From assembly GCA_047967505.1 (NCBI GenBank), contig CM106538.1: DNA of 64,000 nt, one strand, 5' to 3'. The notes beneath the pieces are model-generated. The model ran no database searches, was not told the DNA's origin, and saw only the letters and a program-made list of their open reading frames with translations. A program made the position numbers and the translations under genes. The DNA comes from Dipteris shenzhenensis (Eukaryota). Below are positions 1 to 64,000 of the stretch, piece by piece (position 1 is the stretch's first letter; every line of letters begins with the position of its first letter).

Positions 1-1335
1 AGAAGTGATAAATCCCAAGGAAAGAGATGCAAGGTATTCTTATATTTAGAATTTATTTTCTATGATTTGAAGTCTTTATACCTTGATTTTAATCTCAATG
101 TTTTATTTGAATTAGAACTTAAAAGATATTCAAGGTACATACATGGAGGTGACTACGATTTCAAGCGAGTATAAAAGAGTATGTGACAGCCTTTTAAATT
201 AGGCTTCATTATTTAAATCATTTGCTTCGAATTTTTTAATATATTGTCACTTGTTTTGTTACTATGCCCTCAGGTGGATGACATTTTAGAGGAAAATATG
301 GAGACGATACTTTTGAAATACATGGGAGTCCACACAATTCATGATATGTACTTTTCCTTAAAAAGTACATATGTGAAGCTTAAAAAGATGGAGAGTAGCT
401 TCAAACAGTACTCTACAGACATCAAGAAACCAGCCAGTAACATTATGATAAGGGACATTGTGCATTGGCTTATTGAAAGTCAAAAAGTTAGATTCATGGA
501 AAAATCTGATGTGCTTAGTTTAGAAGATATAGAGATTTTGATATGACATTTAGCTTGATTCAAACAAGTCTTCAAAGATGTTATGTAGACTCTTTTAGCT
601 CTCTTTGGTTGTCTTATATTTCTTATAGTAGAAGTTTTTTGCTTTTTCTTTTGAATATTGTAATAACGAATGGACTTTTTACCTTCTTATTATTTGTAGA
701 AATATTAAAGAGAACTCCATAATCTTTTTGATGGTTTTGTTGAATCTTAGTGTAGATAATGTGAGTTAATGTAATTATAGTAACAATTGCTTATTGCTCT
801 AGGTACTTTAAAAGTTCAAATTGCTACATATGAAAATGTGAAACATGAGTGCTTCATTTCTTAAATGATATAACTTAGAAAAAATCACTTATTTCGCGTT
901 CTTCCTATATAGGGAAATAGAAGATTCTCAATATTGTTTACTAGTTCATAACTAGGAAGTTTGCAAACTATGAAAAATGGGGCATTTCCTAGTTTGTCTT
1001 ACAAAGAAAAAGAGGATTCTCTATATCATTTACTAGACTATAACTAGGAAGTGTGCAAACTAGGAAAAATGGAACATTTCCTAGTTAGACTATGTAGGGA
1101 ATTGCTAATGAATTTCACTATCTAAGAAAATTTTCCTATATGGTGAAATTCTCTAATGATTCCCTGCATTGACTTGCATAGGGAATTTTTTGATTGATTC
1201 CCTAGATGAGGTAACTAGGAAGTGTTCCATTTTCTCTAGTTTGGACTCTTCCTAGTTATGTTCATTTCAAACCAGTAAATGATATAGAGAATCCTCTTCT
1301 TTTCCTATACAGAGAATGTCTCAAAGTTCCTTGTG
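1..1335. mobile_element. Probable right end of a CAC-terminated (CMC/EnSpm-like) DNA transposon
   Basis: Ends ...GTTCCTTGTG (CACAAG terminus on - strand) exactly where similarity to the duplicated copy at 62492 begins. 900-1310 holds short repeats in both orientations (ACTAGGAA/TTCCTAGT), like CACTA subterminal repeats. Left end and TSD are outside the window. Confidence 0.45.
274..546 (+). CDS. Possible terminal exon of an unknown, probably TE-borne gene
   Basis: Pyrimidine tract + CAG acceptor at 271-273, then about 90 open codons in AT-rich DNA. No recognisable motif. Confidence 0.25.
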   Translation: MDDILEENMETILLKYMGVHTIHDMYFSLKSTYVKLKKMESSFKQYSTDIKKPASNIMIRDIVHWLIESQKVRFMEKSDVLSLEDIEILI

Positions 1336-2844
1336 ACGTATGAGGGAGTGGAAAGAATGGGTTGGTGCCCCTCATTTCTCATTCCAAGATCGTGAGAGGG
1401 TGGTGGCCTTTGAGGGTGGCTGGGTGGAGGAGGTCGCAAGCAAGGGGGAGGGGCAGGGTTGAGGTCGACGAGGTGATCGCAACAGTGAGGCAGAGGGGAG
1501 GGAGTGAGAGGGTGATCACAACGAGGCTGAGGGGAGGGGCAAAGGAACGTTAAAGGTTAATTATATTAGCTTAATTGACATTAGGGGGTTTAGCATAGGT
1601 TAATGTTTTAATTAAATTGTCAACTGATTTTTTCAATGAATCATGCAAATTTTGTAACTTTTTTTAATCCAATCCAAATTCCTAATGCCAAGACAATTGA
1701 AATAGAAAATTACAAACCTAATGCAAAAATTTTGATGCAAATTCAATGCTCGAGCACAAAGTTAGAGAAATTTTCGAATTAGTAGAGCCATTAGTATTAT
1801 CTATTTCAATGAGAGAAGGTCAAACATTAAAATACAAAATAAGTTTTAAGGTCAAGAGGAATATAGATTTCAATTGCTAAATTTATTAAAAATTTTCTCA
1901 TCGTATCTTCTAACATTAAAATAAAGAAAAATTAATTTGGTGATGACATGTGGCAAGAAAAAAATTTCTACAAGCAAAGTTTTACAAACTAAGCTTACAA
2001 AAAAACATGCGTAGTCCATAATAATGGGGGTAACATTAAAATTCCATGTTAATTACAGGTTCTATTTTTGTGTGTATGTGTGCATGAGTGCATGTTTGCA
2101 CATGCATGCGTACGAGATGCCTACATCGATGTGTATGTGCATGCGCATTCCGTGTGCATGTGCGAATGCATGCACACATTTGTGCATGTATGCATGCGTA
2201 GATGCATCTGTGTGTGTGTGCGCGGGCGTGCACGTGGGAGAGAGACACTCATGTATGACCAGCTTCCATTTTCATCTAAATACCCTTACACATTTTCCAC
2301 AATCCTCATCACATATTCAACTATTTGTTGAATAAAACACATGACACTTTACTATGGGTTATCTCTATAGAAGTCAATTGATCTCTCCAAGTCTATGACA
2401 AATCATTAAAGGACATGATGATAATTCCATCAAATGGGATTATTGTATGCATATATATGTATGTGTAGAGAATCACAAAGTAGTATTTTACGCAACCCAC
2501 TAGTTGTGCAATCTGTAATGCTCTTGTCTTAAGGATAGAGTTTCAACATGGAAAAAGGTTCTTCCTTCTTTTTCCCTAATTATTGGTCATTTGTAAAATG
2601 GAACATGCACATTTTGGCATTTTCAAACATGCAAAGGTGTGTATTGCTTATCTGTATGTGTTTGATGGTTAAGGCACTTTGAACAAACCTTTGAATAAGT
2701 ATTTTCCATAAACTTGTATTTTTCCCTAAGATTTTTATGAAATTGGAGATTGCACAGCCAAAATTAATGAAATCTATGTAGTCATTTGTGTGGTGCACCT
2801 TGCACATTTTCTCTATGTTCTTCTTTTACTTTTTCTCAAGTTTG
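1336..2844 (+). repeat. Segmental duplication, copy A (matches 62492-64000)
   Basis: Near-identical at constant offset 61,156; ORF-track peptides at 1362/62518, 2024/63180 and 2580/63736 are almost the same. Confidence 0.95.
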
Positions 2845-3794
2845 AGTGCATAATTGCCAAAAGTTGTGTAATGATATGCGTATATCATAGATGTACATTA
2901 TTGTACACTGCTGATGGTCATGAAACTTTGAAAAAACTTTTCAATGAGTAAGTCACTTATACTTGAAAAGATTCATAATGATACGTGTCACGTATATGGT
3001 GGGATATGCACATCTTCTCATTTTCAAACAAGCTACACATTGCATAAGCACCCAAAACATGTGCATCCATACACTTATACCCAATGTGTATATTGGAGAT
3101 GGTCACCAAACTTTGCAAAGACCTTTTAATGATTAACGACAAGCAACCAATGACCCAAGTTCCCCAACGCTACTCTTGGGCCTTAGAACAATAACCCCTT
3201 CCCCATGAGGGAGCTTAGTCAACCAATTATTCCAACATTTACTATTTGAAAACTCATTCTATTAAGCCTACATGATCTCAAGTGACATCCCTAAATCATC
3301 TTTTAAGGAAATTATAGTACTATACTAGTAAAAAAGTGGTCCACCTTACTATGTACCAACCCATTAAAAGTTATCATCACTACTCCACCTAAATGGAGTA
3401 ACTCTAATCCACTCTTTTTACGAAAGATGTAACATTGATCCACATTTTGAGCTTAACCCAAGTTACTCCCAAGTCCAATGCAACATAATATGTGGATAAC
3501 AAATTTTCTTTCCACAAGATAGATCCCACCTACTAAAAACTCTTATTCATGTCTACTATCATGAAGGTGCACTAAGAGCTAACTCAATATATTGAGGACA
3601 TAGCATTATCAACTCAAGTGCACCAAATTTCAACCTTATTGGAACTCAGAGCTCTTCTTATGGTCACAAGTAAAAATAACTGATATTGTAAAAGGTGATT
3701 CACTACTACACATGGATCCTATTGCGATGTTTATGTACCGACGTTTAGCGCTCGCTTAGCGTTAATCGTCGGTATGAAAAGCGGGTTTCCTAAA

Positions 3795-3890
3795 TCGTCA
3801 CTATATAGCGACTGTTGGTAAAAGTCGCTATACAGTGACTTTTAAGTATCGCTATATAGCGACACTGATATACAAATTTATAGCGACGTT
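3795..3890. repeat. CACTA subterminal palindromic repeats, left end
   Basis: Several TCGCTATATAGCGA variants. Confidence 0.85.
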
Positions 3891-4061
3891 TTTACAGAGA
3901 TATATTTTTTTTAAAAAAGGCCTTAAAAGTTAGTTTTTTCCAATGACAAAAGTTTTTAAATTTTCATACATGTTTGAGCTCATAGAGAATAAAAAAATGA
4001 GAGCATGTACATCAAGCCTTTGAAGCTCATATATTCATGTCCAAGTTTGAGATGAGAAAAA

Positions 4062-7000
4062 TCAAATAAGAGCATTTACATCAACTGTTTCATCTTGAGC
4101 CAAGTCTAAGGCACCAAACAAGTCTATCTCCAACTCTATACCGAGTTTATCTCCTATATCATCATCATACTCTAGCATCGTACGTTCACCTAAAAGTATT
4201 TGATCATCTTCTTCAATAAAGCTTAAGTGTGGTGATTCTTGATGATTGTTGTCTTCTTCCTCAATATCGTGATCTCCATCCTCCTCCCGTGCGATGTCAT
4301 TATGCGCATCTTCCTCTTGGTTTATATGGTGATCTACATCTTCTTCGCTAGATTCATCAATTGGATCTGGCATTGGTAGTGGCATCTCCATATCCACATC
4401 TCGATCTTCAAAAAATTGCTTACTTCGTGGTGCAACTTGGATCACGTACCACCATCTTGGATAAGAACGATCCGGATGAAAAACCACCTATATTGAAGAT
4501 GGGTGCCAAATGTCGTCAATTATATATATGAAATTATGCTCAAGTACATGTATCAATGGACTTTAAAAAGGAAAGCTTTGACTAATTAAATCATTAGTAT
4601 GCATCTGCTCACAGTGCTCGGGAAGAACAAAAGTATCACTTTCATCGGTCCAATGTTTGGTGGAGTCTATTGCAAAGAGACCGCTACTATCTTTTCTCAC
4701 TGTCGCATGGGGACCGTTGTAAGTAGTTCTAAACCATTTTACATCAAGAATGAAAATAGTAAATCGTCTGAAATCAATTTCATAGATGTCGCGTATGGTT
4801 CCACAATAATCCAACTATGAGGAGAGAAGATTGGTATCTGAAGCACTTGCTCGGCTATCTTGTGTGAAGTTAGCCATGACTCCACAATCATACGTGACTC
4901 TCTTTGAATCGATGCGTTCCACGTGAAAATGTCGCCCATACGACCATAATGCACTGTACTTTTTGTACTGTAAAAGAGCATCATTAAAACAATGAAGATG
5001 CATATATTTTATAGCATATATTGCCACAAATAATTACTTAATTACATCAAGAGGTAAGAAACTTACATGCACCATACATCCAGATGATAACTCTCGCTCG
5101 CGCTCATTTATTGTCTCTCCATCACGTTCGGCTTTACGTAGAGCCAGTTGTAGCCAATCAAGTGACATGTGAGTAGGGAGAAGAGCCAGATCCTGTGGAT
5201 ATGGTTGTGATCGCCTGTACATTACTCTGAATCTCGTCCTTGCATTTATTCTTTCTGCTTTGGCCACTTCATATCTCTCAATCCACTTCTACATCTCAGG
5301 GCTATTGAGGATACAAAACTTATTGAATTTCTCCATTTTCTCTTCGCTCATCTTTCTTTCAATCCCTTTTCCTTGGGGAACCTCGCCAACGATGCGATCA
5401 TCATCTGTTGTGCCAAGCTTGCGGCATATCAGGATCCGTGGATCCAAGAAACTCTGTGATATATACTAATGACTCTTGCACAAGCCATCCCTCTGCCATG
5501 CTTGCTTCCGGTCTTGCTCTTTGTCTTACAAACCCCTTTAAAGTTTTCATAAACCGCTCGAGAAAAAACATCCATCGACTATGAACAGTACCTGCTATAG
5601 CCACCTCATCAACTATGTGCACAAGCAAGTGGACTTGAGTTGTCATAATGCTCGGGGGAAAGTGCTTCTCAAGCAAGCATACGGCTTCGATGGATTCCAC
5701 CCTAGCATTCTCGATGCTCAATATAGAGATCTCTTTTTGAGATATCCACCTATTTCACATGTCCATGCATATGTAAGATATTTGAGATATCCACCTATTT
5801 CACATGTCCATGAAGAAAATATATAATGCGATTTGATAGTAAGCATACCTCACAATACCACAGATCTTGAATATAGCATTTCTAACATCTTCTTGTAAGC
5901 ACCCTTTTATTGTAATTGGGAGGATGAACTATCAAAGCAACAATGAAGTCATGTCAACAATATAACATAATAATAATTACGCTAACGCATCATGATTATT
6001 GGTACACTAATTCTACTTAGAATACCTATAAGACCTTGTGCCAATCATGGGACTTGAGCCCACTAAGCTTATTGTCCTTTGAAAATGCTCCTTTCAAGCA
6101 ACGCATGTACCCTGTCAGTGTTTGAAAAGAGGCAATGTCTGCCTTGACCGCTGCCTCCTCCCTCGTAGAGAGGATCCACGTTGCTTTCGGGAGGATAACT
6201 TTTCCCGAATCATGCACTTGGGGCCACAAACGAGACATCCTATTCATAGCACGCAAGTCTTCTCGCACTCCTCTCGAGTCCTTGGAACCAACCAAGTGTG
6301 CCCAAATAGTAGCCCCCATATTCTTGAAAATATGCATGGGATCCAAGAGATGATTGATTTGTAACTGACCCCAATAAGGAAGCCCAAATAGTACCAGGAG
6401 AAGGTTCCTCTCCATTCGCCCTCCAAGCTTGAATCCAGTCACTTGCCTTCAAATATGATGGTGGTGGATCAAGCTGACCTCCATGTGCGAGATGGTCGAG
6501 CGGAAGGTATCAAGCATGATCTTCATAAACATTTTTCCTCATATGTTTGGAGTAGCGTGCAAGCGATTTTAGAGCCGGTCCCAAACAGGACAAGCATGGT
6601 ACCCACTTGTAACAAGTCCTGCACGCGTGCATGAATGTGTTAGTACAAGACATGCCTGCAAAAGAGAGTAAAAAAAGCATAATCCCTCATTGTACATGTA
6701 AAGACACAACCACGTACCTGCGCACTCTCCATATCCTGGGTAGTCATGCATGGTCCACATCAAGATACCCCTGACTAAAATATCATTGGTATGTCTAGGA
6801 GCTCTGGAAATATCAAAGACCTGCACTTCTCTCCATAATATCTGTAACTCCTCTATCAAAGGTGCCATGTACACGTCCATGTTTTTTGCCTTGTACTTTC
6901 CTGGTACAAGTAGTGTAAGCATGAGGTGTCCCTTTTTTATTGTTAGCCATGGTGGGATATTGTAATTCACCATGACTATGGGCCATGTCGACCAAGATGT

Positions 7001-9108
7001 CGAGCGTAACCCGAAAGGATTCACGCCGTCCATGGCTAGCCCAAGATGTAAGTTGCATGGCTCCCTCGCAAAGTCCGGCCACTGATTATCGGGAAAAATC
7101 TTTTGGCGAGCTTTTTTATGTGAGCTTTTTTACCATTTCCTTTGTTTTTGCGAGCTTTTTTTAGAAATCCATACATGTTTTTGTTATAAGAAAGCTGGGG
7201 AGGTTAGAAAGAGGGGGAGAGGATATAGGATATGTTCATTTTCATAGCATGTGGAAGGGGTGGAAGAGTGTATACTATGCACAAGGGGGGGGCAAATATG
7301 AGTGGCAGTAGGAGGCAAAAAATTATGGAAGATATGTCCATATTCAAAGTAGAAGGGAGTAACTATGGGAGATATGTTCATTTTAAAAGTGTATAATTTG
7401 AAACTTTTGACCTCATATTTGGATTCCTCGTGTTCAATTCCAGTCATTTTGAGTATCAACATGACCATATTCCGATAAAAATTGGAAAAATGGTGTTTTT
7501 GTCATTTTAGCCTGTTTTGGGCCTATTTTGAGTCTGCGCTAGCGCAGACTCAAAATAGGCCCAAAACAGGTCAAAATGAATTCATAACAAAAACACCATT
7601 TTTCCAATTTTTATCGGAATATGGTCATGTTGGTACTCAAAATGACCGGAATTTGACGAGGAATCCAAATATGAGGTCAAATCTATCAAATTATACACTT
7701 TGAAAATGAACAAATTTCCCATATGCTCTCCCTTCCCCTTTACATTTAGTAGATGAACATAAGTTTCACATTCCTCATCCTCTCTCTCCTCGCACTCCTC
7801 TTTGCATACCTTATAAGTTCCCCCTCTAACTATGATAACAAATATATGTTCCAACTCCCCTCCCCTCCCTTCTCCATGCCACTTTACCCATGCGACCATC
7901 CCTCCCCTTTTCCTTTATCTCCCCTCTGCCCCCTCTCTCCTCTTAACTGCAACCATAACCTAAACTTTCCACCCACCCCACTCCATGAAACCCCCCCTCC
8001 CCCTCTCTCTCTCTCAGGTGAATGAAAAACTCACAATATTCATGAAAATTAAAAAAAAGCTCACCAAAAAATCACACCCCTGATTATCTATGTGCTTCCA
8101 AGCTGCACAATCTGCGAGAATCCTCAATGTGTGATCAATGGACCGATGAGATGCATGCCATGTCATCAACTCCGCTATGGATTTGCATCGGAACATGTGT
8201 TGTATTCTTGCAATGATGGGAAAGTGTCTCAAGACCTTTACTGGTATCCGCTCACCCTGCAAGTCATCTCTATATCGTTGTTTCCCACACTTTGGACAAC
8301 TAGCCAAATCTCCATGCTCACGACGAAAGAGAATACAATCATTACGGCAAGCATGGATGGTATCATAATCCATACCTACCATTGTTAGCATCTTTTTCGC
8401 TTCATCTCTTGATGCGGGCATGGTATTTGGTGCAGGCAACATCTTCTAGAGCAACCTATGACAAAGACACTATCCAAATGATGATTCTCAAAACAAACAA
8501 TATCCAAATAATGAGTCAAATTAATGCAAGAGCTAACCTCATTAAGGCCGAGACACTTGTATCCGACCACCCATATTGTACTTGTAGATTCAAGATTGAG
8601 AGACAAGCACGTAGTTTAGACATCCTAGCATCCTCGTACAATTGTGTTGATTGCAACTCTTGCATTTCGACCTCAGACTCTGACATCACATGTACATGGG
8701 ATGTAGTGCCCCTAAAAATGGAATCCATTATGTCGACCATACCCTCGTCATCATCCGGGAGACTATAGTCTTGCTGAAAGTGAGAAGGTATATGTGTACC
8801 CTCGTCACCCTCCTCATCCTGTTTTAAGATTTCGTGTAAATATAAGATCTTCTATTTCCTAGTATACAATAAGATTGCAAACTTAAATAGCTTTGACTTA
8901 TCGATGGTCCATCAACATGTGCAACACCAATGAGGGGTACTGGTTCCGGCTCCTCCCCATACATCCACAAGTGGCGCATGATAATACGACGTTGATGTCG
9001 TACTTCTCGCTTGCAATGAGTGCAATGACAGTATAACCTCTCCGTAAGCCACTTCATGCTCCCAGGCATTGGCGCATCATCGGACGAGCTTCCACTCGTT
9101 CCTTCCAT
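4062..9108 (-). pseudogene. CACTA transposase (TnpD/Tnp2-like), multi-exon, disrupted
   Basis: Motifs CHCTHC..RHL..G, IHACRNDCILF..CPKCG, LRHFPIIARIQ, DGVNPFG..STWPIV..YNIPPW, HDYPGYG, HLLDPMHIFKN, GLKSHDWH, HLLVH..RWMFFLERFM..LK..VRQRARPEASMAEG, YCGTIRDI..VKWF. Broken by the 7091-8079 insertion and frameshifts. Confidence 0.92.
7091..8079. mobile_element. Non-autonomous Mutator-like foldback element inside the CACTA transposase
   Basis: 9-bp TSD CTGATTATC (7082-7090, 8080-8088); GGG...CCC ends; halves are inverted copies around a perfect 60-bp palindrome at 7511-7570; removal restores WKHIDNQ|WPDFARE. Confidence 0.88.
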
Positions 9109-9209
9109 CTACACTTATAAAATCACAACATAAGCATGAAGAAAAGATATTAACAGTTATAAAATAGCATGTTTGAGCTTCTTTTGATGCTACAACAAAA
9201 AAGTGACTG

Positions 9210-9345
9210 TAAGCGTCACTATATAGCGACCTTTTTGCTTCCATCGCTATATAGCGATGTTTTTAATTAAAAACGTCGCTATATAGCAATGGATTAGCGT
9301 CGCTATATAGCGACGCTGTGGGTTAAAACCCAAAACTCTAAACGC
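9210..9345. promoter_or_regulatory. Internal TCGCTATATAGCGA cluster / putative bidirectional promoter of the CACTA element
   Basis: About 4 motif copies between the divergent ORFs; equivalent cluster in copy 2 at 55225-55385. Confidence 0.55.
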
Positions 9346-10009
9346 GCGGCGTTTTCTTCATCCTATTCCCTAATCTCTCAAGTAAGCAAGCCAATATCTC
9401 CTCCCACCTATTTTCGATGACCTCCCACCTCTTTCAAGCAACCTCCCACTCTATTTTCCACTCCTCACTCTTCCCCTACCTCTTGTACTCCCTCTCTACC
9501 CTTTTCCCTCTTTGGTTTCTTGAAAGGAAGTTCTTCAAGAGATGAGTTTGTTTCAACAATGTAGGTTGTTTTTTGTTAGCTTTAGTTTTGTGAGTGTTTC
9601 TTCTTGTATTGCTAAACCTGTAAACTAGTTTTCATGCTTGTTTTGAAAGGATTGAAACAAAAAACGAGATTTCAAGAAAGAAAGAAAACTCATCTCTTTT
9701 TTCTATATTTCTCTTCCTTCTCTTTCTCCTTGTCTCCTCAATCTCCTCCTTTCCTTGTCTCCTCAATCTCCTCCCTTCAAGAAGTTGCTTTTGTAATCTC
9801 CTCCTTCCACTAACATCTTATTTGAAAAAATGGGTTGTTTTCTCTCTTTTGTAGGGCCAGTCCACTACACTGAGCAAGACATACTATTTCAGGTAAGTGC
9901 TTCCTCTTTTTTCCATATATTATTTTTGTTATTTGCATTGGCCTGCAGCTAGCGCCTTAAGCGCAAGTTGCAGTGATGGGCGTAGGAACCCTCTCTTCCC
10001 CTCAAACTC

Positions 10010-13000
10010 TTTCCTTCTTCCCCCTTCTCTTATTCTCTTTTTTTTCCCCCTTCTCTTTTTTCCCTCTTCTCTTATTCTCTCTTTCCCCCTTCTCTATTTT
10101 CCCCTTCTCTCTCTTCCCTTCTCTCTTTCCTTTCCCTCTTATTCTCTATTTCCGCATAGCATGAGAGCATGAGCATATGCAGAAATAGAGAATGAGAGAA
10201 GCTTCTCTCTTTCTCTATTTCCGCATAAGCTCATGCATAAGCTTATGCTTATGCTTATGCTTCTCTCTTTCCCCCTTCTCTATTTCCCCCTTCTCTCATT
10301 CTCTATTTCCGTATAAGCTCATGCTCATGCATGAGCATAAGCATGAGCTTATGCTTAAGTTTCCCCCTTCTCTCTTTCTCTATTTCCGCATAAGCTTATG
10401 CTTATGCATGAGCTTATGCGGAAATAGAGAATGAGAGAAGCATAAGATCATGCTTATGCTTCTCTCATTCTCTATTTCCGCATAAGCTCATTCTCTATTT
10501 CTGCATAAGCTCATGCTTATGCATCTCTCTTTCCCCCTTCTCTATTTCCCCCTTCTCTTTTTTCCCTCTTCTCTTATTCTCTCTTTCCCCCTTCTCTATT
10601 TCTTCCTTCTCTCTTTTCCCTTCTCTCTTTCCTTTCCCTCTTATTCTCTATTCCCCCCTTCTCTCATTCTCTATTTCCGCATAAGCTCATGCTCATGCAT
10701 GAGCATAAGCTCATGCTTATGCTCATGCATGAGCATGAGCTTATGCTTAAGTTTCCCCCTTCTCTCATTCTCTATTTCGGCATAAGCTCATGCATAAGCA
10801 TAAGCATGAGCTTATGCTTATGCATGAGCTTATGCGGAAATAGAGAATGAGAGAAGGGGGAAATAGATAAGAGGGAATAGAGAATGAGAGAAGGGGGAAA
10901 TAGAGAATGAGAGAAGCATAAGCTCATGCTTATGCGGAAATAGAGAATGAGAGAAACATAAGCTCATGCTTATGCTTCTCTCATTCTCTATTTCCCCCTT
11001 CTCCTCGGGGGGGTCACTATGTATAAACCCTCTATATCACGTGCGTTCAAGGCCTATATTTAAAATCCCTTATCTGTAAAAAAATTCATTAATAAAATGT
11101 ACCCCTTTTCTATACAAATCTGTAAATTTTTTCCAAAACTATTTTAAATAGTCCCTTATGTATATTTATTTCTGTAAATTTTAGAAATAAAAAAAATCCT
11201 TCTGTTGAACTCACGTGATAGGGTTACATATGATGAGTGACCCCCCCGAGCCCTTCTCTCATTCTCTATTCCCTCTTATCTATTTCCCCCTTCTCTCATT
11301 CTCTATTTCCGCATAAGCTCATGCTCATGCATGAGCATAAGCATGAGCTTATGCTTATGCTTATGCTTAAACATAAGCATAAGCTTATGTTTAAGCTTAT
11401 GCTTATGTTTAAGCATAAGCATAAGCTTAAACATAAGCTTATGCTTTTTTCCCCTTCTCTTTTTTCCCTCTTCTCTTATTCTCTCTTTCCCCCTTCTCTA
11501 TTTCCCCGTTCTCTCTTTTTCCTTCTCTCTTTCCTTTCCCTCTTATTCTCTATTTCCCCCTTCTCTCATTCTCTATTTCCGCATAAGCTCATGCTTATGC
11601 ATGAGCATAAGCTCATATGCTTCTCTCATTCCCCCTTCTCTATTTCCCCCTTCTCTCATTCTCTATTTCCACATAAGCTTATGCTTATGCTTCTCTCATT
11701 CCCCCTTCTCTATTTCTGCATAAGCTCATGCTTATGCTTCTCTCTTTCCCCCTTCTCTATTTCCCCTTTCTCTCATTCTCTATTTCCGCATAAGCTTATG
11801 CTTATGCATAAGCTTATGCTTATGCATGAGCTTATGCGGAAATGGAGAATGAGAGAAGCATAAGCTCATGCTTATGCTTCTCTCATTCTCTATTTCCGCA
11901 TAAGCTCATTCTCTATTTCCGCATAAGCTCATGCTTATGCTTCTCTCATTCTCTATTTCCACATAAGCTCATTCTCTAGCTTCTGCATAAGCTCATGCTT
12001 ATGCTTCTCTCTTTCCCCCTTGTCTATTTCCCCCTTCTCTCATTCTCTATTTCCACATAAGCTTATGCTTATGCTTCTCTCATTCCCCCTTCTCTATTTC
12101 TGTATAAGCTCATGCTTATGCTTCTCTCTTTCCCCCTTCTCTATTTCCCCCTTCTCTCATTCTCTATTTCCGCATAAGCTTATGCTTATGCTTCTCTCAT
12201 TCCCCCTTCTCTATTTCCCCCTTCTCTATTTCCGCATAAGCTCATGCTTATGCTTCTCTCTTTCCCCCTTCTCTATTTCCCCCTTCTCTCATTCTGTATT
12301 TCCGCATAAGCTTATGCTTATGCTTCTCTCATTCCCCCTTCTCTATTTCCCCCTTCTCTATTTCCGCATAAGCTCATGCTTATGCTTCTCTCTTTCCCCC
12401 TTCTCTATTTCCCCCTTCTCTATTTTCGCATAAGCTCATGCTTATGCTTCTCTCTTTCCCCCTTCTCTATTTCCCGCTTCTCTCATTCTCTATTTCCGCA
12501 TAAGCTTATGCTTATGCATGAGCTTATGCAGAAATAGAGAATGAGAGAAGCATAAGCTCATGCTTATGATTCTCTCATTCTCTATTTCCGCATAAGCTTA
12601 TGCTTATGCTTCTCTCATTCCCCCTTCTCTATTTCCCCCTTCTCCCATTCCCCCTTCTCTATTTCCACATAAGCTCATGCTTATGCTTCTCTCTTTCCCC
12701 CTTCTCTATTTCCCCCTTCTCTCATTCTCTATTTCCGCATAAGCTCATTCTCTATTTCCGCATAAGCTCATGCTTATGCTTCTCTCATTCTCTATTTTCG
12801 CATAAGGTCATTCTCTAGCATTCGCATAAGCTCATGCTTATGCTTCTCTCTTTCCCCCCTCTCTATTTCCCCCTTCTCATGCTTATGCTTCTCTCTTTCC
12901 CCCTTCTCATTCTCTATTTCTGCATAAGCTCTCATAAGCATAAGCATGAGCTTATGCAGAAATAGAGAATGAGAGAAGCATAAGCATAAGCATAAGCTCA

Positions 13001-13720
13001 TGCTTATGCTCATGCATGAGCATGAGCTTATGCTCATGCTTATGCTTCTCTCTTTCCCCCTTCTCTCATTCTCTATTTCTGCATAAGCTCATGCTTATGC
13101 TTCTCTCTTTCCCTCTTCTCTCTTTCCCTCTTCTCTATTTCAGCATAAGCTCATGCTTATGCTTCTCTCTTTCCCCCCTCTCTATTTCCCCCTTCTCTCA
13201 TTCTCTATTTCTGCATAAGCTTATATTTATGCATGAGCTTATGCAGAAATAGAGAATGAGAGAAGCATAAGCTCATGCATGAGCTTACGCTTCTCTCATT
13301 CTCTATTTCCACATAAGCTCATTCTCTATTTCCGCATAAGCTCATGCTTATGCTTCTCTCTTTTTGCCTTCTCTATTTCCCCCTTCTCTCATTCTCTTCT
13401 TCCGCATAAGCTCATTCTCTATTTCCACATAAGCTCATGCTTATGCTTCTCTCACTCTCTATTTCCGCATAAGCTCATTCTCTATTTCCGCATAAGCTCA
13501 TGCTTATGCTGCTCTCTTTCCCTCTTCTCTATTTCCCCCTCCTCTCATTCTCTATTTCCGCATAAGCTCATTCTCTAGCTTCTCTCTTTTCCCCTTCTCT
13601 ATTTCCCCCTTCTCTTATTCTCTATTTTTGCATAAGCATAAGCATGAGCTTATTCTCTCTAACTCTTATTCTCTATTTCCCTCTTCTTTCTCTTCTCTTT
13701 CCTTTCCCTCTTCTTTCTTC
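10010..13720. repeat. Low-complexity array with local inversions (TTCTCTCATTCTCTATTTCC / GCATAAGCTCATGCTTATGC modules), probably within a 5' intron of CACTA ORF2
   Basis: Modules reiterated directly and inverted; flanked by donor CAG|GTAAG (~9893) and acceptor TTAG at 13781-13784. Confidence 0.85.
11004..11250. mobile_element. MITE, 247 bp, TIR CTCGGGGGGGTCACT, 8-bp TSD
   Basis: TSD CCCTTCTC (10996-11003, 11251-11258); near-identical inverted copy at 53052-53297. Confidence 0.92.
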
Positions 13721-13786
13721 TTGCCTATGCCTATGCTTATGTTTGTTTTTTTGTTTTTTGTTTTTGTGTTTGTGTCTATGTTAGAC

Positions 13787-15337
13787 ATGGGATCACGTCA
13801 CTCATCCGATGAGTACGGACAGCCTCGCAGGAGAAGAGCTCATGATCTTTATGCTCCAGAGGACTTTGATTCCTCTCAGGTGACTACCCCGAGGACTACC
13901 CCTGGTCCGACTCCTCTCGGACCTAGCACCACGACTACCCCTATTCTAACTCCTCTTCCACGTAGCACTGCGACTACCCCTCGGGAAACTCCTTTGCTAG
14001 CCGCGCATGGCTTTGTTGGGAGTCTCGACGAGTTTGTAGCACAGATGAGCGATGAGGAGGCAGTGAGATTCTTCTCTCTGCTATCTTAGAGGACCTCAGC
14101 AATTCCCTCCCCTACACGGATGGGTGGACATACTGCCCAGCCGTCCCCTCGTGCCCCTTCGACTGCAGGGTCATCACCTGCGCATGTGTCTCGCAAGGGA
14201 AGGAAGAGTAGGATGGGCAGCTCATGTTGTGCTGACTCGGGAGATGTAGACGAGTTAGCACACTCACGCTCCTTTAGGTCTCTACTTGGTCCGGAGACAC
14301 AGTATCAGTCAGGTCCCTTTCCCTCTCCTACTCCCACTACTACTCCTCGCTCTGGAAGCGTTCGCGCAGCTTCCACTCCTTCTAACTCTGCTACCGTCAG
14401 TCATCCTTACTCATTAGGGGATCTCTCCTATCAAATCACAGCTGTCGGAGAGATAATAGAAGATAGAAAGGGCAAAGCAGTGATGGCCGCCATGAGGAAG
14501 TTGATGAGTCATCACTTCAAGAGCGGCATAAACACCGATTGGCAGTATCAAGATGCCCAAAAGAAGCAGGCGGTCATTGATGAGTTAAAACAAAGATACC
14601 CTAATTCACCAAATGTAAAGTTTAACGATGATTATATGCGAGAGCGCATGGGTTTGGTCTTGAAGCATCGTAGATCAACCTTGCATACTTCCATCACAAA
14701 GGGGTTGGCTAAACCCAGCTGGGCAGACAAAGCTGATTGGAAGTACTTCAAGAAGCAACATAGGGACCATCCTGAATTGTTCGAGGGTCAAAAGAGGGCT
14801 GCAAAGAGACGGCTGGACATCGTAGGTACTTTGCACTTTGGTGCAGGCGGACGGTATGCGTTCGAGGCAACCATGGTAAGTCTACTTCTTCTCATTTAAT
14901 GTATGGTTCTATTTGTTTTACTACATATTACATGCACTTTAGCTAACTCTAACTCTCGTAAATTGGATCCACAGCAAGCTCCCATGGGTCATCTTCCTAC
15001 AGATGCAGAGACGTGATGCACATTTCGGATAGGAACAAAGCCATGGTTCATTGAGCAAGAGGCAATGGGAGCGACGGTCGATTGGGCTGAGGTGGCTGCT
15101 CGCACGGTATAAGTTTACTCCTACTTGTAATCTCACTTTTTAATTTAAGTTCCAATCTAATTTTCGATTTATATGGTTCGCTCTTAGGGTCAAAGCTCAA
15201 ACGTCCCATCATCGGAGGCGAGCGATCAACAGGGCCAAGGATTAGACGCAGGTGGCGAGGACGAGGGAGAAGACGCAGGTGTCGAGGACCAAGGAACAGG
15301 CCAACAAGACAAGGATGATTCGGATTCGGATGAGTAG
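13787..15337 (+). pseudogene. CACTA second ORF (TnpA-like accessory protein)
   Basis: ATG 13787; S/T/P-rich N-terminus, helical domain ending HFGAGGRY, acidic tail; in-frame TAG at 14087; GT-AG introns near 14876-14974 and 15107-15188; lies within the TIRs. TnpA identity is inferred from position and composition. Confidence 0.65.
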
Positions 15338-15619
15338 TAGTGGTAGTAGCTTTTTGTATATCCGCTTGTTTGAGCAATTTTGTATCGCCCTTTCAAAAGG
15401 GTAATTTTGTTACAAACAATGTTGTATATGTCCAACATGTATATGCTTTTGTTGCTCATCATTTCACAAGAGCGATTTTGTATCACCCTTTTCGCAAGGG
15501 AAATTTTGTTATAAAAAAACTTTGTTTTGTAATTATTTAAAAAAAAAGGATTAGTGGAGCTAAACAGGGCCAAAAGGAAGCCTTGTTTAGCCCCACTAAC
15601 CCTTTTTTTTTACTTCTAT

Positions 15620-15785
15620 TAATCGTCGCTATATAGCGATGTTTACTAGTGTCGCTATATAGCGATGATTAACAGTATCACTATATAGCGACATTTCCTG
15701 TGTCGCTATATAGCGACATTTGCTTGTGTCGCTATATAGTGACAGTCCTTTTCCGATACTTTCAGCGACACTTATAGCGACGTTT
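15620..15785. repeat. CACTA subterminal palindromic repeats, right end
   Basis: At least 5 GTCGCTATATAGCGA variants. Confidence 0.85.
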
Positions 15786-16373
15786 GCGCCCGTGAAAAAA
15801 AAAATTAATGTAAAAAGCATCAGTATTTTCATCGGAAAATGGCCTATGCCTTGTAGTGATTCAAGTGGCTAGTCCCTAATTGAGAAAATTCAAGAGCCAG
15901 GTAAATGATCCCTTGAAACTCTGATTGCCTTGAAATCGGAGCTCTCACTATGCAAGTCTGAAATGTTCAAACACTAAATGCTCGGTGATTTTTCTTGATT
16001 ATCCACGCTTACGTCGCCTCGTGGGAACCTTGAGGTGACCTTCGTCGATTTTGAACTCACAAGCGATCCTATAAATACACCACGATTGACTAAGAAACGA
16101 GTCACGAGCTCCAACTAGAGGAAAATGAGGCGAGAGACGGCGACTCCCTCAGTTCTCGCAATTCAACGGTGAGAAAAATGACGATGATGAGATCCAAATT
16201 GTTTCAACGAGCGGCTTCTACAACGATACAAAATGTTTCAACGAAAGATTCAAGTAACCAAAACATGAGCATACGTAATTTGAATTTGACTCATCACACC
16301 GATTGAACTGCATGGCAGTAGCGAGAAATCCACGTAAAATGACGTCGTTTGCCTTGCTGCCGTTTGCCTCGTT

Positions 16374-16582
16374 GGGCAAAGAAGGCTACTAGATGACACA
16401 AATCAAACCATACCATCTGCGGACCTGGCACCAAGGTTCTCTAATCGCAAAGTCCTTAGAACTGTTGTTGACCAACGGCAGGCTGCCTTCCAAGCTGCAG
16501 TTGCTGATTTCCAATTCGACAGACTGAACACTCCAGGTTTAGGTCCCCGAACCCTGGAGGCAATTCAATACCAGCACCGTGA
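16374..16582 (+). pseudogene. Truncated, frameshifted paralog of the secreted peptide gene at 60771-61187
   Basis: Translates GQRRLLDDTNQ..RFSNRKVLRTVVDQRQAAFQAAVADFQFDRLNTPGLGP/(+2 nt)/NPGGNSIPAP*, colinear with 60983-61187. Upstream 16238-16310 resembles 60334-60428, but the signal-peptide segment is missing. Confidence 0.85.
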
Positions 16583-17708
16583 TTGTCTCAAGGACTCAAT
16601 CACAAACGACATATAGTCTTTGCAACAAGGTTGTACAATCCTTCACGCTATTCTGCAAATATCTGCTTTTGGAAGCTGAAACAAACCATGCGAGACGACA
16701 GGGCTATTCTTGATTTAGACGAATCGATCACTTAAAATAAGTTTGCAGTTGGTTCAAACAATGTACTGTGTTAAAATAAGTTCATTGTACAGTGTCCTTT
16801 TTGGGATAGCCCATAAGTTAAAATCTTCCTTCAATTTTGTGGCAAATTACATGAAAGAAAACCTAGAAAATTTGTGAATTACTACCCCAAAAAGACGGTT
16901 GTGAGGAGATTCTGTGTATTATTATTCCAAGAGTTGGTGGAATTCTAAAAGCCTAATTATAGAATCTATCTAGGTAGAATTATACATATATTGTAAGTAA
17001 TGGATGGCAAACTTCTTCATATATCTTGTACTTCTACTCTCCTACGATAATGGACTTTGTATTTCTAACTACAAGCTATAGAATTTTAAAACCTTGTGTC
17101 ATAGGAAGGTCCATAGTTTATATGATGAAAATGATTTGAATAGGGTTAACAAAGACATTTCGAACTTATTATTCTGGAAGTTTTCTATGCAATAATTCTT
17201 TGAAACAATGATTCATTATGATGTCTGAGTGAATAAACAAGTAAGATTTTCCAATTTAAAAAATAATCAATTCCGTTCACATATGACAAGGTATAAAACT
17301 ATTAAGAATCCATGATTGATATGTCACTATCCAATATTGTCTCAATGAGAACAGTCAAAAGATTAAAATTCAAAATACTTTTGGAAGTGCATGACGAATA
17401 TACATTTAACTTCAAAATACTTTTGGAAGTACATGACTAATATACATTTAACTTGCCAATGGGTCTTCTTGTTTCTCATTATATTCATAATCTTGTCTTA
17501 TATATTTCAAAATGAAGCAAAATCAATGCGGTGATGAGAGGTGGTATTAGACAAAAGGTAGCAATATGCAGCAATATCATTTTGCTTTTATACTACTAAA
17601 AGCTACGAGCTGTTTATGTGCAAAAAATCAAAGCTTTTAGACAAGATTAATTTTGATGTCTAATAATGTGGGTTAGGTTGAAATTCTTGTTGTTTACAAT
17701 TACGGTTC

Positions 17709-17754
<46 letters not shown>
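17709..17754. repeat. (GT)n(GA)n microsatellite
   Basis: Direct reading. Confidence 0.9.
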
Positions 17755-18007
17755 CTCGGGGGGTTCACCTAAAAAATTTTAGTATACCACGTGCATTCAA
17801 AAGTAGGGGTATTTTAATTCATCTTTTGGAAAACATTTAACAGGATTACAATAATAGGAGGGGTTTTTTAATTCAAATTTAAAAGAAATCCCGTTAGTTC
17901 ACAAGTAAAGAGGGGTGGTTTTATTGGGGTGGAGATTTTAGTTGAGGGATTGAATACCTCTTGAATGCACATGATACATATGGTTTTTTAGTAGTGCACC
18001 CCCCCAG
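17755..18007. mobile_element. MITE related to the CTCGGGGGG-TIR family
   Basis: Ends CTCGGGGGGTTCAC...GTGCACCCCCCCAG; GAGAGAGA on both sides (compatible with an 8-bp TSD, though inside a GA tract). Confidence 0.8.
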
Positions 18008-18754
18008 GAGAGAGACTAGAGAGAGACAGAGAGAGAGATACAACCATTTTTCATTCATACAATATTTTGTTAATTGATGCAATATTTAAAGACTAACCAA
18101 CGGATATCATGTGGCAAAGCCATAGGATTAGATCAAGATATTAGAAGGCATTTATTTGTGAATGAAGAGTAGGTTTGAAATGTTAGCTAATATAAGTTTT
18201 TTCTACATAAGAAATACTTTTTATCCATTGTTTGATCCAAAAAATGACCTTTATTGTTTTCTTGTTTTAGTAGTCTGGTTTCCCATCTTTTTGCTCCCTT
18301 GGAAAATTAGGGATATACTGAGGTTTAAAGCAATCAATTCAAATTCGTGATTTAAAATGTTTAAAACATCTAGTGCAAAAAAAACCGTGCTTAAAATCAT
18401 CCTGGAAGTGAATTTTTCTACCACCAACTATGTGTGGCTACTGCACGGTAAATACCTTTCACCACATGGCATTTTAAGATACCACATGGTACTTCACTAA
18501 TAGCACATGCAGGTAATTATACAAACCACGTGGTACTTCACTGATACCTCACGGTAATTATAGATACCACACAGTAACTTACTATTCCAACGTGTTTTGT
18601 CTTTTTTAAGGTCTTGAAAAGTCATCAATGTTTACTATTGTTTCTAGGGTTTTCAGCCCTTCTGAGTTCATTTCTAGTGTCAAAAAGTCAAAGTTATGGA
18701 TTTATCATAAGTTTTGGTTTTTAATTTATTTTTAATTATGTATGTAAGGGATTT

Positions 18755-20610
18755 TGTGTGTAGTAGACATTTACAACACCCCTTTCCATAGTGAAGAGTA
18801 GACAAATTTAGAGTAGGAAAGAGAAGCCATTACAATTCCAGCTGGCCAAATCGTTCTTTTGTGCAAATCCCCCATTTGAAGGATTTTTGCTCTTTTTCAA
18901 GCCTCTGGACATCGGTTTTTGGTGTCTCCAGGGTCAACTTAGGGGTTTTGGCCCGCTTTAGATGCGCTAGCGATGTAAGAATCATCAAATATTGCATAGA
19001 AAATCATCTTTTGAAGATCACATATGTCAGACATAATAAAAGAAAAAGATTTTGAATACGACTTATTTTATATTTTTACATGCTTTTTGGTATTTTTCCA
19101 ACGTTATGTTGGCCCTCTTCTGATTGGTCGAGAGCCTATTTTTCAAAACCCTAAAAGGCCCCAAAATGAGCTCCCTTTTTTCCTAATGAGATTTAATAAT
19201 TATAATGAAAGAAAGGGAAGAGAAGGGGGGGGGGGTGTTTCAATGAACATAAGGTAAGAGAGGGGAGGGGGAAAGAAGGTAATTTTAAGGAAATAGAGAG
19301 GGGAGGGAAAAAGAAGGTAGGGAAAATATACATATATAAAGAGAGAGAGAGAGGGGGGGAGAGAGAGGTAATTAGAGTACGTAAGAGCCGTAGAAAAAGC
19401 ATGAAAGATAGTGCTAAGTGAAATTTAAGGTACAGTGAAGGAAAGGGGAGGGAGGTAATTAGAGTATGTGAAGTGAGGAAAAAATCATAAGAAGAGCGCG
19501 ATAGAGACCTGAGAGTCCATCACGAGGTTTGAGAAAAGGGCTGTACCTCGAAATGCACACACGCATAGAAATTCGAATGCGCCTTCTTAAAGTGGCTTTG
19601 TGAAGTGTGCTACTAGCACAGTGCAGTGGCAAAAGGTAGGAGAGTAAGGTGTGAAGGTAGATACGTAGGTGTGGTAGAAAGGGGTATGGGGTAGAGCAGT
19701 GAGCAACGAGTAATGGGTAGTGAGTAATGTGAGGTTTTTATTTTATAGAAGAGAGATATAGTCGCGTTAGGAGTCAGGGAGGTGAGAGGTCTAGGGGCTA
19801 GAGGAAGCGAAAGAGGCACGCATTTGTGAGGCGTATAGACTGCAGCATGGAGGTGAGAGAGGCATGTAAAATGAGGTGTTTAGACCATGTAGCGAGGAGA
19901 GTGAAAGGGGAAAAGAAAGGGCGATGCACGTGGTGATCAAAGCTTAGATAGATTAGATAGCTTAGATAGTTTAAGTAATTTTTAAATTTTAAACAATAGC
20001 ATAGACAAATACCATTAATTCGTAGAAAAAATAAGGGATTTAAGTGGAAAGTAGAAAAAATAGGGTATTTAAGGGAATTTAGAAAATAAGGGAAGCGGGG
20101 GGGGATTAGAAAACAAGGAAAAAAATTAAGGGAAATTAAAAAAAAGTTTGGGGACTTAAGGGAATTCAGGGAGACTAGGGTGAAATAAATAGTTGGGGTG
20201 GAGATAGTCGGTACAAAAGATTAATGTAATAAATAGATAGTAGGAAAAGAAGAAATTAGGAAGAAAAAGAAAGAGGAAATAAATAGGAAAATTAGGATAA
20301 ATTTGAAAAACATCATGAAATAAATAGAGAGAAAATTTAAAGGAACTAATTAGAAAAAAATATGAAAAAAATAGAAAATTTTATGAAATACTTAAGAGGA
20401 AAAAAGGAAAGTTAAAGAAAATTAAGGAAAAACTAAGGAAAACTTAATAAAAAATCAGAGAGAGAGAGAGCGAGAGAGAGAGAGTTAAATTAGGGAGAAA
20501 TTAAGAGGAGAATAAGGGAGTTTGAGGGAAAAGAAATTAGGAAAATTAAGGGGGGTTGTCGAGGGGAGCTCTAATGAACAAGTGGTAAAACCAATGGAGG
20601 AAGCGATAGT

Positions 20611-20648
<38 letters not shown>

Positions 20649-20992
20649 CCACCTTTGTCCCAGTAGGATATAACACACTAGGTGAGACAGTAGGTCATCA
20701 CCTAGTGTGATGACCTACTGTCTACTCGAAGAGAATAAGAAGTATTAAGAAGTGCAATTTAAAGTAATGGAAATGGAAGAGAAGTACTTGAGTGAGGTAG
20801 GTGAATAGTATGGAAGCAAAGAGGAAAACCAAGTTAGATCAGGGAGTTAAAAAGCCAAATAATGGCCTTGATGACTTAAAGGTCCTATGTGCAACCATCC
20901 AAAGTTATAGGGGAAAGCATGTGTGTGTAGTAGACATTTACAACACCCCTTTCCATAGTGAAGAGTAGACAAATTTGGAGTAGGAAAGAGAA
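18755..20992 (+). repeat. 71-bp direct repeats (18755-18825, 20922-20992) bracketing a purine-rich segment
   Basis: TGTGTGTAGTAGACATTTACAACACCCCTTTCCATAGTGAAGAGTAGACAAATTT(A/G)GAGTAGGAAAGAGAA occurs twice with one mismatch. Confidence 0.8.
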
Positions 20993-21454
20993 ATGTTTAA
21001 TAGATAAACTTTGCAATAAACATCACAAAAAGTGAAGTAGCATAATTAAAGGATGAACATTTTTTTCTAAAAGAGAAAATGTGAGCAGTGAAGCTTAGAT
21101 AAGTCATTGGCAGCATCACTTTTATTGAAGAGGGGAGTCTGCCTACCTACCACCATCCAACAAGAAAAATGATAAGAGCCATATTTTAACTTAGTTGGGA
21201 AGACAAGTGTCATAGACACCCCTCCCTTATTATCGAGATCACAATAATATCGAGATCACAATAAAAAATAGCTGCACACGCTTAAGACTTATAAAGCAAA
21301 TTTTTGATATTCACTTTTGAGTGTAATAAAAAGTTGGGGTGTAGATAGTAGGTAGAAAGGATTAATGTATGTAGGTGTCAGAGGTGCAGAAGGGGAGAAT
21401 TTGATAGGGTAAATTTATGCAACATTTTGGAAAGAATTTGTAAAAAAGTTGGAA

Positions 21455-22790
21455 GTTGCAAAGGTCTTAATATGTGTAAGATACATGTGCTTGCAAAGTT
21501 TCTTGTAATTTTTTTTGTGCACCATGCGAAAGTGCTCCAAAAAATATGCATTGTTGTACTTATACCATCATGTGTATGTGTGTATAGTACTTTGCAAAGG
21601 TCTTAATATGTGTAAGATACATGTGCTTGCAAAGTTTTGGGTAATTCAAATATCATTTGGGAGGTAAGGCATGTATAATTTCTAGTTTTTTTAATCATGC
21701 ACAGTGCTTAAGTGCTCCAAAAAATTTGTGTTACTACATTTCTACCATCATGTGCTTGTGTGTGATGGGTACAATAATTTGTACTAACCTTAATATGAGT
21801 AATTTCCATGAGCTCATAAATTTTATCATTTTTGTGGTAAGATATATGTATTTCTGTGTTTTTTTATCATGCACCATGCTTAAGTCCTCTAAAAAATATG
21901 CAATATTGTTGTACTTCTACCATCATGTGTATATATCTAATGGATACTATACTTTGCAAAGGTCTTAATATGAGTAAGATTCATATTCTTACAAAGTTTA
22001 TATGATTAAGATATCGTTTGTAAGGTAATATATGCATCCTTTCTAGTTTTTTAATCATGCACCATGCGTAAGTGCTCCAAAAATTTGATGTTGTTGTAGT
22101 TCTACCATCACATGTATGTGCCTAATGGAAAAGATAATTTGCACTGATCTTAATATGAGTAATATCCATGATCTCATATTTTTTTTGGTTATTCAGATAT
22201 CATTTGTATGGTAAGATATGCACATTTCCATGTTTTTTAATCATGCACCATGCATAAATGCTTCAAAAAATATGAATTGTTGTACTTCTACCATCATGTG
22301 TATGTGTCTAATGGGTACCATAATTTGTAGAGGTCTCAATATGAGTACTATCCATGTACTTCCAAAGTCTATTGTGATTTGGATATCATTTTTTAGGTAA
22401 GACATGCATAGTTTCTACTTTTTTTATCATTCACCAAGTGTAAGTACTCTAAAAAACATGCATTGTCGTGCATCTACCATCATGTGTATATGTCTAATGG
22501 GAACAATTATTTGTAGAGGTTTTAATATGTGTAATATCCATGTGCTCATAAAGTTTGATGTGATTCAGATATTATTTGTGAGGTAAGAGATGCATAGTTT
22601 CTAGTTTTTAAATCATGTACGATGCACAAGTGCTCAAAAAAATGTGTGTCATTATACTTCTGCCATCATGTGTATGTATCCAATGGGTACAATCCTCATA
22701 CGATACTATATACTGGACTTAATATAAATAAGATCCATGAGATTGAAATTTTTTGTGTGATTTGGATATCATTTGTATCATAAAATATGC
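21455..22790 (+). repeat. Degenerate tandem repeat, ~186-bp period, ~7 units
   Basis: Recurring TCTTAATATGAGTAA..CATG and TTCTACCATCATGTG; ORF-track peptides at 22218 and 22404 are similar and 186 bp apart. Confidence 0.85.
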
Positions 22791-23253
22791 ATATTGGGTC
22801 ATTGGTTGCTTGGGTGTAGCCATTTTTTGTGAGATTTAGGGAATTTTTTGGATATAGGTATCTTGCATAACCCATAACTTATGCTCAACGGAATTTGACA
22901 AACTTTTCTCCAAGTTGTAGTACACATTCCAAACTTGAACATGAAACCAAAAAATTTTGGAATAACAATTTAAAATGAGACCGTTAAAGCATTACCAATG
23001 CTCTGTTGCATGTGAATCATGCATCGTGAAGACTACGGGATATAGCAATTTATATAAGAACATCAAAATTTTGTTATGTATATACATGCAACCAAGTAAT
23101 CATTCAAAAGTACACTACATGAGCTTCTTGTTCGTGAACCCAAGGACACACCTAAATGAGAACATTAGGCATGGATTAATGGGCCTCCACTATTGTGCTA
23201 AAGTGATGCACACCCATTTTGAGGGCACGCCCCATAACATTTTTTTTAATTTG

Positions 23254-25371
23254 TTGAAAACCATAACAAATTGAAATTTTGGAATCTAAACTAGTGAAAC
23301 TACTGCATGGTGGTCTTAAAACATTGATAGTTATTGGTATTGGTATCTAGATTCACCCTAAAATGGAAGAAGTTGAAAATGTGTAATTTGTGCATGTGCA
23401 AAGATCTTTTAATAAATCCAACACTATTTATAATTTTAAATTATTTATTTTTCCATGCACTTGCTTGCTATATGGCTCATAAGCATGCCAAAGGTCATTG
23501 CATTTCATAATACATAGCATCGAACCCGATAACATGCCCTTTGGGAGCCCTTTGGACTATTTGTGTTTTGAAGCATTTGAGGCCACATTGCTTTTGTTTG
23601 GGATATTATCCAATTCTATTGACGTGTATTGTCGAAGGGATGAAACCGATGGCTAAAAAGTTTTCTACTCCCACAAATTTCAAATTTTCATACCTCCCTT
23701 GGGCAGATTAAGTACCTACAACCTACCCCTGCCTTGCAACCTGCACGAGCCTCAATGTGACCTTGTGCCGTCTTTGGTTTGGCATTGTCATGTTCTGGGT
23801 AAGTTGTCTTATATTCTTTGCTTGCCTCACAAGCTAGCTTCTCTCTATTTTGGCTTGGCATTGTCATCTTTCATTGATCATTTCCTTGGCACCGTGTAGC
23901 TCACCATGGCTTGCAAGAGAAGAAGACAGAGGCACTGATATAGGAAAGATGAAAAGCTTAGTCAAGGAACAAGGACAGATTGCGGGTCGAGGAAAGAAAC
24001 GGCACAGTATCAAAACAACGGAAGACAAGTTTTGCAACACTTGCAAAGGGAGAAACAGCGAGAAGAAATAAGACTCCTTACAGCAGCGTAGCAACAGGAA
24101 GCAGTTATAGATGCATGCATTCAATCATTGACATTAGAGCAAAGAACACAAGTTGTGAAGCAATAGCCATTCAGGTGAATACCAATCTTGATTCTTCACA
24201 AGCTTTTGCTTGCACCCTAAAGTTTGTAGAGTGACAACCCTACCAATACGTAGGGAGATGCACATAGAGCGGAAGCAATGCCCAATCATCCCGATCCGAG
24301 CAGTCAACAAAATTGAAAACCATAACAAATTGAAATTTTGGAATCTAAACTAGTGAAACTACTGCATGGTGGTCTTAAAACATTGATAGTTATTGGTATT
24401 GGTATCTAGATTCACCCTAAAATGGAAGAAGTTGAAAATGTGTAATTTGTGCATGTGCAAAGATCTTTTAATAAATCCAACACTATTTATAATTTTAAAT
24501 TATTTATTTTTCCATGCACTTGCTTGCTATATGGCTCATAAGCATGCCAAAGGTCATTGCATTTCATAATACATAGCATCAAACCCGATAGCATGCCCTT
24601 TGGGAGCCCTTTGGACTATTTGTGTTTTGAAGCATTTGAGGCCACATTGCTTTTGTTTGGGATATTATCCAATTCTATTGACGTGTATCGTCGGAGGGAT
24701 GAAACCGATGGCTGAAAATTTTTCTACTTCCACAAATTTCAAATTTTCATACCTCCCCTGGGCAGATTAAGTACCTACAACCTACCCCTGCCTTGCAACT
24801 TGCACGAGCCTCAATGTGACCTTGTGCCGTCTTTGGTTTGGCATTGTCATGTTCTGGGTAAGTTGTCTTATATTCTTTGCTTGCCTCACAAGCTAGCTTC
24901 TCTCTATTTTGGCTTGGCATTGTCATCTTTCATTGATCATTTCCTTGGCACCGTGTAGCTCACCATGGCTTGCAAGAGAAGAAGACAGAGGCACTGATAT
25001 AGGAAAGATGAAAAGCTTAGTCAAGGCACAAGGACAGATTGCGGGTCGAGGAAAGAAACGGCACAGTATCAAAACAACAACGGAAGACAAGTTTTGCAAC
25101 ACTTGCAAAGGGAGAAACAACGAGAAGAAATAAGACTCCTTACAGCGTAGCAACAGGAAGCGGTTATAGATGCATGCATTTAATCATTGACATTAGAGCA
25201 AAGAACACAAGTTGTGAAGCAATAGCCATTCAGGTGAATACCAATCTCGATTCTTCACAAGCTTTTGCTTGCACCCTAAAGTTTGTAGAGTGACAACCCT
25301 ACCAATACGTAGGGAGATGCACATAGAGCGGAAGCAATGCCCAATCATCCCGATCCGAGCAGTCAACAAAA
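23254..25371 (+). repeat. Recent tandem duplication, 2 x 1059 bp
   Basis: 23254-24312 is repeated at 24313-25371; ORFs 23850/24909 and 23980/25039 nearly identical. Confidence 0.95.
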
Positions 25372-25959
25372 TGCAAGAAAAGGAGAGACAACCTAAGTGC
25401 AAAAGTCATTACAATAGTGATGATGTTTTGGCATTTATCCAAATAACAAGGACATCTATAGAAAGTAAATGGGATGCAAGATGCTTGACGAGCACATCAT
25501 ACACATGCTTGATACAATGTAGGTCAGTGATTGCCTAAACCATCCTGGTGGTTGTTTGTGATTGAGCTTTGGGATAGTTTACTTGTTTCATTTCTTGATA
25601 CAACACAAGTCAATGGTTGCATGTATGTACGTTGCTCTACTGAAGAAGAGGCTCATACAAATGACAAGGTATAGCAACCTATCAAACCTGTGTGCCCAAC
25701 TTTCATGAGTTGAAGGTCGTCTATTGTTTGCATGGATGAACGTCCATCAGAATAGGATGTAGCATCTATCATAGGCTCATAAAGAAGGAGCTGACAGTGT
25801 AAAGGCCTAGAAGCCTGAAATATCACTAAGAAAGCATAAGATATCCCTAAAGCATTTCAAAGAGGTTTAGCTCCATCAGGTCCGCGCATGACAACTGCTC
25901 TACTATCATGTGGCTATAGCTACCTGATGCCTTATATTGGGGCATGCTACAAGATTGTA

Positions 25960-27350
25960 AGGCCTATGCTAGGCCTGCCCATGGAGTGGAACAAGTGCCA
26001 GTGGCAAAGGATGTTGTCTCTTGAGGGGTGGTGGAGACTAAGACATAGGGCACAGCGGGGGTGGTCGGCATAGCTTCGCCTCTTGTATGAAGACCTATTT
26101 CAATTGTCTCATCGCCCTGAAGATCTTCATTCAATGAGAATAGGCTCCACTTGAACCTATTTGCCCTTGCCTTGAGGATCCGCTCACTGGAGACGCAGTT
26201 GTTGATGCATGAAGTCGTGCAACTAGCAGTCCTCAAATTGAGCGAGCAACTGACTTGTGTTCAGTTGCATATGAATTGCCGGAGTGACACTGGGCATTGT
26301 CCTTGCTCTCTTGGGCTTCACCTCCATTTCTTCTTGCTCGATTTGTACTGGGCCGGTGGTGGATTTCTCTACTAGGCCGAAGTTGACTGGCAGATGCTGA
26401 CTCTTTAACTAATAGAGGACCGACATGTATAGCATGGGATTGCCGATAATGTCCCCGTGGGTGCTGAGATCGTCTCGCATTTGGCTGCAGAAGTAGTCAG
26501 CCCAGTTTGTCTCTTGGAACTCCACCATTCGCAGCAAGATATTGGGGACAATGGACTGATGATGGTATGTGTGCTTAACTTGAGTGAGCCATTGCAAGGC
26601 TCTTGTTGGTTGCTCCACTTTGGGCTTGTGGATGGCTATGAATTGGAGGTGGCCCTTGCACTTGTGGCAGTCATAGTGACAGACCGTTTTGAGGGCATCG
26701 AGCATTTTCTTCTTGTTGGAGTGTTTCTCCCTTACCACTGGCAGGTTGAAGGCTACCCACACCATGTCCTAATTGATTTGGTAGTGGTGGGGGTTGCCTG
26801 TTGCATCTCGCAAGATGCCAACGTTGGTGTCGCTATTGTACGCCTTGAGGAATTTTGCTAGTGTCATGTTGAGGTGGCATGGGAAACGGGCGGCTATTAT
26901 GCCCAAGCCTGCAAAGTTGAGTGCCTCCACCACTGCTAGGTCCTGGAAAGTTGTGTATGCTGCCTGTGCTGTATGGTAGTGGAGGGTGTAGTCGTAGCCC
27001 TCGTATGCAAAGCGCAAGTGTATCACATAAGCATTTAGTTCTTGGAGCCATGCTTCTCCAAGTGGCAAGTGTTTGGAAGCGTACGACCTTGTACTCGGCT
27101 TGCGATTGGCACTAGGGTGCGCTTTCGTGTCCTCGAGCGAGGTGTGCCTGCCATAGTTGGATCTTCTTGAGTGGCCTGCCTGGTGGAAGTTTCTTCGCCT
27201 TGTAAGTCTTCCAAGGGTATCTTGGCCAACATGTGGATTGTGGCAGACGGAGTGCTTTGGGAGTCTGATGGGCCAATGGCCTCTAGGTTAGGGTGAGGGT
27301 GGAGTCCGAGGTCTGTTTCAAACTCGAAGAAATTGTGCTCAATCACCATC
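25960..27350 (-). pseudogene. Decayed ORF resembling plant retrotransposon accessory proteins
   Basis: 26769-27068 and 26409-26765 are in one frame split by a stop; pattern FLKAY..G...IN.DMVWVAFNLP...NWADYF. Family assignment is by loose resemblance only. Confidence 0.4.
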
Positions 27351-29384
27351 GAAAATAGTGATGGAACTGAGTGATGAGGGAATCGATGGAGGAGGAGGAG
27401 CAGGAGGACATAAACTTGATGTTTAGATTGTAGTGGAAGGGGGTAGGAAATTGTTAGATTTCTGGGCAAATTTTGCAAGAGTTCTAGGGCAACTACTATG
27501 GCGATGACCTGGAGCGGTAAGCCTGCTTATATAGATTTCCTATCCCCTGGATCGGCGGGATACAGGTATGGCAGTGGTCGGTGCTAAAAATCGATGGCAC
27601 GGTAGTTGGTGGGATGTGGCCAAGGCCACGACTGGCATGATACAAGATGAAGACAGGTGGTGCGATCTACAATGGCGACCAGCGGTGGTGTCTTTCCTTG
27701 ATGTCGATCGGTGGAATGTTGGGATCGCAACGGTCGATGGGATACTTCTAATGCGACGATTGGCATGATTTGTCAATGGCAATGGTCGGCAAGATGTTGG
27801 GATCATGACAGTCAGCACAGTACTTCGTTGGTGACAGTCAGCGGGATGTTGGGATCACGATAGTCGGTGAGTAGCCATTATGGCAACGACCCGACGGGGT
27901 ACTTGATTGTGTAAAAGAGAAAAAGAAAGAAAGAGTGGTGTGGGGGGGGGGGGAAAGGGTAATTGAGCAGAGTGCACTTGTGCAATGCGGACATGATAAT
28001 GAGTTCAGCATGCAAGATCATGAACACATGCAAAAATGCAAAAATGGATTCTAATCACCTGCTGCTAACCATGTGTATGCGTGTAGTGTGTTCGGTAGGG
28101 ACTAGTGGGCTATGGGTGTGTCGGGTGAGATGCAATGATTATGATGAATGCGGTGAAGGTGGGCATTATACTACGGCATAGCATCATGTAAGGAGCCATG
28201 TAGAGTACGTGTCCAACTTATTCTTTACCTTAGATGCCAGGGGCACATTTGTGTCAGACTTCGTTGTTGCCGCATGGTCCGTCTTCTTGGGAGAAGTGAC
28301 CTTTTGTGAGTCTGCCCGTGGGGCTGACCCTTGCTGTCGTGAGTAGGACGGTACCATTGGAGGGGGTACATTTGCCACCATTACCTTCAAGTGTTCGCTG
28401 CCAAAGGGAGGTTCTTATGTAACTCTTCATGGGGGGAATTTGGTTCCTGCGGAGTTCCTCGGCTGGTTGTGGTGATACTTGTGTTGAGTTGGACCACCTG
28501 TGGCACTAGTGCGTATTGGTACCTTGAAGCTAGCCTACTTTGTTTGGTGTATCAGTAGGTTCTTGTGGTACTGTACCTTGGGAAGACAGGTTCTTGTGGT
28601 GCTGCCTTCGATGCCTTTAGGGTTTGCACTGTCGACTTTTGGACCCAAGCGACTTTCTTGCCGTGGCCCTCAAGCGGGTGGTGTTGATCGAATTGTTGGC
28701 AATGAAAACTGAAAATTGAAATACCTTGTAACTTGTTGAATTTAGAAACTATGTTATGATTAGGGAAATTGCTAAGGAGTTATTTTCTTGGATTCCCGAT
28801 TAGAGATTCAGCTAGAATTTATGATCTTGGATTCTCGATTAGAAATGCAGCTAGAGTAATTAGATGGAATTCTTCTTGGTCGGTGATTCTCTTCGCTACA
28901 CCCTTAAGCATTAACATGAATGAAAATACAGTCATGATGAAACAATGGCTGCTATGGGCCTTTCAAAGCTCTGACGAAGAATCTTGAGTAGCGGAGATTT
29001 ACCTTTGACAGTGCAAGCCATTTTTTGGTATCATCTGCAAAATTCTTGAGAACCCCCTGTTTGTAATGGGAGAGTATTTTGATAGCAGTACCTCCTTTGA
29101 CCTCCTCATGTTAAGGTGTAACACTACTCTCTTTCCTTGTTGTGATGGCTTTAAGCCTTGCCTCAAGGGTACTATTTGCGAAAAAGTAGGTGAAAGAGAA
29201 TTTTCTCTCAGCTAACTAGCTACAACTCCCCTCTTGAGGGTTTAATTAACCCACACACATTTAGTGTGAGGAAAGAAATAGGCTTACTCACCAATTTCTT
29301 TTGCTCCTTTTTGACCTCGGGGTTGGGGCTCTTAGCATGGGCTGAGGCTTCTTTGACCTGGGGTAATATCCTCTTATTTTGTAT

Positions 29385-29618
29385 CTGGGGGGTGCACTAT
29401 TAAGAAACCTAGATACCATGTGCATTCAAGGTGTATTTTAAAAACCCCTTACCTGTGAATTTTTCTTGGATAAAAATACCCCTTTTTCTATACAAATTCA
29501 AATTAAAAATCCCATATGTAAATACATTTTTCTAAATTCCCCTAAAGTTTTTGAATTGAAAGCCCCTCCATTTGAACCCATGTTTTATAGATACATATTT
29601 CTAGGTGAATCCCCAGGG
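29385..29618. mobile_element. Degenerate MITE of the same family
   Basis: Ends CTGGGGGGTGCACT...AGGTGAATCCCCAGGG; internal ATGTGCATTCAAG shared with other copies; TSD not recognisable. Confidence 0.6.
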
Positions 29619-31183
29619 ATTCCATATGACTACCAGAGCTTTTCCCTGCATAGTCATGTCTTTCTCAAATTGAGGAGGTACAGGAAGGTCTTATTTTGAG
29701 TCATATTCATTATCCCATGTCAACATCTCATCTGTCTTAGTAATGTCTTCTTCAAACTCTTTAGACCAAGCACTCTCAACCTCCTCCTTGGGATTCTCAA
29801 GCATTTTCTCCTCTAGGTCTTGATCCACAGGATTTTTCGAAACAATAGAAGGCTCTCCTTTTCTTTCGAAATTCTCCTTTTTGCCAATACTTGGAGTAGA
29901 CTGATCTTTTGGGATATTGGTATGCAAGTTGTCTGGTTTTGAGAGGTTTTGCATGTGGGGTGTCAACCTTAGAATCCACCTTTCATTAGGATTTGTGGGA
30001 GGAGATGCAGGAGAAAGCTTGTGGCTTTGGCCTTCTTAAGAGGACAATTGTTAACTAGGTGGCTTGCAAGGCCACATAGAAACAAGAATTAGGGAAGTTC
30101 TTGTAAACAAGAGATTGCTCTCTAAAACTTCCCCTCTCCTGTTAAGTAGGAAAAGAGTGTTGGGTTACAATTCTTTAGCTAAATCAAGCTTAACTTAGAC
30201 TTGAGGATTACTATGGGGATTAATGACTATTTTCTATCTACCCTCACAATTTCCCCTAGCCAACTATAGAGAGAATTCGCTTTTGATAGCACAGAAGATT
30301 GGGTCAGTCTACCCACACTAGAAGTTTGGTTGACAAAGATCGTCTAGGCTAACCTTGGTCTCCAAGCCTCTAGGTACAAGGGCTAGTTCACTGAAGTAGA
30401 ACTTGGGCATAGAATTGCAAACTCAAGGGGATTTGGGCACTTGCCCATGTGAGTGGAAGCTTGGCTGCAGTTCCCAAGGGGTTTTGGGTGCTCGCCCATG
30501 TGAGTGGCTACCCACATCCACCTGCAACGTTTTTGAAAGCTGCAACCAAGGTTCCAATGCATGGGACTAAATCTACTACTCAGATTCATCCAATAATTCT
30601 CCATGATCAGTAACAACTGAGATAGTTTTACTTCAACCAGTACAGCTATTCGTTCATGAAGACTTATCGCCTTGGTTCTAAATGATTCATGGACTCTCTA
30701 GTGTTCATTGTCCTCCTCTTGAGGCTCCTTCTGAGGCTCCTCTTGAGGAGGCTAGTTTTCTTGGTGTTGGTCTTCTATTGCCGGTATTTTTGGAACTCTA
30801 TGCACCACCCTCTTCGGTCTCTATTCTTTAGCTTTCTCCTCCCTTCGTATCCTGAGTTCTCTATTGTCGATGGTATAACAACTATTGAAATTGGTTTACC
30901 TTTGCAGAAGGGTATTCTAAAAGAACCTCCTTCTGATTTTTGTATTGTGCTCACATAAAAGGCGTGAGATTTAGTACCTTGTAGAGCCAACCCTGATGCA
31001 TGTTCTTTGGGGTTCTCAGCATCACCACCAAATCTTGGGTATCCATGACCCATAGAGGCTCCACCACATCCTGCAAAAGAGTCTCCTCTTCTAATACTTC
31101 TCCTTGACACTACAAGGCATAGGTCCTTTTCCGACAAAAATACCGACGCTTTTTACATTAAAAATTTTTTTTTTAACGGGCGC

Positions 31184-32172
31184 TATTAGCTAGAAAAGAA
31201 ATCAGGACAAGAGGCTAGACACTAAGCATGGCGACGCTCAAGGGCCATACAGCAAAGGAGAACATGAGGGCGAAACATCATCATGGGAGGGGAAATGGGA
31301 TCAGAAGGGGAGGGAATGAAGAGGGAGACTATGGCACAAGGGGAAAGGAAGAGGGGGGAGAGAAGCATGTACATGATGGGAGGAGGAATGTAAAGATGGA
31401 GACATCAAGGGAAGAGGGCCATGCTTTATTTGAAAGGAAGGGAAGGGGGAAATCAAAGTACTAGCTAGGTGGCTTTACAAGAATGAGCGTGTCTCATCAA
31501 GGAATAGCCCCCTAATTTTATAGCCAAGAGAGGGGGTCTCTCCCAATAATTGCATCCTCCCACATGCATGGTGTGTGTGAAAAAGTCTCCCATGTGGGCT
31601 AGGCAGTTACGCACTCTCAATTGTGTGCGACAACCCTTTGCCTCATTTTTCCACATAAATCAAGCCCCATATCTCAAGTCTATGATACTCCCTTGGTCTC
31701 TCCTTAATTTTATAATACGTTCAAACCTCTAGGAGGACAAGTGGAGGGTTGGCACAAGAAATCTTGCCACCTCATCCTACTTTCCACATTATTTAACTTG
31801 CATTCTTGGACCTTCTATACCTCCCCCACACGGGCCTATCCTACATGAAGGGAATAATCCAATATGATATCCATCTCCACCTATATTATATTACTTCTCC
31901 CATGGACTTTGGGCCATATCTGACTAAATGCAGCCTAGGTGGAGGGGTGGCACATGGAGGAGCCATGCCACCTTACATTTTATAATATTACTACCATGGA
32001 TTATGTACATCACACCTTATGGGTCCTCTTATGTGGAAGGGTGGCACATGGTCATGCCCTGCCACCTCAACCCTGGGCCCTATGCACACCATATTTTATT
32101 ATACTATTGCCACACATACAAGCACACACACATATTTATGCCTTTTTTCCTTAGACAAATTTATCCATAACA
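31184..32172 (-). repeat. 3' LTR (~989 bp)
   Basis: On - strand starts TGTTATGG just after a G8 polypurine tract (32176-32183) and ends ...CTAATA where CACTA sequence resumes. Confidence 0.75.
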
Positions 32173-35000
32173 AATCCCCCCCCAGGCAAGGAATGCACAA
32201 TATTTCCATGCCTGGGTCCATCACGCACAAAGAAGGACTTGAGGTAGTTCTTGTTGATCACCTTCTTGCCATATGGCTCATGCAGCTCTTGAACTTGTAC
32301 AGACCCATTGCTACGTTCCTTGATGACTTTGTATGGACCGGTCCACAGTGGCAGAAACTTCTTATCCATTTGGTAGTCCAATTTGTTATCAAAGCATAGC
32401 ACAACATCCCCCTCAGCAAAGTATCTTTCCCATCCCTTGTGAATCTTAGCATCCAAGCGAGCCTTTTGTCGATTCTTTTGGATCTCTGTTTGGTGTAGTG
32501 CAAGGCGTCAAGTTTCACCTAACTTCTAAGTTGTACCAATCTGGCCTCTACATGTTCATCTTCTATCATCCTCTGTTCTTGTGCCAATCTCAATGCCGGA
32601 ATCTCTATCTCTAGTGGTAAAATTGCCTTAGTACCATACACCAACTCAAAAGGAGTGTCACTTGAAGACATTTTATGAGTGATGTTGTAAGCCCAACGGC
32701 TTTAGTGACCTTCTGATCCCACTGGCTCCTGTTCCTTGTGGCCATTTTTCCCATGGTTTTACAAAGGAGGCCATTGGTCCGCCGCTCTGTTTGACCCATG
32801 GATGCTGGATAATAGATGCTAGAAGTGCGATGATCAATACCCATGCGATTCATGAGTAACTCCACTACTTCATTTAAGAATGGACTCCCATGGTCAGAGA
32901 GACTATTTCCATGGGTGTCCCAAACCTTGTGCAGATACGTTCAAATATGAAATTTGAAACTGCCTTACCATTTGCAGATCTTCTTTCTCTCATAGCTAGT
33001 ACTTTCTGGAGGAAAGGAGAAAGTAGTCGGAAACCTGTAGATACCACCATACCATGGATCCCCAACTTCTATGGCCGCTACAAGGGTTACATCAAGGCAA
33101 TCCTCTAAATCAATCAAAGAATTCTTCAAGTTGGAACAACCCCCTTTTACAATTTTGAAAGAAAAATCATATTCTTGTAAAACTACCAACCATTTGGCCA
33201 ACCGGCCCATGGGGTTTGATGATTGAAGAACCTACTTTGCAAGACCAGTGCTAGTGAGTATAATGAAGGACTTTCCAGCCACATAATGCTTAAATTTCTC
33301 AATGCAAAATGCCAAAGACAAGGCATGCTTGTCAACCTCTGAATAGCATCTCTCAGTGTCGAGCAATTGTGTGGAGAAGCAAATCGAACGGGATACATGA
33401 ATTGATCCTCCCCTTGCTGAAGAAGAATGCCTACCAGAGTGTGCTCACCAAACCCGGGATTGATATAGAAAGTCTTTGACCAATCTGGATTGCGTAGAAT
33501 GGGTTCTGAAGCCAGAGCATTCTTGATTTGTTCAAACCCATGATCACAATCCTCATCCCAAGAGAAATCAGCCCCATCTTTTAATAGCATCGTCATGGGT
33601 CATGTCAAAGTAGCATATTGATCAATGAAGCGACGATAGTATCCTGCTAGATTAACAAATGAGCGTATCTGATGTTTGGTTGTTGGTGGGGAGAGCTTGA
33701 GGATGGCTTCTACCTTCTCGGTGTCAGGCTTGATGCACTTAGATGAGACAATATGTCCTAGTAACCTCCCTTGAGTGGCTCCTATGGTGCATTTCTCAGG
33801 GTTGAGACTGCCATTCGCATCATTGACCCTTTGGAAAGCCAACCTTCATGACGTGCCCCTTACGTGACGAGAATATACAAAAATCATCTAAAAACACCTC
33901 CAAGAAATCCCCCAAAACAGCATCTGCATAAATCTTTGAAAGGTAGTAGGAGCATTGGTGAGGCCAAATGGCATTACTTTGAATGCAAATGTCCCCCAAG
34001 GTGTGGCAAATGTGGTTTTAAGCACATCTTCTTCGGCAATTCTGATTTGATAAAACCCGAAGTAACCATCATAGAAACCATACATCTCATGACCACTTAC
34101 CTTCTCAAGAATGAGGTCTTGAAAGGGCAGAGGATGGTGATCCCTCTTGGTGGCCGCATTGAGTTTCTTATAGTCGATGCAAACCCACCACTTGTTATTT
34201 TTCTTTAGGGTGACTACCACTGGTGAAACCCATTCAATATTGTGAACCGAAACAATAAACCCAGTTTCTACAAGTTTCTGTAACTCTGAGCACAAAGCAT
34301 CAGTCTGTAGGGGCCCTAATCTCCGATACTTTTGAGCCACAGGTTTTGCATCAGGCTTTAGCTCTATCTTGTGTTCTATGGCAGTCACATGGCGAAGGTG
34401 GTGGTAGCTATTTACGAAAAGGTCAGGGAAATCTTTGAACATTTCTAGGAACTCATCTTTCTCACTTGGAGTGAGGTCTGGCTGCTACCTTTTCTATAGG
34501 TGGTGGGGTTGGAGACACCCCCATCATGTAAACTTCCTCATCTGAGAACTCCTCCCCCCCGTCTGATCCTTCCATTGATTTAGACACCAAGGATGAGAGA
34601 GTATCACTGTCTTGCTCCTCTTCTTCTTCTGGTTCCGTGGCACCTAGTTGCACCGAGATCTTCTCCTTAGAAGCACCAAAAGACATGTGTCCTATCTTCC
34701 AATAGTTGACTGCATCACTCTTTCTCAACCATGGTCTCCCGAATATGGCTAGGTAACTCCACTACATAGAAATTGACGGTGGTGATCAACCCATTGACAG
34801 TGATGGGCAAATCCTCAATGACTCCCAAGGTGGCGAGTCGTCGACCATCTACTACCTTAACTTGAGTGGAGGAATGCCTTGTGCATTTCAAATTCAATTT
34901 CTTCATGATTCGGGGCACCATGATATTACATGCAGCTCCCCTATCAACACACACACTTTTGACACGGCAATTATCTATGATGACATCTACTGTATGTGGG
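32151..35000 (-). pseudogene. Gypsy pol: protease, reverse transcriptase, degenerate RNase H, partial integrase
   Basis: PR CVDRGAACNIM; RT WVSPVVV..K..WVCIDYKKLN, DGYFGFYQI, MPFGLTNAPTTFQ, FLDD; RH region to GRLAKWLVVLQEYDF; INT RFGTPMEIVS, YYPASMGQTER, WTGPYKV. Many frameshifts; INT zinc-finger region apparently deleted. Confidence 0.92.
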
Positions 35001-35232
35001 TGCCGATCAGAGATAGAAGATACCTCTCGTACCTTTCCCTTTTTCTTGCTCTTCCTTGTTTAGATCCCTTGCTGCAACTCACGTCTCACCTTAGGGCTTA
35101 ATGCTATTAGTTGAGGGAGCATGATGCTCAAAGACCGATGAGCAAGGTCCTAAATGACCGAATAGTCCTCTTGCCCTGAGCCGATGGGAAATTTCAAGGG
35201 CGACCACTTACTCCTGTAGGATCTTTTAGTCT

Positions 35233-35950
35233 TCACTGTTGGTGGGTCTGCCATCTCAGCATCTGAGGGCTATGAGAAGGACACTTCTTCTTAGGGTAGC
35301 CTGGTCCATGGTTTGGAGAGGGGTCCGAGGTGGTACGACTTCTTTTCCCGAGGTCAAGGATCTCTACGTCAGAATCCTCAGTGCCTGATTTACTCAAAAG
35401 ATTCACCCTTGGAATATTGGGACATTCCATGCGATAATGACCTTCTGGTGGCACTCGTAGCATACAACATTAGCATGGTCTCTTGGAGGGCGGTTGGCTT
35501 GATTTCTAATGCTCACCATCTCAAGCCGAAGATCTCATTCAGGGCCTTGGCTAGCTCATTGACTCTGGGTTCTTTTGCAGGGGGGGCCTCTTTCGCTGGA
35601 GGGGTCGAGGGAGTAGAAAGGAGGGGGGCTCGTGTCGAGGTTGGGGAAATCTTTGAGGCAGAGGGTGAGAATATACACCTTGTTGAGGGTAAGCATCTAA
35701 GGGAGGACCATACATTTGAGGTGGAGGCAGTGGATACATCCTTGATGGGGGGTGGGAGTATGCCTCTGAGTTAGAAACCCCCCAGGTTGTTGTTGCAAGA
35801 ATTGAGGGGGTTGCAGATGGACAATCATCTTCTTTGAAGTGGGGTCAGACTGAACTTTATCAAACTTTTGAGCAATCTCATGTGCTAGCACCATAGTTTC
35901 TGGATTCTCCCATTTAAGCTTGAGGCGAAATTCATCACTTGCTCGTACTA
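35233..35950 (-). pseudogene. Gypsy gag, C-terminal part with zinc knuckle
   Basis: Continues in frame from 51662 once the Sola2 element is removed (GYLVV|RASDEFRLKLKWENPETMVLAHEIAQKFD); frameshifted CYEC..GHYRMEC knuckle near 35425-35465. Confidence 0.8.
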
Positions 35951-36047
35951 GGGAGGTAGCAAGCTAAGGGTGTCCACTTCCGGACCACTTTCGGGTGAGT
36001 GTGACACCCGCTCGAGTGAAAATACAAAGGTTTTGCTTTGGTCTCCA

Positions 36048-36740
36048 ATACCTCGATTAAGGTATAAGCTCCAATGAAAATCACACACGAGCACAACCGA
36101 GCCTAGCCAATACCTCGATCGAGGTACTGCGCTTTTTCACCGGACCGAGCCTCTACCTCGATCGAGGCTTGCTGGCAAGCCAGCTATACATGCCACATCT
36201 ACCTCGTTCGAGGTATCGTGGCAATCCAGCTCAACCTCGATCGAGGTCAGGTGGCATGTCCAGCATACCTCGATTGAGGTATGTGCCATCCGACAGGGCA
36301 GCCAACAGGGCAGATGACATACCTCGATCGAGGTATGCTGGACACATGACTTGGCATCCCGCTTCTGCCAACATACCACGATCGAGGTATCGTGGCATGC
36401 CAAAACCTCCATCGACGTGGATGTACCGAGATGTATGGGCATGTCACAATACCTCGATCGAGGTATCGTGGCATGGCAATACCTCGATCGAGGTAGATGT
36501 ACCGAGATGTATGGGCATGTTAAGAATACCTCGATCGAGGTATCGTGGCATGCCAACGAGATGTATGGGCATCCCAAGAATACCTCGATCGAGGTATCGT
36601 GGCATGCCAATACCTCGATCGAGGTAGATGTGCCGAGATGTATGGGCATGTGAAGAATACCTCGATCGAGGTAGCTAAACCCTAATTTTTCTTATAAAAG
36701 GAGAGCGACCCCCCTCATTCCGCATACCTCGATCGAGCTC
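36048..36740. repeat. Subterminal array of palindrome ATACCTCGATCGAGGTAT (Sola2 left end)
   Basis: More than 10 copies or variants with irregular spacers; also at 50224-50360. Confidence 0.9.
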
Positions 36741-36859
36741 TCCCTCATCCACCGATTTCGGATTTGCCGGACTTCGACGGAATTGCACGAGCGACGGAGA
36801 GCCACGAACGGACATCAACGGAGATGGACGGAGCAGGAGCGGGAGAGTCCAGGTAGGGT

Positions 36860-38190
36860 TTTTTTTTATGTAGCATTTTCTTTTTGGTAGAATTTGATTA
36901 AATTTTAGTTTATAAGAAAAATTATAAAATGCATTTTAATGTTTTTCTGAAATTTATGAATTACGAGATTTTTTATTTAAAATGTGAAAATTATTTTTTT
37001 TTTTTAAATAGAGCTTTTTTTAGTAAATAAAAAAACGTTCATATTAATAATTATAAAATATTTATAAATTTGAAATGTATTTGTAAATTTTTTTTTTAAT
37101 TTTTAAATTACGACATTTATAATTTAAAATGTGAAAATTTTAAATTTAAAAAACGTAATTTAAAATTTTAGTTTATAAGAAAAATTTTAAAATGCATTTT
37201 AATGTTTTTCTGAAATTTATGAATTACGAGATTTTTTATTTAAAATGTGAAAATTAATTTATTTTTTTTAATAGAGCTTTTTTTAGTAAATAAAAAAACG
37301 TTCATATTAATAATTACAAAATATTTATAAATTTGAAATGCATTTGTAAATTTTTTTTTTTAATTTTTAAATTACGACATTTATAATTTAAAATGTGAAA
37401 ATTTTAAATTTAAAAAACGTTTAATGAGGCATTTTTTATTCAAAATGTGAAAATGTTAAATATTTCTGTTTTTTTTATGTAGCATTTTCTTTTTGGTAGA
37501 ATTTAATTAAATTTTAGGTTAAAAGAGAAATAATAAAAAATTTCTAAATTTCAAATGCAATATAATGTTTTTTTGAAATTTATGAATTACGACATTTTTT
37601 ATTTAAAATGTGAAAATGAAATTTTTTTTTCAAAATAGAGCTTTTTTAGTAAATAAAAAAATGTTCATATTAATAATTATAAAATATTTATAAATTTGAA
37701 ATGCATTTGTAAATTTTTTTTAAATTTTTGAATTACGACATTTATAATTTAAAATGTGAAAATTTTAAATTTAAAAAACGTTTAATGAGGCATTTTTTAT
37801 TCAAAATATGAAAATGTTCTATATTTCTGTTTTTTTAATGTAGCATTTTCTTTTTGGTAGAATTTAATTAAATTTTAGTTTATAAGGAAAATTATAAAAA
37901 ATTTCTAAATTTATAATGCATTTTAATGTTTTTTTGAAATTTATAAATTACGACATTTTTTATTTAAAATGTGAAAATGAATTTTTTTTTTTTTAAATAG
38001 AGCTATTTTTATTAAATTAAAAAACGTTCATAGGAATAATTATAAAGTATTTATAAATTTGAAATGCATTTGTAATTTTATTTTTTTTTTGAATTACGAC
38101 ATTTATAATTTAAAATGTGAAAATTTTAAATTTAAAAAACGTTTAATGAGGCATTTTTTATTCAAAATGTAAAAATGTAAAAATTAGGTT
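36860..38190 (+). repeat. Very AT-rich tandem repeat (units of roughly 240-370 bp) in the first intron of the RING gene
   Basis: Recurring TTACGACATTT..TTTAAAATGTGAAAA and TGTAGCATTTTCTTTTTGGTAGAATTT. Confidence 0.85.
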
Positions 38191-38200
38191 TTTAAAAATC

Positions 38201-39944
38201 ATCTTTAGGAATGGCCACTAGTTGAGGTGGATTGCCCAACCAAAATAGGAAATGAAGATACAAGACATTTTGTATAAGACTCGCTCGACTTATCAAATTA
38301 ATACACAAACATAAACCTACTAGTCAACTATTGGAGTTGGACATTAAAGATTGACTAGTGACATGGTTGGTGACCAAAGCTTGAAGTTGACTAGACACTT
38401 TGGGACAAGCAAGTTCTTTAGAAGGAAACTAGGTTTAAGCTTGGGTAATCATCCCTAATATATTGGGAAATTACTAATGATAAATCATCCTTTAACTATT
38501 TGGCAATTAGTAAGGATCGATTCTACTAGGAAATATGTTGAAGGCATATGTCCCCTATTAGTCAATAGATTGATTAGACTAAGCATGCATGATAAGGCTA
38601 TAGCTTGGAAATGCCTAGATAGTGGCTTAGTCCAAATCTTCAATATCCCTTAAGAAGACATGAAATAGTGGCTTAGACCTTAAGAAGACATGGAATAGTT
38701 TGCAAATGTCTAATTCTTCTAAGTTATGCATAGACTCTAGCATAACTGAAAAAAGAATATTACAAGATTGAGAATATTTGGATGGGTCTTCAAGAACTCG
38801 AATATTACGGTCTGTGCCTATAAACTGTTTGAGATTCTTATGCTATCACTATGGCATGCTTTAGATCTAGCACTTTGATCATGTTTGTTGTCTAGTTCCA
38901 TAATTCATCTACTTCTCTTATATGTATAAGAAGAAAGAAATACACCATAGAGAAACTGAAAGTTTAACTAGAATACCTAACATTCATTGCACATGGGACT
39001 CTAGTGGATCTATATTCATTCCACATTCATGCTAATATATGCAAGTGTTTTGATCAACTATAGACCTAAGTTCAAATAGAGCCTGTTAATGACTGAATCT
39101 CTCCTAATCATCCCTTAATGATCATAGATAATAGTATGGGCCACTATAAGGATTGGTTAGGAGCTATTTTTGAAATGCCAAACTTTCAAATGAAGTCAAT
39201 ATTCATTGTGTTGAGGAAAATTTTGTCGGGTGGATCTAGTTGAAGAGAGAAATCCATGTTGCATAACATTTGTCTGAGTTGAGCAGCCTCAAATCGACTT
39301 AAGAGAGAGAGAACTCCATAACCTTCAAGAGTCGACATTTGAAGCATCCCATTCCATGTTGTTTGCTACATGGCAGCTCGCCATGTGGCACACATACATC
39401 CCTTTTTGCACTGTAGGGAAACCTATGACTAATGTTAACAACATTTATCTTGTCTTTTACAAATGACTAAGATGTTTTCCCAAAAAGACTTTGTAACAAT
39501 AATCACGTGAACCACCTCATAACCAAAATAGTATGGATGCTACATATCTCCTTTCCCTCGTTGAAACTATGTCACACATGGAATGTCAACCACATGCTCA
39601 AGGAATTATATGCTAGTTTCATTGTAAGCAAGGGTGGTCTCTTTCTTGCTAGTCCAACCATAGGCAACGGTGACGCTTATTACTTGAGCTCAACCAAAAT
39701 TAACATTAGTTATCATATGCAACCCTTCCCATTGCATAGGGACATCCAAGGATTTAATTTTCAAAGTTTTTGAATCCTCTTCTAGGGATCTTGTGCCCTT
39801 TGTTGTTGCTACGTATGTGGATGATCTCATTCCAAAACTATTTTTACAACTAGAAGTCAAGTGAGTCTTATACAAAATGTCTTGAACCAAGTGATGATCT
39901 ATAGGAATGGCCACTAGTTGAGGTGGATTGCCCAACCAAAATAG
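38201..39944. repeat. 1.7-kb segment bounded by 48-bp direct repeats; possible highly decayed Copia RT/RH fragment inside
   Basis: ATCT(T/A)TAGGAATGGCCACTAGTTGAGGTGGATTGCCCAACCAAAATAG at 38201-38248 and 39897-39944; weak - strand Copia-like traces (FGM..., EAAQLRQML). Confidence 0.55.
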
Positions 39945-42900
39945 ATAATATTGAAAAGGCTTAATTATTTTCTCAAAGTTCTCGCTTTAAAAGGTCTGTA
40001 GTGTGAACCCGCTCTCTTTTTTAATGTGTAGTCCGAGAAATACTAGATGCGCCTTGCTTGTGTATCGTTCAAAGTAATGTATTAGGTATCCTTCTATCTC
40101 CTCCATATCTATTGCAAACCCAAGGCAGTAAAGCATTCAAAGAAGGTCTTATTAACCAAACCTCTCCACTATCTGTCCTTAGTATAGGGGCCATTAGTGG
40201 ACAATGTGGTCCTTACACCACATGTGGAAAAGTTTCATATTGGATAAAAAGTGAAAAAAGGGAAACATATAAGGAAAAAATATTTGAGACATCTAAGTTT
40301 AAAAATGCAACAACTAGAGTGAAAAAATTCTAATCAAAATTAAGAATTATTAATAATATTGATTAATATTGAGCCACACATTTGGCCCATCTACCGGTAG
40401 GTGCATAGGATCTACCTCATCAAGGAGTACGTACAAATAGTTTTCATTACGTAAATAGATTATAAGTCATATTGAATAGAATATTATTTTCATTACCCAA
40501 ATAGAATATTAATTTCCATGTGTTTTTTTTGTGCATGCGCCAGCCAGCGCACAGGTTCTAGCACCACTATTCGTATGCAGATAGAGATGCTGAGAGCTGA
40601 GATGAGGGCACTGCAGGATGCTAGGGCACCCCCTCACTTGGTTGCGAGCCTGGATTCAGTTATTGAGGCTCTGAGTCGATTGGACACAGTTGAGGACGTT
40701 GTGGATAGCTTTCAGGCACAGGCGAGGCAGAGATCACTGGTGGTGGCTTGGATTGGAGAGCCATTCGACAGTTGTTTGAGCGGGAGTCACATCACAGGGA
40801 GGCCTTGGAGGACATGTTTTGGGATGGTCACACCGAGGCGATGCGACCACGATCAGGGCTCCCCTTGCATATTTTACAGTGTAGGCACCCCATCATAGCA
40901 GCACACATTTATCCGAGATATCTTGCTGCGAATGGTGGTCGATTGCCTCACAACCACCAGATAGCCAGGTCGTTTGCCATGCAGCTTTACGCTGAGTTTG
41001 TCCTTGGTCATCGGGTGGACTACCTCAGTACCCGTCCAGGATCAGGAGCGGGATGTGGTAGGATGGGGCGTCAGGAGAATCAGATTGTAGGTGTTCGCGG
41101 CGTCGACGCGAGGGACCAGAGTTGCACACCATCCCTGCACCGGCATTGCGAGCAGTGGGAGGACAGATTAGGGGGGATGTTCATTCAGTGGCATCATCCT
41201 TGCAGCACATGGTCTCTGCCCTATCGAGATCTATTGCGATTCCACCTCCCCCACCTCGATCATCGATGGAGCATCCCACATCTACACCACCTCCCACATC
41301 TACGGCGCCTCAGCACGAGTTGGAGGCTCGAGACAGATGGATTGCAGAGTTGGAGGCATTGTTGGCCGAGTCTAGGGACGAGGTTAGTTATTTTGATTAT
41401 GTTAGTTTATTTTTTTGTAGCGTGTTTTGAACTGAAGTTTTTTGGTTAATTCTCACCATGTACGCGACATGTTTGCATTGCAGGCACATCTATTGCGTCA
41501 GGAGATGGAGTCTCGCGTACGACTGTTGCAGACAGATTTGGAGGAGCAGAGGATTCGGACACGCATAGCATACCATCGCGCAGAGCACTATATTTTGCAG
41601 TTGAGGCATATTAGTCGTGATCCGTCGCGCCATAGGATCGACCCCAGTGTGGCCCTATACCCTGCTCCTCCTGTAGATGTGCTGACTAGGACACCCATAG
41701 ACGCAGCAGTCGTAGCGAGGCTTCCTACTGCCACTTGTGTCCTCTGCCACGAGGACTTTGACACCGTAGGGTGGTTTGGGGACTAGGGTGCGGCCACATT
41801 GCACATCTCCATTGCATGACCCGCCACATGGTGGCACGTTCAGTGTGCCCTGTATGCTTTGCTGACATTGATGTGGCGACATACAGAGGACTGGGCATGG
41901 ATGATCTATATCCTGGTCATCGTCAAGCTGTTGATCCATTCGCCCGTGTAGTCTTGACAGAGCACTACAGGGAGGAGCACAGAGAGCATTGCTGATGCAG
42001 GAGGGTGCGGATACATCGGTGGTTGCATCATGCGTTCCACGACGCTTTTCGTATGGTGATTTCATGCCAGGTGACGAGGCACGAGCGGAGGAGGCACGTC
42101 GGATTGAGCGAGAGGCAGAGCTGCAGACATCATTGCAGCAGTGGGTGGAGCAGCAGCTAGGGCGGGGCCGAGACCAGCGTCTTTCACATGTAGAGACGAT
42201 TACTCGCACTGGATTTGAGGCACGAGTATTCGCAGATGCACGGCTATGGGAGCTCAGATGTGCGTACATAGAGGAGGCAAGGGAGGCAGAGATGGCAGCA
42301 GTGGCGCGTGCAGCATGCCCTCCTCTTCATCAGGATGAGGCTGGCCCATCTCATGCAGCTGATGAGGCTGGCCCATCTGAGCCGGCTTTGCCTGAGGGCA
42401 CACAGCGGACGGTTGGGCAGCGGGTCATACAGGAGCCACGTCAGCGTTCCACTAGAGGATCATATGTAGAGTTATCAGATTCGGATTCAGATTGATTGTT
42501 TAGGCTTCACACGTTTCTTGTATAGGGATGCACTTTTGCAGCATGATGATGATGATGTACAGATTCATTTTGGTACTTTCATGATATTGTTCCCACTTTT
42601 ATGATGTATGAGCATTTTCGTACTTTCATGATGTTCTTCACACTTTGTTTATCTCAATTTATCTCAGTTTATAGTTTGTTTAATACATAAGGTATTTAAA
42701 AAAGAATGCCATGTGAAGTAATTGTAAACATTAAACATTAATTGTAAACATTAAACATTAAACATATCAAAATTCATCTTTTTTTGGATGAAAATTTTAT
42801 TTTGCTGATAAAAGTTTTTCATTTTTTAAACAAAAATTTTATTCTATTCATGTTTGTCAATAAAGTGTGTTTCAAAATCCAAATTTTCATCAATTTTTCA

Positions 42901-44272
42901 AAAAGACAACTATTGTCATATTCATGCTTCCAAATCTAGCCTTCCGATCTTAATATCAAAATATGTTGAAATTCAACCATTTGATAAACTAATTTGTATA
43001 AAAAGAAAATTAATTTTTTTAGACAATGCCATAACCCAATGTAAAATTGTTTCATCAAAATTCAAATGAAATTAGATATTAAAGTAACATCAAATTTACC
43101 AACTTTCAATTTATGCTATTTACAAAAAGTATTCTAGAAATGTATATTGGTACAAAACTTATCCATGACTCCGAGGGCAATGTTGTTACCTATGTGTAAA
43201 TCAATTGATAAAAAATTCTTTCAACACCAATGAACTTGAGGGAATGTGTGATCTGGAGATACTTAAACAACATGACAAAAGGAAAAAAATCGAGAAATCA
43301 CCAATGTGTGGACATGCTTAGTTTGTAGGGTGTAGAAATTCTTGTATATGGATTTGATATGGACACTTGCATAGAAAACAATTGGTATTTCAAAGAAAAA
43401 GCTCTAGCAACTCTCTTAGTTGAATGAAGCAGTTTCTTCTCCTTTGCAATTTGTCATGTTTTTTAAATTAAAGGAGAGAATACTTTTTGCAAATGATAAT
43501 ACTAGACATTTTTAGGTTTTGCAATAAAATATAAGTAATATTTTATGCATTCTTTTTTCACAATTCTAGTTTTTTAATATTATTGACATGAAGCATATAT
43601 TTTGTCCCTACAATTTTTAAAAAATATAAATTTTTTGGGGATTTTTTTCAAAAATGGAGTTAGACTTGTCCTTTGCATGATTTTGCTGTTATTTATTATG
43701 ACTCAGTGTTTAATTTGTCTCTTATTGTTAACAATACTTGTGCTAATTGGTGATCAAAGAAAACAAGACCTAATTATTTGTCATATTCGAACCACAATCA
43801 CATGTGCCTTCCAAATCACAATCGCATATGCCTTCCAAGTTTCTAAGGACTATTTCAATTTCCTTAATATGACATTTGCCAATGCACCAATCTAATTATT
43901 ATGCATGTATAAAAGATAATGAACATAAAGAAGAGAAATCAACACAATTGACAATTAATGCATGTATATGGGAATACAAGGAAGGTGTGGCATGCTAGCC
44001 CACCATTTTATTTCACTATTTTCTTTTGCATTTAGTGGTTTATGTACAAGAGAAAGGATTGGCGGTTGGTATAAGGAAAAGTGTTGGTATTTGGTTTATG
44101 TAAAAAGAAAGGGTTGTTGTGGCTATGCACCAAAAAAATATACACATATTAACAATCCCACTTCTCCCTCTTAAACTCTACTCATGTATGGGAGTACAAG
44201 GAAGGTGTGACATGTTAGGCCACAATTTAATTTTACTATTTTCTTTTGACTTTGGTTGTACGCTAACGTGTA

Positions 44273-45420
44273 GTCGTGCTAGTAGGGATTGCTTCTACGT
44301 GGCGCAAACCAAATCAGTTGGAGACCAAATCTTGCATGGATGTACGTCTAGGGTAGCCTAAGAGGCGTGTGAAGTTTCGTCCCCAACAGGGTTTAGGATT
44401 TAGGGTCCAGGGTTTAGGGTTTAGGGTTTAGGGTTTAGTCGCGCTAGTAGGGATTGCTTCTACGTGGCGCAAACCAAATCAGTTGGAGACCAAATCTTGC
44501 GTGGATGTACATCTAGGGTAGCCTAAGAGGCGTGTGAAGTTTCGTCCCCAACAGGGTTTAGGATTTAGGGTCCAGGGTTTAGGGTTTAGGGTTTAGGGTT
44601 TAGTCGTGCTAGTAGGGATTGCTTCTACGTGGCGCAAACCAAATCAGTTGGAGACCAAATCTTGCGTTGATGTATGTCTAGGGTAGCCTAAGAGGCGTGT
44701 GAAGTTTCGTCCCCAATAGGGTTTAGGATTTAGGGTCCAGGGTTTAGGGTTTAGGGTTTAGGGTTTAGTCGTGCTAGTAGGGATTGCTTCTACATGGCGC
44801 AAACCAAATCAGTTGGAGACCAAATCTTGCGTGGATGTACATCTAGGGTAGCCTAAGAGGCATGTAAAGTTTCGTCCCCAACAGGGTTTAGGATTTAGGG
44901 TCCAGGGTTTAGGGTTTAGGGTTTAGTCGTGCTAGTAGGGATTGCTTCTACGTGGCGCAAACCAAATCAGTTGGAGACCAAATCTTGCATTGATATACGT
45001 CTAGGGTAGCCTAAGAGGCGTGTGAAGTTTCGTCCCCAACAGGGTTTAGGATTTAGGGTCCAGGGTTTAGGGTTTAGGGTTTAGGGTTAAGTCGTGCTAG
45101 TAGGGATTGCTTCTACGTGGCACAAACCAAATCAGTTGGAGACCAAATCTTGCGTTAATGTACGTCTAGGGTAGCCTAAGAGGCGTGTGAAGTTTCATTC
45201 CCAACAGGGTTTACGATTTAGGGTCCAGGGTTTAGGGTTTAGGGTTTAGGGTTTAGCCGTGCTAGTAGGGATTGCTTCTACGTGGCGCAAACAAAATCAG
45301 TTGGAGATCAAATCTTGCGTGGATGTACGTCTAGGGTAGCCTAAGAGGCATGTGAAGTTTCGTGCCCAACAGGGTTAAGGATTTAGGGTCTAGGGTTTAG
45401 GGTTTAGGGTTTAGGGTTTA
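44273..45420 (+). repeat. 165-bp tandem repeat (7 units, one of 158 bp), each ending in TTTAGGG telomeric repeats
   Basis: Unit starts at 44273, 44438, 44603, 44768, 44926, 45091, 45256. Confidence 0.95.
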
Positions 45421-46720
45421 GTCGTGCTAGTAGAAATTGTAAAAATGTATGCATTTGTCCTTCCACGTGGCGCATACCAAATCAGTTGGAGACCAAATCT
45501 TGCGTGGATGTACGTCTAGGGTAGCCTAAGAGGCGTGTGAAGTTTCGTCCCCAACAGATAAGTCCACGTGCGTATTTCATTAGTACGTGCACCATTTTTC
45601 ATACGTAGTCACGAGTGCTAGTAGGGATTGTAAAAATGTACGCAACTATCCTTCCATGTGGCGCATACCAAATCAGTTGGGCACCAAATCTTGCGTGGAT
45701 GTACGTCTACGGTAGCCTAAGAGTCGTGCGAAGTTTCATTCCCAACAGATAAGTCCACACGCGTATTTCGTTAATACATGCGCCATAGCTCATACGTAGT
45801 CGTGCTAGTAGGGATTGTAAAAATGTACGCATTGTACCTTCCATGTGGCGCATACCAAATCAATTCAGACCAAATCTTGCGTAGATGTACGTCTACGGTA
45901 GCCTAAGAGCCGTGCAAAGTTTAATCTCCAACAGATAAGTCCACATGCATATTTGGTTAGTACGTGCGCCATTTCTCACACGTAGTCGTGCTAGTAGGGA
46001 TTGTAAAAATGTACGCATTATACCTTCCACGTGGCGCATACCAAATAAGTTGGAGACCAAATCTTGCGTGGATGTATGTCTAGGGTGGCCTAAGAGTCGT
46101 GCGAAGTTTCATTCCCAACAGATAAATCCACATGCGTATTTCGTTAGTACATGCGCCATAGCTCATACGTAGTCGTGCTAGTAGGGATTGTAAAAATGTA
46201 CACAGCTGTCCTTCCATGTGGCACATACCAAATCAGTTGGGCACCAAATCTTGCGTGGATGTACGTCTATGGTAGCCTAAGAGCCGTGCAAAGTTTAATC
46301 TCCAACAGATAAGTCCACATGCATATTTGGTTAGTACATGCGCCATTTCTGACACGTAGTCGTGCTAGTAGGGATTGTAAAAATGTACGCATTATACCTT
46401 CCACGTGGTGCATACCAAATAAGTTGGAGACCAAATCTTGCGTGGATGTATGTCTAGGGTGGCCTAAGAGTCGTGCAAAGTTTCATTCCCAACAGATAAG
46501 TCCACACGCGCATTTTGTTAGTACATGCACCATAGCTCATACGTAGTCACGAGTGCTAGTAGGGATTGTAAAAATGTACGCATTGTACCTTCCACGTGGC
46601 GCACACCAAATCAATTCAGACCAAATCTCGCGTGGATGTATGTCTAGGGTGGCCTAAGAGTCGTGCGAAGTTTCATCCCCAACAAGCAAGTCCACACGCG
46701 TATTTCGTTAGTACGTGCGC
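45421..46720 (+). repeat. ~187-bp tandem repeat (~7 units, 374-bp higher order) sharing the 165-bp core but without telomeric repeats
   Basis: Same core GTCGTGCTAGTAGGGATTG..ACCAAATC..GCCTAAGAG..CCCAACAG; ORFs 45945 and 46319 are 374 bp apart. Confidence 0.9.
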
Positions 46721-47054
46721 GAATTTTCTTAGTCACGTTTTTAAAATGTCCTAATGCACAAAACAAATTACAACATTACTACTAATAAACAATTTTTTGT
46801 ATTACAAACACAACAAATCCCATTGAGAAGACATCGGACATCATGTTAAAAATAGAATCTAATACAATGATGTGTATGAACGTGTATACAGCCATCATAG
46901 TGAAATACAAAATATGAGTCCATGAAAATTACAATGGTACGGTCACACAGTGAGCCTATACATATCGAATACAAAAAAGTGTAATCAACTAGTGATACCC
47001 AATAAAAATCAATCTGATCAACTGATGATCCCAAAAAATATGATATGTAATGTG

Positions 47055-49994
47055 CTACTCCTCAGGATCAGCTCTCATGCCAATAGTTGCAAGTATGCTC
47101 TCGTGATCCGCCACTGCAAGGCGCCATCGTGGAGTGGACGTCGCCTTGCGAGTGCGAACACGACTCAAAGTAATCTTGATCCCAACAACAAGATGAGAAT
47201 ACATGTATGCCTCCTGATCCGCCATGTACTCCTGGAACTCAATATAGCGACCACGCCTCTGTATCTGCTGAAAATAGTGGCCACCTACGATCATGCTATG
47301 AGCATTGAAGTGCATCCCATGCCCATCCACTGTATCCTCATTCAGCACACTCTTTAGCATAGAGCATCGCAACAAGTAATAGTCCACACCCTCCTCATTG
47401 CCCTCCGAAGCAATAACCGCGAAGATATCACCAATACGCAAAATATCTGTAAGCTGGTCATAATCTCTAGAGGAACTGAATCCCGCATCCTGATCATCAT
47501 GTATCTCCTCCCAAGGCTGGAAGGGAGAAAGCACTCGCCGTACCCATGGATCGGCCCATGGTATCATGGAGCACCCTCCCCAATCATCATCAATGCATGC
47601 AGAGCAAAAACATGCAAACCGTCGAGAAAAGATCGCGGGGTGAGACTCACCTACGCTCCTGATGGAATGGAAATCAAGAGTGCCAGGCAGAGAACGACAA
47701 TCAAAAGGCCTCGACCGATCAAGACTCCCAATGTCCACGCACCAAAAATACTGGCTCACCACCCTATCGTCACGCGACTGAAACGAGGACGTAGCACTAG
47801 TGGATAAGTGCTGGCTGCACCACCGCACCACATCATGTGCGTCCTTGAAGCGATCGGCACGGTGACGCAACTGGTATCGATGCAAAGCACGCTTCACACA
47901 AGAACCTACACCATCGTGCTCTCCCTTACCGTGCCCTGTCTCGAAGTAGCTCCATGTGATCGGAATGCCTGTCTCACGGTGCCATCTGCAGAACCAATAA
48001 AACTGTCTAGCGGATTTGAACTGACCACCGCAACCATCTGACCAGATCCAGCGCCGCTGCCATGTGACACCATGATCCCTCAAGAAACTATCATGCAAAG
48101 TGAAGCAATGCTGCACAAAATGGGCATCATGCGATCGATCATCACTAATGTAGAAGTGATACTCTCGCACAATGATGCGTGAGTCCATGGTGCTATCAAT
48201 GCCATCCACATGAGCTTGTGCATGACGATAGCTAATGTGCACAAATATAGCAACCTGCAATATGGCATTGAAAAAAAAATATGACTATTGAGATAATTCA
48301 ATATAATGAGGTGGGGAAAAAATCAATACTCAATCACACGTCACCTGTTCCGAGAAATAATACTCCGATTGGATCTCATGCTGTGGTGCAAAGGTGTAAT
48401 TCTCCGCAAAGTCCACCACTGAGACAACCACCCCTATAGGAAATGTCCTCAAACATGCACGGAACTGACGATCCTCCCATTTCGCAGTGTGCGAGTGGCG
48501 TATGTAGCGGTACAGCTTCCCTCGAAAACAGTCAATGAATACAACACGTGGTGTCTCCTTCCCCACAAGCTGCAACCTCCTCGACTGTGCACCACCATCT
48601 AATGTCAAGGTACAGTACTCATACTGCTGCCAACGAACCATCTGCACATCACAAGTATCTAGTGCAACTCGTGGCACTCTAGCAAAGTCACCACATAAAG
48701 TACACGTGCCTTCCACACAATCAAGGGAGTGGAATAAAGCATCACCATCTCGTGTACACAATATGGAATGAATGAAGTCGCGAGGGCTAGTAGGAACCAC
48801 TCCCCTATGACCATCAAGGGAACGGAATACGTCATACATCAATCCAAAATCCACATGGTAGCGACAACAGCATGTGTCACGCTCCTGAGAGCATCACACA
48901 AACCATGGCCTGCATCGCTCAAATGACCTCTGCCCAATCTTGAACTCCGGGTGCGCCTCTACAAACTGAGTGTATAACTCAGTCTGGGTACACTCCAAAA
49001 AACATGCACCATGCTCAATGTACACACCGCGTGACACCCTCTTCCGCAATGCCTTCTTGAACACCGGGGATGCTCTGCAATGCTCCTCCCAAAATTGTTG
49101 TATGAAGGACCTAGTGGAATCATCCAACAATCGATCGCTGCGAGGTGCATGACCACCACTCGAAGCCCAAAGAGCATCAGTCTCACTATCCTCTAGACTC
49201 TGCCTCCTAATGATGCCTGCTCGCAATGTGTGCGGTGCAATCTGAAGAAGACGTGAAGCGGTATGCACATGGCCTATCATATGAGGTCTACTAATGGCAG
49301 CCACAATAGCACGATGTGCTGCCAAGGCATCACTGGAGTTCCTATGCTTAATAGAAGCATAGGAACGTCGAACACTGCTAAGGACCTCGCTAGATACAAC
49401 CCTATCTCTACGTGCACCAAGACCAGCAAGCCTCCTACACTCTACCAAGTCAGGGTGATCAATCAGGGACGTAAGAAGAGAAGACTGCGAAGCTGGCGTG
49501 AGGTCACAAAAAAAAGACTGCACAATCTTGCTAGTACGACGACGGATAGTGGACTTCGGCAAGTCACGTCGTGAAGCAACACTGCTGCTGCAAGGTGGGG
49601 CAAGGGGATCAATGGGAGATGGTAGGGTGGACGGGGGAAGGGAGGCACCAAGCGGAGCGGGGGGAGGGGGAGGGGGAGGGGGAGGGGGAGGGGGAGGGGG
49701 GAGGGTGGAGGGGGAAGAGGTAGAGGTGGAGGCCAAAATGTAGGTGGCTAGGGGAAGGGCGGAGGCTAGAGGTAGGGGAGCGGATGAGCATGGGGGGACA
49801 ATGGAGGTGGGGGTGGGGGTGGAGGTGGGATGTAGAGGTAGAGCTAGAGGTGGATCAGTGGTGGCAGTGCGAGCTCGAGCTCTAGAGGCTCTCTTGTGCT
49901 CACGAGCCTTCCGCTTGCGCTCCTCGTCAATGAGATTTGGGGGGGGGTTCCTACATCTTTCACGTCTACTAGCTCTACGGCTTTGAGAACCCAT
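47055..49994 (-). pseudogene. Sola2-type DDD transposase, one intron (48255-48344), one premature stop (48894)
   Basis: PWFV*CSQERDTCCCRYH, CVEGTCTLC, VVDFAENY..EIQS, ISDDRSHD, WSDGCGGQFK, FETGHGKGEHDGVGSCVKR, FACFCSAC; Pro-rich N-terminus from ATG 49994. Confidence 0.9.
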
Positions 49995-50223
49995 TCTCAA
50001 TGAAAGTAGGATGGAAGGTGTGACAAAGTGATGAGGAGGCAAGAATGGCTAAGAATGGGTGAAATGAACCAAAACGTGGTGTCTTATAGAGAGCCTCAAC
50101 TCGTCCACTACATTGCTCTAAGATTGCTCTTCATTATTATTGGTGGAGAGGTGCTAAGATTGATACTAATTGGCTTAGTTTTGGTGGAGAGGTCTGCTAT
50201 GCCCAGAGCCCCGATCAGACCTT

Positions 50224-50360
50224 ATACCTCGATCGAGGTATTTAGTGCATTGCGCATGTATGTATGAACCTCGATCGAGGTATCTCTAGGTGTCCTCGGT
50301 CACATACCTCGAACGAGGTATTGTATGCCTCACCCAGGTTATATACCTCGATCGAGGTAT
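50224..50360. repeat. ATACCTCGATCGAGGTAT palindromes upstream of the Sola2 transposase
   Basis: Four copies or variants. Confidence 0.85.
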
Positions 50361-51661
50361 TGTATGCATCGCACATCGTCATGTGTATACATCTGGCTGA
50401 TGTGGCACCATGCATGGTCATGATGTGGTAATATAGTCTCTTCCTGCATGGTCATGATGTGGTACTGGGCCTCTTCGATGACATTGAAAGGTGATGTGGC
50501 ATGATGAGTTGGCATTCATGAGGTGGTAGATTGACATGGCAAATTGAGGTGGAGGGATTGGTGACGTGGCAAGGTTGAGGAGGTATGCCAAGGTGGCATT
50601 GTGTGATCACATGGCTGATGATGTGGAATGATGAGGTGGCACATGTGCCAGCACGTGTGGCAATGTAAGGTGACATGGCAAGGAGTGATGTCACATCTGC
50701 TTGATGAGATGGCACCACGTGGTCTAACAACATGGCATGGTTTTGATGACTCACCCTTCCACATGGGCAGCATACAGACTCCAAAGGCTTGCCACTAGGA
50801 TCGGTGATGCTCCTAGCCTACCTCACCAAGCCTAATACCAAGCCTACCTTGTCTTGGTATTAGGCTTGGGTGGCCCTTTTTCCCCCACAAAAGGGAGATT
50901 TAATTGTTGGAGGCCATATCGTATGTTTCCCTTACTCAAATTTAACCAAAATTTTTTCCTCTTATTCATCATGCAGAGGACTAAAAATATTGACATTTTT
51001 GAAATGTTTGGTTACGTTTGAGAATTACTAGATTTATTTTTAATATTCTTTGTTGATCCTCTAAGGAGTAAAAGTAAAAATTAAACTTCAATCTTCCTAA
51101 ATCTAACCGTTGGATTTGGGATTTGATGATTCAACCACACACCCTTATGTGCTTACTAACCTTCCACCAAATTGGATTTGCTTAATTATTCAAAATACTA
51201 AAAAAATGTGGTGTGCTACTAAAATGCATGTATTTTATGACTTTATTTATTATAAATAATTATTTATAATTAGATAAATCATTCAAAAAATTACCAATAA
51301 ATCAAGTTAAGCTCTACATAATGCAAAGAGACCACTTACAAAGTTTCAATAACATTTAATTTAAAATGAGTGAGAAATTTAGAATTTAATATGACACTCT
51401 TTGTTCGTGACAAACGTGTGACCACCCTGGAACCATGCCGTGTGACACAAAGAAATTTTTTGTGTGTGCATCGAATTTTCGATCAGACTATACGATTGTG
51501 TGCACAATAGCAAGTGTGATGTTGTGTCAGAAGACTTCAAAGACTAGATCCATAGGGAAGTAGGTGAGATTTGCATTTTTGTGTGCTAAAAAGCTTGTTT
51601 TTCCACCTCCTTAGGATTGGGGAGTGAACAAAAAGTGGACACCCTTAGCTTGCTACCACCC

Positions 51662-52110
51662 ACTACAAGGTAGCCCAACACATGCTGAGTCATTCTGGCT
51701 CGAAATTCGGCATTGTCCTCCTGCATTAAACGGTCTAGGAGCACAGCCGCTCGATCCACATATCGACGCGCCGTCTCACCTTCTGATTGCTTCAAGTTTG
51801 TCACATATAGGTACACATTCTCCGACTCTTCTTTGCTGAAATACTCAATCATCACTGCTGTTAACCTTGGCCAACTTTGGCAAACATCATTGGCCTACTT
51901 CTCATACCACACTTGAGCCAAACCCTCTAGAAATCTGGGAAGAACCAACAGCCATCTGTCTTCAGTAAGAAGCTGAGAGAAACACAACGGCACTTGAAGG
52001 CCACAAGATACTCATTTGGATTTTCTTCAACCCATCCACAAAACACAAGAATGTCAACCATGCTTGGAAAATGGAAACGAGAGACGAAATGAGGCTTATC
52101 TATGGGCAAA
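51662..52110 (-). pseudogene. Gypsy gag capsid region
   Basis: FCGWVEENPNEYLVAF, LPRFLEGLAQVWY, LKQSEGETARRYVDR match the plant retrotransposon gag pattern. Confidence 0.85.
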
Positions 52111-52639
52111 CAATGGAAAGAGGTAGCTTGAACTGAAAATCAGGTGAAGATACATCCACAAAGCACACATACGCAGGGTAGGGTGTCACTGGTGTATTGT
52201 GAAATACTACCCGGAAAGAAGTTTCAGCATAGAATAGCTCATAGACAATCTTAAAAGGACCAACCCTCATGATATCATAGGCATCTTTACAAGTGAGGGT
52301 TCGAGACGTGGCGCTGCATGAGGTTGTTCATCAAGGCAAACAAGAATGCCATGACAAATGTCAACAGTTGGAGAGCTTGCACATCACCTTCAACTTCTTC
52401 CAGTTCTTGTAGTCGCCATGCTATTTCTTCAAGGGGTGTGCGATGTGGCACATTTCTTTTGAGCAATGTCCTTGAGGACCTTTCTGATGATCTTCCAAAG
52501 TCGGTAATGTCGCATCAAATATGCCCAACACTTAGTTTCATGATGACCACAACCTTTGCATTCCTTACAAATGATCACCCTCCTTCGTGGCTTGCAGCTT
52601 TGTTGGGGTGGTGCTTCCACTCGCGTCATACGTGATTGA

Positions 52640-53045
52640 AGTACAAGCTTCACGTGCCAAGAAATCAGCAACTGTATTTTGAGGTCGAGGGATATTCTAA
52701 ATTTTTACCTCTTCAAATTGTTGGCACAGTTCCAATGCTTATTGATGTCATGGAACCAAGCCTTTGCTCCGCACCTTCCACCTTCCACTAACTTGTTCAC
52801 ACACTAGTTGAGAATCTCCTTGCATCTCAAGTTGCTTGACATGATGTTCTTGTGCCTTTTGTAGCCCAAAAATGAGTGCCGAGTACTCAGCTTGGTTGCA
52901 AGTACTTGCAGGTGCAAACTGGCTATAACAATACTCCTCACCACCCGATGAAGTGAGCTTCACACCCACACCAGCAGCCTTGGTTGAAGGTTTGTAAGCT
53001 CCATCAAATTGAAGGATCCAAGATGTCATCACACCAAGACTAAGA
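52640..53045 (-). pseudogene. Archaeal-type RNase HI domain (aRH), followed by an extra CCHC knuckle at ~52525-52570
   Basis: WILQFDGA..AGVGV..TCNQAEYSALIFGL..GDSQLVCEQVSG.W..IPRPQNTVADFLAREA (D, E, D, D all present; 3 stops); CKECKGCGHHETKC downstream. Confidence 0.9.
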
Positions 53046-53051
53046 TTCGGA

Positions 53052-53297
53052 CTCGGGGGGGTCACTCATAATATGTAACCCTATCACGTGAGTTCAACAG
53101 AAGGATATTTTCTATTTCTAAAATTTACAAAAATAAATATACATAAGGGACTATTTAAAATAGTTTTGAAAAAAATTTACAGATTTGTATAGAAAAGGGG
53201 TACATTTTAGTAATGAAAAATTTACAGATAAGGGATTTTAGAAATAGGCCTTGAACGCACGTGATATAGAGGGTTTATACATAGTGACCCCCCTGAG
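53052..53297. mobile_element. MITE, 246 bp, same family as 11004-11250
   Basis: TIR CTCGGGGGGGTCACT / AGTGACCCCCCTGAG; 8-bp TSD GATTCGGA (53044-53051, 53298-53305). Confidence 0.92.
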
Positions 53298-54637
53298 GAT
53301 TCGGACATCCCAAGTTTCTCGATAGTCCAAGTTAGGTAGAAGGAGAGGGTGGGGAGAATTTAATACTTGAGCCAAATGTTCACCACCAAATAAACTTGCA
53401 ATCCTTTGTTGATAGTTTATCTTTAGACCAAAAATAATTACAACTTGAAGCTCGAAATGAGACACAAAAGGTTGATTAGGTACAAATGGATTCCTTGGTC
53501 GAAACATTACCAACCATAGCCGAGGCCTAGAAACCTTTGTAGTGAGATTGAGAATAAACCATTCAAGACGAGCTTATCCACAGGAATTAATAGGCAGATG
53601 TGCCAAATCTCCCCCCAAGCTTAGGGAGCATCCCACCCTTCAAAGAAGGACACCCTTTTAATTACCTCCGAAGCAGCAAGTAGCTCGATCACCGCACAAT
53701 GAGTAGAATTAAAATCAAAGTCTTCCCAGTGTATCACTAGTTCTTCACCTTGAATCATCCATGGTGTATCATCCCACCCATCGTCTCCTTAAACAATGCA
53801 TTGGACAATCAACCTTTGAAGGTCGACATGACGATCAAGCAAGAGATCTCGCCAATTGGTAGCCGTAATGAGTAGAGGACCAGGCACCAAATCCTTAAAC
53901 TCATCGAGAAGTGACATAAATATCCACCCTCCTTGCGTGGCATGCATCCGTGAAGTGAAGTTGAAAAAGTTTTGAATCGACGATCTAGTAGGAGATGTGA
54001 ATAGAGCACATGAAATGAAATACTTTTGCTTTTTACAACAAGAGTAAACTCCCCACGGTTAGAGAGTTACAGTTCCCGAGATTTCAATATATAAGCAAAA
54101 ATCATTACATTTTCATCACTTCCTACTTGTTGGCCCAATGATAAGTCTCCCTTTTGTGAAGGGGGAGGTCTTGGGTTTAAATCCCACTCTTTAATAAAAA
54201 GAGAGGAGAGGAGAGGAGAAGGAGAAGAGAAAGAGAAGAGAAGAGAGAGGGGAGGCGCGGGATCTGTTACAGTTTTGCAAAAACCCAGAAAAACTGTTCA
54301 CGACCAGAAGACACAGGAGCCTAGAAACCGTCGTGGTCTGTCCGTGATGCGCGCAGGTGTACACAGTGGACACGCGCAGGAGCTCAGAGAGAGCACATAT
54401 GTTGTAGTTCTACACATGCGACCGGTACGAGCAGAAGATTCACCAACCAAAATACACATAGGAACTGCAAGCAAAAAGCAGGCAGACTAAAAGTGCAGAA
54501 GTAAGGAGGTTTTGCAGCCGTAGAGACAAAAAAGGCACACAGTTTGGAGGTGCAAAAGTAGAGAACTGTGCACAGAAGAGGCCACAGAGCTGCACCCACC
54601 TAGGAGTAACAGATTTTACACCACTAGCCGTGGAGAT

Positions 54638-54659
54638 TTCGATCCCAGCAGCCATACCA
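54638..54659 (-). other. Primer-binding site complementary to the tRNA-His 3' end
   Basis: - strand TGGTATGGCTGCTGGGATCGAA, 4 nt from the LTR end; resembles the plant tRNA-His 3' end (...ATCCCAGCAGCCACACCA, recalled from memory). Confidence 0.75.
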
Positions 54660-54663
54660 TTTC

Positions 54664-54780
54664 TATTAGCCGGAAAAGAAATCAGGACAAGAGGCTAGAT
54701 ACTAAGCATGGCGACGCTCAAGGGCCATAGAGGAAAGGAGAACATGAGGGCAAAATGTTATCATGGGAGGGAAAATGGGA
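54664..54780 (-). repeat. Remnant (117 bp) of the 5' LTR
   Basis: Matches 31184-31300, then switches abruptly to CACTA sequence homologous to ~9789 of copy 1. Confidence 0.85.
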
Positions 54781-55485
54781 AGCAGCTTCTCAAAGAGATT
54801 GGATTGAGGACACAAGGAGAAAGAGAAGGAAGACGAATACAAAAAAGACTAGAAGAGAGGTGTCTTCTATCTTTTATAAAATCTCATTTTTTATCTTCAA
54901 TCCTTTGAAATCAAGCACAAAAACTAGCACATAGCCTTAGCAATACAAGGAGAAACATGCTTCAACACTCACAAAACGAAATCTCACAAAAAACGAACCT
55001 CCGTTGTTCAAAGAGACTCACCTTCTTGAAATACTTCTTTTCAAGAAAGCACAGAGGGAGAAGGTGGAGAGGGAGCACAAGTGTTAGAAGAGAGGTGAGT
55101 AGTGGTGAGGAGTGGAGAATAGAGTGGGAGGTCATCAGAAATAGGTGGGAGGAGAGATTATAGCTTACAATAGAGATTACTAAAGAAAGTGCCACACATC
55201 GCAAGGTTCGGGTTTTAACCCACAGCATTGCTATATAGCGACGCTGGTCAGTCGCTATATAGCGATGCTAGTCAGTCGCTATATAACGACGCTTATATTT
55301 AAAAGCATCACTATATAGCGACGGAATAGAGCAAATCGTCGCTATATAGCGACGGAACAGGTTAAAACGTTGCTATATAGCGATGCTTCAGGACACTTCA
55401 TGTTTGAAAGTTAAAAAAGAAGCTCATAGATACTATTTTATAACTATTAATATATTTCCTTGCAACTTATATTGTGATTTTATAA

Positions 55486-58232
55486 GTGCAGATAGAAGAG
55501 ACGAGTGGAAGGTCGTCCGATGATGCGCCAATGCCTGGGAGCACAAAGTGGCTTACGGAGAGGTTATATTGTCATTGCACTCATTGCAAGCGAGAAGTAC
55601 GACATCAATGTCGTATTATCATGCGCCACTTACAGATGTATGGGGAGGAGCCCGAACCAGTACCCACCGTTGGTGTTGCACGTGTTGATGGATTATCGGT
55701 AAGTCAAAGCTATTTAAGTTCACGGTTAATATTGGATACCATTATGGTACGAAACCTTGAGACAATATCTTATATTTACATGAAATCTTAAAACAGGATG
55801 AGGAGGCTGACGAGGGTATGCATATACCTTCACACTTTGAGCATCATATTTTCAAGCTTAGAGGGCGAATGGAGAGGAACGTCCTCCTGGTATGAAGAGG
55901 CTATTGATCGTTCACGAGCTTCCTTATTGGGTTCAGTTACAAATCAATCATCTCTTAGATCCCATTCATATCTTCAAGAATGTGGGGGCTACTATTTGGG
56001 CACACTTGGTTGGTTCCAAAGACTCGAGAGGAGTACGAGAAGACTTGCGTGCTATGAATAAGATGTCTCATTTGTGACCCCAAGTGCATGCTTCGGGAAA
56101 AGTTATCCTCCCGAAAGCAACGTGGATCCTCTCTATGAGGGAGGAGGCAGTGGTCAAGGCGGACATTGCCTCTTTTCAAACACCGACAGGGTACATGCGT
56201 TGCTTGAAAGGAGCATTTTCAAAGGACAATAAGCTTAGTGGGCTCAAGTCCCATGATTCGCACAAGGTCTTACAGGTATTCTATGCTGTAGAATTAGTGT
56301 ACCGATAATTGTGATGCGTTAGCATAATTATGATTATGTTATATTGGTGACATGACTTCTTTGTTGCTTTGATAGTTCATCCTCCCAATTACAATAAAAG
56401 GATGCTTACAAGAGATGTTAGAAATGCTATATTCAAGATCAGTGGTATTGTGAGGTATGCTTACTATCAAATTGCATTGATTGCATTTTCTTCAATTTAA
56501 GCTGATTAATCTGTAGACTAATTATGAAAATATCTTATGGACATGTGAAATAGGTGGATACCTCAAAAAGAGATCTCCATATCGAGCATCGAGAAGGCTA
56601 GGGTGGAATCCATCGAAGCCGTATGCTTGCTTGAGAAGCACTTTTCCTCGAGCATTATGACAACTCAAGTCCACTTGCTTGTACACATTGTTGATGAGGT
56701 GGCTATTGCAGGTACCGTTCATAGTCGATGGATGTTTTTTCTCGAGCAGTTTATGACAACTTTGAAGGGATTTGTAAGACAAAGAGCAAGACCAGAAGCA
56801 AGCATGGTAGAGGGATGGCTTGTGCAAGAGTCATTAGTATATATCACGGAGTTTCTTGTATCCACGGATCCTGATATGCTGCAAGCTTGTCAAAACAAGG
56901 ATGATGATCGCATCATTGGCGAGGCTCCCCAAGAAAAAGGGATTGAAAGAAATATAAGCGAAGAGCAAATGGAGAAATTCAATAAGTTTTGTATCCTCAA
57001 TAACCCTGAGATGCAGAAGTGGATTGACAGATATGAAGTGGCCAAAGCAGAAAGAATAAATGCAAGAATGAGATTCAGAGTAATGTACGGGCGATCACAA
57101 CCATATCCACGAGATCTGGCTCTTCTCCCCACTCACATGTCACTTGATTGGCTACAACTGGCTCTACGTAAAGCCGAACATGATGGAGAGACAATAAACG
57201 AGCGCGAGTGAGAGTTATCATCTGGATGTATGATGCATGTAAGTTTCTTACCTCTTGATATAATTAAGTAATTATTTGTGGCAATATATGCTATAAAATA
57301 GATGCATCTTCATTGTTTTAATGATGCTCTTTTACAGTACAAAAAGTACAGTGCATTATGGTCATATGGACGACATTTGCACGTGCAACGCGTCGATTCA
57401 AAGAGAGTCACGTATGATTATGGAGTCATGGCTAACTTCACATAAGATAGCTGAGCAAGTGCTTTGGATACCAATCTTCTCTCCTCATAGTTGGATTATT
57501 GTGAAACCATACGCGAAATATATGAAGCTGATTTCAGACGATTTAGTATTTTCATTCTTAATGTAAAATGGTTTAGAACTATTTACAACGGTCCCCATGC
57601 GATAGTGAGAAAAGATAGTAGCAGATTCTTTGCAATAAACTCCACCAAACATTGGACCAATGAAAGTAATACTTTTGTTCTTCCCGAGCACTGTGAGTAG
57701 GTGCATACTAATGATTTAATTAATTGAAGCTTTTGTTTTTAAAGATCCATTAATACATGTACTTAGGCATAATTTCATATATATAATTGATGACATCTGG
57801 CACCCATCTTCAATATAGGTGGTTTTTCATCCGAATCGTTCTGATCCAAGATGGTGTTATGTGATCCAAGTTGCACCATGAAGTAAGCAAATTTTTGAAG
57901 ATAAAGATGTGGATATGGAGATGCCACTACCAATGCCGGATCCAATTGATCCCGATGAATCTAACGAAGAAGATGAAGATCATAATATGAGCCAAGAGAA
58001 AGATGCGCATAATGACATCACACGGGAGGAAGATGGAGATCACGATATTGAGGAAGAATACAACGATCATCAAGAATCACCACACTTTATTGAAGAAGAT
58101 GATCAAGTACTTTTAGGTGAACATACGATGCTAGAGTACGATGATGATCATATAGGAGATCAACTCGATATAGAGTTAGAGATAGACTTGTTTGGCGCAT
58201 TAGACTTGGCTCAAGATGAAACAGTTGATTAA
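55486..58232 (+). pseudogene. CACTA transposase copy 2, internally deleted
   Basis: Peptides match copy 1; the region equivalent to ~6460-8775 is missing (junction ~55840); start ATG mutated to ATA; several stops. Confidence 0.92.
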
Positions 58233-58417
58233 ATGCTCTTCATTGATTTTTTTCATCTCAAACTTGGACATGAATATATGAGCTTCAAAGGCTTGATGTA
58301 CATGCTCTCATACTTTTATTCTCTCAAAAGGTCAAACATGTATGAAAATTTAAAAAAATTTGTCCTTGGAAAAAACTAACTTTCAAGGCCTATATGAGTA
58401 AAAAAGCTCTCTGGAAA

Positions 58418-58550
58418 ATGTCGCTATAAAATAGTATCTCAGTGTCGCTATATAGCGACACTTAGATTTCTGACAAACATCGCTATATAGCGACTTTAGA
58501 AATCGTCGCTATATAGCGACATTTGCTTAATGTCGCTATATAGCGACGCT
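58418..58550. repeat. CACTA subterminal palindromic repeats, copy 2
   Basis: GTCGCTATATAGCGAC, 4-5 copies. Confidence 0.85.
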
Positions 58551-59372
58551 TTACGGGATGCGCTTCCCATATCGATGATTAGCACCCTGCACGCGCTAAA
58601 CGTCGGAACTTAAACGTCGCAATAGGATCCGTGTGTAGTAGTGTGACATCTTCCTTGGGCTATAGTAGCATGCTGGAAGTTTGTCAAACCATGCAGGTCA
58701 AAAGGATATAAGGGAAGTTGAAAATATGTCGCCTTCTTGTCAAGGAGAGCAGGAAAAGCCAAGAGATCAGAAAGGTTCTAGTCAAAAGAGACATGAGGAA
58801 CCACGACACCCCAGGTTTATTCACACTTGATTTGGACGTCACATCGGGGTCATATCCAAATGCTTCAAAGAAGCTATTATACTTGAGTGCAACAGAATGA
58901 AGGACATTTGGGGGCTCGGGAGGGAGAGGAGAGGATGTCTTGTGAATCGTCCTCATCCCATCGCCGAATGATTAGAGATTTGTGAAGCCAACCTTACCCA
59001 TACAACCTTCCTCTATTTTTGCCATTCACCCTCTCCTCCTTCCTCCTGCCCATCCCTACTACTCCCATTTTGCTTATCATCCCTACTCATGTGTGTGTGC
59101 ATGCTTGAGGGCTAGCAAGGCTAGGTTTAGGTTTAGGTTTACGTTCCGTTAAGTATATAGTTAAGATTAGCATTAGCTTATGTCTTTATGGGTGACGTAT
59201 GGGGTACATGGGTGTAAATGTTAGGGGATTTTTTGGTCAAACTATGCCTAGGGTTATGGAGTGTATTGTGGGTGATGTGTAAGTTTGTATCTATGGCATT
59301 TTTTTGTAAATTATGATTTGGCATTATGTAGCCTTAGCTACTAAAAAAGTAGACCCATTACGTGCTTGTATG

Positions 59373-59374
<2 letters not shown>

Positions 59375-59435
<61 letters not shown>
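59375..59435. repeat. (CT)n(CA)n microsatellite
   Basis: Direct reading. Confidence 0.9.
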
Positions 59436-60770
59436 TGAGGAGTTACGAGGTGCACACTACCTAAGGCCTATGTTAAGTGGTAGTAGGTTTCCTTTCCTAG
59501 GGCAATCAGATGCAGGCAGCCACTCACATGGGCGAGCACCCAAATCCCCTTGAGTCTGCAATTTCTGTGGTCCCCAGGAAAGGACATGGGGAGGCTTGTT
59601 GACAGGCAACCGACCCGAGAGCATGTAGGTCGACCCTTGTCCTAATGATGTGATAACGAGTTCCATTCTTAAGGTACGCCAGCGACCATCGATCCATATC
59701 AACCGGGCTCGTGTGTCATCATTGCCAACCACGAGCTTCACGACTGTTTTCTTTTCTCTTTTTTTTGAACACACCCACACCATACTCATGCACCCGAGGT
59801 CCTATCGAGGGGCACTCGCCCTGGACCAGTGGGCAATGGGTCCACAGCTGTGGCACTCACACACACCCAACGACAAGCTAGGATTCCATGCCCCATATTC
59901 CACCAAGACTTTAACCCATGACATGAACACTCAAACCACTAGGCCAGAGCGTTGGGGATCATTTTGGCCGTTGAATTGGAACCCACTTGAGTGAGTAGGT
60001 CGGTGTGATGGCCCGTACTCGTTCTTAGTTAATTGTGGCTTGATAATATCGAAGTCAAAGTCGACAAAGGGGACCTGCAAGGTTCATAACCGAGCGTTCA
60101 TATAAGCATGAATAATCAACAAACATAACCCAGCATTCATGTAAGCTAAGCGTTCAATGCTTTCAAAGTCGCAACGATGGAGACACTCAAAGCTGCAATT
60201 TCTTCTACCTCGAGGTACGTAGCCCACATTGTTTTGAAGAAAAGGGAGTGACTGCCGCTACCATCAACCACAAAATGCAATTTCGTAACCCCACAAAAGA
60301 GAGAGACTTCGTGGAAACGGCCTAATTATTCTGCAACGAGAGATTCAAGCAACCAAATGAGCACCACGACGTAGGAGGAGCAGACATATTTTAGTGATTT
60401 GAATTTGATCACACCGATTGAACAGCATCAATCCGCCTACGACGAGCCAACTTGTAATCACTCTGTTTGACTTTCTTCCATTTGCCTGGAAAACTTGCCC
60501 CCCCCCGCAAGCTTTTGACCCGTGAGATGATACAAATAACCTCTCTGCCTCGTTGCCATAATCAGAAAACTAGCTCCCAATTCATTTCCTTGCGCCGCTT
60601 CGCTCCCGTCTTGATTCTTCTTCCTCATATAACCTTATCTTTTTTTGAGAATTGTCTCTCATTAGTACTCAGATCATAGTCTGTAAACGTTTTCTCGGCG
60701 CAGAACAATTTGACGAGATTACTCTGTCGTGAAGGGCAACCCACAGCCACAGTCTAGCCCTGTAAGCTCG

Positions 60771-61187
60771 ATGTCTACAAGCAGCAAGGCTTTGTGCCTT
60801 CTTATAATCGTCGTGATGTTGCTAGCGCTCCCAGTTGAATCTCGCAGAATGGAATCACATACTCACCACCATTCTCGAAGACGCCAGAGACAGCAGGGAC
60901 AGTACATGCTCCAAAGCCTCCCCACCTCGCCTTATACTAGCCAGAGGACTAGCAGAAGATCGCACGCACAAGAGAACACTGACGAGCAAATAAGGCTATT
61001 AGACGTCAGAAATCAAAGCACACCAACGGGCCGGGGACTAAGGTTCCGTAACCGCAAAGTCTTAAGACCTGTTACAAACCAACGGCAGTCCCTCTTCCGA
61101 GCAGCAGCTGCTCATGTGCAGTTCAACAGACTGAGCACTCCAGTTTCAGGGCCAAACCCTGGAGGCAATTCAGTACCAGCGCCGTGA
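60771..61187 (+). CDS. Small secreted signalling-peptide precursor, 138 aa, C-terminal SGP-type motif (CLE/IDA/PIP/CTNIP-like)
   Basis: Intact single exon; signal peptide MSTSSKALCLLIIVVMLLALPVES|RR; variable basic pro-region; C-terminus FNRLSTPVSGPNPGGNSVPAP*, conserved in the paralog at 16374-16582. Confidence 0.8.
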   Translation: MSTSSKALCLLIIVVMLLALPVESRRMESHTHHHSRRRQRQQGQYMLQSLPTSPYTSQRTSRRSHAQENTDEQIRLLDVRNQSTPTGRGLRFRNRKVLRPVTNQRQSLFRAAAAHVQFNRLSTPVSGPNPGGNSVPAP

Positions 61188-62491
61188 TTATCTTGTGCCA
61201 ATCACAGAAAGCGCCCTAGTCATTGCCATCAAGGTGATACAATCAAGGTGTTCGTCGTTGCCATGAAGTTGATACAATGCTAGAGGCAATTCCGCACCAG
61301 CGCCATCGAGACAAACCATGAGGAACGCCAGGGCAACATGATAGATTATTATGCACCTTTGATCTAGAAGAAACGATTCTCTCAAGGACGGATATTTCAA
61401 GAAACTCTAAGGTTAACTTCTCCAAACGTATGATAGTATGCAGAAAGAGCCTTCCGAACCCTTGCAGCCCGATAGAATGGCATTGTGATGCTCTACGTTT
61501 GTTCAAACAATGTGTATAGTACTGCGTATTTGATTGGTTTCTACAACAAACAGGGGCTACTGAAAAAGAGAAGTTGCCCAAGAAGAAAACCAAAGAATTG
61601 TATGTTTTGAATTTATCAAAATTACGGCTTTTCTATAAGAATGGATTCTTTAATTCTAGAATTCGTGGAATTGAACTATAGATTCTAAGTAATAGCAGTC
61701 ATAGCTTTTTTCAATCGTTTATAAGATGAAAATGATTTGAATATGTACCTATGAAGAACAAAACAAATTATACATGTTGAACTTAAAATTTTGTGCTTAT
61801 ATGGAACAAGTGTTTGAAAGTGTGACTCCCTATCATGTTTGAGTGAATAAAACATTAACTTTTTGAATTTCCTAAATTATTTATTCCATTCACAAAGCAC
61901 AAGGTACAAAAATATTGAAACTAGATGCCTTAATAAAAAAGGGAGGCCCTCTTTGAAAAAAATGGTATTAGCGAGTGGAAGAGGGGGGAAGGGGGGGAGG
62001 GGGATGGATTAAGGAGCAAGGGTAAGATGCCACGTGCCCTACTCAATGCATTCTTAAGGTTTTTCCAAATGTTTCCAGCTCCCTGCTCATTGCATATAAA
62101 GATGTGATCTTTCCAAATCATGCTGCCTCCTTCTCGCATATTGTTGATCTGCTACAATGCCTTCCATCCACTCGCTTTCTTCCTATCTTCCCTTGTGATC
62201 CGCCACACCGATTTGCTTGTGTACATTTCCCTCGCTGCGAAGTGAATGCACTCTGTCGTGAAATATAGCAATAGATGTGTCGTTTTAATTACGAGGACAT
62301 GCCTCACTGCTAATGGATTTTGGTAGGGGGTCAGCATGGAATGGACAATGTTACATGCTACATATCTGGATTGATTGCTTTGCTCCTTCTAGTGAAAAAA
62401 ACATTTTCGTGACTGCTCTTATTCCAGGTCACGATCCTCAGGGCGCCGCTCTTCCTCCGCCATACCCACAAACTCCTCTTCTAGGATCGAG

Positions 62492-64000
62492 AGGTATGAG
62501 GGAGTGGAAAGAATAAGTTGGTGCCCCTCATTTCTCATTCCAGGATCATGAGAGGATGGTGGCCTTTGAGGGTGGCTGGGTGGAGGAGGTGGCAAGCAAG
62601 GGGGAGGGGCAGGGTTGAGGTCGACGAGGTGATCGCAGCAGTGAGGCAGAGGGGAGGGAGTGAGAGGGTGATCACAACGAGGCTAAGGGGAGGGGCAAAG
62701 GAACGTTAAAGGTTAATTAGATTAGCTTAATTGACATTAGGGGGTTTAGCATAGGTTAATGTTTTAATTAAATTGCCAACTGATTTTTTCAATGAATCAT
62801 GAAAATTTTGTAACTTTTTTTAATCCAATCCAAATTCCTAATGCCAAGACAATTGAAATAGAAAATTACAAACCTAATGCAAAAATTTTGATGCAAATTC
62901 AATGCTCGAGCACAAAGTTAGAGAAATTTTAGAATTAGTAGAGCCATTAGTATTATCTATTTCAATGAGAGAAGGTCAAACATTAAAATACAAAATAAGT
63001 TTTAAGGTAAAGAGGAATATAGATTTCAATTGCTAAATTTATTAAAAATTTTCTCATCATATCTTCTAACATTAAAATAAAGAAAAATTAATTTGGTGAT
63101 GACATGTGGCAAGAAAAAAATTTCTACAAGCAAAGTTTTACAAACCAAGCTTACAAAAAAACATGCGTAGTCCATAATAATGGGGGTAACATTAAAATTC
63201 CATGTTAATTACAGGTTCTGTTTGTGTGTGTATGTGTGCATGAGTGCATGTTTGCACATGCATGCGTACGAGATGCCTACATCGATGTGTATGTGCATGC
63301 ACATTCCGTGTGCATGTGCGAATGCATGCACACATTTGTGCATGTATGCATGCGTAGATGCATCTGTGTGTGTGTGCGCGGGTATGCACGTGGGAGAGAG
63401 ACACTCATGTATGACCAACTTCCATTTTCATCTAAATACCCTTACACATTTTCCACAATCCTCATCACATATTCAACTATTTGCTGAATAAAACACATGA
63501 CACTTTACTATGGGTTATCTCTATAGAAGTCAATTGATCTCTCCAAGTCTATGACAAATCATTAAAGGACATGATGATAATTCCATCAAATGGGATTATT
63601 GTATGCATATATATGTATGTGTAGAGAATCACAAAGTAGTATTTTACACAACCCACTAGTTGTGCAATCTATAATGCTCTTGTCTCAAGGATAGAGTTTC
63701 AACATGGAAAAAGGTTCTTCCTCCTTTTTCCCTAATTATTGGTCATTTGTAAAGTGGAACATGCACATTTTGGCATTTTCAAACATGCAAAAGTGTGTAT
63801 TACTTATCTGTATGTGTTTGATGGTTAAGGCACTTTGAACAAACCTTTGAATAAGTATTTTCCATAAACTTGTATTTTTCCCTAAGATTTTTATGAAATT
63901 GGAGATTGCACAGCCAAAATTAATGAAATCTATGTAGTCATTTGTGTGGTGCACCTTGCACATTTTCTCTATGTTCTTCTTTTACTTTTTCTCAAGTTTG
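62492..64000 (+). repeat. Segmental duplication, copy B (matches 1336-2844; runs off the window)
   Basis: Near-identical to copy A. Confidence 0.95.

Follow-up and report, generated by a model that had tools for sequence, protein, structure and literature searches.

Archaeal-type RNase H domains (aRH) are found in the Tat clade of Ty3/gypsy LTR retrotransposons, where the position of the aRH is the main structural marker for subdividing the clade and for comparing it with the retroviral dual RNase H. The available text of the REXdb survey (Neumann 2019, PMC6317226) gives three aRH positions, all inside pol: between protease and reverse transcriptase (PROT/RT), between the native RNase H and integrase (RH/INT), or after INT. 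The same text reports that additional ORFs are common toward the 5' or 3' side of Tat elements and mentions that elements with an unexpected domain order were set aside. Biryukov and Ustyantsev (2023, PMC10508981) described a "structure #4" in which the aRH lies outside pol, upstream of gag, in Tat B elements of four mosses and in Tat C elements of Selaginella tamariscina. This arrangement is named "pre-capsid" in the available text of a 2026 paper (PMC13468544).

According to PMC10508981, the native RH is degraded in all aRH-bearing Tat structures, whatever the position of the aRH, and the other structures derive from structure #1 by recombination between elements. Its authors judged repeated aRH captures to be unparsimonious, held the aRH phylogeny to be unresolved and left open how an aRH outside pol works. 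In the trees of PMC10508981 and PMC13468544, as far as their available parts go, the structure #4 clusters Tat B and Tat C adjoin the fern cluster Tat D.

Here we analyzed a locus in a 64-kb stretch of DNA (the whole of which is called the window) and asked how it compares with these elements. We consider it quite probable that the locus is an ancient, decayed copy from a Ty3/gypsy family of the Tat lineage, and that in this family the aRH is placed not in pol but in an upstream frame between the primer binding site (PBS) and gag, as in the published structure #4 or pre-capsid arrangement. An earlier sequence-only reading had stated that aRH lies in pol in Tat, Ogre and Retand elements, in agreement with the three positions in the available text of PMC6317226, and that no described lineage carries an aRH N-terminal to Gag. 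The second statement was wrong: structure #4 and the pre-capsid arrangement, the latter as named in the available text of its source, had already been published, so the claim of novelty fails and the architecture counts as already catalogued. Given that the architecture has been published and that the copy is no longer functional, the locus is a minor discovery. It nonetheless adds one more family, with fern-like RT relatives, to the rarest published variant, the one with aRH before gag.

General organization of the element

From the sequence and from profile searches of the 64-kb window we read the order X-aRH-CCHC-GAG-(CCHC remnant)-PR-RT-RH-INT, where X is the N-terminal remnant of an upstream ORF. 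The parts listed by the sequence-only reading are all present on the minus strand, at or a few bases from where it had placed them. The order it had proposed stands, while the second CCHC is a remnant only.

The two LTRs can be paired over 118 bp: positions 54663-54780 match 31183-31300 on the same strand (91.5% identity), and both copies share the terminus ...GCTAATAG. We read 54663-54780 as the 3' end, and all that remains, of the 5' LTR, and 31183-31300 as the corresponding end of the 3' LTR. On the truncated side, a CACTA-like element adjoins at 54802. In one contig of the public run X2, the letters beyond 54666 are unrelated to the window, as expected at the LTR terminus of another copy. 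Three nucleotides past the end of the 5' LTR lies a PBS-like site, TGGTATGGCTGCTGGGATCGAA (54659-54638), read from the sequence as TGG plus 19 nt and including the T-arm-like GGGATCGAA; its coordinates are exactly those of the PBS in the sequence-only reading. A purine run, a putative polypurine tract, is present near 32150. ARAGORN found no tRNA genes in the window. A tRNA-like stretch at about 54100-54190 was also considered and dropped, as ARAGORN called no genes and Rfam gave no matches at E values up to 1.

This copy is dead. Its aRH contains three stops, X and gag carry frameshifts, the upstream ORF is interrupted by a MITE and gag by a 15.7-kb element, the integrase has lost its N-terminal part, and the 5' LTR is truncated.

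The aRH lies between the PBS and gag

The aRH domain (Pfam RVT_3) was detected at 53008-52646, 3' of the PBS and 5' of the gag capsid remnant, which starts at about 52070, all on the coding strand. The placement upstream of gag and after the PBS was thus as the sequence-only reading had described it. The RVT_3 match reached E = 3.2e-24 in a whole-frame scan and E = 7.4e-26 (90.9 bits, with a cut-off of 21.6 bits) for the segment 53065-52568. Its FDGA, AEY, GDS and ADFLA motifs align to all four catalytic positions of the relatives, so that the complete DEDD set that had been claimed is present, in a frame with three in-frame stops.

Upstream of the aRH, X extends over 53788-53307 in two frames, with open pieces at 53788-53510 and 53573-53241. 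Between X and the aRH we identified a 245-bp MITE (53053-53297) with a 9-bp target duplication, GATTCGGAC, at 53044-53052 and 53298-53306; a second copy of this MITE, 94.4% identical, lies at 11002-11253 of the window. The empty site is seen in one contig from each of the runs X1, X2 and X3, in which 53044 is followed directly by 53299 and 254 bp are absent. The pieces of X, the knuckle piece and the piece after the knuckle gave nothing meaningful against Pfam at E values up to 10. An impression that X resembles DUF4283 (plant L1 ORF1) was dropped, having no Pfam support.

Past the aRH, an exact CX2CX4HX4C zinc knuckle, CKECKGCGHHETKC, is located at 52569-52528, in agreement with the CCHC knuckle of the sequence-only reading. 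It is the single exact match to this pattern in the six frames of the 64-kb window, where 30 shuffles gave a mean of 0.1. The knuckle frame differs from the aRH frame, which is followed by a stop at 52567-52565; the knuckle frame itself is closed at 52431-52429, ten bases ahead of an ATG at 52419, and all frames of the block are broken. This pattern is compatible with a separate upstream ORF. A 75-codon open frame at 52514-52290, in the interval between knuckle and capsid, is possibly the N-terminus of gag, with the ATG at 52419 in another frame. In blastx against 270 fetched proteins, the knuckle and gag N-terminal regions had no match at E = 0.01.

gag and its nested insertion

The first part of the gag capsid region (52070-51662) is interrupted by a nested insertion. 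With hhalign, 52011-51664 matched columns 41-119 of an alignment of the gag regions of ten relatives (probability 66.7%, E = 5e-5), and these columns correspond to the Retrotrans_gag domain of protein P0154. The second part, at 35948-35829, aligned weakly by hhalign with columns 144-166 (E = 0.13), which preserves the order of the relatives' gag. Against Pfam, the capsid region had nothing significant, the best hit being PNMA at E = 0.1. Taken together, this moderate profile match suggests that the region is gag. Further downstream, a nucleocapsid knuckle remnant, CYECHQKVIIAWNV, is found at 35462-35421, in which CX2C is kept and the H and last C are lost.

The insertion itself is a 15.7-kb element (35951-51661) with 29-bp terminal inverted repeats (TIRs) and ACTA on both flanks. 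Its empty site is seen in two contigs of run X1, which run past 51663 by 15 letters, 13 of them matching window positions 35935-35949. Both stretches that had been proposed for removal (35951-51665 and 53052-53305) are real insertions, the TIR element and the MITE, with empty sites in contigs. Two further joints, each in one X3 contig (51660 to 53071 and 52055 to 53298, with sides of 29 and 34), have their ends within the TIR or the MITE and were taken as repeat artefacts.

pol of this copy contains a degenerate native RNase H and no aRH

The PR-RT-RH-INT part spans 35263-32208. The protease region (35263-34745) was located by tblastn with residues 378-551 of P0180 and has a DRGAA motif. RT and native RH follow at 34478-33127 (Pfam RVT_1, RT_RNaseH_2 and RT_RNaseH), matching residues 666-1120 of P0154 in tblastn, while residues 1469-1713 of the same protein match 32969-32223. 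The segment 33072-32208 contains a pre-integrase motif and then the C-terminal two thirds of the integrase, whereas the H2C2 finger is absent together with the first part of the core. A search with the open 198-aa RT frame in the ESM Atlas returned generic RVT_1 clusters only.

We also looked for an aRH in pol, and no RVT_3 match was found in 27000-36200 at E values up to 0.01. In the relatives the aRH is followed by the motif ..DPxY..FP.E....R+K; here this motif is found at 33084-32956, about 25 codons past the end of RH, so that in this copy the pre-integrase motif comes directly after RH with no aRH between them. The integrase deletion adjoins the site where the relatives carry their aRH, and it is possible that a pol aRH was lost from this copy by deletion.

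The native RH has degenerated: TDAS is replaced by INPGFG and TDH by LTSTG. In the alignment, its first and third catalytic Asp are replaced, as they are in the aRH-bearing relatives (NPSVG/LSVG; TVEE/TSMS), while DAS and TDH are kept in the relatives in which no aRH was seen (P0187, P0193, P0172, P0260, P0251 and P0235; P0220 aligns at the first site only). This tether-like decay is typical of aRH-bearing Tat elements, and in a single decayed copy part of it could be ordinary decay.

Other copies share the upstream block

Further copies were found in relatives, as short contigs or records from public runs that share at most 18% of the window's words. A 145-aa protein (P0062, from a 630-bp ENA contig) joins X and the aRH in a single frame with no MITE between them, at 69.6% identity over 69 aa; this agrees with the proposal that X is the remnant of an ORF upstream of the aRH. 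The 96-aa protein P0002 is 80% identical to the window aRH and is open at the position of a window stop. An X2 contig (contig 10, 1027 bp) covers 52143-53044 and 53299-53423 with 58 mismatches and no gaps, an X5 contig (contig 25, 1188 bp) covers 52096-53040 in three pieces, and an X3 contig (contig 21) covers 53961-54189 and 54373-54750, which comprise LTR end, PBS and leader. Contigs from other runs thus link the intervals of X, aRH, knuckle and gag N-terminus on one side, and of LTR end, PBS and leader on the other. Since they join the upstream block, the layout is a trait of the repeat family and not private to this copy. The continuity is that of a chain of overlapping short contigs: 53640-53938 is unbridged by the pieces listed, and no single contig or record of another copy spans LTR to pol. 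Contig depth was not used to rank parts, and neither the thin cover at 54312-54599 nor the gap at 53640-53938 was given any weight.

Word-based protein searches, which are weak evidence here, returned no longer proteins containing the aRH or P0062 at E = 1e-5. A metagenome scan with the open 105-aa aRH frame as query returned a single locus (L001), which we rejected as a relative: its similarity is confined to the aRH (43% identity), with none to RT, gag or INT, and its GC content is 53%.

The RT groups with Tat elements and the aRH, with weak support, with those of LTR retrotransposons

In a quick tree of 93 rows, the window RT was sister to a clade of 38 rows (Adiantum and unnamed sequences), 29 of which have an aRH; the joint clade had an SH-aLRT of 99. 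By sequence, the RT can be assigned to the Tat lineage of Ty3/gypsy, the Tat identity of the relatives being inferred from their aRH and not from curated references. In the aRH tree, the window aRH and P0002 grouped with 20 rows of LTR-retrotransposon aRH, as opposed to 40 cellular rows (SH-aLRT 86 in the quick tree; UFboot 59 and SH-aLRT 89 in a more careful one). This weakly supported grouping suggests that the window aRH belongs on the LTR-retrotransposon side.

The family resembles structure #4, or pre-capsid, elements of Tat B and Tat C in being a Ty3/gypsy Tat with the aRH upstream of gag and outside pol and with a degraded native RH; its RT is likewise placed next to the fern cluster, a comparison made by published description. 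Two differences are apparent: the available main text on structure #4 gives the upstream ORF as aRH only, with no mention there of an N-terminal extension or CCHC knuckle, and the window copy is decayed in all frames of the upstream block. The nearest RTs are those of fern Tat D elements with the "retroviral" structure #1 (for example, predicted proteins of Adiantum nelumboides, and the polyproteins P0154, P0169 and P0180), at 44-56% identity, and these share the tether-like native RH and the gag-PR-RT-RH-INT backbone. However, in all six relatives scanned, RVT_3 lies between RT_RNaseH and Integrase_H2C2, whereas the window has its aRH before gag and none in pol. Moreover, gag in these fern elements begins about 40 residues ahead of the capsid domain, and the predicted proteins have no upstream ORF. 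Ogre, Retand and TatI-III are also Tat elements carrying an aRH, but in all five subclades the available text of PMC6317226 places it in the polyprotein, unlike in the window pol.

Possible origins of the upstream aRH

The same data can be weighed against other histories. The family could come from a fern-type "retroviral" Tat, with aRH between RH and INT; in one ancestor, inter-element recombination would then have shifted the aRH to a place ahead of gag, or put a copy there, independently of structure #4 of mosses and clubmoss. The pol position of the aRH in all six of the nearest RT relatives, the place of the window RT as sister to that pol-aRH clade and the FDGAYK start shared with the fern Tat aRH, without the cellular GNPG motif, are in line with such a rearrangement, as is the derivation of other structures from structure #1 via recombination in PMC10508981. 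Yet identity to the nearest RT relatives is 44-47% for the RT, against only 31-34% between the upstream aRH and their pol aRH, and in the aRH trees the upstream aRH is not nested inside the fern Tat clade; X and the knuckle are without counterpart in the relatives' polyproteins, and the structure #4 clusters already stand beside the fern cluster in the published trees. We therefore regard a recent, independent move as improbable. It is also conceivable, but very improbable, that the aRH is a passenger, that is, a fragment of a mobile element (a plant L1 LINE or another Tat) that landed in an ancestral leader and has since persisted as non-functional cargo. The ORF2 of plant L1 elements is known to end in an aRH, and LINEs with such a C-terminal aRH have reportedly been described (Smyshlyaev 2013); the window aRH is of the same archaeal-type RNase H fold family. 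The leader did take up another insertion, the MITE at 53053-53297, and all frames of the block are broken in this copy. Nevertheless, no LINE-type domain (LINE RT, endonuclease or zf-RVT) lies near the aRH and no poly(A) run or flanking duplication follows it in the sequence; RVT_1, zf-RVT, Exo_endo_phos and DUF4283 are absent from all of the 100 best aRH matches, and the P0002 frame is open at the window stop. In addition, with a catalytically degenerate native RH a working aRH would be needed somewhere.

That the leader newly acquired a fragment of a host RNase H gene seems hardly credible to us, even if the highest BLAST identities beyond the two near-copies are those of cellular RVT_3 proteins (40-45%). 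One of these matches, P0004, has two RVT_3 domains and a nearly identical GDSQLVC.QV.G.WKVRSK stretch, and among the best 100 matches a SAP domain occurs in 26 and an RNase H1 N-terminal domain in 9. On the contrary, the window aRH falls on the LTR-retrotransposon side in both trees, with weak support, and the GNPG motif of the cellular forms is absent; repeated captures would also be unparsimonious according to PMC10508981, which holds the aRH phylogeny unresolved. The sequence-only reading had proposed an independent capture or a relocation: capture from a host gene finds no support in the weakly supported tree position, and relocation by inter-element recombination fits better.

How an aRH upstream of gag might work

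If the locus is, as we favor, a degenerate member of a structure #4-type Tat family, RNA removal during reverse transcription would have to depend on the aRH, since the native RH is without its catalytic aspartates. The genomic RNA would serve as mRNA for the aRH, made either as a protein of its own from an upstream frame or fused to the N-terminus of Gag, and the aRH would need to enter the particle in trans. The neighboring zinc knuckle could supply an RNA-binding handle for this entry. We tentatively raise the possibility, which we think rather doubtful, that the upstream ORF encoded a three-part protein composed of an N-terminal domain, the aRH and a nucleocapsid-type CCHC knuckle, in which the knuckle would bind genomic RNA and bring a stand-alone RNase H into the particle. 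The fusion of aRH and knuckle remains putative because their frames differ both in the window copy and in the gap-free X2 contig.

Should the three-part protein be real, it would answer the question, left open in PMC10508981, of how an aRH outside pol can work. Likewise, if the host is a fern, the pre-capsid structure would be extended to a group for which only the retroviral structure has been reported. The published elements of mosses and the clubmoss could be inspected for a knuckle of this kind beside the aRH.

Structure of the element and of its nested insertions

We read the minus strand downward from 54800, running domain searches on translations with stops written as X. The two LTR ends, 54780-54663 (118 bp) and 31300-31183, lie on the same strand, are 91.5% identical and have the same final eight bases. 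Three bases past the upstream LTR end, a TGG-led, T-arm-like primer-binding site (PBS; 54659-54638, minus strand, TGGTATGGCTGCTGGGATCGAA) was directly read exactly where the sequence-only reading had placed it. Only 118 bp of the 5' LTR remain, and a CACTA-type transposon begins at 54802. This transposon occurs as two inverted copies (4314-9743 and 54802-58643; 91% identical over 2.1 kb), the former carrying Transposase_21 (6572-7129) and the latter, which adjoins the truncated 5' LTR, DUF4218 (56549-57208).

The same reading had drawn a map and marked two intervals for removal, which proved correct, with deviations no larger than the target duplications. One is a MITE of 245 bp (53053-53297), bounded by terminal inverted repeats that contain G/C runs and flanked by a target duplication of 9 bp; it has a second, 94% identical copy at 11002-11253. 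In each of the public sequencing runs X1, X2 and X3, one contig passes directly from 53044 to 53299 without the MITE. The MITE is matched by very many contigs of X3 and X5 (a further run), with highly varied flanks. The other, which splits gag, is a 15.7-kb element (35951-51661) whose terminal inverted repeats measure 29 bp and which has ACTA at both flanks. Its empty site is represented by two X1 contigs crossing the right-hand junction, which continue for 15 letters, 13 of them identical to the window's left flank. We also observed in this element tandem arrays of 165-bp (44268-45550) and ~187-bp units (45305-46728) and, in 47055-50048, three open frames on the minus strand, 409, 187 and 384 codons long, with no Pfam match.

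The gag of the window gave no significant Pfam match (best PNMA, E 0.1). Using a profile built from the alignment of ten relatives' gag regions, profile comparison matched 52011-51664 to the Retrotrans_gag part (columns 41-119 of P0154, a fern-type Tat polyprotein relative) with a probability of 66.7% and E 5e-5. The piece resuming at 35948 matched weakly (columns 144-166, E 0.13) in the expected order, and a nucleocapsid knuckle remnant follows gag at 35462-35421 (minus strand, CYECHQKVIIAWNV).

An archaeal-type RNase H lies upstream of gag

Across the three minus-strand frames of 51400-55200, Pfam returned RVT_3, the additional archaeal-type RNase H (aRH), at E 3.2e-24, together with a sub-cut-off RNase_H match and no other family. 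Taken alone, 53065-52568 scored 90.9 bits for RVT_3 (cut-off 21.6; E 7.4e-26) and 30.1 bits for RNase_H. As had been claimed, all four catalytic acidic residues are present: those of relatives align with the motifs FDGA, AEY, GDS and ADFLA of the domain (53008-52646, minus strand). It also contains three in-frame stops and is therefore a pseudo-domain in the window copy.

A CX2CX4HX4C knuckle (52569-52528, minus strand, CKECKGCGHHETKC) follows in a different frame; it is the sole exact occurrence of this pattern in six frames of the window, the mean over 30 shuffles being 0.1. The aRH frame stops at 52567-52565 and the knuckle frame at 52431-52429, ten bases ahead of an ATG at 52419, positions that fit a separate ORF whose end lies shortly ahead of gag. 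As aRH and knuckle are out of frame both in the window copy and in the gap-free X2 contig, their fusion can only be hypothesized. The running text of the publications consulted on aRH-bearing Tat elements mentions no knuckle or extra domain in the upstream ORF.

The upstream block is present in other copies

Searching 1.84 billion representatives with the aRH by HMMER retrieved 12,857 proteins with an E-value cut-off of 0.001; among the best 150 of these, two exceeded 46% identity to the window domain, P0002 and P0062, both singletons from ENA contigs of ~600 bp. P0002 (96 aa) is 80% identical and open at a window stop, while in P0062 (145 aa) the upstream frame, the N-terminal part of the ORF, runs directly into the aRH without the MITE. 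The public runs each contain at most 18% of the stretch's words, and four of them were aligned at 80% likeness. Contig 10 of X2 covers 52143-53044 and 53299-53423 with 58 mismatches and zero gaps, contig 25 of X5 covers 52096-53040 in three pieces, contig 2 of X1 covers 52018-52171, and contig 21 of X3 covers 53961-54189 and 54373-54750, from the leader through the PBS to the LTR end. Therefore, both the block from the upstream frame through aRH and knuckle to the gag N-terminus and the LTR-PBS-leader block are contiguous in copies from other samples, a continuity that consists of a chain of short pieces rather than one full element and leaves 53640-53938 unbridged. The upstream block is thus not private to the window copy, and P0062 and the X2 and X5 contigs bear out an upstream aRH in other family members.

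The pol region has no room for aRH

Between the two LTR ends lies a Ty3/gypsy pol, with RVT_1, RT_RNaseH_2 and RT_RNaseH in 34205-33168 (Pfam) and protease and integrase located by tblastn with relatives. With an E-value cut-off of 1e-10, the RT-RH region matched 974 proteins; the top named ones were from the fern Adiantum nelumboides, followed by liverwort, Chara and angiosperm proteins. In an RT tree of 93 rows, the sister group of the window was a clade of 38 rows, made up of Adiantum and unnamed sequences (joint clade SH-aLRT 99), in which 29 rows showed an aRH.

The domains of all six relatives scanned follow gag-PR-RT-RH-aRH-INT, in full or for the portion that each holds, whereas the window pol departs from this order. 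P0154 residues 666-1120 mapped by tblastn to 34478-33127 and residues 1469-1713 to 32969-32223, and the motif found after aRH in relatives comes in the window only ~25 codons beyond the end of the native RH; therefore, this pol leaves no space for an aRH. The window copy also lacks the zinc finger of the integrase and the start of its core, indicating a deletion at that place, and in this single copy a pol aRH, if once present, may have been lost by the same deletion. Catalytic aspartates 1 and 3 are gone from the native RH, which has the same replacements as in aRH-bearing relatives and differs from the native RH of aRH-less relatives, which retains DAS and TDH.

A known but rare arrangement, and the origin of its aRH

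The claim that known aRH positions all lie in pol agrees with PMC6317226 (Neumann 2019), which gives three positions, every one inside the polyprotein. A survey of 92 green plants (PMC10508981, Biryukov and Ustyantsev 2023) described five structures, of which #1, with aRH between RH and INT, was the only one in ferns (Tat D). [quoted passage not shown] The layout was thus already in print, contrary to the idea that no described lineage carries aRH N-terminal to Gag; the sequence-only reading was right on anatomy and wrong on novelty. The window element has all tested features of the pre-capsid arrangement, Tat B and Tat C being compared by their published description, and its RT position relative to fern elements is that reported for pre-capsid clusters in PMC13468544, where mosses, clubmoss lines and ferns adjoin on the RT tree. 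Section 2.4 of that article once assigns "post-integrase" to mosses, apparently a slip, the moss structure being pre-capsid by the article's own definitions and by PMC10508981. We conclude that the element is a degenerate new member of the known, rare aRH-before-gag kind.

An independent capture or relocation of the aRH had also been proposed. By identity alone, the window domain is roughly as close to cellular RVT_3 proteins (40-45%) as to Tat aRH (31-41%), and among its 100 best matches SAP was present in 26, an RNase H1 N-terminal domain in 9, integrase or gypsy RH in few and LINE domains in none. A 122-row aRH tree placed the window and P0002 on the LTR-retrotransposon side versus the cellular rows (SH-aLRT 86), and a careful 62-row tree gave the identical placement (UFboot 59 / SH-aLRT 89). 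Like fern Tat aRH, the domain starts with FDGAYK and lacks the GNPG of cellular forms. Because of this placement and these two features, derivation from a Tat aRH is tentatively suggested and a fresh host capture weakly disfavoured; the authors of PMC10508981 termed aRH phylogeny unresolved.

Direct observation covers the layout, together with a degenerate native RH and the complete catalytic tetrad of the aRH. In PMC10508981, the native RH is degraded in all aRH-bearing structures irrespective of aRH position, and the authors asked how an aRH outside pol can function. The family would depend on the upstream aRH for RNA removal during reverse transcription; the enzyme would be made from full-length RNA, either as a separate protein or joined to Gag as an extension of the Gag N-terminus, and would have to reach the particle in trans. 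The window copy itself is incapable of moving.

Other repeats in the window

A 1.5-kb direct repeat (1335-2844 and 62491-64000) is 98% identical, 61 kb apart and touches the window end; its two copies may be the LTRs of one very large element or the product of a segmental duplication, in either case enclosing all described features. Several interleaved tandem-repeat families with units of ~62-70, 90 and 156 bp occupy 10000-13600, where GC and AT skew are both strongly negative. Direct repeats measuring 300 and 230 bp, with 99% identity and a spacing of 1059 bp, lie in 23254-25372.
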